Of a stretch of DNA of 64,000 nt, positions 1-64,000 are shown in pieces. The translations under genes and the position numbers were made by a program. The stretch is from positions 4,996-68,995 of the forward strand of contig JBAYHR010000004.1 in the NCBI GenBank assembly GCA_041666045.1, written 5' to 3'. The notes beneath the pieces were generated by a model, which was not told where the DNA came from, searched no databases, and saw nothing but the letters and a program-made list of their open reading frames with translations. Each line of letters starts with the position of its first letter. Positions within the stretch are counted from its first letter, which is position 1. Source of the stretch: Minisyncoccota bacterium. Lineage in GTDB: Bacteria > Patescibacteriota > Minisyncoccia > Phycocordibacterales > UBA9973.

Positions 1-107
1 AAACACTATTTTCATTTTTCATACCATTTATTATACAAAATAATTCATAAAAAATACAATATAAATAATATATTGCCTTTTGAGCTATTATATGCAATAA
101 TAGCCAA

Positions 108-350
108 ATGCAATTAGTCGCAAAAATACTGCCTTATGTGCAGATAATCCTTTCAATAGTATTAGTATTAGCAATCTTACTCCAGCAAACTGGCGCAGGT
201 GTTGGTGGCGCATTAGGAGGAGGAAGTGATGGATCTTTCCATCATACACGTAGAGGTTTTGAAAAATTTCTTTTTTACTTATCAATAGTTTGTGGAATTC
301 TTTTTGCCTTGTCTGCTTTTATCGTTATAATAATAAAAGCTAATAGCTAA
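108..350 (+). CDS. secG: SecG-like preprotein translocase subunit (small membrane protein)
   Basis: 80 aa; two hydrophobic helices flank a Gly-rich loop (LLQQTGAGVGGALGGG), as in SecG. Confidence 0.55.
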   Translation: MQLVAKILPYVQIILSIVLVLAILLQQTGAGVGGALGGGSDGSFHHTRRGFEKFLFYLSIVCGILFALSAFIVIIIKANS

Positions 351-389
351 ATTCTACTGTAACTTACATTTAAGTACTTTTTTCTTTTT

Positions 390-2147
390 ATGGAAAATCC
401 ATACAAAAATATACGCAATTTAAAATTGCCATCAAAAAACGAAGTTAGATCGGCTATTTTTTCGTTTTCAAAAAAAGAATGGTTTATATTTTTAGGACTT
501 GCTGTCGTTTTATTTGTAAGCACACTAATAATACTTGAAAGTATTAATAAATCTTTTATGACGGGCGTTCCCATGCGTGGAGGTTCTATTTCTGAAGGAA
601 TCATAGGAACACCACGCTTTATTAATCCAATACTTGCTCTATCTGATGCTGATCAAGATTTGGTATCACTCGTTTATTCAGGTCTTATGAGAAAAAACAC
701 AGATGGCACTTTAATTCCGGATTTAGCCGAAAAATATGAAATGTCAAAAGATGGATTATCTTATACTTTCACTTTAAAAAACAAAATATATTTTCAAAAC
801 AGTAAACCTGTAACAATTGAAGATATTTTATTCACTATAAATGAAGTTAAAGATCCAATAATTAAAAGCCCATATAAAGCAAACTGGGAAGGTGTAAATG
901 TTGAAAAAATTGACGATAAAACTATAAAATTTAATTTGAAACAACCATATGCATCATTTTTAGAAAATACAACGTTTGGCATAATGCCAGCACACATATG
1001 GAATGGTTCCCCTATTGAACTTAATGATGCTAACACAAATCCAATTGGATCCGGACCATTTCAAGTTGCAAATGTAAACAAACAATCATCAGGACTTATT
1101 AATTATTATGATTTAAAATCATTTAAAAAATTTATATTAGGCTACCCTTATCTTAAACAAATAACTTTGCGTTTTTATCCTAATGAAAATGATCTTATTT
1201 CTGCGCTTGAAAAAGGAGAAGTAGACCAAATAAGTTCTATGACTCCAGCTAATACAAAAATTTTAAAAGAAAAAAAATATCGTATAGAATCTTCAGTTCT
1301 ACCGAGGGTATTTGGACTTTTCTTTAATCAAAATCAAGCTCAAATATTTACAGATAAACATATTATAGAAGCTATTGATCAAGCAATAGATAAAGATAAA
1401 ATCGTAAATGAGGTTTTAGAAGGATATGGAGTTGCGATTGATGAACCAATACCACCAAATATGATTGAATACCAAAAACTAAGTACAGAAAATAATTCTT
1501 CACACGAAGAAAAATTAAAAAAAGCACAAGAGATATTAACAAAAGATGGATGGAAGAAAAACTCTGATGGATTTTTAGAAAAAACAATAAGTGATAAAAA
1601 AAAGAAAACTAAATCAACAACAAATATAGAATTTTCTATTTCAACAGGAAATGCTCCAGAACTTTCAAAATCTGCAGAATTGATAAAACAAGATTTAGAA
1701 AGCATAGGAATGAAAGTTGATATAAAAACTTTTGAAATTGGAAACTTAAACCAAGGAGTTATACGACCACGCAAATATGACGCGCTATTATTTGGACAAA
1801 TAATAAATCACGAATCTGATCTATTTGCATTTTGGCATTCATCACAGAGAAATGATCCCGGATTAAATGTTGCTATGTATACAAATTCAAAAGTAGATAA
1901 AATCTTAGAAGATGCATTTACGATAATAGATGAGAAATCTAGAATTAAAAAATATGCTCAATTTGAAGATGAAATTAAAAAAGATATGCCAGCAGTTTTT
2001 TTGTATAGTCCTAATTTTTTATATATAGTATCAAAAAATCTTGGAGGACTTTCTATAAATCATATTACATCTCCTTCAGATAGATTTTTAAATTCATATT
2101 TATGGTATACTCAAAAAGATAATGTTTGGAAAATATTTTCTAAATAA
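390..2147 (+). CDS. ABC transporter substrate-binding protein, family 5 (peptide/nickel type), membrane anchored
   Basis: 585 aa; N-terminal TM anchor; overall similarity to SBP_bac_5 oligopeptide-binding proteins. Confidence 0.6.
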   Translation: MENPYKNIRNLKLPSKNEVRSAIFSFSKKEWFIFLGLAVVLFVSTLIILESINKSFMTGVPMRGGSISEGIIGTPRFINPILALSDADQDLVSLVYSGLMRKNTDGTLIPDLAEKYEMSKDGLSYTFTLKNKIYFQNSKPVTIEDILFTINEVKDPIIKSPYKANWEGVNVEKIDDKTIKFNLKQPYASFLENTTFGIMPAHIWNGSPIELNDANTNPIGSGPFQVANVNKQSSGLINYYDLKSFKKFILGYPYLKQITLRFYPNENDLISALEKGEVDQISSMTPANTKILKEKKYRIESSVLPRVFGLFFNQNQAQIFTDKHIIEAIDQAIDKDKIVNEVLEGYGVAIDEPIPPNMIEYQKLSTENNSSHEEKLKKAQEILTKDGWKKNSDGFLEKTISDKKKKTKSTTNIEFSISTGNAPELSKSAELIKQDLESIGMKVDIKTFEIGNLNQGVIRPRKYDALLFGQIINHESDLFAFWHSSQRNDPGLNVAMYTNSKVDKILEDAFTIIDEKSRIKKYAQFEDEIKKDMPAVFLYSPNFLYIVSKNLGGLSINHITSPSDRFLNSYLWYTQKDNVWKIFSK

Positions 2148-2185
2148 ATTACTCTATTAAAAATAACTAAACTAATTAAAAAAAA

Positions 2186-4111
2186 ATGATAAGAAAAAAA
2201 ACTAGACTATCTTTCAGCTCAGTCAGTATTGAAAATAAAAAAGAAAATAAAACACCTACTAAACCATACAACTCTGGCTATTCTGGTATAGAACATAAAA
2301 GCCAAGAAAAGAAAAAACTTATAAAAAGTTCCACTTACCAGTATTCCAAATTTGGGAAAGGACAAAATAGAAGAGGAAGCCGTCCTTTTAATTCAAATAA
2401 TCAAAATGAAAATAAAATTTCAAATATAGAAGAAGGAAAAATACGTATCATTCCATTAGGTGGAGTAGAAGAAGTTGGAAAAAATATGACAGCCATAGAG
2501 ATTGGCAATGATATTATTGTGATAGATGCTGGTATGCATTTCTCCAACGAAGAAACACCTGGAGTAGATTATGTAATACCAAATACTACTTATCTTGAAG
2601 AACATAAAGATAAGATACGCGGTTTATTTATAACACACGGACACTTAGACCATATCGGCGGTGTACCTGTTGTTTTATCTCGTATTGGAAATCCACCAGT
2701 ATATTCTCGTAATATTTCTGTACTTTTAATGAAAAAACGTCAAGCTGAATTTCCTCATTTACCAGCAATGAAAGCAATAGTTGTAGAAAAAGATGAAACA
2801 ATAACGTGCGGAAAAATAAAAGTTAGATTTTTTGGTGTCACACATACAATACCAGACTCAATGGGTATAATTATAGAAACTAATAACGGATGGATAGTTA
2901 CCCCTGGAGATTATAAATTGGATCAAGTGGACGGCATAGTGTCACAAGAAGAGGAAAAGGAATATTCAATTTTTGACAAAGCAAAAGTTCTTCTTTTAAT
3001 GACTGATTCTACAAATGTTGAAAATGAAGGATTTTCATTGCCTGAAATAAAAGTTCATCAAGGACTTGAAAATTTAATAAAAAAAGTAAATGGTAGAATT
3101 ATAATTGCGGCATTTTCTTCATCTATTACTCGCTTAACTCACATCATTAAAGTTGCAGAAGCATTAGGTAAAAAAATAGCTATAGACGGACGCTCAATGA
3201 AAACAAATATAGACGTAGCAATTGAAGCAAATTATTTTAAACCTAAAAAAGATACGATAATTCCAATTGAAGAAGCAAATAATTACCCTCCAAATAAAAT
3301 GGTAATTCTTATGACTGGGGCTCAAGGTGAAGAATTTGCTGCACTTTCACGCGCTGCAAATAAATCTCACAAAAAATTCGCTATAAAAAAAGGAGATACT
3401 ATAATCCTTTCCGCATCTATCGTTCCAGGAAATGAAAGAGCTGTGCAAAAAATAAAAGATAATTTATCAAGACAAGGTGTAAAAATTATAAGTTTTCGAA
3501 CTCCTGGAGAAGATTTCGTGCACGCAACAGGACACGGAAACAAAGAAGATATTAAGTGGCTACACAGAAAAACTCACCCAAAATTTTTTATCCCAATACA
3601 CGGAAACCATTTTATGCTAGAACTTCATAAAGAACTTGCTATGGATTTAGGAATGTCTGAAGAAAATGTAATTGTTCCTGACAATGGTTCAATTATTGAA
3701 ATATCTCAAGATGGACAAAAAATAATAATGCGTAAGGAAAAAGCGCCTTCAGCCCCAATGATGGTGGATGGACTTGCTGTGAGCGATATCCAAGATGTTG
3801 TTATAAGAGATAGACAAATGCTTGCGCAAGATGGAATGTTCGTGATAATAACATTAGTGGATCAAAATACTGGAAAATTAAAAAAATCTCCAGATCTTAT
3901 TTCACGTGGATTTATATATCTAAAAGAAAATCAAGAACTCTTGCGCCAAGTTAGAATAATTATAAAAAAAGGAGTTGAAGACGCAACCATTAAAATGAAT
4001 CCTATTGATTTTGATTATATAAAAAATAGTTTAGGTGAAACTGTTTCAAAATTTCTATATCAAAAAACTGCAAAAAGGCCTTTAGTTATACCAGTAGTAT
4101 TAAGTGTTTAA
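2186..4111 (+). CDS. rnj: Ribonuclease J (metallo-beta-lactamase/beta-CASP) with K/N-rich N-terminal extension
   Basis: HxHxDH motif (ITHGHLDHIGG); beta-CASP and C-terminal domain layout typical of RNase J; 641 aa. Confidence 0.85.
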   Translation: MIRKKTRLSFSSVSIENKKENKTPTKPYNSGYSGIEHKSQEKKKLIKSSTYQYSKFGKGQNRRGSRPFNSNNQNENKISNIEEGKIRIIPLGGVEEVGKNMTAIEIGNDIIVIDAGMHFSNEETPGVDYVIPNTTYLEEHKDKIRGLFITHGHLDHIGGVPVVLSRIGNPPVYSRNISVLLMKKRQAEFPHLPAMKAIVVEKDETITCGKIKVRFFGVTHTIPDSMGIIIETNNGWIVTPGDYKLDQVDGIVSQEEEKEYSIFDKAKVLLLMTDSTNVENEGFSLPEIKVHQGLENLIKKVNGRIIIAAFSSSITRLTHIIKVAEALGKKIAIDGRSMKTNIDVAIEANYFKPKKDTIIPIEEANNYPPNKMVILMTGAQGEEFAALSRAANKSHKKFAIKKGDTIILSASIVPGNERAVQKIKDNLSRQGVKIISFRTPGEDFVHATGHGNKEDIKWLHRKTHPKFFIPIHGNHFMLELHKELAMDLGMSEENVIVPDNGSIIEISQDGQKIIMRKEKAPSAPMMVDGLAVSDIQDVVIRDRQMLAQDGMFVIITLVDQNTGKLKKSPDLISRGFIYLKENQELLRQVRIIIKKGVEDATIKMNPIDFDYIKNSLGETVSKFLYQKTAKRPLVIPVVLSV

Positions 4112-4129
4112 AATATATATAATATAAAG

Positions 4130-5284
4130 ATGCTAAATCCCAAGAAAACTTTGCGTATACTATATGCGACAACGTTTCTTTTTTCTATTCATATGGCCTT
4201 AACAAGCTATATTAATTCCAGTTTTTTGGGGACTTTTATTAATCCAAAATTTGTTGGCCTAATATATACAATAACTTCTTTAATAGCCATCTTAGCTCTT
4301 CTTGAAATGCCTAAAATACTAAAAAGATTTGGCAACTACCACACTATTTCTTTTTTTTTATTTATCAATATTATTTCTCTTTTTCTTCTTTCAACATTAA
4401 ATAATAAAACATTTATTATTCTAATTTTTATAATTTATTTAAGCACCATTAATCTAATAATAGCTTCTATTGATATTTTTGTTGAAGATTTTTCAGCTAA
4501 AAAAGCCACAGGCAATATTAGAGGAATATTTTTAACAGTTCTTAATTCAGCTTGGGTAATAGCCCAGCTTGCTATGGGATTCTTTGCCAGTAAAATTTCT
4601 TACAATGGATTGTATGCTATCTCTTTCTTTTTTGTTATAGCTGTTTTACTTATTATTCGTTTTAAACTTAAAAAATTTGAAGATCCTATTTATAAAAAAA
4701 TTCCTGTTAAAGAAACTATCTTAAAAATTCTGCAAAATAAACACATAAGCAAAATATATGCTTCAAATTTTCTTTTACAATTTTTTTATGTTTGGATGGT
4801 GATTTATACACCGATTTATCTTAATCAAAATATGGGTTTCGGGTGGAGTAAAATTGGTATTATTTTTACGATAATGCTTTTGCCTTTTGTTATTTTACAA
4901 TTACCACTCGGTAGACTTTCTGATAAAATTGGTGAAAAAAAATTATTAAAATTAGGTTTTATCATAATAATTATTGCTACTGTATCTTTAGCATTTATAA
5001 ATAGTAAAAGCATACTCATTTGGGGAATAATACTTTTTGCAACAAGAGTAGGAGCATCTATTATTGAAGTAATGAACGAAAGTTATTTTTTCAAACAAAT
5101 TACCGCTCGTGACGCTGATATTATAAGCTTTTTCCGTAATGCATCCCCTACTGCCTATATCATAGCTCCACTTATTGCCACACCTTTTTTAATTTTCTTT
5201 CCTTTTAATTCTATATTTATTTTTCTTGGATTAATAATGACATTGGGTTTATATTCAAGCTTCACTCTCAAAGATACAAAATAA
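4130..5284 (+). CDS. MFS family transporter
   Basis: 384 aa with ~12 predicted TM helices and an MFS-like loop (GRLSDKIG). Confidence 0.6.
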   Translation: MLNPKKTLRILYATTFLFSIHMALTSYINSSFLGTFINPKFVGLIYTITSLIAILALLEMPKILKRFGNYHTISFFLFINIISLFLLSTLNNKTFIILIFIIYLSTINLIIASIDIFVEDFSAKKATGNIRGIFLTVLNSAWVIAQLAMGFFASKISYNGLYAISFFFVIAVLLIIRFKLKKFEDPIYKKIPVKETILKILQNKHISKIYASNFLLQFFYVWMVIYTPIYLNQNMGFGWSKIGIIFTIMLLPFVILQLPLGRLSDKIGEKKLLKLGFIIIIIATVSLAFINSKSILIWGIILFATRVGASIIEVMNESYFFKQITARDADIISFFRNASPTAYIIAPLIATPFLIFFPFNSIFIFLGLIMTLGLYSSFTLKDTK

Positions 5285-5287
5285 AAA

Positions 5288-5316
5288 AATCCTTACGTCA
5301 GTAAGGATTTTTTTAT
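5288..5316. terminator. Rho-independent terminator between convergent genes
   Basis: Perfect 9-bp stem aatccttac/gtaaggatt with 4-nt loop, flanked by an A-run and a T-run. Confidence 0.7.
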
Positions 5317-5329
5317 TTTAGATATATAT

Positions 5330-5824
5330 TTATCTAGTAACAGAAATAGTTGCCAAAAGCTCAGCATCAGGAGCAGCTACTGTGATTCTATCATTAGCTG
5401 TTTTTAAAATTGTATATCCAACACCAATATCACCAACAGCCCAAGAAGGATCTTTTGGAATAGCAGTTATATATTTTTCCAAATCAGTTAATACAGAAAG
5501 ATTAGTAAAGGAATTTGCTACACAAGTAGCATCTGCTGTTGCGGGAGTCCAACAAATTTCTCCTACGGCAACACCAATTGCTGGAAGTTCTGTTGGAAGA
5601 ACACCACCATTATCTATGGTATATTGATAAACTGCATTCAAGATAGTATTAACATCACTTCTTCTTTGAGCATTTCTTGATTCAGCTAATTGCTTTGCAG
5701 GATTGATAGCGATAATAACTATTGCTGCTAAAATGGCTATCATTGCAATAACTAACAAAACTTCTAGAAGAGTAAAACCTTTTTGTTGCTTAAACTTATT
5801 TTTGAACAAATTAAACATTTTCAT
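5330..5824 (-). CDS. pilA: Type IV pilin (major pilin candidate), prepilin-type N-terminal cleavage/methylation domain
   Basis: Class III signal KG|FTLLEVLLVIAMIAILAAI with Glu at +5 after the predicted cleavage site; 164 aa. Confidence 0.65.
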   Translation of the reverse strand: MKMFNLFKNKFKQQKGFTLLEVLLVIAMIAILAAIVIIAINPAKQLAESRNAQRRSDVNTILNAVYQYTIDNGGVLPTELPAIGVAVGEICWTPATADATCVANSFTNLSVLTDLEKYITAIPKDPSWAVGDIGVGYTILKTANDRITVAAPDAELLATISVTR

Positions 5825-5942
5825 ATATTTTTTTTTATTAAAAAACTAATAATAAATTATAGACCTTATAATAATATAATGATAACAATCAGATTATCAA
5901 TCTACAAATTTTTTATGGGGATAAAGTGGATAACTCTAATTT

Positions 5943-6350
5943 TTACAAAACTTCTTGCCAAGAAGTTATATTAATTGATGGATTTATTTGATCAATAGTA
6001 ATTAAAATTTTTCGTACAACTGTTCCTACAACACCATCTACATTAATTGTTCTATTTTCTACTCCATTATCAACAACTGTATAAGTGCAAGAATTTGATC
6101 CAACACTAATTGTATTAGTGCCAACAAATGATGTTAAATTTCTGATTTCTTGTAAAGATGCTTCTGCACATAAATTTGCCAATGATTTTGCTTTTGCAGA
6201 TTCCTCAATAACAAAACCTGTTTTTGAAGCGCCAAGACCTAGTAATAAAACGGAACTGGCAATAGCTAAAGCAACTGTGCCAAAAATAAGCACACTAAAC
6301 ATTGTTACAAATCCTTTCTTCTTATTAAAAAATTTTTTATTTTGATTCAT
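5943..6350 (-). CDS. Pilin-like/pseudopilin protein (atypical prepilin N-terminus)
   Basis: KKKGFVTMFSVLIFGTVALAIA hydrophobic N-terminus; probable start at internal Met; located in the pilin gene array. Confidence 0.45.
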   Translation of the reverse strand: MNQNKKFFNKKKGFVTMFSVLIFGTVALAIASSVLLLGLGASKTGFVIEESAKAKSLANLCAEASLQEIRNLTSFVGTNTISVGSNSCTYTVVDNGVENRTINVDGVVGTVVRKILITIDQINPSINITSWQEVL

Positions 6351-6354
6351 AAAA

Positions 6355-6873
6355 TTAATGTCGCAAGCTTGCGCTTCCATAAAAAGTTCGTGAATAATTA
6401 TATTCATTCCTACCGCTTGGATTTATGTGTGACAATGTAAATGAAATGCCAATTGTATTTGGTGTTAGGTTACGTGATAAGTTCTCAAACAAAAGTCCAG
6501 AAGCAATAACTCGCAAATTATTGGTTAAAGACACTGCTGGATTAAGACCTTCTGCAATATTTATCTCATTACCTAATAAAGCAAAAACTGTTGGATCCAA
6601 TGCTGGATTAATAACGCTAAGAGATAACGAAGTATCATTTGTTCCAAATATTGGAAAATTAACACTATTTGCATTACGTATAGTTTGAGTAATTATTTGC
6701 ATTACTTGCATACCCTCTTGATCCACTTCTAATATAGTTTGATTTTTAATTCTGGAATCAAAAAAAGTAGAAAGAGCTATCGATATTACAAGAAGCATTC
6801 CAACAGCCAAACTAATATATAACATAAGCTCTATTAAGGTATACCCATTATTATTTTTAAAGTTTTTTTTCAT
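6355..6873 (-). CDS. Minor pilin / prepilin-type N-terminal domain protein
   Basis: NGYTLIELMLYISLAVGMLLV prepilin peptidase motif (G|YTLIE). Confidence 0.6.
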   Translation of the reverse strand: MKKNFKNNNGYTLIELMLYISLAVGMLLVISIALSTFFDSRIKNQTILEVDQEGMQVMQIITQTIRNANSVNFPIFGTNDTSLSLSVINPALDPTVFALLGNEINIAEGLNPAVSLTNNLRVIASGLLFENLSRNLTPNTIGISFTLSHINPSGRNEYNYSRTFYGSASLRH

Positions 6874-6876
6874 AAA

Positions 6877-7317
6877 TTAAAATGGTTTCCAATTAGTTAA
6901 ATAAGTAGTTAAAACAACGTTGCCATTTCTTTGTAAATTTTGTTGCCATAGAACTGTGGATATTATTAATTTAGTATTCGCATCAACAGTTGAAATATTT
7001 ATAGTTCTGGTAAAAATATCAGTAACATCAGGCAATGCGGAAAAATCCCACTGATTCCCTGCTTTCACAAGACCATAAGGTCCATCTACTAAATTAGTAA
7101 AATTTTCGTCTCTTATGTTTCTAAGTGCTTCAAGCCCTTCTTCGGCAAGAAATACTGCCTGAGTGCGTTTTCCACCTAAACTTGAAGATTCTTCTCCAAT
7201 ACTTAAAACTCCAAGTAATGCGACTATAAACATAGAAAAAATAGCTACAGTAAGCAATACTTCAATTAAACTAAAACCAGAAATTCTTTTATTAATATGT
7301 AAGTATACCTTTTTCAT
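6877..7317 (-). CDS. Minor pilin / prepilin-type N-terminal domain protein
   Basis: SGFSLIEVLLTVAIFSMFIVALL prepilin motif. Confidence 0.6.
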   Translation of the reverse strand: MKKVYLHINKRISGFSLIEVLLTVAIFSMFIVALLGVLSIGEESSSLGGKRTQAVFLAEEGLEALRNIRDENFTNLVDGPYGLVKAGNQWDFSALPDVTDIFTRTINISTVDANTKLIISTVLWQQNLQRNGNVVLTTYLTNWKPF

Positions 7318-7732
7318 TTATTGTTATTGTGCGAGTATTACTAGAAGCTGATAAATTAATAACACCTGTAGTATTTGGTAAACCGTTTAATTTTGAAAAA
7401 ACAATTTCATCTAAACCAGAAGGAGAAATTATTGATAATATATCTGACACTTCATCAAAAGCAGTATCACGAGTGGCAAAGTTTATTCCTTTAAATAAAG
7501 TTATTTGATTATTTAAAATAATAACTCCCCAATTAGAATCTCCATCAACAGCCATGGACAACACTTGCGCTCTTCTTAAATTTTCAACAATTGTATTAAC
7601 TCCCGTATCCATACCATTGCGAATCTGATAATCCTGATAAACCGGCGCAGCTATGCCAAAAATTAAAACAACAATTGCCATTGATAAAACAACTTCAATT
7701 AACGTAAAGCCATTTAAAAATTTTTTATTCAT
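7292..7732 (-). CDS. Minor pilin / prepilin-type N-terminal domain protein
   Basis: NGFTLIEVVLSMAIVVLIFGIAA prepilin motif. Confidence 0.6.
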   Translation of the reverse strand: MNKKFLNGFTLIEVVLSMAIVVLIFGIAAPVYQDYQIRNGMDTGVNTIVENLRRAQVLSMAVDGDSNWGVIILNNQITLFKGINFATRDTAFDEVSDILSIISPSGLDEIVFSKLNGLPNTTGVINLSASSNTRTITINEKGILTY

Positions 7733-7744
7733 AATTTTTTATTT

Positions 7745-8860
7745 TCACCTAATTTGATTATTCATTCCTCCGATTAAACCATAGATTGGCAAAATAACAG
7801 ATAAAGCAACAGATAAAACTCCAAACCATACGAAAATCAAAAGAATTGGCTCAAGCGCAACTGTTAAATTCTTAACTGTGTTATCAGATTTCTTTTCAAA
7901 AACTTCTCCAATATTTTTTAAAACTCCCGACAAATTGCCAGATTGCTCACCTACTATAATCATTTGAGTAATTGCAGATGGAATTAATTTATTTGTATTT
8001 TTAAAAAGCGCAAAAGATTTTTGAAACGAATATCCTTCTTCAATATTATTTTTTAAATTCTCGTATAATTTTTTGTAATTTAAAAGTCTAGTAGAATCAG
8101 AGAGTGCTGAAAGCGAATCGTGAAGCGGTATGCCAGAACTCAAAAGATTCCCTAAAATATAACCAAATCTTGAAATTTCAACTTCTCTAATTAATTTTTT
8201 AACACCTGGAATAGAAAATAAAAATGCCTGACCGATAAATTTTGTCTTTGAATAATAAAAAATAAAAAAAATAATTAAAAATAAAAAAAACAAAAGAATT
8301 GGAACAAAAATCAAACCATAATTTACTAAAAAACTGCTAAGGCTAATAAAAATTTTAGTTATAAGAGGTAATTTAACATTGAGTTGAGTAAAAATAGGCA
8401 CTAATTTAGGTATTACAAACCAAAAAATTCCAACTGCAATTATAAGTGTAATTGATAACACTAAAACAGGATACGCCATTGCACTTTGCAATCTGGACAA
8501 AGATATTTTATCTTTTTGCTGTTGTATTGCTATTGCAGACAAATTAGACCCAAGTTGCCCCGATTGTTCTCCTATTTTTATTAGAGATATTATTGAAGCA
8601 TTAAAAAATTTTGTATTTTTTAATGCTTGCCAAAGTGGCATTCCTTCTTCTACTTCTTCCTTTATATTTAAAATAATATTTTTTGTTTTTCTTGAACGAA
8701 GACCACTAGCTATAATTTCTAAAGATTCACCTATGCCAACACCAGCATTAATAAGCATTGCTAAATTTTCAACAATATAACTTTTTTCTTCACTAGCCGA
8801 GATATTTGGCAAAAAATCAAAATTGATTTTTTTACGATTTATTTTTTTATTTTTTATCAT
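7745..8860 (-). CDS. pilC: Type IV pilus assembly platform protein PilC (GspF family)
   Basis: Two T2SSF-like repeats with polytopic membrane architecture; likely start at internal Met overlapping the pilB stop. Confidence 0.8.
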   Translation of the reverse strand: MIKNKKINRKKINFDFLPNISASEEKSYIVENLAMLINAGVGIGESLEIIASGLRSRKTKNIILNIKEEVEEGMPLWQALKNTKFFNASIISLIKIGEQSGQLGSNLSAIAIQQQKDKISLSRLQSAMAYPVLVLSITLIIAVGIFWFVIPKLVPIFTQLNVKLPLITKIFISLSSFLVNYGLIFVPILLFFLFLIIFFIFYYSKTKFIGQAFLFSIPGVKKLIREVEISRFGYILGNLLSSGIPLHDSLSALSDSTRLLNYKKLYENLKNNIEEGYSFQKSFALFKNTNKLIPSAITQMIIVGEQSGNLSGVLKNIGEVFEKKSDNTVKNLTVALEPILLIFVWFGVLSVALSVILPIYGLIGGMNNQIR

Positions 8861-10661
8861 AAATATTTTGAGTATGAATAGGAGATGCAACTCTTAATAA
8901 TTCTTCAAGCGTGGTTATGCCGGCTTTTACTTTTTCTAAACCATCTTGAAATAAATTTTTTGCGCCTTGTGTTTTTGCCAAATCCCAAATTTGCTTTGCT
9001 GAAGGATTTTTTAAAATAAGATCGTGAACTTCTGGTGTTATATGCAAAAATTCAAAAAGCGCTGTTCTACCTTTATATCCTGTATTATTACAAGACTTAC
9101 AACCTGCACCTTTATATAAAACCATTTCCTTTTCTAAATATTCATCTGTAAAAAATTTATTTATATTATAATTTTTTAATTCATCTTCAACTTTACAATT
9201 ATCACAAATCTTTTGAACTAAACGTTGTGAAATAATCAATTCAAGGGTAGAAGCTAGAAGAAATGGACTAATACCCATATCTATAAACCTTGGTATGGCT
9301 GTCGCAGCATCATTGGAATGAAATGTTGAAAGAAGTAAGTGTCCTGTTAAAGCAGCTCCTATTGCAATTTGAGCAGTATCTTCATCACGTATTTCCCCAA
9401 CTAATATAATATTTGGGTCTTGTCTTACTATAGACTGCAAACCTTTAGCAAAAGTAAGGTTAGTTTGTGGGTTAACTTGAACTTGATTTATACCTGGAAT
9501 TTTATATTCAACTGGATCTTCTATTGTTGTAATATTTACTCCAGAATTATTCAAAACTTTTAATATAGAATAAGCTGTAGTCGTCTTACCAGAACCTGTA
9601 GGCCCTGTTACAACAATCATTCCAAATGGTTTTTTTGACGCCTCTCCAATAATTGCTTGATGATCTTGAGAAAGTCCAATGTCACTAAGTGAAAAACTTC
9701 TAATATTTTCTGAAAGTATACGGACAGCTATTTTTTCACCATCAAGTGTTGGCAATATTGAAACTCTCATATTAATCGTCACATTATTTTTAACATATCG
9801 TATCGCTCCGTCTTGAGCGGAAAAATGCTCATCTGTGCGCAGATATGCTTGTACTTTAATTCTATTTAAAACATTTTCATAATATTTTTTTGCAAAACGT
9901 CCAACTTCTTGCAAAATACCATCAATTCTAAAACGTACAATAACTTCATTCTCTTGCGGTTCAAAATGAATATCAGAACTTAAATATTGCAAAGCATCAT
10001 TAAATATTTCTTCAATTATTTCTGGTGCAATTCCTCTACCAGAATTTATTATTTCAATAAAACGAGCCTTCAGTGATCTATTATAATTTTTAAATGATTT
10101 ATCAATATCTTCTGAAAGAGAATAATATAATTTAATAACTTTTTTAGTTTCAAAAAATTTTTCTAAAACAGATATATGATTTTTCAAATCTTTTGGCACA
10201 TCAGTGGTTATAAAAATATTTTTATTATCTTCTTTTAAAAATACAGCTCTGTATTTCTTGGCAATTTCTTCTGGGATTCTTAATACTTGTTCAGCTGTTG
10301 CTGGATTTGAACTAAGATCAAAATAAGAAACACCGAACCATTCTGCAATAGCTTCTCCTAAAATATTATTGTTGATTAAACCTTTAATTAATAAACATTC
10401 AATGATAGATATATTATTAGCACTAGAAAACTTTTCAGCCTGTTTAATATCTTCTGGAGTAACATATTTTTTACGTAATAAAATATCTTCAACGACAATC
10501 TCGCCTGCTAAATATTCTTTAATTATCTTTTTTTCTATTAGATAATCTAAAATTGATATATTTTTAGATTTTGCCAACTTTTCTGCTTTTTTTAGATCTT
10601 CACTAGTAATATATCTTCTTTGAACTAAAATATTTTTTACGTTTTGATTAGTTGTATCCAT
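8847..10661 (-). CDS. pilB: Type IV pilus assembly ATPase PilB (GspE family)
   Basis: Walker A VVTGPTGSGKTTT, Asp/His boxes, C-terminal CxxC tetracysteine motif, N-terminal GSPII_E-N repeats. Confidence 0.9.
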   Translation of the reverse strand: MDTTNQNVKNILVQRRYITSEDLKKAEKLAKSKNISILDYLIEKKIIKEYLAGEIVVEDILLRKKYVTPEDIKQAEKFSSANNISIIECLLIKGLINNNILGEAIAEWFGVSYFDLSSNPATAEQVLRIPEEIAKKYRAVFLKEDNKNIFITTDVPKDLKNHISVLEKFFETKKVIKLYYSLSEDIDKSFKNYNRSLKARFIEIINSGRGIAPEIIEEIFNDALQYLSSDIHFEPQENEVIVRFRIDGILQEVGRFAKKYYENVLNRIKVQAYLRTDEHFSAQDGAIRYVKNNVTINMRVSILPTLDGEKIAVRILSENIRSFSLSDIGLSQDHQAIIGEASKKPFGMIVVTGPTGSGKTTTAYSILKVLNNSGVNITTIEDPVEYKIPGINQVQVNPQTNLTFAKGLQSIVRQDPNIILVGEIRDEDTAQIAIGAALTGHLLLSTFHSNDAATAIPRFIDMGISPFLLASTLELIISQRLVQKICDNCKVEDELKNYNINKFFTDEYLEKEMVLYKGAGCKSCNNTGYKGRTALFEFLHITPEVHDLILKNPSAKQIWDLAKTQGAKNLFQDGLEKVKAGITTLEELLRVASPIHTQNIYDKK

Positions 10662-10800
10662 ATAAAATAGTGATATTTATAAATGCACCTTATATTTAAG
10701 AGTATCACAAAAAACTCTTACATAATATACATTTATGTGGATATCTTAATATTAAAAATAAAATGCTATAATAAACCTAAACATTCTTAAAAAACTAAAT

Positions 10801-11019
10801 ATGGCAATAGAAAAATCAACTGGTTTAATCGGCACAATTGTTGATAAATCAAAAGCGACTAAATGTCTTAATCAAGTAGTTCCCGCTTATTCGAAAGATT
10901 CATATATGATGAGATTTAGATATGGATATTTAAATAAAAACAGAACAAAAAATAAAAGATATAGAAAAAAATTCAAAAGCAGAATTCGTGATTTTTTTAA
11001 AAAATGGTTTAATTTTTAA
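10801..11019 (+). CDS. Hypothetical small basic (K/R-rich) protein
   Basis: ORF only; 72 aa, highly basic C-terminus. Confidence 0.3.
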   Translation: MAIEKSTGLIGTIVDKSKATKCLNQVVPAYSKDSYMMRFRYGYLNKNRTKNKRYRKKFKSRIRDFFKKWFNF

Positions 11020-11038
11020 TAATTAAAAATCATTAAAT

Positions 11039-11224
11039 ATGGAAACATTAATTAATAAAACCAAACTAACATTTGAAGCCATAAGTGAAACTGAAACAAA
11101 AGCTATAGTTGTACGTGAAGGAAAAACATACACAACAAGAGTATCTCACGCTTCTTCTAACGATATAGCAGAATTTAAAACATGGAAAGAAAAATATCTT
11201 TCAGAAAATAAATTTTTTGTTTAA
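11039..11224 (+). CDS. Hypothetical protein
   Basis: ORF only; followed by a hairpin terminator at 11303-11340. Confidence 0.3.
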   Translation: METLINKTKLTFEAISETETKAIVVREGKTYTTRVSHASSNDIAEFKTWKEKYLSENKFFV

Positions 11225-11340
11225 GTTACCACTATCACAAACATTAAAGCTATATTTTCATATAGCTTTTTTATTTCCTAAAATTTAAAATTACAAAATA
11301 AAAAAGCAGTATTTTTTTAATAAATACTGCTTTTAAAAAA

Positions 11341-11751
11341 TTAAATACTTTGATATTTTTTACTTAACTTAACAAGCCAATCATACACTTCACTCCAAGT
11401 TCTAATATTAGAATTTTCAAATTCTTTTTTCCATATAGAAAAAGTAGAATCAGCTTTTCCTTTTACATGGGAAAAAATAATTTCAGAATTTTCTTTCAAA
11501 TTAAAAAGTCCGCTTGATCCAAGAAGCTGACCTTCTTTAATATATGTCAAAAATCCTCTGTGGCTTCTAGGTACATTAATATTAATCAAATGTCCAAAGG
11601 AGGGATTAAAATTACTAATGTTTAACGCATACATTCCGGGTATTTTGTTAAAACAATCTACCCATTTTTTAATATCCTGTTTTCTTTGTTCAGATGAATC
11701 ATATTCAGATTCATTTTTAATTTCTGGAAGATTCTGCTTTTTATTTTTCAT
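11341..11751 (-). CDS. Hypothetical protein
   Basis: 136-aa ORF with an intrinsic terminator downstream. Confidence 0.4.
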   Translation of the reverse strand: MKNKKQNLPEIKNESEYDSSEQRKQDIKKWVDCFNKIPGMYALNISNFNPSFGHLININVPRSHRGFLTYIKEGQLLGSSGLFNLKENSEIIFSHVKGKADSTFSIWKKEFENSNIRTWSEVYDWLVKLSKKYQSI

Positions 11752-11922
11752 GTTTTTAAAATTTTAAAGAATTATTACTATACACCTTTCTAATTATAGA
11801 CTAACTGAAAATCTTTGACTTGTCAATTGTTTTATACTAAGATTATATTGGATATGTTTGGGGTATTCTCCATTAAACATTAAATTGTAAATCAATTGTT
11901 TAATCTTTAAAAACTAAATATT

Positions 11923-12135
11923 ATGACAGAAGAAAAAAAAGTAAAACTTCAAGAAGATTTCGATAAAAACTATGAGGCTTTAAAGAAATCAATTAATGAA
12001 CCTCAGTCAAAATCAGCCAAAAAACAAAAAAAGGTTTTTGATTTTATTGAGTTCAGTAATACTTTAAATAAATTACCTGAACCACCAACTTCAATAGAAG
12101 ACATCAAGTTCCGCGGTTTTCATTACGAAAGTTAA
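11923..12135 (+). CDS. Hypothetical protein
   Basis: 70-aa ORF followed by a strong terminator. Confidence 0.35.
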   Translation: MTEEKKVKLQEDFDKNYEALKKSINEPQSKSAKKQKKVFDFIEFSNTLNKLPEPPTSIEDIKFRGFHYES

Positions 12136-12156
12136 TCTATTAAATAAAATCTTTTA

Positions 12157-12187
12157 AAAGCTCTTGCAGAACGCAAGAGCTTTTTTA
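12157..12187 (+). terminator. Rho-independent terminator
   Basis: gctcttgc / gcaagagc 8-bp stem followed by T6. Confidence 0.7.
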
Positions 12188-12271
12188 TTTTACTATTTTT
12201 ATCCACATCAAAATTTGACAGACATTTTAGAAAGAATAAAATAAAGAAGTTCGTTTAACAATTTTAAAAAA

Positions 12272-12466
12272 GTGATTGAGGAAACTGGTTAAATTCCAGT
12301 ACAGTGCCGCTACGGTAAGCCCACGACGTTATGTCGGGGACAAGTCCGATTATCAATCATTTTAGCTTGTCCCGTACTGAGCTTTGCTCTAGTACTGGGA
12401 TTAGTCCCGAGCAGGATATTCCTATATTTTTAGGAACTTAAATTCTGCCCAAAGCAGGATTTTTTT
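12272..12466 (+). promoter_or_regulatory. Candidate cobalamin (B12) riboswitch
   Basis: GC-rich structured leader; GGTTAAATTCC...ACAGTGCCGCTACGGTAAGCC resembles the cobalamin riboswitch core (GGTGAAATTCC...GCCACTGTAA); B12-box-like AGTCCCGAGCAGGA; short hairpin plus U-run immediately before the ATG; a DUF4430 gene lies downstream. Confidence 0.5.
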
Positions 12467-12467
12467 T

Positions 12468-12893
12468 ATGACAAGAAGAGAAAAAACAAAAAAACTAATA
12501 TTGATAATATTTTTACTAATAATTTGTTTAGTATTAATTTATATATATAGAACTCCTCAAAAGGAAAGTAAAAAAATAAATGAAATAAGCCCAACTGAAA
12601 CACAAGCAAAAACAATTACCCTTTTAATAAATGACACAAAATACGAAACAGATATAACTGAAAATAGCACAGTCTATAATCTTATGGATAAAATTAAAAC
12701 AGAAAGCAAAATAGATTTTAAAGAAAAAAATTATTCTGGAATGGGAAAATTTATTGAAGAAATAAACGGAGTAAAAAATGATGAAAAATATTGGATTTAT
12801 TATGTGAATGGAGAAAAAGCTACTATTGGTGTTTCAAAATATCAAATCAATTCTGGGGATGTCGTGTCCTGGAAATATGAGAACAGTTATTAA
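12468..12893 (+). CDS. DUF4430 domain protein (transcobalamin-like, B12-associated), membrane anchored
   Basis: C-terminal YWIYYVNGEKATIGVSKYQINSGDVVSWKY is the DUF4430 signature; N-terminal TM anchor. Confidence 0.7.
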   Translation: MTRREKTKKLILIIFLLIICLVLIYIYRTPQKESKKINEISPTETQAKTITLLINDTKYETDITENSTVYNLMDKIKTESKIDFKEKNYSGMGKFIEEINGVKNDEKYWIYYVNGEKATIGVSKYQINSGDVVSWKYENSY

Positions 12894-12922
12894 TAGTTAG
12901 TTAATAGTTATTAAAAAAATAT

Positions 12923-14716
12923 ATGAAAAATATAAAAGAAATTTTATTTATAACAGTTTTATTATTTGCTTCAATTACTTCAACAGCTTTTGCTGATACA
13001 ACAATTATTCTTGATATAGAAACAGATACTGGTTCTATTTATAATCAAAGCATAGACGTAGCTCCATGTGATAGTGATAATGATTCTATAACTCCAGATA
13101 CAACAAGTGCTTACTGTACATTAGTTCAATCAGGAATTGCAAGTGATTGGTCTGGATTATGGATAAATTCTATTAACAATGTTTTAAATAATGATGGTGG
13201 TAATGGTATTTATTGGATGTGGCTTGCAAATTTAAACATAGATAATCCCTATTCTGATTTTACTTGTCACCAAGATGCTCCATCTGGATGTTCAGCTAAA
13301 GAATACATTTTAAATTCTAATGACAAAATATTATTTTACTACAACACAAACCCATTAAATATTTTAATAGATAATTTAAATCCAACGGTTGGAGATACTA
13401 TAACAATAAGTATAAAAGAATTAGGGTTAGATGGATGGACTTCAGTTTGGAATCCTGCAGTTGGAGGAAAAGTAATTATTAATTCAAATACCTATGATCT
13501 TGATTCTAACGGAGCATATTCTTTTTTAATTTCTGATACTACTCCACTTGAAATAAAAGGACGAAAAGATGGTTTTATTGATACATCACTAATAAACATA
13601 ACCCCATCTCCCAAACCAGAACCTCCTCCAGAACCAGAACACCATAGTTCAAGTGGAAGTTATATTTCTCCAACTATTGTTAATATTCCCATAAAACCAA
13701 CTTTTGATATTAAAAAAGCTTTTGATTTTATTATATCACAGCAAAATGAAAACGGATCTTTTGGTGAAGATATTTATACAGATTGGACTGCACTTGCTCT
13801 TGCAACTGACACATTACATCAAGATCAAAAAAACAAAATTATAAAATATCTTTCAGAAAATAAATTAAACGGAGAAAATTTGACTGATTATGAAAGACAT
13901 TCTATGGCACTTATGGCTTTAGGATTAAATCCATATAGTCTAAACGGAGAAAATTATATTGAAAAAATTATTAAAAATTTTGATGGCATACAATTTGGTG
14001 ATTTAAATCAAGATAATGATGATATTTTTGCTTTGATAGTTCTACAAAATGCTGGATATACACGAGATGAAAAAATTATTACAGATACAATAAATTTTAT
14101 TATTTCTAAACAAAAAGAAAATGGGTCTTGGGATGAAAGTATAGATATGACTGGTGCAGGCATAGAAGCATTAGCGAATTTTAAAGAAAATGAACAAGTT
14201 AAAAATGCATTAACAAAAGCTAAAGAATATCTTAAACAAAACCAAAAAGAAAATGGCGGATGGACTAATGTTTCATCTACTGCATGGGCAATACAAGGAA
14301 TTTTAGCTCTTAGTGAAAAAATTGAAGATAAAACTTTAGAATATCTAGCTTTAAATCAAGACATAGATGGTGGAATCAAAAACGAAAATATGCAAAATAA
14401 AATCTGGCAAACAAGTTATGCTTTGACTTCCCTATCTGGAAAAACATGGAATCAAATAATGCAAAAATTTGATAAATTAGAAATTGAAGCTCCAAAAATA
14501 ATTCCAGAAAGAAATCTTGCTTCAAACATAAATTCTTCACACAAAACAGAATTTATTAAAAAAATATCCAAGTTCCAAAAACAAAAAATAAGTGAAAAAA
14601 ACATAGAAGAAACTGTAAAAATTGATGAAAATCAAACAAAAGAAATTGCACCAGAAATACCCAAAAAAGATAATTGGTTCAAAAGATTAATTAAAAAAAT
14701 TTTTAGTATTTTTTAG
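12923..14716 (+). CDS. Secreted protein with prenyltransferase/squalene-hopene-cyclase-like (alpha-alpha toroid) repeats
   Basis: Signal peptide; repeated QxxENGSW/GGW motifs (QQNENGSFGE, KQKENGSWDE, QKENGGWTN); commonly partnered with DUF4430. Confidence 0.55.
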   Translation: MKNIKEILFITVLLFASITSTAFADTTIILDIETDTGSIYNQSIDVAPCDSDNDSITPDTTSAYCTLVQSGIASDWSGLWINSINNVLNNDGGNGIYWMWLANLNIDNPYSDFTCHQDAPSGCSAKEYILNSNDKILFYYNTNPLNILIDNLNPTVGDTITISIKELGLDGWTSVWNPAVGGKVIINSNTYDLDSNGAYSFLISDTTPLEIKGRKDGFIDTSLINITPSPKPEPPPEPEHHSSSGSYISPTIVNIPIKPTFDIKKAFDFIISQQNENGSFGEDIYTDWTALALATDTLHQDQKNKIIKYLSENKLNGENLTDYERHSMALMALGLNPYSLNGENYIEKIIKNFDGIQFGDLNQDNDDIFALIVLQNAGYTRDEKIITDTINFIISKQKENGSWDESIDMTGAGIEALANFKENEQVKNALTKAKEYLKQNQKENGGWTNVSSTAWAIQGILALSEKIEDKTLEYLALNQDIDGGIKNENMQNKIWQTSYALTSLSGKTWNQIMQKFDKLEIEAPKIIPERNLASNINSSHKTEFIKKISKFQKQKISEKNIEETVKIDENQTKEIAPEIPKKDNWFKRLIKKIFSIF

Positions 14717-15327
14717 TTAATATAAAAAAATCCTAATATAACTGCAGTAAGATTAAGGGCTGCATGAGACCACGAAACTAAGAGTAAATTAGGATATTTT
14801 AAGTAGAGCCAAGCAAAGAAAATCCCTGACACAAAAGCAATTGGCAATCCTATCCCTAGGTTTGGATAAATTACATGAATTAATGTAAACAAAAGAGCAT
14901 TTACTAAAATAATAACGTAACTACTTGTAAAAATTTGTTTTAATTTTGGTATTAAAAAAGAACGAAAAGCAAATTCTTGAAAAAAAGAAACCGGCAAGAA
15001 AAATACGAAGGTTTTAATAAAAAAGATTTTTGTATCTATGTCTGGCATATTTATTTTATGATCAAGTAAAAAAAGAAATCCTATTCCAAGGATAGTAAAA
15101 AATAAATAAAAAAGAAAAGCTTTTTTAAAATTATCATGACGCAAACCCATTTCTTCGTGTGTCCAATGCTCATGACGAATAATCCCATAAATAAAAAGAG
15201 AGCTTATTGCAAGCAAAACCATACGCCAATTAGGAGATAATATATTAAAATAAAGCACCAAAACAGGTAAAACAAAAATTAAAAAAATCTGCGTTATTAT
15301 TAATCTTTTTGAAGGTTTATTTTCCAT
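14713..15327 (-). CDS. CPBP family intramembrane metalloprotease (CAAX protease-like)
   Basis: Polytopic; EExxxR-like (HEEMGLRH), FQEFAFRSF and HAALN motifs. Confidence 0.65.
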   Translation of the reverse strand: MENKPSKRLIITQIFLIFVLPVLVLYFNILSPNWRMVLLAISSLFIYGIIRHEHWTHEEMGLRHDNFKKAFLFYLFFTILGIGFLFLLDHKINMPDIDTKIFFIKTFVFFLPVSFFQEFAFRSFLIPKLKQIFTSSYVIILVNALLFTLIHVIYPNLGIGLPIAFVSGIFFAWLYLKYPNLLLVSWSHAALNLTAVILGFFYIN

Positions 15328-15344
15328 TGTTATTTATTTTAACA

Positions 15345-15380
15345 CAAAAACCCCGTCACTTGTAAGTGACGGGGTTTTTA
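15345..15380. terminator. Bidirectional rho-independent terminator
   Basis: ccccgtcact / agtgacgggg 10-bp GC-rich stem flanked by A- and T-runs. Confidence 0.8.
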
Positions 15381-15384
15381 AAAA

Positions 15385-15513
15385 TTATTCTTCTTTTGTT
15401 TTATGTGATTCATGATCACAACTTTCTCCTTCACATTTATGACCTTCATCTTTTTTACAGCAATCCTTTTCATCCTTTCCAGATCCACAATCACACTTTT
15501 TTTCTTCTTCCAT
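15385..15513 (-). CDS. Small Cys/His-rich acidic protein, possible metal-binding peptide (not in ORF track, below 60 aa)
   Basis: Manual translation gives MEEEKKCDCGSGKDEKDCCKKDEGHKCEGESCDHESHKTKEE (42 aa; 8 Cys, 3 His); ATG start and TAA stop; its own terminator immediately downstream. Confidence 0.45.
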   Translation of the reverse strand: MEEEKKCDCGSGKDEKDCCKKDEGHKCEGESCDHESHKTKEE

Positions 15514-15575
15514 AATTTAAATTCATAGATTAATTAATAATATATCTACGACTATTGCACCAATATTGTAGCATA

Positions 15576-16193
15576 TTATTTCTTTTTCCGCCATTCAACA
15601 TTTTTCCCAATATCACGCTCTATTTTATCAGCCAAACGCAATTTTTTAAAAACCTTTTTGGACGCAATATCATAATGTTTTATTTTATCCAACTCTTCAT
15701 CTATTCCCCACAAATCTTTTTCCTCAACTTCCCATCCTTTTTTAAAAATATTTAAATCAAGCGGTTTAGAATATTTACGTAAAGTCTTTACTCCATTATC
15801 CAAAAAATATTCATGAAAATATGACATCACAAGCTCACGTATATTTTTATAAACAGGCTCGCGATAACGCAAAACTCCATGATTTGTTTTAGATAAAGCC
15901 CCCCATAAACCATCTTCCTTAAATAAGTTGATTATGTGATCAAAGTCATGTTTAGTCGTCTTTAAATGCAAAATCAAAGGTTTATGACCATGTAATGAAA
16001 GGATATATGCTCCCAAAAGTGCCCCTTCCATACAATGTGCATTTTTATCTCTCAAAACCCTGATTGGTGACTTTAAAGTCCCAATTCCATCTTCCTCAAA
16101 ATTAAACTTCAAAGTATTCAAAAAATCCTGCACCTTCACTGGTGTATTTAATTTTTTCATTAAAGCTATTTCTTTTTTTGTGAAAGATAACAT
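15576..16193 (-). CDS. Hypothetical protein, possible transglutaminase-like/papain-fold cysteine peptidase
   Basis: NAHCMEGALLGAYIL ... H ... D arrangement suggests a Cys-His-Asp triad; weak. Confidence 0.35.
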   Translation of the reverse strand: MLSFTKKEIALMKKLNTPVKVQDFLNTLKFNFEEDGIGTLKSPIRVLRDKNAHCMEGALLGAYILSLHGHKPLILHLKTTKHDFDHIINLFKEDGLWGALSKTNHGVLRYREPVYKNIRELVMSYFHEYFLDNGVKTLRKYSKPLDLNIFKKGWEVEEKDLWGIDEELDKIKHYDIASKKVFKKLRLADKIERDIGKNVEWRKKK

Positions 16194-16199
16194 TAAAAA

Positions 16200-16661
16200 C
16201 TAATTTTCAAAACATTTATTCTCGCCACCAAATTTTAGACAATTTTTTAAAATTTTCATATTTGCTTCTTGATTAATAACCTTTTCATATAACATTATCT
16301 CATTATTGTCTTTTTCAAGACTAGACCTAATTAAATCTAAATATGAAAGAGCAACAGTAGCTAACATCACTAAAAAGACTATAAAACCTAAATAAACTAG
16401 ATTTTCTGTTTTTTCAATTCTTTTGACAGCCGTTTTAGTGTTTTCTTCAAGTGTAATAAAACTTTGAACTAGATTGTTTTTCTCTACCTCATCAGCAGAA
16501 GAAACAGGCCTAGAGACGCTTGTATCAATATTACCTGTGTTAGTATTAGTGGTAATACTAGCATTAGAAATATAAATAGATTGATCTAATGTATCAAATC
16601 TTTTTTTATAAAAGAAAACAACAGACAAAAACCAATTTTTAAATTTTTTCAACCAAGACAT
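16200..16661 (-). CDS. Hypothetical membrane protein
   Basis: One TM segment; ORF only. Confidence 0.35.
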   Translation of the reverse strand: MSWLKKFKNWFLSVVFFYKKRFDTLDQSIYISNASITTNTNTGNIDTSVSRPVSSADEVEKNNLVQSFITLEENTKTAVKRIEKTENLVYLGFIVFLVMLATVALSYLDLIRSSLEKDNNEIMLYEKVINQEANMKILKNCLKFGGENKCFEN

Positions 16662-17034
16662 AGTGTTTTTCTGAATCAGTTATTGATTCACCATCTACAG
16701 AAACTTTAATCCAATATTTACCAAATACTGGGAAAAGAATATTAATAAAACTACCAACAAAATTAGCTATACCTGTTTCTTTAAATTCTAATTTCTTTTC
16801 AACAAATGCAATCATTTTATTATTATCACTTAAATTAATAATTTCTATTTTTTGTATACAAGAGGTATTTGGAGAACCTATTGTACTTACAGCAACAGAA
16901 AACTGACTATGAACTGCTGGTGTACTTGTAGCTTGTATTTTTTCAAATACACCAATAAATGAACCTTTACCTTTTTGATCTATAAGTACCTGATCACAAA
17001 CTAACATATAATTTAATTTAATATCATTTCCCAT
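16639..17034 (-). CDS. Hypothetical protein
   Basis: ORF only. Confidence 0.35.
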   Translation of the reverse strand: MGNDIKLNYMLVCDQVLIDQKGKGSFIGVFEKIQATSTPAVHSQFSVAVSTIGSPNTSCIQKIEIINLSDNNKMIAFVEKKLEFKETGIANFVGSFINILFPVFGKYWIKVSVDGESITDSEKHYVLVEKI

Positions 17035-17038
17035 ATTT

Positions 17039-17320
17039 TTATTTTTTATCTCCTAAATCTTTTAAATCAGCCATTTGGATTGGGCTTTGTATTTGCGGTG
17101 GTGTCATGTCAATCACCCCAAATTGTTTTTCATAATTTTCTATTTGCTTATTCATCCAAATTGCTATACTTTTCATTGTTTGTGGTGTTGTTGCAAAAGA
17201 ATCCAAATTATTGCCAGAAGTTAAAGCAAAAGAAAAAAGTTCTTTGCCAAAAGCGCCAATTGCTCCATCGCAAAACTTCTTTGGTAATTGATTCATATCT
17301 ACTTTTGTTGGATCTATCAT
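17039..17320 (-). CDS. Hypothetical protein
   Basis: ORF only. Confidence 0.3.
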   Translation of the reverse strand: MIDPTKVDMNQLPKKFCDGAIGAFGKELFSFALTSGNNLDSFATTPQTMKSIAIWMNKQIENYEKQFGVIDMTPPQIQSPIQMADLKDLGDKK

Positions 17321-17448
17321 AGTTTTATATTATTTAAATTTATAATCTTATCGAGCCATTATAGCACACTTTTAGTAATTTTCAAAATCAAAAAACTCTT
17401 ATTTCTTATAAAAACTATCCTTGTAAATTATTTAAAATATATTTTATA

Positions 17449-18141
17449 CTATTCAATCTTGTCTGATTTTTGTAAATTATGTTTCATACAAAGTAATTTA
17501 ACATTACTTGAAGACAAGCTTGTTCCACCTTTTGAAAAAGGTAAATCATGATCAAAATGAAGATTTTTTGAATCACCACACAAAACACACTTTCCTTGAT
17601 CTCTTTTCCAAACTTCTCTTTTAACTTCTGAAGGTATTAATCTAGTATGTTCAAGTTTTATATTTTCTACGCCAGAATTTTCTTCTCGATTAGATAATTT
17701 TAAAATATACCTAAATACATTTCGTTTTCCATCATTAACAACTTTATAATCTATTAAATCAAAATATCCTTTTAACGACCAAGTTCCGGGTAATATTTTT
17801 TCGTAAACTTTAACTAACTCTGGTTTGTTATCTTTTTTATATTTATTAACAGCTTCAATAAAATATCCATTTTGTGTTAGTTTTCCACTTGGTAACTTTT
17901 CTGGTTGATCTTGTTCTTTAGAGTTTTCAGAATAATTTATTGCTAAATCATGACCTTCATATTCAATAGTTATTCTATCACTATGAATTTTATCAGAATA
18001 TGGAGCATTTGATTTTTGAGACATTAAAACAACAGAGTACAAAGGATTCATACGAAAATTCATTCCACGTTGCATAACCTCCTGATTTTCAGCCTCACAC
18101 ATTTCTCTATAGCTTAATATGTCATCTAAAATTTTTCTCAC
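17449..18141 (-). CDS. HNH endonuclease with N-terminal PUA/SRA-like domain (candidate modification-dependent restriction enzyme)
   Basis: C-terminal CVLCG...HFDHDLPFSKGG...N...C..HN HNH motif; N-terminal YSVVLMS...ITIEYEGHD resembles SRA/YDG-type modified-base readers. Confidence 0.6.
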   Translation of the reverse strand: MRKILDDILSYREMCEAENQEVMQRGMNFRMNPLYSVVLMSQKSNAPYSDKIHSDRITIEYEGHDLAINYSENSKEQDQPEKLPSGKLTQNGYFIEAVNKYKKDNKPELVKVYEKILPGTWSLKGYFDLIDYKVVNDGKRNVFRYILKLSNREENSGVENIKLEHTRLIPSEVKREVWKRDQGKCVLCGDSKNLHFDHDLPFSKGGTSLSSSNVKLLCMKHNLQKSDKIE

Positions 18142-18194
18142 AGCTGCAGCATATCATAATCTATAAATTATTGCAGCGAAAATATTCCCAAAGC

Positions 18195-18224
18195 AAAAAA
18201 GAACCTCTTGTGAGGTTCTTTTTT
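18195..18224 (-). terminator. Rho-independent terminator
   Basis: aagaacctc / gaggttctt 9-bp stem with T-run. Confidence 0.7.
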
Positions 18225-18235
18225 GAAAACATTTT

Positions 18236-18418
18236 TTATTTCATTGCTTCTGCGTCTACTTTTGACATAAACTTAAACATATTTCCTCCACAAACAGAAC
18301 ATTGTCCTTTTGCAGAATATCTTCCATTTTTTTCTTCTACTTTTGGATCCTTCATCACTTGCATGGTTGGCTTATTTTCTGCACTTCTACACTTCATACA
18401 CAATGCTTTTAATTCCAT
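18236..18418 (-). CDS. Small zinc-ribbon protein (CxxC...CxxC)
   Basis: 60 aa with CMKC and CSVCGG pairs. Confidence 0.5.
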   Translation of the reverse strand: MELKALCMKCRSAENKPTMQVMKDPKVEEKNGRYSAKGQCSVCGGNMFKFMSKVDAEAMK

Positions 18419-18463
18419 ATATTTTTTTATTTTATTATTAATAATAATTAACTTATAAATAAA

Positions 18464-18859
18464 TTATTCTGTTGTCTTACCGTCAAAATGCTCAGCTTCA
18501 TCTGCCTCTGCGTCAGCTTTAGTATTATGAACAACTCCATCACGATGATTCGCTGGAGCATAAACTGTGTAAAGTTTCATTTTTGTTGCTCCTGTATTTA
18601 TAATATTGTGTTCTGTCCCAGCTGGAACCAAAATAGCAAAACCATCTGAAATATCATGAGACACTCCATCAAGCACTGCTTTACCTTCCCCACTTTCAAC
18701 TCTCAAAAATTGATCAAGATGATGCACTTCAGCACCGATCTCTTCACCAACATTTAAACTCATTAAAACCAATTGGCAATTTTTCGCAGTATAAAGAACT
18801 TTTCTAAAAAGCTCATTATCTAAACTCAACTTCTCAATATTTTCTACAAATCCTTTCAT
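18464..18859 (-). CDS. Cupin domain protein
   Basis: Cupin_2-like core (GAEVHHLDQFLRVESGEG ... AILVPAGTEHNI). Confidence 0.65.
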   Translation of the reverse strand: MKGFVENIEKLSLDNELFRKVLYTAKNCQLVLMSLNVGEEIGAEVHHLDQFLRVESGEGKAVLDGVSHDISDGFAILVPAGTEHNIINTGATKMKLYTVYAPANHRDGVVHNTKADAEADEAEHFDGKTTE

Positions 18860-18908
18860 AATTTTTTAAAGTTAGTTAATAATACTTACTAAGTATAGTA
18901 TACATCAT

Positions 18909-19244
18909 TTAAACTTCTTTTACTTTAATCTCTTTCGGAAAACTATTTAAAGCTTTTGTAGTGGCGCGGATAGAAAATATCACAAATGGTAAAAAGAAAA
19001 AAGAAGGTATCATAATAAGCCAAAATAGAAATTTAACTATTCCATAAGGCCCTGCGATAAGTGATGTATAACCAAAAATAAAAGTTATTATAAGCAATAA
19101 AAGGTTTATAATAAATATAGTTATAGCTGAACCTCTAACCTCTTTAATAAGAAATTTACTACCAAAACTTTTTGGGTCACGAGAAGCTTCTTTTGCGTCT
19201 TTTATTAAAGACGGTATCATAAAAATTTTAAAGATAAGCATCAA
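18909..19244 (-). CDS. Hypothetical membrane protein
   Basis: Three TM helices; ORF only. Confidence 0.4.
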   Translation of the reverse strand: MMLIFKIFMIPSLIKDAKEASRDPKSFGSKFLIKEVRGSAITIFIINLLLLIITFIFGYTSLIAGPYGIVKFLFWLIMIPSFFFLPFVIFSIRATTKALNSFPKEIKVKEV

Positions 19245-19818
19245 GTTGTTTTTGTTTTTTATAAAACCTAGCTACAACTAAAATAGTCATAAGAGCAATA
19301 AAAGTAATAAGAGATAACATAGGAAAAGAAATATATCCGCCAAATTCATCTACAAGTCTCTGCACACAAGACACTCCTGATGGATCACAAGATTCTGTGT
19401 TAGCTTGAAAGTAATAAATAAAATTCTGATAAATGGCAACAAAAAAACCAGTAATTAAAAGCGGAAAAGAATAATGCGCTACTTTCCTATCTTTTTTAAT
19501 ATATGCCATTCCAAAAAGAACTACTTGAGAAAATAAAAATATTCTTTGGAACCAACATAATTTGCAAGGCAAAAATCCTATAATTTCAGAATAAATTAAA
19601 GAAAATGCCATCGCAAAAAAAGAAATTATAAAACCAATAATTAAAAAATGCTCTTTAATGAAAGAAAGAAATTTATTTTCTTTAGGACCAAAAAATAAAA
19701 AGATAATAGCAAGCACAGATAAAAACTGTAAAATTATTGAGAAAATTCCAAGTGTAAAATTTAAATAACTTATATAAGTAGGCATAATTATTGTGGTATT
19801 TCTGGTGGTAAAACACAA
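19228..19818 (-). CDS. dsbB: Disulfide bond formation protein B (DsbB/BdbC family)
   Basis: Four TM helices; LPCKLCWFQR CxxC in the first periplasmic loop; second Cys pair CDPSGVSC. Confidence 0.6.
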   Translation of the reverse strand: MCFTTRNTTIIMPTYISYLNFTLGIFSIILQFLSVLAIIFLFFGPKENKFLSFIKEHFLIIGFIISFFAMAFSLIYSEIIGFLPCKLCWFQRIFLFSQVVLFGMAYIKKDRKVAHYSFPLLITGFFVAIYQNFIYYFQANTESCDPSGVSCVQRLVDEFGGYISFPMLSLITFIALMTILVVARFYKKQKQLDAYL

Positions 19819-20180
19819 CCAGTTTTTTCTGCAAGCGTGACTAAAGGAATTTCTCCACTTAAGCGCGTATCATCAGCAAATATCCAAGTTGGATAACCTT
19901 TTATATCTTTTTCTTTGCAAATTTGTGTTTGTTCTTGCGCATCTGGAGTTGAACATTCAACATAAGAAAGTAATTTTTCCGATGAACCGAAAAGCTCTTT
20001 TTGCGCTTTGCAATGTGTACACCAAAAAGCGCCATAAAAAACAGCTCCTTTATCTTTTAAACAAATTGCAAAACTGTCATATTTACTAGATGTTTTTGGT
20101 GCAGAATTTTTAGAAACAATAGTTATAATTGAACCTAAAACCAAAATAATAATTATACTAAAAAAGATTTTTATTTTCAT
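19788..20180 (-). CDS. Thioredoxin-fold thiol-disulfide oxidoreductase (DsbA/BdbD-like), membrane anchored
   Basis: N-terminal TM; FWCTHCKAQ CxxC active site. Confidence 0.6.
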   Translation of the reverse strand: MKIKIFFSIIIILVLGSIITIVSKNSAPKTSSKYDSFAICLKDKGAVFYGAFWCTHCKAQKELFGSSEKLLSYVECSTPDAQEQTQICKEKDIKGYPTWIFADDTRLSGEIPLVTLAEKTGCVLPPEIPQ

Positions 20181-20215
20181 ATACTAAATATAACATAAAT
20201 ATTATTAATAATAAA

Positions 20216-20641
20216 TTATATAAATTCTATCTCAAAAGGATACATACCCATTCCACAAGTGCCCTCAAATGTGCCTACTTTTTGTATTCCTATATCAATA
20301 TCTGTTGTACCAGACATTGGTAAATTTTTAGTTAAATTCATACTAGGAATTCTAAGAATAGAAGAACAATCAAAAGTACCATTGGTGTTAACTCTTAATA
20401 TTGTAGGAATACCAGCTTTCGCAGTACTTTTTATTGGGAAAAATCCACCCTTAGCTTTAACTTCAACAATTTGTTTACCATCTACAATAAAAACATTATT
20501 CACATTCTGCTCTTCTATCACCTTTTTTCCTTTAGGAGAAGAAGATGAAAAGTAAATTGCTCCGCCAACAATTAACCCTGCAACTATAATAGAAATTATT
20601 ATTGACGTATTTGAATTATTTATTTGTTTTGTTTTACTCAT
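20216..20641 (-). CDS. Hypothetical exported/membrane-anchored protein, possibly metal-binding
   Basis: N-terminal TM; Cys/Met-containing C-terminus (TCGMGMYP); located in the copper cluster; start probably at the second Met because the first 10 codons are encoded by a repeat copy. Confidence 0.35.
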   Translation of the reverse strand: MSKTKQINNSNTSIIISIIVAGLIVGGAIYFSSSSPKGKKVIEEQNVNNVFIVDGKQIVEVKAKGGFFPIKSTAKAGIPTILRVNTNGTFDCSSILRIPSMNLTKNLPMSGTTDIDIGIQKVGTFEGTCGMGMYPFEIEFI

Positions 20642-20674
20642 TGATTTTACGAAATCACGTCGCGCAACCATCAG
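20641..20674. repeat. GC-rich repeat, family A copy 3 (GATTTTACGAAATCACGTCGCGCAACCATC)
   Basis: About 85% identical to the copies at 43276-43310 and 43347-43381. Confidence 0.6.
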
Positions 20675-20689
20675 ATTAGCGAAACGCGG

Positions 20690-21745
20690 TTAAAAATTAA
20701 AAATTGGAGGTAAAATATTTATTACAACCAATGCATTAATAAGATTAAAAATTGCAAATAATATTACGACTAATCCGGCTGTCTTAAAGAAAATTCCAGA
20801 CTTTGAACTTTTTTGAATACTGAATGAACTGAAAGAAAGAAGCGCAAGTACTGGGAATGTTCCTAATGCAAATGATAACATAGTGAATGCTCCTTGTGAA
20901 AAATTACCAGTGGAAAGTGTAAAGATCTGCATTGATTGAGTAAAACCACAAGGTAAGAAAAAAGTGGCAACACCCACTAACGCTGGAGTAAGCGTATGAT
21001 TTAGTTTTGAAACACCCATAGCATGCTTGGAAATAAATTTTGGCATTCCAGGTTGAAGTTTTTTTGCCCAATGAAAAATATCAAGCAAATTAATTCCTAA
21101 AATTAACATCACTATCGCAATAATAAAACCTAATATAAATGTCCCAATTGAGCCAAGTTGAAAAGCAGATCCAATAGCGCCAATCACTCCTCCTAAAATA
21201 AAGAAAGAAACTAGTCTACTAATATGGAACATCGCATGTGGTTTTATTTTGCCTGCCCCGTAGGAAGTACTCTTTCCTTCGGGGTCTCCTTCGCGCGCAA
21301 ATGTCGCAGACATAGAAAGCACAAGTCCTCCTACTACAGCCATACAAGAAGAAAGCGATGCAATAATTCCTATAATAAAAGCCGTACCATAAGAAATATT
21401 ATCTGTCGCAATTAAATTTACTAATCCAATTTTTTGTAAAAAAACATAAAACACTACAAAAAAAATCGTTATAGGTATAGCAATTTTAAATTCACTCCAT
21501 TTCACTTCTTTTTTATGTTTATCTACTGCAAGAGTATAACCGTGTTTTACTAAAACTGTATTTAATTCTGTGGCAATATCTTCTGGTAATCTATCTCCGA
21601 AATCTCCAACTACTTCAACTAAATTAGAATTTAAGCTTGCTTTAACTTTTGAAATAAAAGGAAATTCTTTTAATTCACTTTCCGTCATTAATTCACATGA
21701 TTTACAATGCATTCCTTTAATATGAAATTTGTATGTTTTTTCCAT
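20690..21745 (-). CDS. HMA-domain fused to CcdA/DsbD-like polytopic membrane protein
   Basis: N-terminal GMHCKSC heavy-metal-associated motif; conserved Cys residues in separate TM helices (LSSCMAV, FLPCGF). Confidence 0.55.
   Translation of the reverse strand: MEKTYKFHIKGMHCKSCELMTESELKEFPFISKVKASLNSNLVEVVGDFGDRLPEDIATELNTVLVKHGYTLAVDKHKKEVKWSEFKIAIPITIFFVVFYVFLQKIGLVNLIATDNISYGTAFIIGIIASLSSCMAVVGGLVLSMSATFAREGDPEGKSTSYGAGKIKPHAMFHISRLVSFFILGGVIGAIGSAFQLGSIGTFILGFIIAIVMLILGINLLDIFHWAKKLQPGMPKFISKHAMGVSKLNHTLTPALVGVATFFLPCGFTQSMQIFTLSTGNFSQGAFTMLSFALGTFPVLALLSFSSFSIQKSSKSGIFFKTAGLVVILFAIFNLINALVVINILPPIFNF
21256..21284. repeat. GC-rich palindromic element, family B (CCCCGTAGGAAG...CTTCCTTCGGGG), in frame inside a CDS
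   Basis: Imperfect 11-bp inverted arms; near-identical copy at 57307-57335; encodes the loop peptide DPEGKSTSYGAG in the CcdA-like protein. Confidence 0.55.
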
Positions 21746-21750
21746 AAATT

Positions 21751-24084
21751 TTATAATTTCTTTGCCTTAATTCTTAATGAATTTGAAACGACCGATACAC
21801 TAGATAATGCCATGGCCATCCCTGCAAAAATTGGATTAAGTAGCCAACCAAATATTGGATAAAAAATCCCTGTTGCAAGTGGAATACCTATAACGTTGTA
21901 GAAAAATGCCCAAAAAAGATTCTGTCTTATTCCACGCATAGTAATTTTAGACAATTTTATAGCTTTAGCAAGTTTTGAAATGTCTCCGTATAAAAGCGTA
22001 ATTCCTGCAGATTCTATCGCTACATCTGTGCCTGTGCCCATTGCTATACCTACATCAGCTTGTGCAAGCGCTGGAGCATCATTTACGCCATCTCCAGCCA
22101 TAGCGACAATCTTACCTTCTGCTTGTAAAGACTTAATAGTATCTAATTTATCTTCTGGCATTACCTCGGCTAATACTTCATCAATGCCAACTTGTTTTGC
22201 AATATATTCTGCTGTTTGTTTATTATCTCCTGTAAGCATTATAATTTTAACTCCAAGCTTGTGAAGTTCAGCAACTGCCTGCATTGATTCTTTTTTTATA
22301 GAATCTGCAATCATAATAAAACCAAGAACTTTTTCCTTCGTCATTAAAACAACTGGCGTCTTTCCTTCCAATGTAAATTTATCTAATTGCGCTGTATCAA
22401 AAGAAATTTTTAAATCATTTATCAATCCAACACTACCAATAAAATATTCTGTATTATTTATTAATCCTTTTAACCCTCTTCCTTTTATGCTTTCAAAATT
22501 GGAAACTTCTTTTAGTTGAATTTTCTTTTCTTTAGAATAATTTAATATTGCATGAGCAATCGGATGTTCTGATTTATTTTCCAAAGACGCAAGAATAGAA
22601 ATCTGATCTACATCTAAATTTTGTATATCAATAAGTTCTGGTTTACCTTTTGTTATTGTTCCTGTTTTATCTACTACTACAACATTTACCTTATGAAGTT
22701 TTTCCAATGTTGCAGCGTCTTTTATTAAAATTCCTTCTTTTGCTCCTTTACCAACTCCCACAATAATAGCAGTTGGTGTAGCAAGTCCAAGCGCACAAGG
22801 ACAAGCTATCACAAGAACACTAACAAACGAAACAAGACCTAAAGACAAAGCGCTAGATAAGCCAAGCGTGCTTGAACCAAGAAATATCCACAAACCTAAT
22901 GACAAAAATGAAATAACTAAAACAATCGGTACAAAAATTCCTGAAATTTTATCCGCTAATGCTTGAATCGGTGCTTTACTACCTTGCGCTTCTTCAACCA
23001 TTTTTATTATATGTGCAAGCAAAGTCTCAAATCCTACTTTCGTAGCTTTAAAATTAAATGACCCGCTAGTATTTATCGTCCCTGCGGAAACTGTATCATT
23101 TATTTCTTTATGAACTGGCATAGGCTCTCCAGTTATCATTGATTCATCTATATACGAACTCCCTTCCACTACTACTCCATCGACAGCTATCTTAGACCCT
23201 GGTTTAACGACAATAATATCTCCGTGTACAACTTCATTTACAGAAATTTCAACTTCTTGTCCACCTCTTACAACCAAAGCTGTCTTTGCTTGCAAATTTG
23301 AAAGTTGTTCTATAGCATCTCCTGTTTTTAATTTTGATTTAGCTTCTAAATATTTTCCTAAAGTTATAAAAGCAATGACGATAATAGTAATATCAAAATA
23401 AGTTTGATCTACATTTAAAAAATCCTGAAGTTGCGTAGAAAAAAAGGTAATTATCATACTGTATAAGTATGCGACTGAAGTTCCTATTCCTATCAACGTA
23501 TCCATATTTGCTCTACCATAACGCAAAAATCTATACACCCCTAAAAGATATGGCTTACCTACAAAGAACAACATATATGTAGCCATAACTGGCAACATAT
23601 AAACAAAAAGTTTTTTAATTAAAATAGATGGCTCAGATACTAATTCATATTTCATTAAAATATCCCAAACCATTACAAAAAGACTAATTATTGCAAGTGG
23701 TATTGCAGACATTACTTTTAATTTCATACTATTTATTTCAGCAAGTTTATCTTTTTTATTTTGACCTATTCCTGTATGCGCCTTATGTTCATCTTCACTC
23801 ATCCCCATCCCGTTAGAGGCAGAGGGTCGCTGCGAGCCCTCGCGGCCTCTAACGGGACCCATACTCTCTGCAGTCTCAGTAATTAAAGAATACCCTAAGT
23901 GTTCTATGTTTTTAGAAAGATTCTCCACATTAATTTTATTTTCATCAAAAGATAATTTTGCAGATTCATTCCCATAATTCACTTCAGCCGAAATTACTCC
24001 ATCTATTTTCTTAAATGTCTTTTCTATTATTCCTGCGCATGAAGCACAATGCATTCCTTTTATTTTGTAAATATTTTTTATCAT
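21751..24084 (-). CDS. copA: Copper-translocating P1B-type ATPase CopA
   Basis: N-terminal HMA GMHCASCAG; CPC motif; DKTGT; GDGVNDAP; 777 aa. Confidence 0.9.
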   Translation of the reverse strand: MIKNIYKIKGMHCASCAGIIEKTFKKIDGVISAEVNYGNESAKLSFDENKINVENLSKNIEHLGYSLITETAESMGPVRGREGSQRPSASNGMGMSEDEHKAHTGIGQNKKDKLAEINSMKLKVMSAIPLAIISLFVMVWDILMKYELVSEPSILIKKLFVYMLPVMATYMLFFVGKPYLLGVYRFLRYGRANMDTLIGIGTSVAYLYSMIITFFSTQLQDFLNVDQTYFDITIIVIAFITLGKYLEAKSKLKTGDAIEQLSNLQAKTALVVRGGQEVEISVNEVVHGDIIVVKPGSKIAVDGVVVEGSSYIDESMITGEPMPVHKEINDTVSAGTINTSGSFNFKATKVGFETLLAHIIKMVEEAQGSKAPIQALADKISGIFVPIVLVISFLSLGLWIFLGSSTLGLSSALSLGLVSFVSVLVIACPCALGLATPTAIIVGVGKGAKEGILIKDAATLEKLHKVNVVVVDKTGTITKGKPELIDIQNLDVDQISILASLENKSEHPIAHAILNYSKEKKIQLKEVSNFESIKGRGLKGLINNTEYFIGSVGLINDLKISFDTAQLDKFTLEGKTPVVLMTKEKVLGFIMIADSIKKESMQAVAELHKLGVKIIMLTGDNKQTAEYIAKQVGIDEVLAEVMPEDKLDTIKSLQAEGKIVAMAGDGVNDAPALAQADVGIAMGTGTDVAIESAGITLLYGDISKLAKAIKLSKITMRGIRQNLFWAFFYNVIGIPLATGIFYPIFGWLLNPIFAGMAMALSSVSVVSNSLRIKAKKL
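23809..23856. mobile_element. 48-bp GC-rich palindromic mini-element inserted in frame in copA (CCCGTTAGAGGC...GCCTCTAACGGG)
   Basis: About 70% GC in a 30% GC gene; 12-bp terminal inverted repeat related to the MITE family TIR; flanked by CCCCAT/ACCCAT (ATGGGK on the coding strand); encodes PVRGREGSQRPSASNG in the HMA-TM1 linker. Confidence 0.6.
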
Positions 24085-24085
24085 T

Positions 24086-24349
24086 TTATTTTCTCTTAAG
24101 CTGATAAACTTTTAATATTTCTTTTGTGGCTTTAGCTGTTTGCCCTTTTTTAATTTGATTAATTAAACAATGCCCCAAATGTCCTTCCATAAGCATATCT
24201 TCAATATTTGAAAGACCTTGCTTAACAGCAGAAGTTTGAGTAATAACATCTATGCAATATTTGTCATTTTCTATCATATTCAAAAGACCTCTCACCTGCC
24301 CTTCTATTATTTTTAATCTATGCGCAATTTTTTGTTTATTATTTTGCAT
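24086..24349 (-). CDS. csoR: CsoR family copper-sensing transcriptional repressor
   Basis: 87 aa; RLKIIEGQVRGL, YCIDVITQ and HLGHC (Cys-His-Cys ligands) of CsoR/RcnR. Confidence 0.8.
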   Translation of the reverse strand: MQNNKQKIAHRLKIIEGQVRGLLNMIENDKYCIDVITQTSAVKQGLSNIEDMLMEGHLGHCLINQIKKGQTAKATKEILKVYQLKRK

Positions 24350-24358
24350 ACGACAAGT

Positions 24359-24437
24359 ATATACCCCCTAGGGGGTATATGTCAAGCATTTTGTGGAAAA
24401 CTATTATATTAAGTATACGGAGGGTAGCCCTCCATAT
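24359..24437 (-). promoter_or_regulatory. CsoR-type operators upstream of csoR-copA
   Basis: Perfect 22-bp palindrome ATATACCCCCTAGGGGGTATAT (24359-24380) and second imperfect palindrome ATACGGAGGGTAGCCCTCCATAT (24415-24437); both are ATACCC-N-GGGTAT type as in known CsoR boxes. Confidence 0.6.
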
Positions 24438-24449
24438 CAAATGACTATA

Positions 24450-24483
24450 AAAAAAATCCTGAGATAAGTCTCAGGATTTTTTA
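24450..24483 (-). terminator. Rho-independent terminator
   Basis: atcctgaga / tctcaggat 9-bp stem flanked by A6 and T5. Confidence 0.7.
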
Positions 24484-25047
24484 TTAAATTTTTTCCAATT
24501 TAGTAAAAATACTTTTACCATTATTTTTTTGAATAACTAAATCAAATCTACTCAATAATAAAGGAAAAAATATTGCTACCAATAACAACACATAACCAAC
24601 ATTGTTATTGTTTACCAAAAAACAAAAACCAATTCCAGTAATTATTGCCGTTGTTAATATGAATAAAAATGTCTTCCAAAATGATAAACTATGATTATAA
24701 ACAACAGTAGTTGCAACTATACACATAAATACAACTGTAGCTAAAACTGTAACTATAACTGCAATAATAAAATAACTAGAAATAATAATACAAATACTAA
24801 CATAAGCAGCTATAATAAACGCGACAATAGTAGCAGTAATAAATGTAAAATAATCATCATCATAATCAATTACAGCAATAACAAAAGAAATAACAGAAAA
24901 AACAACAGCAATGGCAATAATAATGGCAACGGTGGCAACTTTTGAATCATTTGTGATATTAAAAGTTATCACATAGATACACATAAGCACCAATAATACC
25001 ACAACCATACTTAAGGCTAATTTAAAAATCTTTAAATTTAGTTTCAT
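24484..25047 (-). CDS. Hypothetical polytopic membrane protein
   Basis: Five to six TM helices; ORF only. Confidence 0.4.
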   Translation of the reverse strand: MKLNLKIFKLALSMVVVLLVLMCIYVITFNITNDSKVATVAIIIAIAVVFSVISFVIAVIDYDDDYFTFITATIVAFIIAAYVSICIIISSYFIIAVIVTVLATVVFMCIVATTVVYNHSLSFWKTFLFILTTAIITGIGFCFLVNNNNVGYVLLLVAIFFPLLLSRFDLVIQKNNGKSIFTKLEKI

Positions 25048-25233
25048 TTTAAAATCTCCTATATATTAAGTTAAACAATTATTTCAAAAAACTTTATCTA
25101 ACAAAGAATATCACACTACACTATATTTGTCAATACAACATAAAGTGAATTCAACATTGAAGTGCAACACTTAAGAGTTCAATATAAAAACATATAATCT
25201 AGCTTACTAGGCAAGACCTAGTAAGTCTATAAA

Positions 25234-25767
25234 CTATTTTTTCCCTACCATTATAAAAAATGGGGGTAAATTTCTTGGTTCAAAAAATAATTCTGTTTTA
25301 GAAAAATACTTTCTTAAAACTCTAAGCATCATGGGAGTCGTTTGATAAACAATAAAAAGCCCGTCTTTATTGAGCATATTTGCTGTTTGCTCTACAATCT
25401 TTTCTGTATTTTTTTTACTAATATGAGTGAAAGGAATACCTGAAACAACAATATCTGCTTTTTCTATTGTCTTAATAACATCCAACACGTCCCCTCCCGC
25501 TACCACAAGACGCTCATCTTTAATATTACGAAGATCTTCTAAAAAGTTTTTATTGATTTCAATTGCTGTTATTTTCCCATTCTCTGGCAAATATTTTAAA
25601 ATTCTTTTTGTAACTACCCCATCACCAGCTCCATATTCTACGACTTGCAAATGCTCTTTTTTGAATTGTTTTAATATTTTATCTACAACATATTTTGAAG
25701 ATGGCATTATCATAGCTACTCTCCAGAAATCTGTTAACATTGTTTTTAAAAATTTTAAATTTGGCAT
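25234..25767 (-). CDS. Class I SAM-dependent methyltransferase
   Basis: Motif I VVEYGAGDGVVTKRIL; motif II-like VVAGGDVLD. Confidence 0.6.
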   Translation of the reverse strand: MPNLKFLKTMLTDFWRVAMIMPSSKYVVDKILKQFKKEHLQVVEYGAGDGVVTKRILKYLPENGKITAIEINKNFLEDLRNIKDERLVVAGGDVLDVIKTIEKADIVVSGIPFTHISKKNTEKIVEQTANMLNKDGLFIVYQTTPMMLRVLRKYFSKTELFFEPRNLPPFFIMVGKK

Positions 25768-25793
25768 AATATTTTTAAATTATTAATAAAAAA

Positions 25794-26924
25794 TTATTGA
25801 TATTGAATATAAACCGGTTTTGGATTTAATTCCAAAACATCAGCTGGTTGCATTAATACAGTTCCTGCAGTCTTTATATCATTTTTATAAAATAACTTAA
25901 AACCAGTAAACTGCACAGGCTCTTTTACTATGAATTGATTATAAGTATTTTTCTTTTTAGCTTCTCCTCCCCATCCATCCATATGCATAACTATCTGAAC
26001 TTCTGGTAATGGCTTTATATTTTTATAATTTGTAATCATTTTTTGTGTGTAACGATGCACTACAAGAATTTTAGGAGTTAAATTATTTTCTTTTACAAGT
26101 TTAGTTAAATAATTCGTAGCGTAATTTATATCTTGCGCATCAAAAGTACCCACAACAGTCCCTGGTCTTTTTCCTGTCTTCATTGAAAACTCAGCATCTA
26201 TTCCTAAATGCACTTGTGGCATTTTTAAATATTTTTCAAATATAGGTAGTTCAGCTTGTAAATTACTTAAACCAACTTGAATATCAAGAAAAACAATCGC
26301 ATTTATTTTTTCTGCCATTGCAAGAACTTTATCTATTTCTTTATCTGGCATACGGAATCTATACATTCCACTTTCTCCGGGACTTCCTTGCGCTGTAACA
26401 GCAATATAATGAAGCGCTGGAATTGCAGGAATCGTAGGATCAGCGAGAGTCCATTTTTTTACTTCTCCTTGAAGTTTATTAAGCATTTGAGTTTCTGGAT
26501 ATTCTCCAAGAGCTCCCATTTTTGTAGAATATAAATTCCCATAATAAGCGATAATACGATTGAATGGCAAAATCGCTCCAGCGTTTGGATAGACAGTCTT
26601 CACTGGCCATAAATTTGGTTTGGGTTGTGGTGGAGGAATTACTTGCCCTGTTTTCTCGTCTATTTTAGGTTCAACTATTGGTGGAATAGGATTATTAGCT
26701 AATTTTTCTAAAAGAGAATCATATAAAACTGTATCTAATGGAGGAAGAGTTTCTACTATTGGTTCTTCTATTTCTATATTTTTTTCATAAGCTATTTTTT
26801 CTCCAAAAATAAAACCTACATCAAAAAAAGAAACAATAAACAATAAAACCAATACACAACAAGTTGGTATAAAATAACGATGTTTAACTATTTCCTTAGT
26901 TTTGTCTACAATTTTCTTTTTCAT
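25794..26924 (-). CDS. Hypothetical exported protein (N-terminal TM anchor)
   Basis: 376-aa ORF with a Pro-rich linker; no confident family. Confidence 0.4.
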   Translation of the reverse strand: MKKKIVDKTKEIVKHRYFIPTCCVLVLLFIVSFFDVGFIFGEKIAYEKNIEIEEPIVETLPPLDTVLYDSLLEKLANNPIPPIVEPKIDEKTGQVIPPPQPKPNLWPVKTVYPNAGAILPFNRIIAYYGNLYSTKMGALGEYPETQMLNKLQGEVKKWTLADPTIPAIPALHYIAVTAQGSPGESGMYRFRMPDKEIDKVLAMAEKINAIVFLDIQVGLSNLQAELPIFEKYLKMPQVHLGIDAEFSMKTGKRPGTVVGTFDAQDINYATNYLTKLVKENNLTPKILVVHRYTQKMITNYKNIKPLPEVQIVMHMDGWGGEAKKKNTYNQFIVKEPVQFTGFKLFYKNDIKTAGTVLMQPADVLELNPKPVYIQYQ

Positions 26925-26950
26925 TAATATGAAGTATAACAGAAAAATAA

Positions 26951-26980
26951 AAATTTGATAAATTTGATAAATTTGATAAA
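26951..26980. repeat. Tandem repeat (AATTTGATA) x3.3
   Basis: Direct reading; lies just upstream of tRNA-Gln. Confidence 0.7.
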
Positions 26981-27009
26981 CATCAAATTTTATATTATTG
27001 TATCTATAT

Positions 27010-27083
27010 TGGGAGATCGTCTAATGGTAGGACAATGGTTTCTGGAACCATTTATCTAGGTTCGAATCCTAGTCTCCCAGCCA
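27010..27083 (+). tRNA. tRNA-Gln (anticodon CTG), CCA encoded
   Basis: Manual fold: acceptor TGGGAGA/TCTCCCA, D-stem GTCT/GGAC, anticodon stem ATGGT/ACCAT with loop TTCTGGA, T-arm CTAGG-TTCGAAT-CCTAG, discriminator G, then CCA. Confidence 0.8.
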
Positions 27084-27094
27084 AAAAATAGAAT
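27077..27094 (+). repeat. 18-bp direct repeat CCAGCCAAAAAATAGAAT (copy 1, overlaps tRNA-Gln 3' end)
   Basis: Exact second copy at 30405-30422. Confidence 0.6.
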
Positions 27095-27230
27095 CGCCGT
27101 TTTCGCCAAAATTCGGAGCGTCGCAAAGCGACGCGACTGGGGTTGACTTTTTGACTTCAATATGTTATACTTTATATCAATAAAAGTTATCTGAAAACAC
27201 TAAATATAAACCTTTTAAATCTATAAAACC

Positions 27231-27842
27231 ATGGCAATTAAAGAAACATCCATCGGTGAAACTTTTACCGATGACCAAAAGAGACTGATCGCTCTTTACG
27301 AAAAACAAATCGACGATCAACTATTAAATTATTATGTTGAAGGTAAAAAATTAGATGTTAAACCTGAACCTTACCCAAACTTTCACAAAGTTGGCAAAAA
27401 TCTCGGATATGGTTGCGACGAAAGAGTAGTGAGTGAAATTCTAAGAAAATACAGAGAGGCTGGGTGGTTAATCGAATGGGTATTTAACGAATTCCAAAGG
27501 AGCGGAGATTGGGTTTTTAGGTTAAAGAAGATCGACAGCTTTGCTGACTTTAAGGGAAAAAACTTAAAAATTTCTTTTACCTGCAAAAACCCTAAAATCG
27601 TGGTTACGGAACATGAATTGATTATTCCTATATTAGGAGCATGTAAAACCAAAGTTGTTTCTGAAACTAAGGAAGATCTAGATCTAATTGAGTACGTGAA
27701 CTTTTGTATACCATCTAATTTATATATAACAGATGTTAATATAATAAAATACGTAAGGTATTACAACAAGGATAACCATTGGATGGTCTGTCTTCAAGAC
27801 GAAACCTTTGTTTTAGAAAATTTGAAGGTTGAGATAATTTAA
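27231..27842 (+). CDS. Hypothetical protein (GC ~40%, higher than surroundings)
   Basis: 203-aa ORF; composition differs from flanks. Confidence 0.4.
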   Translation: MAIKETSIGETFTDDQKRLIALYEKQIDDQLLNYYVEGKKLDVKPEPYPNFHKVGKNLGYGCDERVVSEILRKYREAGWLIEWVFNEFQRSGDWVFRLKKIDSFADFKGKNLKISFTCKNPKIVVTEHELIIPILGACKTKVVSETKEDLDLIEYVNFCIPSNLYITDVNIIKYVRYYNKDNHWMVCLQDETFVLENLKVEII

Positions 27843-27966
27843 AAATTTCAACAAATAAAGCACATTGATATATTTTATATTGATGTGCTTTTTATTTATT
27901 AAATAATTACTTGTTTATACTTTCTAAATGTTTTTCAATATTAATAAAAAAACATTCATTTATAAT

Positions 27967-28497
27967 TCACTTATTAAAAGTTTCTGATGCTTCATTAAGC
28001 AAATCGTCTAAAGAATAAGTAATTTTAATATTTTTATTTTTCAAACCAACTTGTATTTCTACATCTCGCTTCCTTGAATAATTTGGATCTACTCCAACTA
28101 AAACAGATGCATTCCTTTCTAGAGCCGAGCCTAACTCAAATAGTACGATAGGATTTTCAGAACCAGGAGAAAACCAAAATAATAAAACTTGGGCTTCTCT
28201 AAGTCTAGAATATTCCCAAGTTATTTGTTCTTTTTCTGCATTTGGATCTTCCCTTGGATAATTTTTTCTTCGTGGATTAAAAACAGTAATATCCAAACCC
28301 TCGGAATCCATTTTTTTTACCATCTCGCTCTGCCAATCAGGACAATTTGTAATTCCCCCAGCAAGGAACAAAGATGGTTTTTCAGCCTTTTCTATACTTG
28401 GTGATTCTATGTATTGAATTGATTTAAAAACTTCCTTGGATAAATCCCCTTCTATTACCTTATTCTTTTTTTTGTCACCCGAAGTTATATTTTCCAT
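27967..28497 (-). CDS. Nucleoside 2-deoxyribosyltransferase-like (Rcl/DNPH1-fold) protein
   Basis: PSLFLAGGITNCPDWQ ... LFELGSA motifs; TTTACA-N17-TATAAT promoter just upstream of the second Met, so start set there. Confidence 0.5.
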   Translation of the reverse strand: MENITSGDKKKNKVIEGDLSKEVFKSIQYIESPSIEKAEKPSLFLAGGITNCPDWQSEMVKKMDSEGLDITVFNPRRKNYPREDPNAEKEQITWEYSRLREAQVLLFWFSPGSENPIVLFELGSALERNASVLVGVDPNYSRKRDVEIQVGLKNKNIKITYSLDDLLNEASETFNK

Positions 28498-28645
28498 TTT
28501 ATAATTATATTCCATTACCAGCTACTTGTAAACTACCCCAAACTTGCTTCACTCATAGGGTTACAGCCGAGGGGAACGATGTTTGAATTAGTATTTTAGG
28601 AAAATAAAAAAGAGAAAATAATTAGAATTATTCTCTCTTTAAATA

Positions 28646-28879
28646 TTATTTTGGTGTTGCAGGTCTTAGACGAAAATTTTCAAACATTTTTTCAATGTCT
28701 TTACGTCTAACTTTTTTACTTTGTCTGATAATCCATCTTTGTATGTATAATCTCTTTAAGGCTTCAGTGAATTCTCCTTTTTTATCAAGTTCATCAATGG
28801 ACTTTTCTTGTACTGGCTCTTCGATTTTAAAAATCAATTTACCTTTAACGATTTTAGTTCTTAACTTACATACTTTCAT
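28646..28879 (-). CDS. Hypothetical small basic protein
   Basis: ORF only. Confidence 0.3.
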   Translation of the reverse strand: MKVCKLRTKIVKGKLIFKIEEPVQEKSIDELDKKGEFTEALKRLYIQRWIIRQSKKVRRKDIEKMFENFRLRPATPK

Positions 28880-28902
28880 ATTATTGATTTTAATTGTGAA
28901 TA

Positions 28903-29445
28903 CTAAATAAATCCTTCTCCATAAATTAAATTCGCTAAATAAATCTGTTTTTCAATTAATAAACTAAACATTGATGAAATTCTAATTGATGGAAAGTTAA
29001 TCCATAGAAAAGCTACAAAAATAATACTCAAAAATAAAAGTAGACTAAAAAACAATGTTACAAAAATTGAAGTAAGTAACACCCCAGCGAGAAGAGCTAA
29101 AAAAGCTATTAAACAAATAAAAAATCCTGGATATTCATTATCCCCTGAAAATAACCAAATTAATGTAAATACAAGTATGCATAAAGTTTGACTTAAAAAA
29201 TATAGAGTAAAAGGATTAATCTCTTTTATTCTATTTTCAATTGAATTTAATAATTTTTTTACTCTTTTATTCTTTAAAATAAGATTTTTTAAAAAAGTAA
29301 TTGACATTAAAAACAACAAGATAGCTGTTCCAGCAATTAGTGGAATAATACTTGGTTGATTTAATAAACGACTTGGAAAATCTAAAGGGAACACTATAGT
29401 AATTGAAATTAAAACAATTACTAAAAAAACAATTATTTTTTTCAT
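28903..29445 (-). CDS. Hypothetical polytopic membrane protein
   Basis: Start moved to the internal Met (MKKIIVFLVIV) because the upstream part of the ORF overlaps a terminator and a repeat. Confidence 0.4.
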   Translation of the reverse strand: MKKIIVFLVIVLISITIVFPLDFPSRLLNQPSIIPLIAGTAILLFLMSITFLKNLILKNKRVKKLLNSIENRIKEINPFTLYFLSQTLCILVFTLIWLFSGDNEYPGFFICLIAFLALLAGVLLTSIFVTLFFSLLLFLSIIFVAFLWINFPSIRISSMFSLLIEKQIYLANLIYGEGFI

Positions 29446-29616
29446 ATTATTAGGTATTAAGTTATTTCGAAAAACTGTTATTTTATAAACAATAACATAA
29501 CTAAGTAAAAAATCAAGAACTTCGAATTTGGAAAGATGTTCGAATAAGTATTTTGGGGAAATAAAAAAACAGCTGGATAAAACCATGCTGTTTTAAAAAA
29601 AAATACCAATAATTCA

Positions 29617-30120
29617 TTAATCAAAATTGTATTTGCTCTTTATTTCTTTTACTTTAGCAGAAAGAAGTTCGTCTTTTTTTTCAACTGCACTAAATTCAGA
29701 ACAAAGTTTATTTGCTAAATCTCTTTCCTGAATTAACCAATCTTTAAACTTTTGGGAAGTTTGATTATCAGTGTACTTTAAGTCAAGAGAATACAGGAAT
29801 GTACTCGAGCTTGCATATAAATATTGCTCCAATAAAATCCATTGACATCTATCTAATGTATCAAGTCTATGTTTAATTTCGGCTTTTACCTGAAAAACAG
29901 ATTTACCCAACAATTTGAATTTGAAATTTTCTTTGCAAATGGAATCAAAATTATTGACTAAATTAGTGTAATAGTTGTACACAAATTTATAATTACGCAA
30001 AGCAACTTCACATTGTTTTTTCCTTATCAACATTGAATCAATAAATTGCTGCTCGGTCATTTGTGCTGAGCAAAAGAAAGATAGTGTCATAAGAGACACA
30101 AGAAACATTAATTTTTTCAT
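29617..30120 (-). CDS. Hypothetical secreted protein
   Basis: Signal peptide MKKLMFLVSLMTLSFFCSAQ. Confidence 0.4.
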   Translation of the reverse strand: MKKLMFLVSLMTLSFFCSAQMTEQQFIDSMLIRKKQCEVALRNYKFVYNYYTNLVNNFDSICKENFKFKLLGKSVFQVKAEIKHRLDTLDRCQWILLEQYLYASSSTFLYSLDLKYTDNQTSQKFKDWLIQERDLANKLCSEFSAVEKKDELLSAKVKEIKSKYNFD

Positions 30121-30404
30121 AATTATTAAATTTAAGGTGAATTTATTCTGTGAATTATCTTAATCCCCATTAAGAAACTAGGATAATCCACCGAACAAAT
30201 ACCAACCCAAACCAATTTCAAAGAATCATATTTGGTTATATGATATAATATTTATAGTTATTTGTCAACAATGCTCCGAACTTTGGATAAAGTTCGAATT
30301 TTTGTCACTTTTACCACTTTTTTAAAGTGCACGAGACGCGTCGAAATAATATTATAAAAATAACCTTACAGGGTAAAGCACTGAAAAGTTCTAACTCGAG
30401 AACG

Positions 30405-30422
30405 CCAGCCAAAAAATAGAAT
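30405..30422 (+). repeat. 18-bp direct repeat CCAGCCAAAAAATAGAAT (copy 2)
   Basis: Exact match to the tRNA-Gln 3' end and flank. Confidence 0.6.
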
Positions 30423-30461
30423 TTGTTCGAATTCATAATTATTTTGTGATATAATTATCCT

Positions 30462-30884
30462 ATGAATGAAAACATGAACACAGGTTCAAATTCAGAAGAA
30501 ATAAAAGGACAACAAGAAAAAGAAAATTCTGAATTTTTAGCGAATTATCTTTTAAGACACCCCGAGCCAGTAATTTCTCCGGAAAGTTTAAGAGAAGCTG
30601 GGACAGAAATTATGGAATTAGAAGAAATGTTTATTTCATTTGAATTAAAACATTCTTTAGAAGAATTAAGTTCAATTATTGACCTTACTCCGGCAGATGC
30701 ACCAAATCATCCCGTACGAGAACCAGCAAAAGTTGCACTTATACCCATTGTTGCATTACTCAACACTTTAAAAAAAGAAACAAATATTTCTACTGAAAAA
30801 CACGAAGAATTAAAAGCAAAATATAAAAGACTATCAAGAGCTGTTGGAATGATAAATAATAATAAGGTTGACCACAATAGGTAA
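30462..30884 (+). CDS. Hypothetical protein
   Basis: ORF only. Confidence 0.35.
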   Translation: MNENMNTGSNSEEIKGQQEKENSEFLANYLLRHPEPVISPESLREAGTEIMELEEMFISFELKHSLEELSSIIDLTPADAPNHPVREPAKVALIPIVALLNTLKKETNISTEKHEELKAKYKRLSRAVGMINNNKVDHNR

Positions 30885-30885
30885 T

Positions 30886-31359
30886 TTAAACTTTATTTTT
30901 TAATGCATCACTAATTTTTGTAAAAATCTCTTTATTATTTTTATCTTCAATTATTTGATTAAAGAAATCACTTTGATCTTTTTCACTCATTTTACCATCT
31001 AAATATTCTTTAATACCTTTTAAAAAATTGAACTCCGCATATGCTTTCGATAAATCTGAATTTGTCTTGTTTATTTCTTCAATCCCCGTAAATTTAGATA
31101 AAACCAAAGCTGATTTAGCAGAAAACAACGCTTCTTTCATTTCTTTAGGATATTTCCCCACAAATTCAAGAAGTTTCTGTATTTCTCTTTTTGTTAAGGA
31201 AAAAATGTTTAACACACCATCTGCACTCTGACGAAGACGCTCTTCATCACTTTTTGTTATTTCAGTATTTTTTGCCTCAAGTTCTCTGCGACGCTCTTCA
31301 TATGGACGATCTTTTTCTTTTTTTATTTTTTCATAATTCCTAAATGTCTCAGTCCACAA
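30886..31359 (-). CDS. Hypothetical protein
   Basis: ORF only. Confidence 0.35.
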   Translation of the reverse strand: MWTETFRNYEKIKKEKDRPYEERRRELEAKNTEITKSDEERLRQSADGVLNIFSLTKREIQKLLEFVGKYPKEMKEALFSAKSALVLSKFTGIEEINKTNSDLSKAYAEFNFLKGIKEYLDGKMSEKDQSDFFNQIIEDKNNKEIFTKISDALKNKV

Positions 31360-31712
31360 GAATAATTTTCTGCAAGTTTTCCAGCATAATGTCTTTCAAT
31401 ATAATCTTTCATTTTAAAATTTTTCTCCATTTCACTCTCTATTTGCTTTTTTTGTTCATCTTTTGCATTTTTATTAATATAAATAAGATATTTTTCAATA
31501 ATATCTGCCAATTGTTTTACTTCTTCTTTTTCTTCTTGATTAGCATTTTGTAAAAAAACAAGTAATTCTTTTTCTGTATTAGAGAAAAATTCTCCAGAAT
31601 GTCGTTGCGCATATAAAAACCAAGCCATTCTTTCATAAAACTCATTTTTATCTTCAAAATTTTCATAACTTTCAAATCTATTCATGCATATATTATAACA
31701 GAAATAAGACAA
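31323..31712 (-). CDS. Hypothetical protein
   Basis: ORF only. Confidence 0.35.
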   Translation of the reverse strand: MSYFCYNICMNRFESYENFEDKNEFYERMAWFLYAQRHSGEFFSNTEKELLVFLQNANQEEKEEVKQLADIIEKYLIYINKNAKDEQKKQIESEMEKNFKMKDYIERHYAGKLAENYSCGLRHLGIMKK

Positions 31713-31724
31713 AACTAAAAAACA

Positions 31725-31756
31725 CTCCTCTTGGAGTGTTTTTTAGTTTTTAATCT
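31725..31756 (-). terminator. Rho-independent terminator downstream of cspA
   Basis: acactcc / ggagtgt stem with T-run. Confidence 0.7.
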
Positions 31757-31763
31757 TTAAAGA

Positions 31764-31967
31764 TTATGCACGTTGTACGTTTACTGCATTTAAACCTTTT
31801 GGAGATTCTTCTGTATCAAATGAGACAGCATCACCTTCTCGCAATTCTTCAAAAGAAACGCCTACGAGAGCATTAGTATGAAAAAATAAATCTTTTTCCA
31901 TACCTTCTGCTGAGATGAAACCAAAACCTTTATCTGATACCATTTTTTTTATTGTACCTGTAGCCAT
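31764..31967 (-). CDS. cspA: Cold-shock protein (CspA family)
   Basis: 67 aa; RNP1-like KGFGFI and FFH motifs. Confidence 0.9.
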   Translation of the reverse strand: MATGTIKKMVSDKGFGFISAEGMEKDLFFHTNALVGVSFEELREGDAVSFDTEESPKGLNAVNVQRA

Positions 31968-32098
31968 GATTTTTTAATTAGTTAATAATAGACAAAATAG
32001 AAAGATAGAAAATCGACTTATTTTTTTAATACTATTTGTTTTTTACACAACCATATTTGCACCAATGTGTCACAATACAGTATTCGATTGATAATAAT

Positions 32099-32350
32099 TT
32101 ACAAAACTTCAGCGTTTTGTGGAAGCCAGTCAATAACTTTCTTTCTGTGTTGATCTAGTGACCATTTATTCTTTCCTTTGAAAAAAGAAGCATGGCTTTC
32201 TTTAAATTTTATAAGTTGCGCTTCTGTCACTTTGGGAAAACTGGAAGGCATATTTTTATTAAAAGACACGAGAAACTCTGCGAGAGTTATATGTATTTCA
32301 TTTTCCTTAGGTCCTAGTGGTCGTTTTTTCAATAGCTTTAATGACTTCAT
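32099..32350 (-). CDS. Hypothetical protein
   Basis: ORF only. Confidence 0.3.
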   Translation of the reverse strand: MKSLKLLKKRPLGPKENEIHITLAEFLVSFNKNMPSSFPKVTEAQLIKFKESHASFFKGKNKWSLDQHRKKVIDWLPQNAEVL

Positions 32351-32403
32351 ACTTGCATGATATCACAATTTCATAAAAAAAGCAACGTTCTGTTAAAATT
32401 CCT

Positions 32404-32667
32404 TTAATCAAACTGCAAGACAATAATCCCTTTTTTTAAGATATCTTCTTTTTGACCAAAAAGATCTAAATCAAATTTCAAAACATAGTTAATATATTTT
32501 TCCATTTTTCTTCCTGTATATTCATTTTTACTTGCATCAAATTCTTCCAATATCAAAAGATCCCCTTCTTTTGCGTCAAATTCAGCTAAACGCAATTCAA
32601 ATTTCTTCTTACCTGACTTGATAAGTTCAAAATATTCTGGAGGAATTTTTTTTGTTATTATTGCCAT
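32404..32667 (-). CDS. DUF3850 / ASCH-like domain protein
   Basis: PEYFELIKSGKKKFELR ... EYTGR pattern typical of DUF3850. Confidence 0.45.
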   Translation of the reverse strand: MAIITKKIPPEYFELIKSGKKKFELRLAEFDAKEGDLLILEEFDASKNEYTGRKMEKYINYVLKFDLDLFGQKEDILKKGIIVLQFD

Positions 32668-32783
32668 CCCAGTACTAAAATTTTAAATTTTTATTAATAA
32701 TTTTCATTTCTTTTTTCTTTCTAATTATACTTATCATAATAACATTTACTTAAAAATTTAGTACGGGACAAGTCTTATAATTA

Positions 32784-34439
32784 TTACTTTTTCTTTTTAC
32801 CAACGCAAGCTTTTATAAAAGCTGAAAATAATGGATGTGGAGAAAGTGGACGAGCTAAAAATTCTGGATGAAATTGACTACCTACAAAAAATGGATGTTT
32901 ATTTTTTGGCAATTCAGCTATTTCCATTAAATGCCCTTCTGGTGAACGTCCTGAAAATACAAATCCTTTTGCTTCAAGCTCTCCAATAAATGCTGGATTA
33001 ACTTCGTAACGATGACGATGACGCTCTATTATTTCTTTTTTACCATAAGCATTGCGAGCTATCGTTCCATCACGAAGAATTGCCTTATAAGCACCAAGAC
33101 GCATGCTTCCTCCGTAAGAATTATTTTTTAAATGCTCTTTCTGAGATTCCATAATATCAATAACTATATTTTTTGAATCTGGATTTACTTCCCTAGTATT
33201 TGCATCCTTAAGATGCAAAACATTTCGCGCATATTCTATAACCATCATTTGCATTCCATAACACAAACCAAAATAAGGAATTTTATTTTCACGCGCAAAC
33301 TTTACAGATGAAATTATTCCTTCAACTCCACGAGAACCGAAACCTCCCGGCACAACTATGCCATCATATTTTTTAAGCTCCTTTAATTTGCTAGAATTTT
33401 TTTCAAAATCAACTGAATTTACCCAAGAAATTAACGGTTTTTTGTTTTGCATATAAGCAGAAAATTTTATCGCTTCAATCACTGAAAGATACGAATCGGA
33501 CAAAATAAAATCTCCTGTCTCAAAATATTTGCCAATCATTGCTATCTTTAAAGTATCCTTGCAATCGTGAGTTTTCTTTGCAAAATTTTTCCACTTACCC
33601 CAAGCTTTTTCATCTGCTTTTCGGCAAACAACTCCAAGTATTTCACAAAGTTTATTTGAAAGTTTTTCTTTTTCAAAATTAAGAGGTATATCATAAATAC
33701 TTTTCACATCAGGAGCTGAAATAATTCTATCAGGAATAAAATTACAAAGAAAAGAAAGTTTCTCTTTTCTTTTATCATCAAGACTAGTTGCCCCTCTTGC
33801 AATTAAAAAATCTGGCTGAATACCTGATGCATTAAGAGTTCTTACCGCATTTTGAGTAGGTTTTGTTTTCATCTCACCAATAGTATATGGTGTTGGCAAA
33901 TAAGAAACCATTACAAAAATAACATCTTTGGGAAATTCTATCTTCATCATTCTGGCAGCTTCTAAAAAGAGCATATTTTGATATTCACCGACAGTTCCAC
34001 CAATTTCAATTATAACAACATCAGCTTTGCTATTTTTTTGCGCAGTTTTAATTCTACGAATAACTTCAAGCGGAATATCTGGAACAACTTCCACATTCTT
34101 GCCTTTATATTCAAGATTTCTTTCTTTTTCTATAACAGTCTGATAAACCAAACCAGTAGTCATATAATTTATGCGAGTCAAATCAATATCTAAAAATCTT
34201 TCATAATTACCCATATCTTGATCTGTTTCATTTCCATCTTTCAAAACAAAAACTTCCCCATGTTCTGTTGGGTTCATAGTTCCAGCATCAACATTTATAT
34301 ATGGATCAATCTTTATTGAAGTTACTGAAAGACCGCGATTTTTTAAAATTAAACCAATAGAAGATGAAGTAATACCCTTTCCTACTCCAGAAATAACTCC
34401 CCCAACTACAAATATGTATTTGCAATTATCTTTTTTCAT
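32784..34439 (-). CDS. pyrG: CTP synthase
   Basis: GVISGVGKGITSSSIG; glutamine amidotransferase GLCYGMQ; 551 aa. Confidence 0.95.
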   Translation of the reverse strand: MKKDNCKYIFVVGGVISGVGKGITSSSIGLILKNRGLSVTSIKIDPYINVDAGTMNPTEHGEVFVLKDGNETDQDMGNYERFLDIDLTRINYMTTGLVYQTVIEKERNLEYKGKNVEVVPDIPLEVIRRIKTAQKNSKADVVIIEIGGTVGEYQNMLFLEAARMMKIEFPKDVIFVMVSYLPTPYTIGEMKTKPTQNAVRTLNASGIQPDFLIARGATSLDDKRKEKLSFLCNFIPDRIISAPDVKSIYDIPLNFEKEKLSNKLCEILGVVCRKADEKAWGKWKNFAKKTHDCKDTLKIAMIGKYFETGDFILSDSYLSVIEAIKFSAYMQNKKPLISWVNSVDFEKNSSKLKELKKYDGIVVPGGFGSRGVEGIISSVKFARENKIPYFGLCYGMQMMVIEYARNVLHLKDANTREVNPDSKNIVIDIMESQKEHLKNNSYGGSMRLGAYKAILRDGTIARNAYGKKEIIERHRHRYEVNPAFIGELEAKGFVFSGRSPEGHLMEIAELPKNKHPFFVGSQFHPEFLARPLSPHPLFSAFIKACVGKKKK

Positions 34440-34453
34440 AAAAATCTATGATC

Positions 34454-35413
34454 TTATTTATTTAAATATCTTCTAACTGCAAGGAAAGAAGAAAGCATTC
34501 CTAACATAACTCCTGATAATAAAACTATTCCCGAGATTTGAAAAAAATTTGAAAGATAATAATCGTATAAGTTAAGACCTAGAAAATCTGTCATATTATT
34601 GCCAAGCCAAATTGTTACAGGCAAATATAAAATTAATGTTATCGCTGTGGCAATAAAACCATAAATTGCGCCTTCAATGACAAAAGGTCCGCGAACTTGC
34701 ATTTTACTTGCGCCAACAAGACGCATTATGCCTATCTCTTCTCTAGAAATAAAAATGGCAAGACGAATAGTATTGAAAGTAATAACTAAAGAAATAATTA
34801 TTAAAATAAAAGTAATAATAAATCCTAATTTTTGAGAACCAGCAATAATTGAATTTAATCTATCTATAACTAATTTATTTTGATGATAATTTACTTTATC
34901 TATTATAGATGCAGAACCAAGCACAAGCGCATTATCAGACTTCATAAAATTTGCAATAGTCTCATATTGAGAAACTTCTTTTGCTTTTACATTAAGATAT
35001 CCTCCTAAAGGATTGTCTTTTATTTCATCAAGAGCTTGAATCGTAGGATAATCATTTGAGTGACGTTCACGGAAAAGTTTAAGCGCTTCTTCATCCGAAG
35101 TATAAGAAACTTGAGCTACTTCTGGTAATTTTTCAAGAGATGCTTTTAAAGCTAAAATTTTATCTTCTGAAGAACCAACATTAAAATAAATTGTCACATC
35201 AACTTTATTTTTAATCTGATCTAAAGAAGAATACAATACCGCGTGTAAAAATATTATTGTTGCTATAACAGATAAAGTGATAGTTGTGACCAAAACAGCC
35301 GCCCATGAAATAATCCCATTTCTTTTAAAATTCACAAAACCTGATTTTATAATTCTTCTTAATCCAGTCATCCCATTAAAAATTTTAATTAATAAGCTTA
35401 ATCTTCTAACCAA
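34454..35413 (-). CDS. ftsX: Cell division permease FtsX
   Basis: FtsX topology with four TM helices; adjacent to ftsE. Confidence 0.8.
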   Translation of the reverse strand: MVRRLSLLIKIFNGMTGLRRIIKSGFVNFKRNGIISWAAVLVTTITLSVIATIIFLHAVLYSSLDQIKNKVDVTIYFNVGSSEDKILALKASLEKLPEVAQVSYTSDEEALKLFRERHSNDYPTIQALDEIKDNPLGGYLNVKAKEVSQYETIANFMKSDNALVLGSASIIDKVNYHQNKLVIDRLNSIIAGSQKLGFIITFILIIISLVITFNTIRLAIFISREEIGIMRLVGASKMQVRGPFVIEGAIYGFIATAITLILYLPVTIWLGNNMTDFLGLNLYDYYLSNFFQISGIVLLSGVMLGMLSSFLAVRRYLNK

Positions 35414-35447
35414 GTCCCATGAATTTTTAACGGGACAAGTATGTTAA

Positions 35448-36128
35448 TTATATAATATATTTACCATCTTTGTCATCACGAATAATTTTTCCTTTTTCCA
35501 TAGTAACAACCCTTTTACCAATTGAATCAATAACACCACGATTATGCGTAGTTAAAATAATCGTCGTGCCTAAATCATTTATTTTCTTTAAAATTTGAAT
35601 AACTTCATAAGTATTGACTGGGTCTAAATTGCCAGTTGGTTCATCGGCAATAATAAGCTCCGGTTGATTAATAATAGCACGCGCTATAGCAAGCCTTTGT
35701 TGTTCACCTCCAGACATTTGATGGGGAAAATGAGAAATTCTGTTCCCCAAATCAACAAGTTCTAAAACATGAGGCACATCTGTTGCTATTTCTTCTCTAG
35801 TTTTTCCTACAGCCTCCATTGCAAAAGCAATATTTTCATACGCTGTCTTATTAGAAAGTAATTTAAAATCTTGAAATACTGCGCCAATACGACGACGAAG
35901 CTTTGTTAAATCCTTACTTTTTAACTTATGCACATTAACAGATTCAAAAAAAACGCTTCCATTGCTTGGACGCTCATCTGCCATAATCATTTTAACAAGA
36001 GTTGTCTTGCCTGCGCCAGAATGCCCAACAATAGATACGAATTCACCAGCAGTTACCGTCAAGCTAACATCGTCCATCGCTATTGAATCTCTATTATAAA
36101 TTTTTGAAACATTATTAAAATAAATCAC
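35448..36128 (-). CDS. ftsE: Cell division ATP-binding protein FtsE
   Basis: Walker A GHSGAGKTTL, ABC signature LSGGEQQR, Walker B IIADEPT; GTG start after an AAGGA RBS. Confidence 0.9.
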   Translation of the reverse strand: MIYFNNVSKIYNRDSIAMDDVSLTVTAGEFVSIVGHSGAGKTTLVKMIMADERPSNGSVFFESVNVHKLKSKDLTKLRRRIGAVFQDFKLLSNKTAYENIAFAMEAVGKTREEIATDVPHVLELVDLGNRISHFPHQMSGGEQQRLAIARAIINQPELIIADEPTGNLDPVNTYEVIQILKKINDLGTTIILTTHNRGVIDSIGKRVVTMEKGKIIRDDKDGKYII

Positions 36129-36140
36129 ATCCTTAGTTTA

Positions 36141-36169
36141 TCACAAATTCCTTTCTGCTTCAATAAACA
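36141..36169 (-). repeat. 29-bp direct repeat TCACAAATTCCTTTCTGCTTCAATAAACA (copy at RT 3' end)
   Basis: Identical to 39904-39932 at the prfB 3' end; encodes FIEAERNL plus TGA on the minus strand. Confidence 0.85.
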
Positions 36170-37163
36170 TACTAAGTTTATACCCATTCCCATGCCCCAG
36201 CATCCCCAAATACGAAGCAATGGTATTAGGTTTTTGATTATTCTTTAAATTCCTAAACATCCTTTTCTTTGTGCTATTTCGTAATACTCTGTGTTTAGGA
36301 AAATGTACCCAGCCTAAGAAATCCACACCTGAATAAATAGTTTTAATAAAAACTTTATCTGGATGCATAGTTAATTTTAATTCATTTTCTAAAAACTCTT
36401 TCATTTGTTCTAAAATATTTTCCAAATAATTTTTGTCTTGCGATAATATAACAAAATCATCAGCGTATCTTATATAATATTTCACTTTCAATTTATGTTT
36501 TACAAATTGATCAAATTCATTCATATAGATATTTACAAGGAGTTGAGAAGTTAAATTACCCAAAGGCAAACCTTTTGAAAGTGACACAAACTCTGCCATG
36601 GCAGAGTTTGTGTCACTTGTATAAAAACTATCTATAATATTATCTAAAAGCCAAATGATATCTTTATCTTTTATAAATTTTACTAAAATACTTTTTAAAA
36701 TATTATGATCAATACTCGCAAAGAATTTTTTAATATCACATTTTAAAACCCAACAGGTTTTTGAATTATTTTTACTAACTTTGCGAAAATAATCCCTAAA
36801 CTTATTCATTCCCTTATGAGTACCTTTCCATTTACGGCAAGAATATGAATCACTGATAAATTTTGAATCAAAGAAAAAATACATTTTTTGATAAAGAGCG
36901 TGATGCAATATCCTGTCACAAACAATGGCTTTATGTATATCACGAGGTTTTGGATCAGAAATTTTAAAAGCATAATATCCTGAATGTTTATAATTTTTTG
37001 TTTTTAAATCATTGTGAAGTTTTAATAAATTTTCCATTAAATTTCTTTGCCAAATTTGAACATCTTTTTTATTTGATTTTTCGCTCCTAAAATTTTTCCA
37101 CGCCAAAAGTAAATTTTCCAAAGATATGATATCATTGTAACTATGAATAAAAGTTTTTATCAT
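36141..37163 (-). CDS. Diversity-generating retroelement reverse transcriptase
   Basis: RT motifs including YIRYADDFVIL (YxDD) and the DGR-specific LGxxxSQ (LPLGNLTSQ); 340 aa; the last 8 codons are shared with prfB. Confidence 0.85.
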   Translation of the reverse strand: MIKTFIHSYNDIISLENLLLAWKNFRSEKSNKKDVQIWQRNLMENLLKLHNDLKTKNYKHSGYYAFKISDPKPRDIHKAIVCDRILHHALYQKMYFFFDSKFISDSYSCRKWKGTHKGMNKFRDYFRKVSKNNSKTCWVLKCDIKKFFASIDHNILKSILVKFIKDKDIIWLLDNIIDSFYTSDTNSAMAEFVSLSKGLPLGNLTSQLLVNIYMNEFDQFVKHKLKVKYYIRYADDFVILSQDKNYLENILEQMKEFLENELKLTMHPDKVFIKTIYSGVDFLGWVHFPKHRVLRNSTKKRMFRNLKNNQKPNTIASYLGMLGHGNGYKLSMFIEAERNL

Positions 37164-37176
37164 TCTTCTGATATTA

Positions 37177-37187
37177 CCCCCCCCCCC
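37177..37187. repeat. C11 homopolymer in the 31-bp divergent RT/avd intergenic region
   Basis: Direct reading; striking in a ~30% GC genome. Confidence 0.8.
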
Positions 37188-37194
37188 GACGATT

Positions 37195-37545
37195 TTGCCA
37201 GTTATGCAAAGGGTAAAAACTGTGTATATCCTATGGTTTGAATATTATAAAAAATTAGAAAAAACACACAAATACACGCTTGGTCAAAAAATTGATAATT
37301 TATTTATAGAAATAATAGAAGCCGTATCAATTGCCACATTTTTAGATAAAACAGAAAAACAACCCTGGATAAGACTTGCAATACGGAAATTAGATACAAT
37401 AAAAATACTTTTAATGATACTTTGGGAAACAAAATCTCTTGATAATAAAAAATATATAAACATTTCCAAACCAATAGATGAAATAGGCAGAATGCTCGGT
37501 GGTTGGAATGGACAGCTTACAAAACAAAACTCTCCCAATAAATAG
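37195..37545 (+). CDS. avd: DGR accessory variability determinant (Avd, four-helix-bundle protein)
   Basis: 116 aa basic protein; C-terminal IDEIGRMLGGWNGQL matches the Avd/TIGR02436 EVGRILGSWI region; helical pattern. Confidence 0.7.
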   Translation: MPVMQRVKTVYILWFEYYKKLEKTHKYTLGQKIDNLFIEIIEAVSIATFLDKTEKQPWIRLAIRKLDTIKILLMILWETKSLDNKKYINISKPIDEIGRMLGGWNGQLTKQNSPNK

Positions 37546-37563
37546 GGAGAGAAATGAAAAGAG

Positions 37564-37696
37564 TTGCGAGAGAGAAAAACAAAGCGATTGTTGCCACTCC
37601 ACTTGTTGTCTAAATTCCCATTATTGTTGTTAAGCCACAACCCATCGTTATTGCATTCCACATTGAAAATCCTAGGATTGCCATCGCGATCAGTAT
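37564..37696 (-). repeat. DGR template repeat (TR)
   Basis: 133-bp direct repeat of the VR; differs from the VR only at positions that are A on the sense (minus) strand. Confidence 0.85.
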
Positions 37697-38005
37697 ATAT
37701 AAACTATCATCTATGCCACCACCCTTAGAATGCTCTCCGGGTTGAATTTTATTTAGTATCTAAAATACTTCAATAGTTTATACCAAGTAATTTCATTTTT
37801 TAATGAAGTGTCTGCACACATTACACTATTTTTAATCTTAATTAAAAATATTCTGAATGCATGGATACTGGATTCGGTAGTGAAAAACCTTAATCTTTCA
37901 CATATTCACCTACTACCATTTTTATTTTATCATACTTTTTTTAAAAAAATTCAAAGTTCAAAAATCAAAGAGTCAAAAGAATTCTAAATTGCAAAATCCT
38001 AAGTT

Positions 38006-39859
38006 CTAATTCTTGCGAGAGAGAAAAACAAAGCGATAGTTGCCACTCCACCTGTCGCCTAAATTCCCATCATAGCTGTCAAGCCACAACCCATCGCCAT
38101 AGCATTCCACACCGAAAATCCTAGGACCGCCATCGCGATCAGCAATAGAATCCATCGCAATTCTTAACCATTCTCCCATAAGTTGATCTTTATAATTAAG
38201 TCTAAGCTCTGGACCAACTTGTGGTGGACATAATTCTAAACCAAGTTTTTTTGCTTTATTGTATATTTCTTTTAAAGTAGCTCCATTTGGAAAACCGAGT
38301 TGTTCTATTGAAAATGAAACTAGATTAATTTTTTCTTTTTGTTTTAATGGCTCTATTTTATTTAACATATCTTGAGCATAAGAATATATTTTCATTCCTT
38401 GTACTTTTATTTCTTTTGTATATTCTTCTGATGTTTTAGTTGTAAGTTCTATATTTTTTCTAAATATTTTCTTTTCAGGAAATGATTCATATAAATATTC
38501 AATATTTTTTGGAATCTTTTTTGCAATTTCCGGATTCCATTCTCCTATATATGCTTTAGTATTTTCGTTTATTTCATCTTTATTATATGCAATCTGTTCT
38601 GAATTGCATTCAAAAATAATTGATGCATCTTCTTTGATATTTCTTTGTTTTCTTAATTCTAAAATTCGTGGATCTTTTTCATAACCAAAACTTGAAATAG
38701 AATCATTCATCTCATATAGAAAAACTAAATCTTGTTTGGTAAATTGTTCATTCTTTTCTTGTTTTTTAACAAGCTCAGTCACTTTTTTCATATCATTTGA
38801 TTTTTTATCAAATTTTTCTCCACCCGGCAAAGAATGATATTTTTCTTGTGCAGTATCTATCAAAACAGGTTCTAATTCTTGTCGGTGATTCACTCCACGC
38901 ACTTCTGCTATTTCATCTCCTTGCATTCTAATTGCAATTCTGGGCTCAGAATAATTACCAGCTGTTCCTTTAGTGTAATAAACATAAAAATCACCACCTT
39001 GCAGATGACTTGGCGCGCTTCCTTCGGCTGTACACCAGCCTGTGCCTTTGCCACGAAGTGCATTTTCTAAAATATGATAATCAGAACCTTGATCATATTT
39101 TACCCATTCACCTTTTAATGATTCACGATTTAATGTTCCAGCTGTTTCTATTTGAGCAAAAGTGTAAAGTTTTACAAAATCTTTCTTTTCTATCATCTTT
39201 TCTAAATCAGCTCTTTTTTGTTTTTGATCTTCCCCTGTGAATTCTTGGCTACCGATACCAGTAGTTAGCATTCTGTAAACAAAACCAAGCGCTTCGGAAT
39301 TTATTTCTGGAAATGGAGCAATTGTATAATCTGTGCGTTTACTATACTCTCCTTTTTCTTTATTAAGAGTTCCCATTTTAGACAAATTGCGAACAATAAA
39401 ATACCGAAACCAAGTCGGATATTCTGCATCGTTTTGTTTTAAGTAATCAAGCCAGCCATTTAATGATTTTACTTGAATTTCTCTTTTTTCTTTAGCAAGA
39501 TTTTCATAACCTTTTATTAGCTCATCATTATCTTCCAACTTCATTATTTCATTGCTTCTGCCTTGTTCTATTGCAATTCTTTTTTCTGATTCATAAAGAC
39601 CAACAGCGATTTTTGTAAGTGTATCTTCATCTTTAGTGTCTATGGCTAAATCTTTTATTATTTTATTTTTTAGTAATTCCCAACCTCGCTCGTCTTCCAC
39701 TATTTTATCAAGACGATCTAAATACGCTTCTATTCTTTCATCACGAGAATGCGGAGCAAATTTTCTTTCTGGATCTTTTTTAGCTTTTTCTACTGCTCGA
39801 ACAACCGGTTTTGAACCCGGTAAATCTGAATATTTTTGTTCAAGAAAATTCTTTTTCAT
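38006..39859 (-). CDS. DGR target protein with C-terminal variable (CLec/FGE-like) region
   Basis: 617 aa, no signal peptide; C-terminus ...GVECYGDGLWLDSYDGNLGDRWSGNYRFVFLSRKN is encoded by the VR. Confidence 0.8.
   Translation of the reverse strand: MKKNFLEQKYSDLPGSKPVVRAVEKAKKDPERKFAPHSRDERIEAYLDRLDKIVEDERGWELLKNKIIKDLAIDTKDEDTLTKIAVGLYESEKRIAIEQGRSNEIMKLEDNDELIKGYENLAKEKREIQVKSLNGWLDYLKQNDAEYPTWFRYFIVRNLSKMGTLNKEKGEYSKRTDYTIAPFPEINSEALGFVYRMLTTGIGSQEFTGEDQKQKRADLEKMIEKKDFVKLYTFAQIETAGTLNRESLKGEWVKYDQGSDYHILENALRGKGTGWCTAEGSAPSHLQGGDFYVYYTKGTAGNYSEPRIAIRMQGDEIAEVRGVNHRQELEPVLIDTAQEKYHSLPGGEKFDKKSNDMKKVTELVKKQEKNEQFTKQDLVFLYEMNDSISSFGYEKDPRILELRKQRNIKEDASIIFECNSEQIAYNKDEINENTKAYIGEWNPEIAKKIPKNIEYLYESFPEKKIFRKNIELTTKTSEEYTKEIKVQGMKIYSYAQDMLNKIEPLKQKEKINLVSFSIEQLGFPNGATLKEIYNKAKKLGLELCPPQVGPELRLNYKDQLMGEWLRIAMDSIADRDGGPRIFGVECYGDGLWLDSYDGNLGDRWSGNYRFVFLSRKN
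38013..38145 (-). repeat. DGR variable repeat (VR) at the 3' end of the target gene
   Basis: About 17 substitutions relative to the TR, all at TR adenines (13 A->G, 4 A->T in coding sense); the 3'-terminal ~30 nt are identical (IMH-like). Confidence 0.85.
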
Positions 39860-39903
39860 ATTTTTATATTACCATATAATTTATAAAAATCCAGCGTTTA
39901 AAA

Positions 39904-39932
39904 TCACAAATTCCTTTCTGCTTCAATAAACA
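39904..39932 (-). repeat. 29-bp direct repeat (copy at prfB 3' end)
   Basis: Identical to 36141-36169. Confidence 0.85.
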
Positions 39933-40791
39933 AATCCAAATCTCCTTCTAAAACTTCATCAACATTTGAAGTTTCAACTAGAGTCCTATGATCCTTAACC
40001 ATTTTATATGGATGAAGCACATAAGAACGAATTTGACTTCCCCATTCTATTTCTGTGCCTTTGGAAATCTTCATACTTTCTTCTATGCTCTTTTTTTCTT
40101 CTTGCGCCTTTTTAAAAATCTTTGCCCGGAGAATATTCATGGCTTGCTCACGATTTTGTTCCTGAGAACGTTCTCCTGAAGCGTGAACAGAAATATTTGT
40201 AGGAATATGTACTATGCGTACTGCTGTTTCCCTTTTATTTACATTTTGTCCGCCTGGTCCTCCAGCACGAGCAAATTCTATTTTTAAATCAGCTGGAGGT
40301 ATTATAAAATCTTTCTCTTCTAATTTTGAAAATTTTGGCAAAACTTCAATTAAAGAAAAAGAAGTATGCCTTAACTTTTTTGCATTAAAAGGAGAAATCC
40401 TAACCAAACGATGCACCCCACTTTCATTTTTCAAATTCCCATAAACCCCCTTACCATCTATTTCAAAAGAAACATTTCTATATCCGCCATGATCATTTTT
40501 GTGTTCGTGTATAAAAGAAATGTTCCAACCTTTTTTATCAGCATACTTCATATACATATCCAAAAGCATTTTAGAAAAATCTTCCGCGTCATCTCCTCCT
40601 GCGCCAGAAATTATAGTCAAAATAGCATTACCTTTATCATATTTACCAAAACCTTGTTTCTTATTTTTTAAATCTTCTAATTCTTTTAGAGTTGTCTGCG
40701 CTTTATTTTTATCAGCCCAAAAGTTAGGACTTAACATTTCTTCCTCCAATTCTTTTATTTTTTGTTCTATTTTATTTTTTTCTTCATCCAT
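39904..40791 (-). CDS. prfB: Peptide chain release factor 2 (short N-terminus, no programmed frameshift detected)
   Basis: SPF tripeptide, GGQ ([15 protein letters not shown]), [11 protein letters not shown]; 295 aa; a terminator lies directly upstream, so no frame-0 leader exon. Confidence 0.8.
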
Positions 40792-40827
40792 ATATAGATT
40801 ATAACTAATTTTAATAGATATAAAAAC

Positions 40828-40860
40828 AACTCAGAAAAGACAAAGCTTCTCTGAGTTATT
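40828..40860 (-). terminator. Rho-independent terminator
   Basis: aactcagaaaag / cttctctgagtt stem (1 mismatch) with T-rich tail on the minus strand. Confidence 0.55.
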
Positions 40861-40900
40861 AAATTCTACTTATGAATTAGTGACACAGTTAGAGTTGGTT

Positions 40901-41617
40901 TTAAATAAAAGAAACACACGGATAATTTTTTGCAAAAAAATTATCACTAAGTTCTAGTAATCTTTTTTTTCTGCTTAAATACCCTTCGCCAAGGGTAGTA
41001 AACATTAAAGGAATTGACGAATGCAGGTTAAAGTGTTTATCGGCAATTCGCTGTTGGTAAATAAGATTTTTATTTTTTATTCCTTTCAGTTGGAGTGGCA
41101 TTATGCCACTATTCCACTCTACCTGAAAATCAATACCAATATGATCATACTGATAATCGCATGTTAAATTTTTAAAACTAACACAAGATTTATTATTTGA
41201 CTTAAAAAGTGGCAAAAATTTCATATAATCATATTCTATTTCTATGCCAAAATATGCATTCTTTATTGAATTTATTAATAAATCTTTTAAATGATTTTTA
41301 GAAACAGAAGGTAAAATAATTCTGTTAAAATCATTTATATAAATCCCAAGAAATTTATTTTTTAATGAAAATCTAAAAAATAATTTCAAGTATTTTGTTT
41401 CAGCGAAAAAGATTTTATATAAGATAATAAATTCATTATCATGTATAGGCTTGCATTTTTTTACAAAAAAAATCATTTTATCATGATATAATTCTTTAAA
41501 AATTTCTGAAATTGGCAACATTTGCACATTTTCTACACTCTTTTTTATAAGAGGAAATTTGTGTTCCTTTAAGATTATCATTAAAGGTGGAACATAAAAA
41601 TCTTTATTTTTTTTCAT
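40901..41617 (-). CDS. Hypothetical protein
   Basis: 238-aa ORF. Confidence 0.35.
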   Translation of the reverse strand: MKKNKDFYVPPLMIILKEHKFPLIKKSVENVQMLPISEIFKELYHDKMIFFVKKCKPIHDNEFIILYKIFFAETKYLKLFFRFSLKNKFLGIYINDFNRIILPSVSKNHLKDLLINSIKNAYFGIEIEYDYMKFLPLFKSNNKSCVSFKNLTCDYQYDHIGIDFQVEWNSGIMPLQLKGIKNKNLIYQQRIADKHFNLHSSIPLMFTTLGEGYLSRKKRLLELSDNFFAKNYPCVSFI

Positions 41618-41779
41618 ATATTATAGTTTTTTAAATTTACAGGTTTATTAGACTATAACAATTTTATAAGTTTCTGTCAAATTTTTAACGCCACTATTTT
41701 TTTATATCTTCTGCAAGTCTAATATTATAACTAATTTTAGTATAAAAAAATAAAGCCGTTTGTTATAAAACATTCGACT

Positions 41780-42037
41780 TTATTTAAAGCAAAACAAATA
41801 TTCTCTCTTACCTTCTTTTTCTAGGGTATGCCATTCTCCTGAAAAATTTAAGATAGGATACTTTTTTTTAAGTTCATCTCCCATTTCCCAAATAACATCT
41901 GTATCAATATAAATTCCCTTATCAATTATTGGGATGCGAACACATTTATTTTCTTTATCTAAAAAACTTTTTTCTATATCCCAACGCTCTTCTTTAAATG
42001 TTTCTTTTTTTATTTGATTTAATTTTCCTTCTTTCAT
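41780..42037 (-). CDS. Hypothetical protein
   Basis: 85-aa ORF. Confidence 0.3.
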   Translation of the reverse strand: MKEGKLNQIKKETFKEERWDIEKSFLDKENKCVRIPIIDKGIYIDTDVIWEMGDELKKKYPILNFSGEWHTLEKEGKREYLFCFK

Positions 42038-42119
42038 AATAAGAAATTTAAATTATTTAACAACTATATTATCTATTTTTATACTATCATTATAAATAAA
42101 AAAATCAAAAAATACTTTG

Positions 42120-42192
42120 AGCCATCCCCGAGGATCGAACTCGGGACCCCGTCTTTACGAAAGACGTGCTCTACCAACTGAGCTAGGATGGC
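42120..42192 (-). tRNA. tRNA-Thr (anticodon CGT)
   Basis: Manual fold of the reverse complement: acceptor GCCATCC/GGATGGC, anticodon stem CGTCT/AGACG with loop TTCGTAA, T-arm CCGAG-TTCGATC-CTCGG; no encoded CCA. Confidence 0.8.
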
Positions 42193-42367
42193 AAAACTGA
42201 GTGGTTTTATGATTCCGCTAGAACCTACTTTACCAAAAATCCAATAGAAACGCCAAATCTAAAATTTGAGCTATATTTTTGTCGTCGGGCATAAATTAAT
42301 TATATCAGAAATTAAAATATATCTGATATCTTTTTTATTCTACAAAGAAAATGATATACTAAATCAT

Positions 42368-43237
42368 ATGTGGCAAAAACTTTCTAACATATTAAAATCT
42401 TCTTTCAGTGTAATCTCAATTATTATTGTGCTAGTTGTTTGGTCTACCGTTTCATATTTAGGAATATCTTTTGGTAAAGAATTTTTTTCTAATGCTGACA
42501 CTTCTAGTGTTGAGGAATCATCTGAAAATGAAGATTGTAATGTTTATGGAATAAATATTCATGGTGATGTTGTCACATACCATAGTAATGACGCTTATAA
42601 TGATCAAGATAAATTAATCCTTGACCAAACTTCTGCTGATGAAGTGGAGTGGGCTATAGACAAAGCCGAAAATACAGACACAGTAAAAGCTATTCTTATA
42701 GAAATAGATTCAAGTGGTGGCTATGGTGAAGCAGGAGAAGAAATGATGCGAGTTTTCAAAGAATCTCAAAAACCAGTAGTAGCCTTTATTCGCGGTCAGG
42801 GTTTGTCGGCAGCCTATTTAGCGGCAACGGGAGCAGAAACTATTTTTGCATCTAAATTCTCTGATGTTGGAAGTATTGGTATCACTATGTCCTATTTACA
42901 AAATACAGAAAAGAATAAAAAGGACGGGTTGACTTATATAGATCTAAGTTCAGGAATATATAAAGATTCCGGTAGTCCAAATCGTCCAATAACTGATGCT
43001 GAAAAACAAATTTTTATGCGAGATGTTAAAATAGCTCACGAATATTTTGTAAATCTTGTAGCACAAAATCGTAATTTAGATATTGAAAAAGTAAAAGCCT
43101 TAGCCGATGGCTCTAGTGTGATGGGTGAACAAGCTCTCAAAAATGGTCTGATAGATAAAATTGGATTATTCCCAGATGTAGAAAATTTCCTCACAGAAAA
43201 AATAGGTGCTCCGATTACAGTTTGTTGGCAGAATTAG
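42368..43237 (+). CDS. sppA: Signal peptide peptidase SppA (S49 family), membrane anchored
   Basis: N-terminal TM; ClpP/crotonase-like core with Ser-Lys dyad region (GLSAAYLAATGAETIFAS...SIGI). Confidence 0.7.
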   Translation: MWQKLSNILKSSFSVISIIIVLVVWSTVSYLGISFGKEFFSNADTSSVEESSENEDCNVYGINIHGDVVTYHSNDAYNDQDKLILDQTSADEVEWAIDKAENTDTVKAILIEIDSSGGYGEAGEEMMRVFKESQKPVVAFIRGQGLSAAYLAATGAETIFASKFSDVGSIGITMSYLQNTEKNKKDGLTYIDLSSGIYKDSGSPNRPITDAEKQIFMRDVKIAHEYFVNLVAQNRNLDIEKVKALADGSSVMGEQALKNGLIDKIGLFPDVENFLTEKIGAPITVCWQN

Positions 43238-43275
43238 AAAGTGATTTTTATAACTCTTGCCAAAGTTTGATTTAG

Positions 43276-43310
43276 CGAAATCATGTCGCGCAACCGTCCT
43301 TATAGCGCGA
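43276..43310. repeat. GC-rich repeat, family A copy 1 (TTTGATTTAGCGAAATCATGTCGCGCAACCGTCC)
   Basis: Near-identical copy 71 bp downstream and a third copy at 20641. Confidence 0.6.
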
Positions 43311-43346
43311 CCTGTTCGTCAACATCTAGTCCAGTTGTCTGATTTT

Positions 43347-43381
43347 GCGAAATCATGCCGCGCAATCGTCCATCAAAGCGT
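43347..43381. repeat. GC-rich repeat, family A copy 2
   Basis: About 90% identical to copy 1. Confidence 0.6.
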
Positions 43382-43397
43382 GGCCCTTGCTAAGCAA

Positions 43398-43426
43398 GGA
43401 CGGTCCTTGCTATCCAAATGATTTTT
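43398..43426. repeat. 29-bp direct repeat TGCTAAGCAAGGACGGTCCTTGCTATCCA (candidate att, copy 1)
   Basis: Exact second copy at 48410-48438; contains the 19-bp palindrome AGCAAGGACGGTCCTTGCT. Confidence 0.7.
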
Positions 43427-43545
43427 TATCCACAGCCCAATTTATAATCATTGCACTTTTACTATTAAAAAACATAAAAATATATCATCAAAATAATTTT
43501 AAAGACGCTATTAAGATGCATAACTCTTTTTAAAAACCTAGACTT

Positions 43546-44019
43546 ATGCTATATTGTAAACTACCTAAAAGTATGACTATAGAAGATATAAAACCAGACG
43601 AAGAACCAACATCTCCACAAGAAACAGGAGAAGTAAAATCCCCCGAAGGTAAAGCCCCTTGGTCTTCTTTAAACTCAATAATTCAAGAGCAAGATATAAA
43701 AAGTGTAAAAGATTTTAAATTAGTTAGTAAAATGTTGCTTGGAGAAATTAATCGTTTAATAAAAGAGGTTGGGCAGTTAAACTCTCTTACAGAAGATTAT
43801 AACAAAAAAAATACTGAATTAGCAGTCTTAAAAGAACGACTAGGGGCTTTCAATGTTAGATCATTTTTATTTTCCATAGGAGGTTTATTGGGTGGTGTCG
43901 CTTTTATACCAAATTTATCAACTAGTCAAGAAATTGGAGTAGTTTTGTTGTGTGTTATATGTTTTATGATAGCTATGTTAAACCCCGATTGGTTAAATAA
44001 TTTGTTTGGTAAAAAATAA
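43546..44019 (+). CDS. Hypothetical protein with C-terminal TM segment
   Basis: ORF only. Confidence 0.35.
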   Translation: MLYCKLPKSMTIEDIKPDEEPTSPQETGEVKSPEGKAPWSSLNSIIQEQDIKSVKDFKLVSKMLLGEINRLIKEVGQLNSLTEDYNKKNTELAVLKERLGAFNVRSFLFSIGGLLGGVAFIPNLSTSQEIGVVLLCVICFMIAMLNPDWLNNLFGKK

Positions 44020-44386
44020 TTTTATGAAATTAAAAATAACAAGAATTATAGATGTTGGAAATAAAGAAAAGGAACGAATTGTCCTTAAGGCTTTAGATGA
44101 TGTTAATGTTGGTAGCTATGTAATTTTTAAATCTAAAAAAATTGGAGAAACAATGGTATCTAATATAATCCCTTACACTTTTTGGTTTAAAGACCAACAG
44201 GTTAAAAAGAATGATTTGGTTGTAGTTTATACAAAAACAGGAATACCTAAATCTATTTTGAATGCTACTGGAAATACTTCACACTTTTTTTATTGGAATC
44301 AAAATAATTTTATATTAAATAACGATAATGATGCTATTGTTTTATTGAATGTTAATGAATGGAATTTAAAATTCGTAAAAGAATAA
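44006..44386 (+). CDS. Hypothetical protein
   Basis: ORF only. Confidence 0.35.
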   Translation: MVKNNFMKLKITRIIDVGNKEKERIVLKALDDVNVGSYVIFKSKKIGETMVSNIIPYTFWFKDQQVKKNDLVVVYTKTGIPKSILNATGNTSHFFYWNQNNFILNNDNDAIVLLNVNEWNLKFVKE

Positions 44387-44475
44387 TAATACCTAGTAAC
44401 AATTTTTAAAGTAAAAAAATGAACTACTTTGATGAAATGTAATTATAGTTATGACACTTAAAAGAGAAAAAGACC

Positions 44476-47400
44476 TTAAATTTCAAGTTTAATGTTACCA
44501 ACAATTTTTTCTTTACCTTCGTCGTCTTCTATCCATTCTGAATATCCAATCCTGAAAAAATTCCACCCTGCGCTTTCTAAAACTTGCTGTCTTTGTATAT
44601 CACTTTCCACATAAATACCATAAGCTTCGTCTATATTATCTTTAAAATGAGTAGGACCATCACATTCAATTGCTAGCTGATTACCATTCTTTAAATTTGT
44701 AATAACAAAGTCAATTTTAAAACCACAACTTTCTACTTGATTTTGAATTGTATACCCCCTACCAAGTTTCTTTTTTAATAAATAATAAAATTCTTCTTCA
44801 AAGAAACTATCAAATTTTTTAAGGGCTAATTTAGAAGCTGAAACCTCTCCGTTATCTCTAACATATTCCAAGTATTTCTTTATCCATATACCATTAGGAA
44901 TTTTCTCAATAGGTAAACTTAAAATACAATGAACTTGTAATCTTGCTCGTGAAAATGCAACGTTCACTCTACCAGCATTTATGTCAGCTTTTATATCTCC
45001 AGTTTCCCCAGTTAATGGAATATACTGCCTTTTTTGAGAAGGGTCTCTAATTACAAAAGAGTAGATTATAATATCTTTTTCGTCTCCCTGTATACCTTCA
45101 ATCACCGCAATTTTTAGCTTTTCGCTTTCTTTAATCCTATTATCTTCAAAAACCTTTCTAATTAGTTCTGCTTGGTCATTAAAAAAAGTTAATACCGCAA
45201 ATGTTTTTCCCTCGTATTTCGGATCATCAACCATTTCTTGATATAGTTCAAAAGCTTTTATAGCTTCAGCTCTATTAGTATTATCACTTATTTCTCCTAC
45301 ACCATTATTTTGAATGTTATGAAGAACCATTATTCGGTTTGTATCTTGGTAGGTTAGATATTTATTATTTAAAGCTATCAAACGTTTACCTTTTGGTTCA
45401 TAAAAGTATTTATTACTAAAACCTATCAACTCCATTGGAGAACGATAATGATATTGGAGTATTTTAGGTATACCAAATCTTGTTTTTGCAATATCTAAAA
45501 CTGATTGAACGGCTGTTCCAGTTGGTTTTATTTGTAAACTTTCAGGAACTTTGAAACGACTAGCAAGTTGGTCAAAGGCATTGTTTGATTTAAACATTAC
45601 GGTGCTATCCCTCATTTGTTCAGGGTCACCTACAAATATAGATTTCTTGGCTCTATACATTGAAGGAATTGTGTAAGCGATATTACATTGAGAAGCTTCG
45701 TCAAACACTACATAATCAAATAAATTTGCCACCAAAGGAATAAGCCGACTAGCGTCGTCTAAATCCATAATCCAAACAGGAACTACATTTAATATGGTCT
45801 CAAAGTTATTTGGGTCGCTCTTTAGTTTATCAAAAGTTTTAAATGCTTTTTTTGATTTTTTAAATGCTTTTTGTAATTCTTGAAGTTTTCTGTATATCTT
45901 AACCTGTGAGACATTTCTCTTGATATTATCTTCTATAATTGCCGACAAATACTGTGAAATAATTTCTTTTCTTGTAATATAATTTTTGCTGGTTACTTCC
46001 TTTTTGAGTTTAGTAATTTCATCAACTAAATTTTTTTGGTCGTGATTTAGCGTAATACGGTCTGATAATTTTACTACTAGTTCAGTAGCTGTTATAGATT
46101 TTTCTTTCAAGAATTTAAATAATTCGGAAAGGTTCTCCCTTGATAAATCTAAATTATCTTCTATTTCTTTAAGAGAAATTTCTAGCTTTTCGTTTTCAAT
46201 GGTTGCTTCCCAATAACTACAAAATCGAAGTAGCTGTTCTAGTTCTTGTGTAGCAATATGGCGAGATATGTCTTTCCCAAGAATAGAATTTATTTCTTCA
46301 TAGATTTCTTTTGGTAATTTGGTTAAATGTGATTTAAGTCGGATCTTTCGGCTCAAATTATTTATGTATCTTCCTAGATTAAATGACCTATCAAAGCCAG
46401 TTTTTTTAACGTCAAGAAGAACGGTTTTAACCAAATCTGAAAAAGCAAAATCAGAAAATAAACCTCTATCAAGATTGTATTTTCTTGAAATCGCTTCCAA
46501 GCTCTCAATTAAGGTATTGTTTTCTGATATTCTTTTTTGTGTTTTTATATATGAACTATGTAATTCTTCAGTAAGGTTTGTTAAAATCTTTTCTTCATTC
46601 AATTCAGGAAGTTCTTGCAAAAAATCATACTCACACTTTTTTTCTTCAAGTTCATACACATTTCTTTCAAGTGCGATAGACCTGTCTCTTTTACTTAAAC
46701 TTTCGTCGGTGGTTTGAGTAAATTCTCCTAAATTTGAATTGTCTTTTATGTTATTTTTTTGAGCGCCGTAAGTATCCAAAGAAGCTAATTGAGACGATAT
46801 TGTGTCACTTTCTTCGTCATTTAATTGCTGAAATTTTACGCTAGGTATGTAGCCAAAAAGTAAAGGCACTTCCAGCGTTTTCAATTTGTCTTTTACAACA
46901 CGCAGGGCTTGTGGCTTTTGACTTACAAATAATACTTTATTCTTATTAACTGCTAAATGTGAAATTATATTGGAAATAGTTTCCGATTTTCCTGTTCCGG
47001 GCGGTCCTTGAATTATGGAAGCTTTATTGCCCAAAAGAGAGGTTGTTGCTCTTTGGAATTTATCGTATGGGAATGGAAAATATAAAGCTTTTTCTTCGCA
47101 AACATCAGAATTGATATTTAAACCTTCTTCTGAAAACCAGCCAGATAGAGAAGTATTTTCTAAAAGTTCTTCTTTTTCTCTTGAAAGTTTTGTTAGGTCT
47201 TCAACTAAAAAGAAATTTGCTCTTGGTGCTAATGTTAATCTCAATTCTTCAAGTGTGAAAGATTTTTCATTGAAAGTTGCTTCGGTTAGTTTCAGCTTTG
47301 CTTTTAAAATATGCCATAAATCTAAAAAAGCTTTTTCGGAAGTAATGGGAATAGAGAACGCTTCCTCGCTTTCCATTTTTACATAATCATTTAAAAATTC

Positions 47401-48009
47401 GTAAACTAAATCTTCTTTTTTATATGTTCTAAAGATTTCATAGAGTGGGGGTAAATTTAAACGAACTTCAAAATCAACTGGTGTAATTGAGTATCTGTCT
47501 GTATTATTTTTATCCTTTTCTTTATCAACCCTCACTGGTAGTGAAAATAAATAAAATTGTTTTAACACTAATTTTGCTTCAGCATTTTCAATAAGCTTTA
47601 GTTGTATATTTTCTTCAACTTCTTCCTCGTTTTCTATTATTGGTTCTTCTAAAACTTCAAAGTCAAACTTACCGAAGCGAAGAATTGTTTCTTTCGTGAA
47701 GGAGTCATTTTTTGCCTTATTGTATATTTCGTCTATCTGCAATGCGAGAGCTTTTTCTGCTTTATACTGCTCTGCAATTTCTTCAGTAATATCCTTTGGG
47801 TCGGTATTATAATAACAATCCAAGTTAACAATTTCACTCAAATTGCCGTCAGTATCTCCATTGATAAGATTTGTTAAAGAAAAGTATTTTTGCGGTAATT
47901 TAATGTCTAGTGATGTCCCCCTATTAAAACCTGTCGGCCTAGTTAAACTTAAATATCCCAAACAGTATTTAATATAAGAATTTAAGGAAAATTCCATAAG
48001 TAAACTCAA
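44476..48009 (-). CDS. Large SF1 helicase (AAA_11/AAA_12, Upf1/DNA2-like) fused to a C-terminal DUF559/Vsr-like endonuclease domain
   Basis: Walker A IIQGPPGTGKSETI, Walker B VVFDEASQ, C-terminal ...FKIDFVITNLKNGNQLAIECDGPTHF restriction-endonuclease-like domain; 1177 aa. Confidence 0.7.
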   Translation of the reverse strand: MSLLMEFSLNSYIKYCLGYLSLTRPTGFNRGTSLDIKLPQKYFSLTNLINGDTDGNLSEIVNLDCYYNTDPKDITEEIAEQYKAEKALALQIDEIYNKAKNDSFTKETILRFGKFDFEVLEEPIIENEEEVEENIQLKLIENAEAKLVLKQFYLFSLPVRVDKEKDKNNTDRYSITPVDFEVRLNLPPLYEIFRTYKKEDLVYEFLNDYVKMESEEAFSIPITSEKAFLDLWHILKAKLKLTEATFNEKSFTLEELRLTLAPRANFFLVEDLTKLSREKEELLENTSLSGWFSEEGLNINSDVCEEKALYFPFPYDKFQRATTSLLGNKASIIQGPPGTGKSETISNIISHLAVNKNKVLFVSQKPQALRVVKDKLKTLEVPLLFGYIPSVKFQQLNDEESDTISSQLASLDTYGAQKNNIKDNSNLGEFTQTTDESLSKRDRSIALERNVYELEEKKCEYDFLQELPELNEEKILTNLTEELHSSYIKTQKRISENNTLIESLEAISRKYNLDRGLFSDFAFSDLVKTVLLDVKKTGFDRSFNLGRYINNLSRKIRLKSHLTKLPKEIYEEINSILGKDISRHIATQELEQLLRFCSYWEATIENEKLEISLKEIEDNLDLSRENLSELFKFLKEKSITATELVVKLSDRITLNHDQKNLVDEITKLKKEVTSKNYITRKEIISQYLSAIIEDNIKRNVSQVKIYRKLQELQKAFKKSKKAFKTFDKLKSDPNNFETILNVVPVWIMDLDDASRLIPLVANLFDYVVFDEASQCNIAYTIPSMYRAKKSIFVGDPEQMRDSTVMFKSNNAFDQLASRFKVPESLQIKPTGTAVQSVLDIAKTRFGIPKILQYHYRSPMELIGFSNKYFYEPKGKRLIALNNKYLTYQDTNRIMVLHNIQNNGVGEISDNTNRAEAIKAFELYQEMVDDPKYEGKTFAVLTFFNDQAELIRKVFEDNRIKESEKLKIAVIEGIQGDEKDIIIYSFVIRDPSQKRQYIPLTGETGDIKADINAGRVNVAFSRARLQVHCILSLPIEKIPNGIWIKKYLEYVRDNGEVSASKLALKKFDSFFEEEFYYLLKKKLGRGYTIQNQVESCGFKIDFVITNLKNGNQLAIECDGPTHFKDNIDEAYGIYVESDIQRQQVLESAGWNFFRIGYSEWIEDDEGKEKIVGNIKLEI

Positions 48010-48054
48010 TTATAGCAAAATAAATGAATAAATAATAGTGTTGTGTAATTACAA

Positions 48055-48387
48055 TTATGCAACATTAAACTTCTCAAAAACCTGAAATACGTCCACTGTT
48101 TTCTTCCTAATATCAATCTCGTCGTCATATACGATAAGCATTTCAAGCGAAGAATGTCGGCTAAACTTTCTTACGTCTCTGACATCAAGTTTTTTGAGCA
48201 AGGCAGTAATGAAGAAGTGGCGAAATCCGTGAACTCCTTTTTCAATCCCAACTTCTTTACACAAAGAACCTAGCTGGCGTTTTATTGTCATTGTGGTTAT
48301 CCTTTCACTTTTTCTATTTCCCATACTTTTAAACAAAGCTCCACTTCCGACTTTATTAGTTTTTATGTATTCTCTCAAAACATTCAC
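48055..48387 (-). pseudogene. Truncated tyrosine recombinase/integrase (C-terminal catalytic fragment only)
   Basis: HGFRHFFITALL (box II HxxR) and SRHSSLEMLIVY (catalytic Tyr region); the usual N-terminal ~250 aa are absent. Confidence 0.6.
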
Positions 48388-48409
48388 AGTTTGCGGTGCT
48401 AAATAAATA

Positions 48410-48438
48410 TGCTAAGCAAGGACGGTCCTTGCTATCCA
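48410..48438. repeat. 29-bp direct repeat (candidate att, copy 2)
   Basis: Exact match to 43398-43426. Confidence 0.7.
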
Positions 48439-48512
48439 GAGATTGAACCGGAGACCTCGTTTCCGCCAGAGGCGGACAAGCTTACCAAGAAATGCGGCAT
48501 TTATCCCGTAAG
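48439..48512 (-). other. Partial duplicate of the tRNA-Thr(GGT) 3' half (anticodon loop to T-arm) with a 19-nt insertion after the anticodon loop
   Basis: TTCTTGGTAAG[CTTGTCCGCCTCTGGCGGA]AACGAGGTC matches the tRNA segment TTCTTGGTAAGAACGAGGTC; there is not enough 5' sequence for a complete tRNA. Confidence 0.5.
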
Positions 48513-48585
48513 AGCCGACAATCAGATTTGCACTGATGACCTCGTTCTTACCAAGAACGTGCTCTACTACCTGAGCTATGTCGGC
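48513..48585 (-). tRNA. tRNA-Thr (anticodon GGT) with atypical T-loop (TGCAAAT)
   Basis: Manual fold: acceptor GCCGACA/TGTCGGC, D-arm GCTC-AGGTAGT-AGAGC, anticodon stem CGTTC/GAACG with loop TTGGTAA, T-stem ATCAG/CTGAT; positions 55 and 57 are non-canonical. Confidence 0.7.
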
Positions 48586-48659
48586 TCTTATGGGACCAAC
48601 TATTCTTACAAAATCATATTAGTTTATTTCTGATAATTTTGCAAAAATATTAAAAAATA

Positions 48660-48733
48660 CAGTTAGAAAATTTTCGAGCTGGTCTGGCCCCAAACCGAGG
48701 ACCCGAGAAAATTTTGCTAACTGTATTTTTTTT
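48660..48733. terminator. Long inverted repeat (~18-bp stem, GC-rich 25-nt loop) with T-runs on both sides; bidirectional terminator or small structured RNA
   Basis: cagttagaaaattttcgag ... ccgagaaaattttgctaactg. Confidence 0.45.
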
Positions 48734-48740
48734 GTTTAAA

Positions 48741-49019
48741 TTACATACTTTTTTGTTTAAAACATTTATTCCAAAAATATGCCATAAACCAGCCAAAAAT
48801 ATAACCTACAACAAAAGTCATAATAATTAGTTCTAATGCTTTCATTAAATTAAAAGGCATTATAACTATTGGCATAGTAATCATATGAAGGTTAAGAACA
48901 AAATTCATAAACATTTGCGCAATACCTAAAGCTACTAAAACACTCCATAATAAATGCATAAAAGCTATTAAAAAACCAAATGTTAAAGCTGTCTTACTTT
49001 TACTTATACTCATATCCAT
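48741..49019 (-). CDS. Hypothetical small membrane protein
   Basis: 92 aa with three TM helices. Confidence 0.35.
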   Translation of the reverse strand: MDMSISKSKTALTFGFLIAFMHLLWSVLVALGIAQMFMNFVLNLHMITMPIVIMPFNLMKALELIIMTFVVGYIFGWFMAYFWNKCFKQKSM

Positions 49020-49160
49020 AAAAATATTTTTAAAATTTCAATAATAATGATAATGATATAAGGACAAGACCTTCCTTATATATCTATATTTAGATTATAC
49101 ACTCTTAAAAACTTCTGTCGTTAAATATGGGGATAAATCATAAACACCAACATTACAAAA

Positions 49161-49757
49161 CTATAAATTATAAATTTTTTTGAATTTATTATTTATGATT
49201 TGCCAATTTAAATTCTGAAAAAACGCTTCAATATATGATTTTTTATCAGAGTTGAAATCAATAAAATACGCATGCTCATACATATCCAAAACCAAAATTG
49301 GTGCAACGCCCCAAACAGCATACAAGTTGTGAGCATCCAGTAAAAAGTTTTTTAATTTTCCATCATTAAAATCATAACCCAAAACTACCCAACCCCGACT
49401 ACATAAACCTAAAGCCTTAAATTCTTCCAGCCATTTTTCAAAAGAATCAAAATTTTTTTCAATGGCTTTAATAATCTCACCCGTTATTTCTCCTTTTCCG
49501 CCAAGAATATCAAAATAGGCTTCATGCAAAATGATAGCATTAGCTATAAAACTTTCTTCTACTTTTAATTCTCTTAAATCAGAAAAAGATGCATTCGCCA
49601 AAGACTTATCAGCTTTCTTTAATTTTTCTTGTATTTCCTGCCACTTTTTAACATAACCATCGTAAAGTTTATCATGATGAATAGTGATAGTCTTTTCAGA
49701 AATTCCAACTAATAGATTTTGAAAAGACAACTTTTTTGTTTCTGTATAATTTTTCAT
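49161..49757 (-). CDS. sodA: Fe/Mn superoxide dismutase
   Basis: C-terminal LDMYEHAYFIDF motif (DVWEHAYY-like); 198 aa. Confidence 0.8.
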   Translation of the reverse strand: MKNYTETKKLSFQNLLVGISEKTITIHHDKLYDGYVKKWQEIQEKLKKADKSLANASFSDLRELKVEESFIANAIILHEAYFDILGGKGEITGEIIKAIEKNFDSFEKWLEEFKALGLCSRGWVVLGYDFNDGKLKNFLLDAHNLYAVWGVAPILVLDMYEHAYFIDFNSDKKSYIEAFFQNLNWQIINNKFKKIYNL

Positions 49758-49797
49758 ATATTAATTATAACATATTGTAAAATATGCCTAATCTTGC

Positions 49798-49871
49798 GCG
49801 ACCGACCGGATTTGAACCGGCAACCTCCCGCGTGACAGGCGGGTGCTCTAACCAGTTGAGCTACGATCGCA
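49798..49871 (-). tRNA. tRNA-Asp (anticodon GTC)
   Basis: Manual fold: acceptor GCGATCG/CGGTCGC, anticodon stem CCCGC/GCGGG with loop CTGTCAC, T-arm GCCGG-TTCAAAT-CCGGT. Confidence 0.8.
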
Positions 49872-50063
49872 TTATTAATACATAAACAGATATTTTATTT
49901 TACCACACAATCGTTCCGCCTAGGCGGGTGCTCGCTATAGTCTGGTCTGAGTTGAGCTACGATCGCATTATTAATACATAAACAGATATTTTATTTTACC
50001 ACACAATCGTTCCGCCTAGGCGGGTGCTCGCTATAGTCTGGTCTGAGTTGAGCTACGATCGCA
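49872..50063 (-). repeat. Tandem duplication, 2 x 96 bp, each unit carrying a tRNA-Asp 5'-fragment (acceptor plus D-arm) fused to unrelated sequence
   Basis: Units 49872-49967 and 49968-50063 are identical; each ends with GCGATCGTAGCTCAAC (the tRNA-Asp 5' end) but lacks a foldable 3' half. Confidence 0.8.
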
Positions 50064-50110
50064 GATATTTATTAAATTAACATAAAACAGAAAAAATATC
50101 TATTTTACTG

Positions 50111-50184
50111 TGTCGACGGGTGGAGTTGAACCACCGACCTTGGCTTTATGAGTGCCATGCTCTAACCACCTGAGCTACGTCGAC
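50111..50184 (-). tRNA. tRNA-Met or tRNA-Ile2 (anticodon CAT), elongator type
   Basis: G1-C72 paired; anticodon loop CTCATAA; T-arm GGTGG-TTCAACT-CCACC. Confidence 0.7.
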
Positions 50185-50279
50185 ATAGTTGTCAGAATAT
50201 CATATTTTAATATTTTTTCAAATTCCTTTGCAAAAAATCTTATTTTGTAATACAATGCAAAATACGTTGTGTTTTATAT

Positions 50280-50350
50280 AGCGGGGTAGAGAAGAGGCAT
50301 CTCGTAAGGCTCATAACCTTAAGACCCACGTTCGATTCGTGGCCCCGCAA
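50280..50350 (+). tRNA. tRNA-Met (anticodon CAT) with 1:72 mismatch (A:A) and A73, possible initiator
   Basis: U8, A14, G18G19; anticodon stem TAAGG/CCTTA with loop CTCATAA; T-arm CCACG-TTCGATT-CGTGG. Confidence 0.65.
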
Positions 50351-50360
50351 CAATAATAAA

Positions 50361-50993
50361 TTAAATAAATCCAAATTCACGGAAAACTTGCTCATATAAA
50401 GCAACTACCCTTTTTGCTTCCCTACTTGTAAGTTCAAATTGTAAACCTTCATGCGCTATTCTGTTTCTTACAATATGGGCTTCCCAAGCATCATCAACAC
50501 TGCGAAACCTATCTCTATCAATCATTTTTAATTTTTCTCCCAGATTCTCTCCCTTATATCCAAGTTGATCCAGCAACGCTTCAAGCATAGAATCTGCTTC
50601 TATTATTGCAACTTTCCAATCAGCTGAATTTTCTGAAAAAAGATGATCTAATACTCCTTCCCATCTTTTATTTTTTTGTCCTTCTCCTTTATTCATCAAT
50701 GCCTTTTCTTTTTCAGCTTGCTTTTGTGCGTATAATGCAATTTGTTGATGTAAAAATTCTTTTTCTTTTTTTCTTATTTCAAATATGCGAATAGCGCAAT
50801 AAATAATTATAATAAGAAAAAATAATGCAAGAAAAAAAAGTATAAATTTTAAAATACCTACAAATTCAGCATTAAAAAGATTACGAAAAAAATTAAGAAT
50901 TTGATTGAATAAATATTCCAAATTCAAAAAAGTTGGATCAAAAAGTTTATTTTGAGTAGCTGTATTTAAATTTAATGATTGTGATAAATCCAT
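50361..50993 (-). CDS. Membrane-anchored HEPN-like (DUF4145-type) protein
   Basis: N-terminal TM; C-terminal helical domain with RNRIAHE (Rx4H HEPN motif). Confidence 0.45.
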   Translation of the reverse strand: MDLSQSLNLNTATQNKLFDPTFLNLEYLFNQILNFFRNLFNAEFVGILKFILFFLALFFLIIIIYCAIRIFEIRKKEKEFLHQQIALYAQKQAEKEKALMNKGEGQKNKRWEGVLDHLFSENSADWKVAIIEADSMLEALLDQLGYKGENLGEKLKMIDRDRFRSVDDAWEAHIVRNRIAHEGLQFELTSREAKRVVALYEQVFREFGFI

Positions 50994-51111
50994 CCCGTTA
51001 GAAATAGGAAATCTTTAGATTTCCGTAGTTAATTTATTAATAATAATTTCTATGCACTTCATAATTTATATATCCCACGAAACACAACTTAACTTTTTGA
51101 TTTCTAACGGG
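50994..51111. mobile_element. MITE-like element, copy 1 (118 bp; TIR CCCGTTAGAAAT; TSD ATCCAT)
   Basis: Terminal inverted repeats, internal palindrome GGAAATCTTTAGATTTCC, flanked by a 6-bp direct repeat; sits between the gatA stop and the downstream gene start. Confidence 0.75.
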
Positions 51112-51118
51112 ATCCATA

Positions 51119-52516
51119 TTATATATTTTCTCTTAAATCCTTTTCAATAGCAAATAATGACTCATCAGAAAATGCTGGACCAGTAAATTGTATCCCAAAT
51201 GGCAAACCATTTTCTGAAAAACCAGAAGGTATTGAAATTGAAGGAATCCCAGCAATATTTGCTGGTACAGTAAAAATATCAGATAAATACATTTGCAAAG
51301 GATCTTTCTTTTCTCCAAATTTAAAAGCTGATGTAGGAGTGGTAGGTGTAACAACAAAATCAACTTCTTTAAAAATATTTTTAAATTCTTCTTCTATGGC
51401 ATAACGAACTTTCCAAGCTTTATTATAATAAGCATCATAATATCCATGAGATAAAACGTAAGTTCCCAAGATTATTCTTCTTCTAGTTTCCGCTCCAAAG
51501 CCAACTGACCTGCTTTTTTTATATGTTTCAAATAAAGTATCTCCATCTTTTCGCAATCCATATCGCACTCCATCTAATCTGGATAAATTGGTAGAAACTT
51601 CTGCAGGCATAATAATATAATATACTGCCAAAGAATATTTTGAATATGGCAAATCTATATCAATTATTTCATAACCTTTATCTTTTAATTTTTGAATTGA
51701 TTCTTCAAAATTTTGTAAAACTTCTTTATCTACTCCTTCTTTTAACCAATCACGCGGAATGCCAATTTTTTTGCCTCTTGATTTAGAAATCAAACCAATA
51801 CTAGTAGAATCCATTTCATCTTTTCCAGAGATAACATTAAAAATTATTTGCGAATCTTCTGAATTCTTTGCAAATGGACCTATTTGATCTAAAGAAGAAG
51901 CCATAGCCATAACTCCAGAACGCGAAACAATGCCATAAGTAGGTTTCATTCCAACTATTCCGCAAAAACTTGCTGGTTGACGTATAGAACCTCCTGTATC
52001 AGATCCTAAAGCGCCAAGAGCCATACCAGATGCCACAGCAACAGCAGAACCGCCAGAAGACCCGCCGGGTACGCGTGAAATATCAAATGGATTTTTAACA
52101 GAACCAAAAGCAGAATTTTCAGTTGAACTTCCCATTGCAAATTCATCCATATTCGTCCTACCTATTAAAACTGCGCCAGATTCTTTTAATTTTTTAATTA
52201 CAAAAGCGTCATAGCTCGCAGTATAATTTTCTAACATTTTAGAACCTGCGCTTACTTTTTTTCCAGTTATTAAAATATTATCTTTGATTGCAATTGGTAT
52301 ACCTGTTAAATTGGTTCCCTTGCCAGATTTTATAATTTCATCCGCTTTTTTTGCTTGATCTAAAGCATCAGAAAAAACTTCAAGAAATGCATTTAATTCT
52401 TTATTTTTTTCTTCTATATTTTTTAAACAAGCTGAGACTAATTCTACAGAAGTTAATTCTCCAGAATTCATCATTTCCCCTGCTTTTTTAATAGTTAAAT
52501 TTTTTACATCAAGCAT
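51119..52516 (-). CDS. gatA: Glutamyl/aspartyl-tRNA amidotransferase subunit A
   Basis: Amidase signature GGSSGGSAVAVASG; 465 aa. Confidence 0.95.
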   Translation of the reverse strand: MLDVKNLTIKKAGEMMNSGELTSVELVSACLKNIEEKNKELNAFLEVFSDALDQAKKADEIIKSGKGTNLTGIPIAIKDNILITGKKVSAGSKMLENYTASYDAFVIKKLKESGAVLIGRTNMDEFAMGSSTENSAFGSVKNPFDISRVPGGSSGGSAVAVASGMALGALGSDTGGSIRQPASFCGIVGMKPTYGIVSRSGVMAMASSLDQIGPFAKNSEDSQIIFNVISGKDEMDSTSIGLISKSRGKKIGIPRDWLKEGVDKEVLQNFEESIQKLKDKGYEIIDIDLPYSKYSLAVYYIIMPAEVSTNLSRLDGVRYGLRKDGDTLFETYKKSRSVGFGAETRRRIILGTYVLSHGYYDAYYNKAWKVRYAIEEEFKNIFKEVDFVVTPTTPTSAFKFGEKKDPLQMYLSDIFTVPANIAGIPSISIPSGFSENGLPFGIQFTGPAFSDESLFAIEKDLRENI

Positions 52517-52526
52517 ATAAATAAAA

Positions 52527-52799
52527 TTACATAATCTTTTTTACTTTAATAAAACCATCCTGCGAATCTGGAAATTGATTAATTATTAATTCACTAGAAA
52601 AAACCGAAGAAATCGGCACATCTTCTCGCCAAACATTTTTATTTTCATATTCTATATTTACATCTTTTACCTCAATAGATTCTATTTGCTTCACATAACC
52701 TAAAATACCATCTAAATCTTTTAATAAAGTTTCCTTTTCTGTATCTGAAATCTCTATTTTAGCAAGCTCTGCAAGCTTTTCTACATCTTTAATTTCCAT
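52527..52799 (-). CDS. gatC: Glutamyl/aspartyl-tRNA amidotransferase subunit C
   Basis: 90 aa; position directly upstream of gatA. Confidence 0.75.
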   Translation of the reverse strand: MEIKDVEKLAELAKIEISDTEKETLLKDLDGILGYVKQIESIEVKDVNIEYENKNVWREDVPISSVFSSELIINQFPDSQDGFIKVKKIM

Positions 52800-52916
52800 C
52801 CCGTTTAGAAACAGGTCGCGGTCTATTTCAAAAAATAAACTACTCCTGTCTTACTTATTTAAATAATAATACAACACAATACCCCCTTAAAAACTGCGAC
52901 CGCGGTTTCTAACGGG
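52800..52916. mobile_element. MITE-like element, copy 2 (117 bp; same TIR; TSD TCCAT)
   Basis: CCCGTTTAGAAAC...GTTTCTAACGGG with extended GC-rich inverted arms AGGTCGCGGT/ACCGCGACC; lies between the htpX stop and the gatC start. Confidence 0.75.
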
Positions 52917-52943
52917 ATCCATTATTAGATTATAGCAAAAATT

Positions 52944-53822
52944 CTATCTTCCTAAAAGAGCCTTTACTCTAGCTTCCATTGGTGGATGAGTTGAAAATAA
53001 ATTAGATATTTTTTTAACTCCAAAAGGATTAGAAATAAACAAATGCGCTGTCGCTGTATTTGCACTTGCCATAGGTCGAGAATAATTTGAAATTTTTGTA
53101 AGAGCATTCGCTAAACCTTCTGGATAACGAGTAAGTAGTGCGCCTGATGCATCTGCTAAAAATTCTCTTTTGCGAGAAATTGCCAATTGAATAAGTACAG
53201 CAAAAATCGGCGCAAGAATAGACAAAACTATACCTACAACTAACATTAATCCGCCACCTCTATCATTATCTCTATTTCCACCACCAAAAAACATTGAACG
53301 CAAAAACATATCTGCAACAATAGAAATAAAACCAACTAAAACCACCACAACTGTCGAAAGTAAAATATCTCTATTTCCTATGTGAGAAAGTTCGTGGGAA
53401 ATAACTCCTTCTAATTCATTTTTGTTTAATATCTGCAAAAGCCCCGTGGTCACAGCCACAACTGCATGCTCTTTATTTCTTCCAGTTGCAAAAGCATTTG
53501 GAGAAACATCATTTATGATACAAAGTTTTGGCATAGGCAAACCTGCTGTGATAGAAAGATTTTCAACAATATTCCATAATTCTGGATTTTCTTCTTTTTT
53601 TATTTGTCGTGCCTTATTAAGTTTTAATGCAATTTTATCAGAATACCAATAACTCATCACATTCATCCCAATACTAAAAATTACAAAGAAATATAAAATA
53701 TTTGGATTTCTATAATATTGAGAAAAGAAAAATCCAATACTAATAACTATCACAAAAAACGCGCTCATCAAAAGCCAAGTCTTTGTAACATTTCTTGATT
53801 GATGTGTATATAACGTCGCCAT
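52944..53822 (-). CDS. htpX: Zinc metalloprotease HtpX (M48)
   Basis: HELSHI zinc motif; four TM helices. Confidence 0.85.
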   Translation of the reverse strand: MATLYTHQSRNVTKTWLLMSAFFVIVISIGFFFSQYYRNPNILYFFVIFSIGMNVMSYWYSDKIALKLNKARQIKKEENPELWNIVENLSITAGLPMPKLCIINDVSPNAFATGRNKEHAVVAVTTGLLQILNKNELEGVISHELSHIGNRDILLSTVVVVLVGFISIVADMFLRSMFFGGGNRDNDRGGGLMLVVGIVLSILAPIFAVLIQLAISRKREFLADASGALLTRYPEGLANALTKISNYSRPMASANTATAHLFISNPFGVKKISNLFSTHPPMEARVKALLGR

Positions 53823-53826
53823 TTAT

Positions 53827-54393
53827 TTATTGTATAACAACAGGAATCAAGATAGATTTATCATTTTCAGGAAGACCTGAAGCATTATCGTTATGTAATT
53901 CAATATAACCAGGACCAGCAACTAAACCAGTGAAATCTAAAGTTGTATTAAATGTCACAGGATCTATCGTCATCCAAGCGCTTGTAGCTGTACCATAAGT
54001 AGTTCTTAACACACTTTTACTAGAATCAAGAATTCTCACAATAATATTTCCTTCAAAAAAGTATCCTCCTCTTACTGAACCATTAGCTTGCACTACTCCA
54101 GTAACGATTGAACCTACTGGTATTGAAAAAGAAACTAAATCACTTTTATTTCCCAAAACACTTACATTTGCAATAGGTTTAGTAGAAGTACTTGGTTTAT
54201 TAGGAGTATTAGTATTTACAGTGTCTTGATTAATATTTACACTATCATCTGTAATAATTACATTATCTTCTGCTGTAGGAATTGAAACATCATTTACTAC
54301 TGGTTCTGTAGTTTTTTTATTTAAAAAATAAACAGTTCCTCCTAATGCCACCACTACCACTATCACTAACAATAATTTTCCAAAATTTGTCAT
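53827..54393 (-). CDS. Hypothetical membrane-anchored extracellular protein
   Basis: N-terminal TM; Thr/Asn-rich linker. Confidence 0.35.
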   Translation of the reverse strand: MTNFGKLLLVIVVVVALGGTVYFLNKKTTEPVVNDVSIPTAEDNVIITDDSVNINQDTVNTNTPNKPSTSTKPIANVSVLGNKSDLVSFSIPVGSIVTGVVQANGSVRGGYFFEGNIIVRILDSSKSVLRTTYGTATSAWMTIDPVTFNTTLDFTGLVAGPGYIELHNDNASGLPENDKSILIPVVIQ

Positions 54394-54416
54394 AATATTT
54401 TTTAAGTTATTAATAA

Positions 54417-54968
54417 TTAAAATTTAACTTCAACTGGATTTTGAGCAACATCATTATCTGGCAGATCAAAGAATTCCATTTTAGAAAACTTAAATGTATT
54501 AGCTATCACATTTGATGGGAAACTTTGGATACTAATATTTAGATCACGAACATTTGTATTATAAAATCTTCGCGCAGCTTGAATCTTATTTTCTGTATCA
54601 GAAAGTTCTGATTGTAAACCTAAAAAGTTTTGATTTGCCTTTAAATCTGGATAAGCTTCTGCTATAGCAAAAATTGATTTCAAAGCGCCTGTAAGCATAT
54701 TTTCAGCTTCTGCGTGACCTTTTGTAGGCCCTTGCGCTCCCATAGCCATAGATCTTGCTTTAGTAACATTCTCAAATGCAGAAGATTCATGAGTCGCATA
54801 ACCCTTCACAGCATTTACTAAATTAGGAATCAAATCATATCTTCTTTTTAATTGAACTTCAATGTCAGCCCAAGCTTCTTGTGCTCTATTTCTAAGAGAA
54901 ATAAAACGATTAAACGCATAAACCACCCATAAAATCACTACCCCTAAAATTATCCAAAGATACATCAT
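54417..54968 (-). CDS. lemA: LemA family protein
   Basis: N-terminal TM; LemA-like RRYDLIPNLV motif. Confidence 0.75.
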   Translation of the reverse strand: MMYLWIILGVVILWVVYAFNRFISLRNRAQEAWADIEVQLKRRYDLIPNLVNAVKGYATHESSAFENVTKARSMAMGAQGPTKGHAEAENMLTGALKSIFAIAEAYPDLKANQNFLGLQSELSDTENKIQAARRFYNTNVRDLNISIQSFPSNVIANTFKFSKMEFFDLPDNDVAQNPVEVKF

Positions 54969-55013
54969 ATATTTATTAAAATTAAGTTAATAATAACTAT
55001 TAAAAAATTGAAA

Positions 55014-55910
55014 TTATTTTTTCTTTGCTTGCCACTCTTCCATTAAAACTAAAAGAGGCGAAGCCAAGAAGATAGATGAATATGTTCCAAAGAACATTCC
55101 AGCTGTAAGCATCAAAGCAAAATATTTTGTAGATGTAGGACCAAAGAAAACGAGAGATAACAATACTAATATAACAGTTAAAGATGTACAGATAGATCGC
55201 ACGTATGATTGTTCTAAACTTTTACCAACTGTTTCATTAAAAGTAGTTTCAACTCTGTTTTTTAAATTTTCTCTTATTCTGTCAAAAATAACAATAGTAT
55301 CAGAAACTGAAAGTCCTAAGATAGTAAGTACCGCCACAACAAACAAAGTATCTAACTCTGCTCCATAGTAATGTGAAAGCATTGAAAAAAGTCCAACAGG
55401 AATAATAACATCATGCAATAGAGATATAACAGCCATGAAACCATATTTCCAAGAAGAAACAGGCTTAGAAACTTTTCTGAAAGCATAAGCGATGAAAAAT
55501 ATAATAGCGAGTGATACTAATATGATAGCTATGATAGCTTTCTTTGTAAGTTCACGTCCAACTGAAGGTCCGATAGAATTAAAACTCTTTTCTTCTAAAG
55601 CGCTCTTCCCATCTTGAGAAAGTGTCTTCAAAATTAATCCATGTTCAGCTTCATTTAAATCACGAGACTTTACAATATAACCCATATCTCCTGTAGGTTG
55701 TAATAAAATGGAACCAAAATTTAAAGCTTCTAGTGAAGCGCTTAAGTCAGTTTGTAATGGTCTTGCATCCTTATAAACTACTTCAGTCAAAGCTCCTCCT
55801 TTAAAATCAATACCAACTTTTAATCCAAATACAGAAATTGAAACAATTGAAAGTATGACTAGTACAATTGAGATTCCGATAAATATTTTTTTGTTTTTTA
55901 TTATAAACAT
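55014..55910 (-). CDS. secF: Protein translocase subunit SecF
   Basis: Six-TM SecF fold; position downstream of secD. Confidence 0.85.
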   Translation of the reverse strand: MFIIKNKKIFIGISIVLVILSIVSISVFGLKVGIDFKGGALTEVVYKDARPLQTDLSASLEALNFGSILLQPTGDMGYIVKSRDLNEAEHGLILKTLSQDGKSALEEKSFNSIGPSVGRELTKKAIIAIILVSLAIIFFIAYAFRKVSKPVSSWKYGFMAVISLLHDVIIPVGLFSMLSHYYGAELDTLFVVAVLTILGLSVSDTIVIFDRIRENLKNRVETTFNETVGKSLEQSYVRSICTSLTVILVLLSLVFFGPTSTKYFALMLTAGMFFGTYSSIFLASPLLVLMEEWQAKKK

Positions 55911-55927
55911 TGATTTTATTTTACTTA

Positions 55928-57289
55928 TTATTTTGATAAGCCTGAACTAAATAAAAATCTTGCTAACTTACTTTCTCCAATAAAACTAATTGCTGAAAGG
56001 AAAATTCTTGTGATAGTAATAGCAGAAAGCATTGATACCAATACACCCATACCAAGAGTCAAAGCAAAACCTTTAATCAGTGATGTACCAAACCAGAAAA
56101 GGATAATAGCAGTTATGATACTTGAGGTATTTGAATCACGGATAGAAAACCAAGCGCGAGAGAATCCAGCAGAAACAGAATCTGCAATGGTTCTTCCAGA
56201 ACGTAATTCTTCTTTTACACGTTCAAAAATAAGAACGTTTGCATCCACTGCAATACCTATTGAAATAATAAAACCGGCAATGCCTGCAGCAGTCAGAGTA
56301 ACTGGTAAAAGTTTGAATAAAGTTAACATAATAACAATATAAATACATAAAGAAAGTACTGCTATTAATCCTGGTAATCTGTACCAAAGTATTAAAAACA
56401 ATGCTATAAATAAAAATCCAATTATTGCAGCTTTTACTCCAGAATTCATGGCATTATCTCCTAAACTTGCTCCGATAGTTTGTTTTGAAAGTAATGTTAT
56501 AGGTACAGGAAGAGCGCCAGAGTTTAACCTGCCAACTAATTGTTTTGCTTCTGTCGGTGTAAAATTTCCTGAAATTTGAGCAGTACCGCCTGTTATTTCT
56601 TCACGAACAACTGGAGTAGAAATTGGTGCCCCATCTAGATATATTGCAACAATTTTTCCAACATTATCTTTTGTTATTTGCGCAAACAATTCTGTTCCCT
56701 TATCATCAAATTGTAAACCTACTTTTGGTTCACGAGTATTTTGATCAAATTCTAAAGTTGCTTTCTTTAAATATCTACCAGTTAATTCTGTATCAACAAA
56801 TTGTTGACTTACATCTACAGTTGCTTTTCCATCTTTATCTACAGTTAATTGTTGAGGTTGATCTTTTGGTGCTTCAATTTTAAATTCCAAAAGTGGAGTC
56901 TGTCCGATCATAGCTGTAGCTTTTTCAACATCAGTAATACCTGGAAGATCAACAATAAGCTTCTCTTCCCCTCCTGAAACGAAACCTCCTTCTTGAATCT
57001 GCACTACTGGTTCAGAAACTCCAAAAAGATTAACTCTGCGTTCTATAACATCACGAAGAGCGTTCATTGAATTTGAAACTTCACCAGCTTTTATTGCTGA
57101 AACATCTGCTTTGTAAATCAAATGACTTCCCCCAGAAAGGTCTAATCCCAAACGAAATGGAGTCTTCTTAAAAAATGAACTTTGATTTTCAAAATTTGAA
57201 TTTAATTTAGGTTCAGATTTAAATACAAAAAAAGCAATACCAATTCCTAATAACAATATAATAATAGCTAATATCCTTTTTTTAATCAT
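55928..57289 (-). CDS. secD: Protein translocase subunit SecD
   Basis: SecD periplasmic and TM domains; start set at the internal Met (MIKKRILAII) because the upstream ORF extension is encoded by a family B repeat element. Confidence 0.85.
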   Translation of the reverse strand: MIKKRILAIIILLLGIGIAFFVFKSEPKLNSNFENQSSFFKKTPFRLGLDLSGGSHLIYKADVSAIKAGEVSNSMNALRDVIERRVNLFGVSEPVVQIQEGGFVSGGEEKLIVDLPGITDVEKATAMIGQTPLLEFKIEAPKDQPQQLTVDKDGKATVDVSQQFVDTELTGRYLKKATLEFDQNTREPKVGLQFDDKGTELFAQITKDNVGKIVAIYLDGAPISTPVVREEITGGTAQISGNFTPTEAKQLVGRLNSGALPVPITLLSKQTIGASLGDNAMNSGVKAAIIGFLFIALFLILWYRLPGLIAVLSLCIYIVIMLTLFKLLPVTLTAAGIAGFIISIGIAVDANVLIFERVKEELRSGRTIADSVSAGFSRAWFSIRDSNTSSIITAIILFWFGTSLIKGFALTLGMGVLVSMLSAITITRIFLSAISFIGESKLARFLFSSGLSK

Positions 57290-57306
57290 ATTAATTCTTT
57301 TCCATG

Positions 57307-57335
57307 CCCCGTAGGAAGCTATGCTTTCCTTCGGG
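57307..57335. repeat. GC-rich palindromic element, family B copy 2 (CCCCGTAGGAAGCTATGCTTTCCTTCGGG) in the secD leader
   Basis: About 85% identical to 21256-21284. Confidence 0.55.
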
Positions 57336-57468
57336 ATTCCACATAAATATGAGACTATTCTATACGTTTTCAAAAAAATATGCAATAGTTGCATAAATAT
57401 CGTTCTATATGAATAAATATTATAATTTATATGAATTAAAAAAGCCCCAAATAAAATTATTCAGAGCT

Positions 57469-58089
57469 TTAGTAGTTTGTTAAATTTTGCAAAATAATCC
57501 ATTTTAGATCATCTGAGGTTTCAATATCAATATTAATAGGAATTTTAAAAGTGAGAACTTCAACACTTTTTGGAACATATCGTCTTATTCCACGAAAATT
57601 TATTTCATTAATAAATTTACTTAAAGATGTTTCTATTACACCATTCTCCTTATTAGCAGCATGAATAACAGTTTTATTTTCTGTTGCAATCCCAACATGA
57701 CCAACTCCATCCACAGGATTACTAATATAATAATCGATATAACCAGAAATAAAAACTAAATCACCAGCCATAATTTCTTTAATATCAACAATCTCACCCA
57801 GTTCACGTTGTTGAATAGATCTTCTTGGCAACCAAATACCACGTTGAGCATATAAATATTTCATAAAACTAGAACAGTCTAAAACTGCTGGAGCTTCAAA
57901 AATTCTTACACCACGTCTATATTGTGATTTACCAACACACTGTTTAGCTAATTCAAGAATATCTACTTCAATTTTTTCAAAACCTTTTCTATTTAATATT
58001 TCTAAGGCTTCCTTATGCGAAATAGGTAAATTAAATGAATCAAACATAACAGCACAACGACTTTCTGTAGCTTTATATTCAAATTCCAT
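57469..58089 (-). CDS. NlpC/P60 family peptidase-like protein (no signal peptide)
   Basis: DCSSFMKYLYAQRGIWLPR (catalytic Cys context) ... GHVGIA (His). Confidence 0.6.
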   Translation of the reverse strand: MEFEYKATESRCAVMFDSFNLPISHKEALEILNRKGFEKIEVDILELAKQCVGKSQYRRGVRIFEAPAVLDCSSFMKYLYAQRGIWLPRRSIQQRELGEIVDIKEIMAGDLVFISGYIDYYISNPVDGVGHVGIATENKTVIHAANKENGVIETSLSKFINEINFRGIRRYVPKSVEVLTFKIPINIDIETSDDLKWIILQNLTNY

Positions 58090-58492
58090 TTTTCCTTCTT
58101 TTAATTGTTATTGAACCTTGTAAAAGACAACACAGAGTGGAATTCAAAAAATCTTTTGGAAAATTATCCCCTCTATGCAAAGAAAGCGTTGGAAAAACAT
58201 AAACTTCTTTTATTGGATCATTTGTAATTTGGCTTAAAAAATACATCATTTGTTGGTCATTCGTTTCTCCTACTAATGGAGTAAAAAATTTTCTTATTGC
58301 TGTTAATTCATCTACTGAAAAAAACAAACAAGCATCTACTATGGTAGCGTGTTTATTTTTATTTTTTCTTTTTTCAATGCTTACAGATTTCTTAATTATG
58401 TGTTCAAGCATTTCTAAAAAAGAAATTTTTCCTGTAAATTCTTCAAATTCAATAAGCCTTGAAGAACCTTTTCCGTTTAATTTTAAAACCAT
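58079..58492 (-). CDS. Hypothetical protein
   Basis: ORF only. Confidence 0.3.
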   Translation of the reverse strand: MVLKLNGKGSSRLIEFEEFTGKISFLEMLEHIIKKSVSIEKRKNKNKHATIVDACLFFSVDELTAIRKFFTPLVGETNDQQMMYFLSQITNDPIKEVYVFPTLSLHRGDNFPKDFLNSTLCCLLQGSITIKRRKNGI

Positions 58493-58613
58493 ATTACCTC
58501 CTTTTTTAATGAACTTTTATATCTTTAAAATACCAAACTAAAATTATCTTGTCAAGATATATTAAAAAAATTAATGATTTGCCTTAATTTCATATTTTTA
58601 ATAGAATTAACAT

Positions 58614-59336
58614 ATGGAAAATAATAAAAGTTATGTAGTGTTTGGTTTTATTTTAGGTCTCTCTATTATTATAAGCGCAGGGTTAGGATCTTTTACTTTT
58701 TATAAACTCCGTTCAATGGATTATATTTCAACAACTGGTTCTGCAAAAAAAGCAGTGACTTCAGATAAAGTAAAGTGGACTTCAAGTATCACTCGTCCTG
58801 TAAAAGTTTCAACTATTAAAGATGGTTATGTAAAAATGGATGCAGATTTAAAAGAAGTAAAAACTTTCTTGGCTTCAAACGGAATTGCATTAGAATCAAT
58901 AGATATCTCCCCTGTCTTTATGAATGAAGTTTATGACAACAATCCTGGACAAGAGAAAAATTATAATTTAGTTCAAAACATTGAAGTTCAATCTGAAGAT
59001 GTCCAAAAAATTTCTGAATTATCAAAAAATACAAGTTCTCTAATCATAAGCAAGGGAGTTATCTTTTCTACAAACTCTGTTGAATATTATTATTCAAAAC
59101 TTCCACTTGTTCGCGTAGAACTTTTAGCAAATGCAGTCGGTGATGCAAAAGCTCGCGCAGAACAATTAGCTATTGCAGGAGGAAAGAAAATCGGTGTATT
59201 AAAATCTGCTTCAAGTGGAGTAGTGCAAGTAATGGCTCCTAACTCTGTAGAAGTTTCTGATTATGGAATGTATGACACTTCAAAAATAAATAAAGAAATA
59301 ATGGTCACGGTAAAAGCAAGTTTTGAAATAAATTAG
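58614..59336 (+). CDS. SIMPL/DUF541-like membrane-anchored protein
   Basis: N-terminal TM; overall SIMPL-like pattern (weak). Confidence 0.45.
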   Translation: MENNKSYVVFGFILGLSIIISAGLGSFTFYKLRSMDYISTTGSAKKAVTSDKVKWTSSITRPVKVSTIKDGYVKMDADLKEVKTFLASNGIALESIDISPVFMNEVYDNNPGQEKNYNLVQNIEVQSEDVQKISELSKNTSSLIISKGVIFSTNSVEYYYSKLPLVRVELLANAVGDAKARAEQLAIAGGKKIGVLKSASSGVVQVMAPNSVEVSDYGMYDTSKINKEIMVTVKASFEIN

Positions 59337-59406
59337 CAATTTAAAAACTCAGTAATAAAACTTTTCGCCTGCGGGCACTGGCTTCGTCTTGTCCGCCAGA
59401 AAAGAT

Positions 59407-59964
59407 TTATTGCTGAGTTTTTTGTTTATTTAACTTCTTATATAAAAATCTGACTAAATAAGCAGTTAAAATTCCCAAAATAAAACCTCCTAAAATATCA
59501 ATTGGGAAATGCACTCCTGCGACAATACGAGCTACTCCAATTAATAATGCAAAAAATATAAATAAATAACCAATTTTTTTGTGACTGAAAAATATAGCAA
59601 AAGCTAAAGCCATATAGAATGTCGCATGACCAGACGGAAAAGCAAAACCTGTTTCCGGAATAAGACTTGATACATTTTGAAATTCTACAAATGGTCTAGG
59701 TGTATGAATTAACAATTTTAAAACTTGTGAAATACACCAAGCAAAAATTCCAGAGAAAAAAACCAAAACAATTTCCTTCCATCTTTTTGCAAAAACTTTA
59801 AAAGGATTTTTTGAAAGTAAAACATCATGGTGAAAAAGTAAAAATATTCCCGCCAAAAAAATTACAATATAAGGAAAAGTATGTGCTATAAAAACAACAA
59901 ATTTATCGAAAAATTCTGATCTATGAGCTAAATTATAAAAAAAGAAAAAAATTGTATTATTCAT
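59407..59964 (-). CDS. PAP2 family phosphatase (undecaprenyl-diphosphatase-like)
   Basis: KxxxxxxRP-like, PSGH (FPSGHATF), and SRxxxxxHxxxD-like (RIVAGVHFPID) motifs. Confidence 0.75.
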   Translation of the reverse strand: MNNTIFFFFYNLAHRSEFFDKFVVFIAHTFPYIVIFLAGIFLLFHHDVLLSKNPFKVFAKRWKEIVLVFFSGIFAWCISQVLKLLIHTPRPFVEFQNVSSLIPETGFAFPSGHATFYMALAFAIFFSHKKIGYLFIFFALLIGVARIVAGVHFPIDILGGFILGILTAYLVRFLYKKLNKQKTQQ

Positions 59965-60081
59965 CCCGTTAGAAATAGGAAATCTTTAGATTTCCGTAGT
60001 TAATTTATTAATAATGACTTCTATATACTTCATAATTGTTTATCTTACAAAACACAACTTAACTTTTTAATTTCTAACGGG
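59965..60081. mobile_element. MITE-like element, copy 3 (117 bp; TSD ATTCAT); supplies the last codons and stop of folD
   Basis: About 90% identical to copy 1; flanked by a 6-bp direct repeat; the folD reading frame ends NESR-TAG inside the element TIR. Confidence 0.75.
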
Positions 60082-60964
60082 ATTCATTGTATGTTTGTTT
60101 TAAATTATTTTTTGCTACATTTACTACATTTTTCAATAACATAGCTACAGCCACAGGCCCCACTCCCCCAGGCACAGGCGAAACAAAACTCGCAACATCT
60201 TTCACTGAATCCAAATCAACATCTCCAACGATAGCACCATTTTCTTCAGAAGTTCCAGCATCTATTATCACAACTCCGCTCTTGACCATATCACCTGTAA
60301 TATATTTTCCATTCCCCATTCCAGAAATTATTATATCAGCTTGTTTTATAAGATCTTCTTTATTCTCCCCGCCTGCATCGCTATGCGAAGCATTGCGGGC
60401 AGGTGTTTTGCGAGTAATCACTTTTGGATTCAACCCACGAAATTTAAGAAGTGCCGTAACGGGTTTTCCCACTAATTCACCTTGACCTAAAACAACTATT
60501 TTTTTACTTTTTAAATCTAAATTCAAAGAATCTAAAATCTCCATACAAGAAAGCGGAGCTGGCAGACCTAAATCTATTTTTCCACCATAAAATTCTTTAC
60601 TCCTCTCTTCTCCTAAACAATCAACATCAAGACTAGGATCAATCGCATCTAAAATCTTTTTTTTATCTAAAGATTCTGGAAGTGGAAGTTGAATAATTAT
60701 TCCACACATATTTGGCATTTTATTTAAAATTTTTATTTCTTCCACAAGCTCATTGGTAGATATAGTTGAAGGAAAAATAGCATCATGGAAACTAATGCCG
60801 ACAGATTCTGCTGTACGCTTTTTCATACGCACATATTGAGTTGAAGCTAAATCATCACCAATAAGCACATCGCAAAAAATAGGCTTAAACGATAAAGAAG
60901 CCACATCTTTTTTTAATTTAGATAAAATTTCATCGCGTATTTTTCTCCCGTTAATTATTTTCAT
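60074..60964 (-). CDS. folD: Bifunctional methylenetetrahydrofolate dehydrogenase/cyclohydrolase FolD (with 13-aa GC-rich insertion)
   Basis: FolD core motifs (YVRMKKR, GGVGP); 296 aa; insertion PARNASHSDAGGE relative to canonical FolD. Confidence 0.9.
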   Translation of the reverse strand: MKIINGRKIRDEILSKLKKDVASLSFKPIFCDVLIGDDLASTQYVRMKKRTAESVGISFHDAIFPSTISTNELVEEIKILNKMPNMCGIIIQLPLPESLDKKKILDAIDPSLDVDCLGEERSKEFYGGKIDLGLPAPLSCMEILDSLNLDLKSKKIVVLGQGELVGKPVTALLKFRGLNPKVITRKTPARNASHSDAGGENKEDLIKQADIIISGMGNGKYITGDMVKSGVVIIDAGTSEENGAIVGDVDLDSVKDVASFVSPVPGGVGPVAVAMLLKNVVNVAKNNLKQTYNESR

Positions 60965-62094
60965 ACTCCTAAAAATTCATTTTTTAAATCATCTCTATGC
61001 ACTGATCTTGCATAACTGCGCATACTCATTAAAATGCCTAATCCTGCAAATTCAGTCAAAAGATGCGAACCGCCATAACTCATAAAAGGTAAAGTTATTC
61101 CGGTCACAGGCATAAGTCCTAAATTCATTCCTATATTTATGAGTATATGACTCATTAAATAAATAGCAATGCCCATGCCAAAAAGCATTTCAAAATTAGA
61201 CGCGCCAATAGACGCAGTACTAAGCACTCTCCAAATCACAAGACCAAAAAGCAAAAAAATTAAAAGCGAACCTATAAAACCCCATTCTTCTGAAAAGGCC
61301 GCGAAAATAAAATCTGTTTGATTTTCTGGCAAAAATTTCAAACGTGACTGTGTACCAAAACCTAAACCCTTCCCTAAAACTTGCCCAGACCCAACAGCAA
61401 TAGTAGATTGAAGCGCATTATATCCAGAACCGTGAATATCAGCGAGTGGATTAAGAAAATTTACAATACGGGCCTTTTGATAAGGAGCGAAAGCAAAAAG
61501 CCAAAGTAAAGAAAACATTACAGCTCCAGATAAAAAAACTAAAAGTAAATGTGTTTTAGAAATTCCTGAGACAAGAACCATACCAAGCCATATAAGAAAA
61601 ATAATCATTGCTGATCCAAAGTCTGGTTGAAGTAAAACTAAAACAAAAGGAATTAATGCGTAAAGCCCGGAAATAAAAATGTGTTTTATGTTTTTGATTT
61701 CAACGTGCCTGCGAGAAAAATATTTTGCCAAAATAAGCACCAATACAAGCTTCATCATATCTGCTGGCTGAAAAGAAAATCCTCCAAAATCAAACCAGCT
61801 TTTTGCTCCGTGTGAAATATGCCCCAAAACAAAAAGAATCAAAAGCATTCCAGAAAATAATAATAAAAGAAAAATTAATACATCAGTACGCTTTAAAAAA
61901 CGAAAATCAATAAAAGAAAAAATTAAAAAAACAGCAAAAGACACAACTACCCAAATAATTTGTTTATTAAAAAAACTTGCATTACCTTCAATAGATGCAA
62001 ATGATTTCATTGTTACAAGTCCAAAAAAAATTATAGGAACAATAAAAAGAACCAAAAGCCAATCTATTCTTTTAAAAAAATCTCTTACTTCCAT
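60961..62094 (-). CDS. ftsW: SEDS family peptidoglycan glycosyltransferase (FtsW/RodA)
   Basis: Ten-TM SEDS architecture; conserved C-terminal region (PFMSYGGSHLL). Confidence 0.8.
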   Translation of the reverse strand: MEVRDFFKRIDWLLVLFIVPIIFFGLVTMKSFASIEGNASFFNKQIIWVVVSFAVFLIFSFIDFRFLKRTDVLIFLLLLFSGMLLILFVLGHISHGAKSWFDFGGFSFQPADMMKLVLVLILAKYFSRRHVEIKNIKHIFISGLYALIPFVLVLLQPDFGSAMIIFLIWLGMVLVSGISKTHLLLVFLSGAVMFSLLWLFAFAPYQKARIVNFLNPLADIHGSGYNALQSTIAVGSGQVLGKGLGFGTQSRLKFLPENQTDFIFAAFSEEWGFIGSLLIFLLFGLVIWRVLSTASIGASNFEMLFGMGIAIYLMSHILINIGMNLGLMPVTGITLPFMSYGGSHLLTEFAGLGILMSMRSYARSVHRDDLKNEFLGV

Positions 62095-62098
62095 ATAT

Positions 62099-62881
62099 CT
62101 ATTTTAATTTTACAGAAAAAATATTATACATAGGAATTATTTCCTCAGAAATAATATTTTTAAAAAATGGTTCCGGCCAAGTAAATGTAATTTCTTTACT
62201 CTCTTCTCCAAATAAAGTATCTAAATACGTGCGACTTGAATTCACCACATTTCCTTCTTCATCATATAAAATAACAACGACATTTACTTCTGGAATCTGA
62301 AATAATGAACTATTTTTTAAAGTAGCAGAAAGTATAGGACTTGTGGTTTCATTATTTAATTTTATATTTGAAACCAAAACCTTAAGTTGATCTATTTTAT
62401 CTTGTGAAACTTGAATCCAAACAGGTATCTCTGTAAATTCAAAACTTGTATATACAGGAATAGAATTGCCAATATCTATCGCTGGTTCAAAAACAGCAAA
62501 TTTACCAGATGGTGGAACATAAGTTGTGCCTTCCCTTTTGCCTATATATACATTGTCTTTATCAGCAAAACGAAATCTATAACTTATTTTATTTATTGCA
62601 ATATTTTTATTGTGATTTTCCAAATATGCAACTGCATTATAACGTCCATCAACAACTTTAAAAATACGAGACCAAAGAATTGAAATTTGATCTACTTGAA
62701 AAATACAAGCTTTAGGACAAGATCCTCCGCAATCTATTCCTGTCTCATCTCCATTTTGTTTATTATCTACGCAAGTCGGCGCCTTATTTAAACGTGGATA
62801 AATTATTATAAATCCAAACACAAAAATAAAAACAATCAAAATTGCTAAATAAAAAAGCTGTCTCCTAAAAGCCCATGTCAT
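62099..62881 (-). CDS. Hypothetical membrane-anchored protein
   Basis: N-terminal TM; Cys-rich segment (CVDNKQNGDETGIDCGGSCPKAC). Confidence 0.35.
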   Translation of the reverse strand: MTWAFRRQLFYLAILIVFIFVFGFIIIYPRLNKAPTCVDNKQNGDETGIDCGGSCPKACIFQVDQISILWSRIFKVVDGRYNAVAYLENHNKNIAINKISYRFRFADKDNVYIGKREGTTYVPPSGKFAVFEPAIDIGNSIPVYTSFEFTEIPVWIQVSQDKIDQLKVLVSNIKLNNETTSPILSATLKNSSLFQIPEVNVVVILYDEEGNVVNSSRTYLDTLFGEESKEITFTWPEPFFKNIISEEIIPMYNIFSVKLK

Positions 62882-62943
62882 ATAAAAATATTATAACATA
62901 TTAATTTAATCTATTTAGTAAAACTGAATTCGGGAAATAATAT

Positions 62944-63357
62944 TTGACAAAAGATTGCTTATGCTTTATAATAGAAATAAATAACAGTTCTAAAACAAAT
63001 TTAAATAAAATAATTATGGAAAACAAAACTATCTTTATTATTGTTAATCAAAACAAAAATCTGATTGATAAATTACTTAAAATTGCACACGACAATGATT
63101 TCCAAATTTTAGGAAACACTGTAACTTTTGTAAAAGGAGCGACGCTTCAACAAAAAATTGATTCAACGTGTGATTATCTTCTAGGATACAGTTCAAAACT
63201 ATTAAAATTTGATAAAACAGAAGAAGACGAATATGAAATTGATTTTTTAAGATTTCTTCCAGAAAATTGGAGGAATAAAAAAATTTTAAATGGAAATAAA
63301 AAAAAAGAATTAGACCAAGCAATAACTTGGATAAAAGCAAAAAAATCGCCCCAATAG
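62944..63357 (+). CDS. Hypothetical protein
   Basis: 137-aa ORF followed by a terminator. Confidence 0.35.
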   Translation: MTKDCLCFIIEINNSSKTNLNKIIMENKTIFIIVNQNKNLIDKLLKIAHDNDFQILGNTVTFVKGATLQQKIDSTCDYLLGYSSKLLKFDKTEEDEYEIDFLRFLPENWRNKKILNGNKKKELDQAITWIKAKKSPQ

Positions 63358-63370
63358 GCGATTTTTTTTA
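63343..63370 (+). terminator. Rho-independent terminator
   Basis: atcgcc / ggcgat stem with T8. Confidence 0.7.
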
Positions 63371-63615
63371 ATTTATAAAAATTGCGGTGTTTGCTGGACA
63401 AAGTTCGAAACTATTTCGAGCTAAATCCAAATGATTAAAGTTAATGTGTACGCTCGACGATTTTCTTAATTTTAATATCTCCACTACGCTCGACTAACCT
63501 GTTCCGTACCAAGCTTGGCTTTGGTTCGGGATGTGCTAATTCAAAAGTGGACTTAAGAAAATGGAAACGAATTTTAAATGAAAAACATTATTACGAATTA
63601 TTTAATTTCTTCTAT

Positions 63616-63975
63616 TTAAATTTTTCTACTATCATAGGCCCAGTGCAGAACAGCCTGCCTTTGAGCAGGGCGACAAGACAAATCTTTCGCTCGGCAATTC
63701 TTTCTGATCTGTGATATGTGCCGGCTGATGGCTTTCCAGCGCTTGATCTGTCGTTCATCTTCGTTCGGAAGCCGTCTGCCCATGTAATAACGACAATACC
63801 ACTGAAACCAGCCACGAGGGTCGTGCTCTTCATTGATCCAGCCTTTCTTAATCCAGACTTTGAGTGGCTGGCTGGCATGTTTATGGAAAAAGTTGAGCGT
63901 GTCATCGTGATGTTCGGGCGAAAGCTTAGCTCGTATAAACCAACTTTTAGGAAACTCTTTCTTGCAGTCGGTCAT
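63616..63975 (-). CDS. Hypothetical protein in a compositionally foreign (~50% GC) segment
   Basis: Complete 119-aa ORF (MTDCKKEFPKSWF...); GC and codon usage are unlike the rest of the window. Confidence 0.4.
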   Translation of the reverse strand: MTDCKKEFPKSWFIRAKLSPEHHDDTLNFFHKHASQPLKVWIKKGWINEEHDPRGWFQWYCRYYMGRRLPNEDERQIKRWKAISRHISQIRKNCRAKDLSCRPAQRQAVLHWAYDSRKI

Positions 63976-64000
63976 ATACTTGCCACCAAAGACACCGAGC

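What the first reader, a model, noticed from the sequence alone, without database searches (positions are those of the whole stretch)
50988..60087. Family of ~117-bp MITE-like elements with CCCGTTAGAAAY terminal inverted repeats, inserted exactly at start codons with ATGRAT target duplications
There are three full copies: 50994-51111, 52800-52916 and 59965-60081. Each is bounded by CCCGTT(T)AGAAAY ... RTTTCTAACGGG, and copies 1 and 3 are ~90% identical internally. Each is flanked on the minus strand by a 5-6 bp direct repeat (ATGGAT/ATGGAT, ATGGAT/ATGGAA, ATGAAT/ATGAAT). In every case the downstream repeat is the start codon plus the second codon of the next gene: a HEPN-like gene, gatC, and a PAP2 phosphatase. 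Copy 3 also supplies the last codons (NESR) and the TAG stop of folD. Copy 1 introduces a 26-codon ORF beginning at the duplicated ATG. No transposase is present in the window, so these would be non-autonomous.
Basis: seen in the sequence. Interest (0 to 1): 0.8.

Follow-up and report, generated by a model that had tools for sequence, protein, structure and literature searches.

The report
GIY-YIG mini-transposon relics at gene starts
The repeats are real miniature mobile elements that landed exactly on start codons. They are cut-down copies of a roughly 276-bp element, widespread in uncultured bacteria, whose only gene is an 84-residue GIY-YIG nuclease; I found no published description of it.

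Summary
Three 117-118-nt elements with CCCGTTAGAAAY/RTTTCTAACGGG ends sit exactly on the start codons of three minus-strand genes. I found two shorter relatives in the window: one in frame inside copA and one before ftsX.

Flanks of 146 copies show the true duplication is 4 bp (T-N-N-A). The outer T/A (or C/G) pair belongs to the element, which explains the "imperfect" ATGGAT/ATGGAA repeats. Relatives with 76-80% identical GatA have empty sites at both gatCA junctions, so these are insertions rather than an ancestral RNA.

The parent is a 274-281-bp element: the same inverted ends plus one 84-aa UPF0213/Slx1-like GIY-YIG nuclease gene. That gene stops inside the right end, 4 nt before the host ATG. 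It is under strong purifying selection (dN/dS 0.05-0.26), and the ends do not vary. No other transposase was seen.

That the nuclease itself moves the element is inference (about 50%). I found no published description.

In CPR bacteria, 64% of copies abut a start codon, and the element's terminal A rebuilds the ATG.

The parts
50989..51116 (-). Copy 1. Core is 50994-51111 (118 nt). Element terminal bases are T at 51112 and A at 50993. 4-bp duplication TGGA lies at 51116-51113 and 50992-50989. The ATG of the 210-aa gene (50993-50991) is the element's last A plus TG of the duplication. The gatA stop lies 4 nt upstream of the upstream ATGGAT.
   Evidence: empty sites in L122/L123
52795..52921 (-). 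Copy 2, a different interior subfamily. Core is 52800-52916 (117 nt), with one extra A in the right arm (TCTAAACGGG). Terminal T at 52917 and A at 52799. Duplication TGGA at 52921-52918 and 52798-52795. The gatC start codon is 52799-52797. A TGCTATAAT box lies just upstream of the upstream ATGGAT.
   Evidence: empty site CCT|ATGGAA in L123
59960..60086 (-). Copy 3. Core is 59965-60081 (117 nt), 107/118 identical to copy 1. Terminal T at 60082 and A at 59964. Duplication TGAA at 60086-60083 and 59963-59960. The PAP2 start codon is 59964-59962. folD now ends in the left arm (..NE-SR-TAG, stop at 60076-60074).
23804..23861 (-). Copy 4, a short G+C-rich member. Core is 23809-23856 (48 nt, CCCGTTAGAGGC...GCCTCTAACGGG). 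Duplication TGGG. The inserted unit is 54 nt (18 codons), stop-free and in frame. It lies in the linker between the HMA domain and the membrane part of a 777-aa CopA-type P-type ATPase ORF (21751-24084) and is read as PVRGREGSQRPSASNG.
35371..35440 (-). Copy 5, a divergent member. Core is 35372-35434 (63 nt, CCCGTTAAAAAT...ATTTTTAATGGG), immediately before the ATG of ftsX (35371-35369). There is no duplication; the 5' flank is ACTTGT, as in related copies in other genomes.

Best explanation
The window holds five non-autonomous, internally deleted copies of a very small transposable element.

The complete element is 274-281 bp. It has a 13-bp terminal inverted repeat (Y-CCCGTTAGAGAT ... ATCTCTAACGGG-R) around a single 84-aa stand-alone GIY-YIG nuclease gene of the UPF0213/bacterial Slx1-like type. 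That gene's last codons and its TAA stop lie inside the right repeat.

Insertion duplicates 4 bp of target (T-N-N-A, within a loosely palindromic R-TNNA-Y). In CPR bacteria the preferred target is A|TGRR at a gene start. The upstream copy keeps the host's ATG (and an overlapping TGA stop of the preceding gene, if present). The element's own terminal A plus the duplicated TG rebuilds an ATG for the host gene, so both neighbours stay intact.

Full-length copies are co-oriented with the host gene and end 4 nt before its ATG. They sit where they can borrow the host's transcription and start signals, and where they can be translationally coupled to the host gene.

The window copies keep only the ends plus the right subterminal hairpin. 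They encode nothing and would depend on a nuclease gene elsewhere in the genome.

Shown: the anatomy, the duplication, the insertion polymorphism, the link to the GIY-YIG gene, and selection on that gene.
Inferred: that the nuclease is the mobilising enzyme (about 50%). One possible route is paired 4-nt staggered cuts at the R^TNNAY junctions followed by host ligation or repair.
Also inferred: that host-gene translation survives by re-initiation, or by opening of the 14-bp stem that pairs the A and U of the start codon.
For: Anatomy and chance:
- 0 expected against 2 exact pairs found.
- Five copies in the window.

Spread:
- At least 120 loci in many phyla.

Flanks of 146 copies:
- Positions -1/+1 are complementary in 96%.
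- Per-position repeat match in the 6-nt register is 0.53, 0.81, 0.71, 0.71, 0.77, 0.39. The duplication is therefore the middle 4 bp.
- 82/146 duplications are perfect against 10 expected (maximum 22 in 1000 shuffles).

Start codons:
- 65/146 copies abut an ATG/GTG that opens at least 60 codons.
- 77% of ATG/GTG-abutting orientations open such an ORF, against 14% of the other orientations.
- CPR 50/78 against other phyla 6/48.

Empty sites:
- Present in GatA relatives at 80% and 76% identity. None of the 80 GatA loci carries a complete element.

Parent element:
- L062 and L112.
- 9/9 distinct full-length loci have both repeats and end 4 nt before a co-oriented host gene.
- 120/120 close homologues end in G[AVT]S[YC][LF], the peptide that the right end encodes in the sequenced full-length copies. 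14/15 long forms start M-x-PVRD, which is a duplicated ATG plus the left end read in frame.
- Pfam GIY-YIG at 59.6 bits. Nearest solved structure is 1zg2, UPF0213.
- dN/dS is 0.05-0.26 with dS from 0.3 to saturated, while the repeats do not vary.
- Diverged relatives (669 clusters at E<=1e-10) still show peptides matching read-through of the ends.

Other support:
- Full-length and miniature copies occur in the same assemblies.
- Six read-through copies inside ORFs all have an inserted length divisible by 3.
- Copies 1 and 3 are 91% identical to each other but at most 74% identical to copies in other genomes, which points to amplification within this genome.
Against: - No GIY-YIG protein is known to carry out transposition. 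The fold is a nuclease with no known strand-transfer activity, and 84 residues leave no room for a separate DNA-binding domain.
- The window and its 71-kb contig hold no nuclease gene, so dependence in trans is assumed, not shown.
- A sub-class, including window copy 5 and two full-length copies, has no duplication and a conserved ACYTGT 5' flank. The simple model does not explain this.
- Duplication length varies from 3 to 5 bp in some copies.
- MAFFT aligned the window copies to the full-length element only at the two ends and the right subterminal segment. Outside those parts homology is weak, so 'deletion derivative' rests on the ends and that hairpin.
- The genome scan required AGAAA arms and a 63-122-nt length, so the sample is biased.
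- Start-codon enrichment is confounded by selection against disruptive insertions.
Confidence: 0.75

Rival explanations
1. The repeats are ends recognised by a conventional, still unseen transposase (a DDE or other known class) encoded elsewhere. The GIY-YIG gene is cargo or a helper, for example a homing-type nuclease that cuts empty sites to favour retention, as TnpB does for IS605. The window copies are ordinary MITEs of that unseen insertion sequence.
For: - Terminal inverted repeats plus a fixed short duplication are the hallmark of DDE transposition, and no transposition chemistry is known for GIY-YIG.
- The palindromic target preference also fits a dimeric transposase.
- My scans could only find repeat pairs up to about 330 nt apart, so a 1-2-kb autonomous element would have been missed.
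Against: - About 0.9 Mb of DNA around 120 copies holds no long repeat-bounded unit with a transposase-like ORF. Lone half-sites mostly resolve into short diverged elements.
- The nuclease ORF is physically interlocked with the right repeat in 120/120 homologues, and with the left repeat in the in-frame forms.
- It is under strong purifying selection.
- It keeps the same repeats at 61% protein identity across phyla.
Confidence: 0.2
2. The hairpins are a conserved cis-regulatory RNA (a translational control or processing stem at the start codon) inherited vertically, not insertions.
For: - The 14-bp stem pairs the A and U of the start codon, and the fold is more stable than shuffles (z -3.3 to -4.8).
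- The position at the start codon recurs in many genomes.
- The host almost lacks Shine-Dalgarno sequences.
Against: - Orthologous gatC and post-gatA starts in relatives lack it, and none of the 80 GatA loci has it.
- It sits in front of unrelated genes in different genomes.
- It carries target duplications.
- It also occurs inside ORFs and in non-start contexts.
- There is no Rfam match.
- The stem sequence does not vary rather than covarying.
Confidence: 0.03
3. The elements are removed or skipped at the RNA level (a mini-intron, or a translational bypass between the repeated AUGGAU codons), so the gene is expressed from the upstream start.
For: - Identical codons flank the hairpin, as at the take-off and landing sites of phage T4 gene 60.
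- GIY-YIG genes are typical passengers of group I introns.
Against: - No ribozyme or intron core is detected.
- The six read-through copies inside ORFs are all stop-free with an inserted length divisible by 3. That is the outcome expected if they are translated rather than removed; the chance of the length alone is (1/3)^6.
- I found no convincing case of a gene split by an out-of-frame copy.
- Removing the hairpin alone would leave a 4-nt duplication.
Confidence: 0.03
4. The elements are integron attC-type recombination sites, or an assembly or chance artefact.
For: The length range (48-121 nt), the variable interior with conserved ends containing GTTAGA/TCTAAC, and an extra unpaired A in copy 2 all superficially recall attC sites.
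Against: - The order of the core motifs is reversed: here GTTAGA...TCTAAC, in attC RYYYAAC...GTTRRRY (read directly from the sequence).
- The neighbours are housekeeping operons, not cassettes.
- The elements occur in assemblies from many laboratories and assemblers with consistent flanks, and chance expectation is 0.
Confidence: 0.01

Closest known systems
Bacterial MITEs (for example Correia/NEMIS elements of Neisseria, RUP, Nezha)
   Same: They are short and non-coding, with terminal inverted repeats, a short fixed target duplication, many copies, hairpin-forming transcripts and insertion close to genes with effects on expression. They are derived by internal deletion from a coding element that shares the ends.
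   Different: Known MITEs trace to insertion sequences with DDE (or other established) transposases. Here the only coding relative is a roughly 276-bp unit with an 84-aa GIY-YIG nuclease. The target is a 4-bp TNNA, not the TA of Correia or IS630. In CPR bacteria the element lands exactly on the start codon and rebuilds the ATG with its own terminal base.
Free-standing GIY-YIG homing endonuclease genes (phage T4 Seg proteins, I-TevI family)
   Same: Both are selfish GIY-YIG nuclease genes inserted between conserved genes, co-oriented with their neighbours and lacking their own obvious promoter.
   Different: Homing endonucleases are 200-250 aa with separate DNA-binding modules. They move by double-strand-break repair into one cognate site and have neither terminal inverted repeats nor target duplications. 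This protein is the bare 84-aa domain of the Slx1/UPF0213 branch, and the element sits at many unrelated sites with repeats and duplications.
UPF0213 / prokaryotic Slx1-like stand-alone GIY-YIG proteins (PDB 1zg2 BH0048, 1ywl EF2693; E. coli YhbQ)
   Same: This is the closest sequence family. It is the minimal GIY-YIG domain and appears to retain the catalytic Tyr, Arg and Glu (my reading of the alignment, not a formal check).
   Different: The literature treats this family as vertically inherited repair or structure-specific nucleases (PMC1564403). The CPR branch here is bounded by inverted repeats, is multi-copy and is polymorphic in location.
Rickettsia palindromic elements (RPE)
   Same: Both are palindromic mobile repeats tolerated inside protein-coding genes as in-frame, stop-free insertions, as in window copy 4 in copA and five other cases.
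   Different: No sequence relationship was tested or is evident. No RPE-encoded protein is known, and RPEs are not start-codon specific.
piggyBac-type cut-and-paste (TTAA)
   Same: Both have a 4-bp palindrome-like target (T..A) duplicated at both ends. This geometry would allow precise excision by re-ligating 4-nt overhangs.
   Different: This is an analogy only. piggyBac uses a DDE transposase with hairpin intermediates; here no such enzyme is present.

Membership tests
MITE (non-autonomous inverted-repeat transposable element) | Terminal inverted repeats bounding a short non-coding unit | tested here: met
   The arms are 12-13 bp. Units of 48-118 nt have no intact ORF.
MITE (non-autonomous inverted-repeat transposable element) | Target-site duplication of fixed length | tested here: met
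   A 4-bp TNNA duplication is perfect in 82/146 copies against about 10 expected. A minority of copies have 3 or 5 bp, or none.
MITE (non-autonomous inverted-repeat transposable element) | Presence/absence polymorphism at orthologous sites | tested here: met
   L122 and L123 have empty gatC and post-gatA sites.
MITE (non-autonomous inverted-repeat transposable element) | Shares its ends with a longer coding element in the same genomes | tested here: met
   The 274-281-bp GIY-YIG units have the same repeats. They co-occur with miniature copies in RAAC4_OD1_1, JALYJR01 and JBAZKU01.
MITE (non-autonomous inverted-repeat transposable element) | Mobilised in trans by the protein of that element | not testable with these tools
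   This needs biochemistry or a transposition assay.
IS630/Tc1-mariner-derived MITE | TA target duplication, and a DDE transposase element with the same ends | tested here: not met
   The duplication is a 4-bp TNNA. No such transposase was seen near 120 copies.
IS200/IS605-derived palindrome-associated element | No terminal inverted repeats, no duplication, subterminal hairpins, insertion 3' of a fixed tetra- or pentanucleotide | tested here: not met
   Inverted repeats and duplications are both present.
REP/BIME with RAYT transposase | 20-40-bp extragenic palindromes with a GTAG or CGTC head, usually after stop codons | tested here: not met
   The arms start CCCGTTAGA, units are 48-121 nt, and they lie at gene starts.
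GIY-YIG homing endonuclease gene (Seg / I-TevI type) | GIY-YIG catalytic domain | tested here: met
   PF01541 at 59.6 bits for the parent element's ORF. This does not apply to the window copies, which lack the ORF.
GIY-YIG homing endonuclease gene (Seg / I-TevI type) | A linked DNA-binding domain and a single cognate homing site, without repeats or duplication | tested here: not met
   The protein is 83-92 aa and is the domain only. NCBIfam group I intron endonuclease scores 19-23 bits against a cut-off of 56. There are many unrelated insertion sites with repeats and duplications.
Integron attC site | R'' (RYYYAAC) at the 5' end and R' (GTTRRRY) at the 3' end; cassette context | tested here: not met
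   The motif order is reversed (GTTAGA at 5', TCTAAC at 3'), and the context is housekeeping operons.
Curated structured RNA family (Rfam) | A match to a covariance model | tested here: not met
   Only tRNAs reach gathering score. Nothing overlaps the elements at E<=1.

The most novel reading that the evidence does not exclude
These would be relics of a previously unrecognised superfamily of the smallest autonomous transposons known in bacteria (about 276 bp). Its sole protein, an 84-aa Slx1-like GIY-YIG nuclease, would act as the transposase, using paired staggered cuts at R^TNNAY junctions next to a 13-bp inverted repeat and host ligation. In CPR bacteria the element would have specialised to land on start codons: it rebuilds the ATG with its own terminal A and borrows the host gene's start signals for its own expression. 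On this reading a large part of the 'UPF0213' family would be selfish rather than a repair function.
Probability: 0.4. Interest if true: 0.9.

Novelty: new variant of a known kind. Interest (0 to 1): 0.75.

Why it matters
If the 84-aa nuclease really mobilises the element, three things follow.
- GIY-YIG nucleases would become a new class of bacterial transposition enzyme.
- The lower size limit for an autonomous mobile element would fall to about 276 bp.
- A widespread protein family of unknown function (UPF0213/Slx1-like; 669 clusters at E<=1e-10) would be reinterpreted as selfish, at least in part.

It also gives a clean natural example of a transposon that inserts on start codons and operon junctions without breaking either gene. 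This happens in organisms with tiny, gene-dense genomes that largely lack Shine-Dalgarno sequences.

There are practical consequences. These repeats break assemblies, create spurious N-terminal or C-terminal extensions in gene calls (MxPVRD..., ...LSLTG), and add or change residues in real proteins (the folD tail, the CopA linker).

Whatever the mechanism turns out to be, the cross-phylum spread of one invariant 13-bp end is a marker of gene flow among groundwater and sediment lineages.

Tried and rejected
- Rfam, at gathering score on the whole window and at E<=1 on the elements and on a full-length copy: nothing relevant.
- Literature searches for the end sequences, GIY-YIG with inverted repeats/duplication/MITE/Patescibacteria, and UPF0213/YhbQ/COG2827: no description found. 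PMC1564403 treats the family as vertically inherited repair nucleases.
- An autonomous element between two inverted copies in L015: the 2.7 kb between them encodes a secreted protein, not a transposase.
- Lone half-sites as ends of long elements: most pair with a diverged arm nearby or lie inside genes.
- Phage vector: only 3 short hits on 2 of 2.9 million viral contigs, and no full-length copy.
- Promoter inside the element: the consensus scan finds none beyond chance. The best site (TTGAAA-18-TATAAT) lies in host DNA upstream of copy 1.
- Splicing or bypass: rejected because of the in-frame, stop-free copies inside ORFs and the lack of split genes.
- attC: rejected on motif order.
- blastn of the window copies against copies in other genomes gave no long hits; global identity is at most 74-78%.
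- MAFFT could not align the window copies' interior convincingly to the full-length element. Only the ends and the right subterminal hairpin (CTACGGAA...TTCCTAT) correspond.
- I did not obtain an empty site for copy 3 (folD/PAP2) or for copy 4 (copA).

Full report
OBSERVATION

All the genes concerned are on the minus strand. Read on that strand the elements are:
- ATGGAT|CCCGTTAGAAAT...ATTTCTAACGGG|ATGGAT (core 50994-51111, 118 nt)
- ATGGAT|CCCGTTAGAAAC...GTTTCTAAACGGG|ATGGAA (52800-52916, 117 nt)
- ATGAAT|CCCGTTAGAAAT...ATTTCTAACGGG|ATGAAT (59965-60081, 117 nt)

A two-arm pattern is expected 0.00 times in dinucleotide shuffles of the window and finds both exact pairs. Copies 1 and 3 are 107/118 identical. 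Copy 2 shares the ends only.

The downstream repeat is in each case the start of an ORF: a 210-aa protein with no Pfam family (the 'HEPN-like' label is unsupported), GatC, and a PAP2 phosphatase. folD ends ...KQTYNESR* with its TAG inside the left arm of copy 3. Deleting the insertion in silico restores ...KQTYNE*.

A relaxed search found two more members:
- 23809-23856 is 48 nt and G+C-rich, with flanks ATGGGT/ATGGGG. It lies in frame in the linker of a 777-aa CopA-type ATPase.
- 35372-35434 is 63 nt and lies directly before the ATG of ftsX, without a duplication.

The window is part of a 70,981-bp metagenome contig (ENA ERZ27249449) with 30% G+C.

THE FAMILY ELSEWHERE

About two thirds are CPR/Patescibacteria, covering many candidate phyla and Saccharibacteria. 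The rest are Deltaproteobacteria, Planctomycetota, Omnitrophota, Nitrospirae, WOR-3, KSB1 and others. Interiors differ widely. Window copies are at most 74-78% identical to any foreign copy, so the 91% identity between copies 1 and 3 indicates amplification inside this genome.

I collected 146 copies with flanks.
- The base just outside each arm is complementary in 96% of copies (C:G 73, T:A 65), so it belongs to the element.
- In the 6-nt register the per-position match between the two flanks is 0.53, 0.81, 0.71, 0.71, 0.77, 0.39. The duplication is therefore the middle 4 bp, with consensus T-N-N-A.
- 82/146 copies have a perfect 4-bp duplication, against a mean of 10 (maximum 22) when flanks are re-paired at random.

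ATGGAT/ATGGAA is A-[TGGA]-T(element)...(element)A-[TGGA]-A.

Positions -6 and +6 are R in 71% and Y in 67% of copies. Each junction therefore approximates the palindrome R-TNNA-Y, with the element supplying the last base.

START CODONS

65 of 146 copies abut an ATG or GTG that opens at least 60 codons. 77% of ATG/GTG-abutting orientations do so, against 14% of the other orientations.

The association is lineage-specific: 50/78 copies in CPR genomes against 6/48 in other phyla. It goes with the terminal pair, which is T..A in 51/78 CPR copies and C..G in 40/48 others. The A of the rebuilt ATG is the element's own last base.

The preceding gene often ends in the TGA of the retained upstream ATGA, or in the TAG within the left arm (CCCGT-TAG).

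In the window only 36 of 588 ATGRR sites are first ATGs of long ORFs. Three of the four window copies that carry a duplication are at starts. Selection against disruptive insertions must contribute to this, so a mechanistic preference for starts is not proven.

EMPTY SITES

A metagenome scan with GatA returned 80 loci. In the two closest (80% and 76% identity) the orthologous junctions are uninterrupted:
- gatC starts ...CAAT|ATGCAG (L122) and ...CCT|ATGGAA ATA (L123). The latter is exactly the A-TGGA-A target predicted for copy 2.
- The gene after gatA starts AATAAT|ATGAAC AAT TTA TCC CAG (L122).

None of the 80 loci has a complete element.

THE CODING RELATIVE

Two loci held longer units with the same ends (L062, 279 bp, Omnitrophota; L112, 276 bp, RAAC4_OD1_1). 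Each carries an 84-86-aa ORF. It is a GIY-YIG domain (Pfam 59.6 bits). The nearest solved structures are the UPF0213 proteins 1zg2 and 1ywl, the bacterial Slx1-like minimal nucleases.

A protein search gave 374 hits. The best 120 are all 83-92 aa and 80-100% identical. In the seven further loci I pulled, the gene is bounded by Y-CCCGTTAGAGAT and ATCTCTAACGGG-R and lies in the same orientation as the next host gene. In six of the seven it ends exactly 4 nt (CGGG) before that gene's ATG; in L211, whose right arm carries an extra A, the spacing is 5 nt. The insertion sites include 6PGL|6PGD, YebC|RuvC and TraC|TraG. With L062 and L112 that makes nine of nine distinct full-length copies.

The ORF's last codons and its TAA are inside the right end (GGC GCT TCC TAT CTC TAA = GASYL*).
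- 120/120 homologues end G[AVT]S[YC][LF].
- 14 of the 15 longer forms (91-92 aa) begin M-[NDSG]-PVRD. That is a duplicated host ATG-RRT read in frame through the left end.

Pairwise dN/dS is 0.05-0.26, with dS from 0.3 to saturation, while the ends do not vary even between proteins only 61% identical. An exhaustive search of 50%-identity clusters gives 669 clusters at E<=1e-10. Many diverged members still end ...YLTG...LSLTG or ...ISNG, the peptides expected from reading through the right end.

The window copies keep both ends and the right subterminal hairpin (CTACGGAA-loop-TTCCTAT). In the full element this hairpin is a long-range pairing of CGGAAGCGC with GCGCTTCC across the ORF. The rest of their interior does not align convincingly.

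tblastn finds no GIY-YIG gene in the window or in L001. Full-length and miniature copies co-occur in at least three assemblies.

HOW IT MOST LIKELY WORKS

Shown: these are insertions with 4-bp duplications. They belong to a family whose only coding member is the GIY-YIG unit, and both the protein and the ends are under selection.

Inferred (about 50%): the nuclease is the mobilising enzyme. One geometry fits the data. A dimer cuts R^TNNAY with a 4-nt stagger at both junctions and at the target. This would give precise excision, TNNA overhangs on the element, and a 4-bp duplication after ligation or fill-in. Recognition of the 13-bp ends would restrict cutting to element junctions. An Slx1-like preference for branched DNA at the base of the stem is an alternative. 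No GIY-YIG enzyme is known to do this.

Inferred consequences for the host:
- The upstream copy keeps the host's native start context. In this organism that is rarely a Shine-Dalgarno sequence (3 of 48 genes) and often a TATAAT box 6-10 nt before the ATG.
- Ribosomes probably start at the upstream ATG and read a short peptide: MDPVRN... for 26 codons (copy 1), 11 codons (copy 2) and 6 codons (copy 3).
- The real start sits at the base of a 14-bp stem that pairs its A and U. Its use presumably depends on unwinding by those ribosomes or on re-initiation. In the full-length element the TAA-CGGG-ATG arrangement would allow termination-reinitiation coupling.
- Copy 4 adds 18 residues to the CopA linker. 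The six read-through copies found inside ORFs are all stop-free with an inserted length divisible by 3, which argues that such copies are translated and not removed from the RNA.

RIVALS

- A hidden conventional transposase remains possible (about 0.2), because my scans could not see repeat pairs more than about 330 nt apart. I found none in the DNA around 120 copies.
- An ancestral regulatory RNA is excluded by the empty sites.
- Splicing or bypass is disfavoured by the in-frame copies inside ORFs.
- attC sites are excluded by motif order.
- Phage carriage is rare.

COMPARISON AND NOVELTY

In behaviour these are MITEs, and all testable MITE criteria are met. They are not IS630-, IS200/IS605- or REP-type elements. 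The parent resembles free-standing GIY-YIG homing endonuclease genes in being a selfish nuclease gene wedged between conserved genes. It differs in lacking their DNA-binding modules and in having inverted repeats, duplications and many unrelated sites.

The protein family has been regarded as a vertically inherited repair function (PMC1564403). Eight full-text searches found no description of this element. The library omits most subscription journals, so prior description cannot be excluded.

I rate it a new variant of a known kind (inverted-repeat transposon and MITE). There is about a 40% chance that it represents a new class of transposition enzyme and the smallest autonomous bacterial transposon.

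LIMITS

- The genome sample was selected with AGAAA arms and a narrow length range.
- Taxon labels are those of the records.
- Gene starts were inferred from ORFs only.
- The sub-class without duplication (5' flank ACYTGT) and the occasional 3- or 5-bp duplications are unexplained.
- Empty sites were obtained for two of the five window copies.

Noticed in passing
whole window, e.g. upstream of the ORF starts at 62881, 47997, 40791, 49757, 41617 (minus strand): Only 3 of 48 ORFs of at least 150 aa have a Shine-Dalgarno-like motif. Many have TATAAT or TGnTATAAT 6-10 nt before the ATG, which suggests leaderless or Shine-Dalgarno-independent initiation in this organism.
   Followed up: partly
L002:4340-4720 (minus strand): A different small GIY-YIG gene lies between two copies of the 5' half of a tRNA gene (GGGCCCATAGCTCATCCGGTAGA). 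This branch of the family appears to insert into a tRNA gene with a long duplication.
   Followed up: no
window 35372-35434; L035:687-752, L037:22-98, L058:3397-3459, L069:4813-4918, L075:2509-2572, L211:1484-1757, L228:1184-1459: A sub-class of copies has no target duplication. It has a conserved 5' flank AC(T/C)TG(G)T in unrelated genomes, often with a TATAAT box 8-12 nt upstream. This is unexplained.
   Followed up: partly
L012, L015:2167-5033, L061, L030: In two unlabelled MAGs the 76-92-nt copies are always embedded in the same longer flank (TAGCATATAAAC|element|GTAAACATACAG). In L015 two inverted copies bracket a 686-aa secreted-protein gene, so the element may ride inside a larger repeat or form a composite unit.
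   Followed up: partly
L071:2335-2437, L081:726-846, L112:3882-3889, L118:6517-7099: There are nested and back-to-back insertions: one element inside another, or two elements separated only by a 6-nt GTTCAC.
   Followed up: no
window 50110-50184 (-) and 50280-50351 (+): Two tRNA-Met(CAT) genes in divergent orientation lie about 100 nt apart, just downstream of the 210-aa gene that follows copy 1.
   Followed up: no
window 48055-48387 (-) and 44476-48009 (-): A 110-aa Phage_integrase fragment lies next to a 1173-aa AAA_11/AAA_12 helicase with an MTES_1575 domain. This may be a remnant of another mobile or defence element.
   Followed up: no
Its N-terminus is conserved in the relatives L122 and L123.
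   Followed up: partly
protein database hits P0121-P0270: Gene callers often extend the nuclease ORF through the element ends into host DNA (N-terminal MNPVRD..., C-terminal ...RFLSLTG, up to 600 aa). Public annotations of this family therefore contain many artificial extensions.
   Followed up: partly
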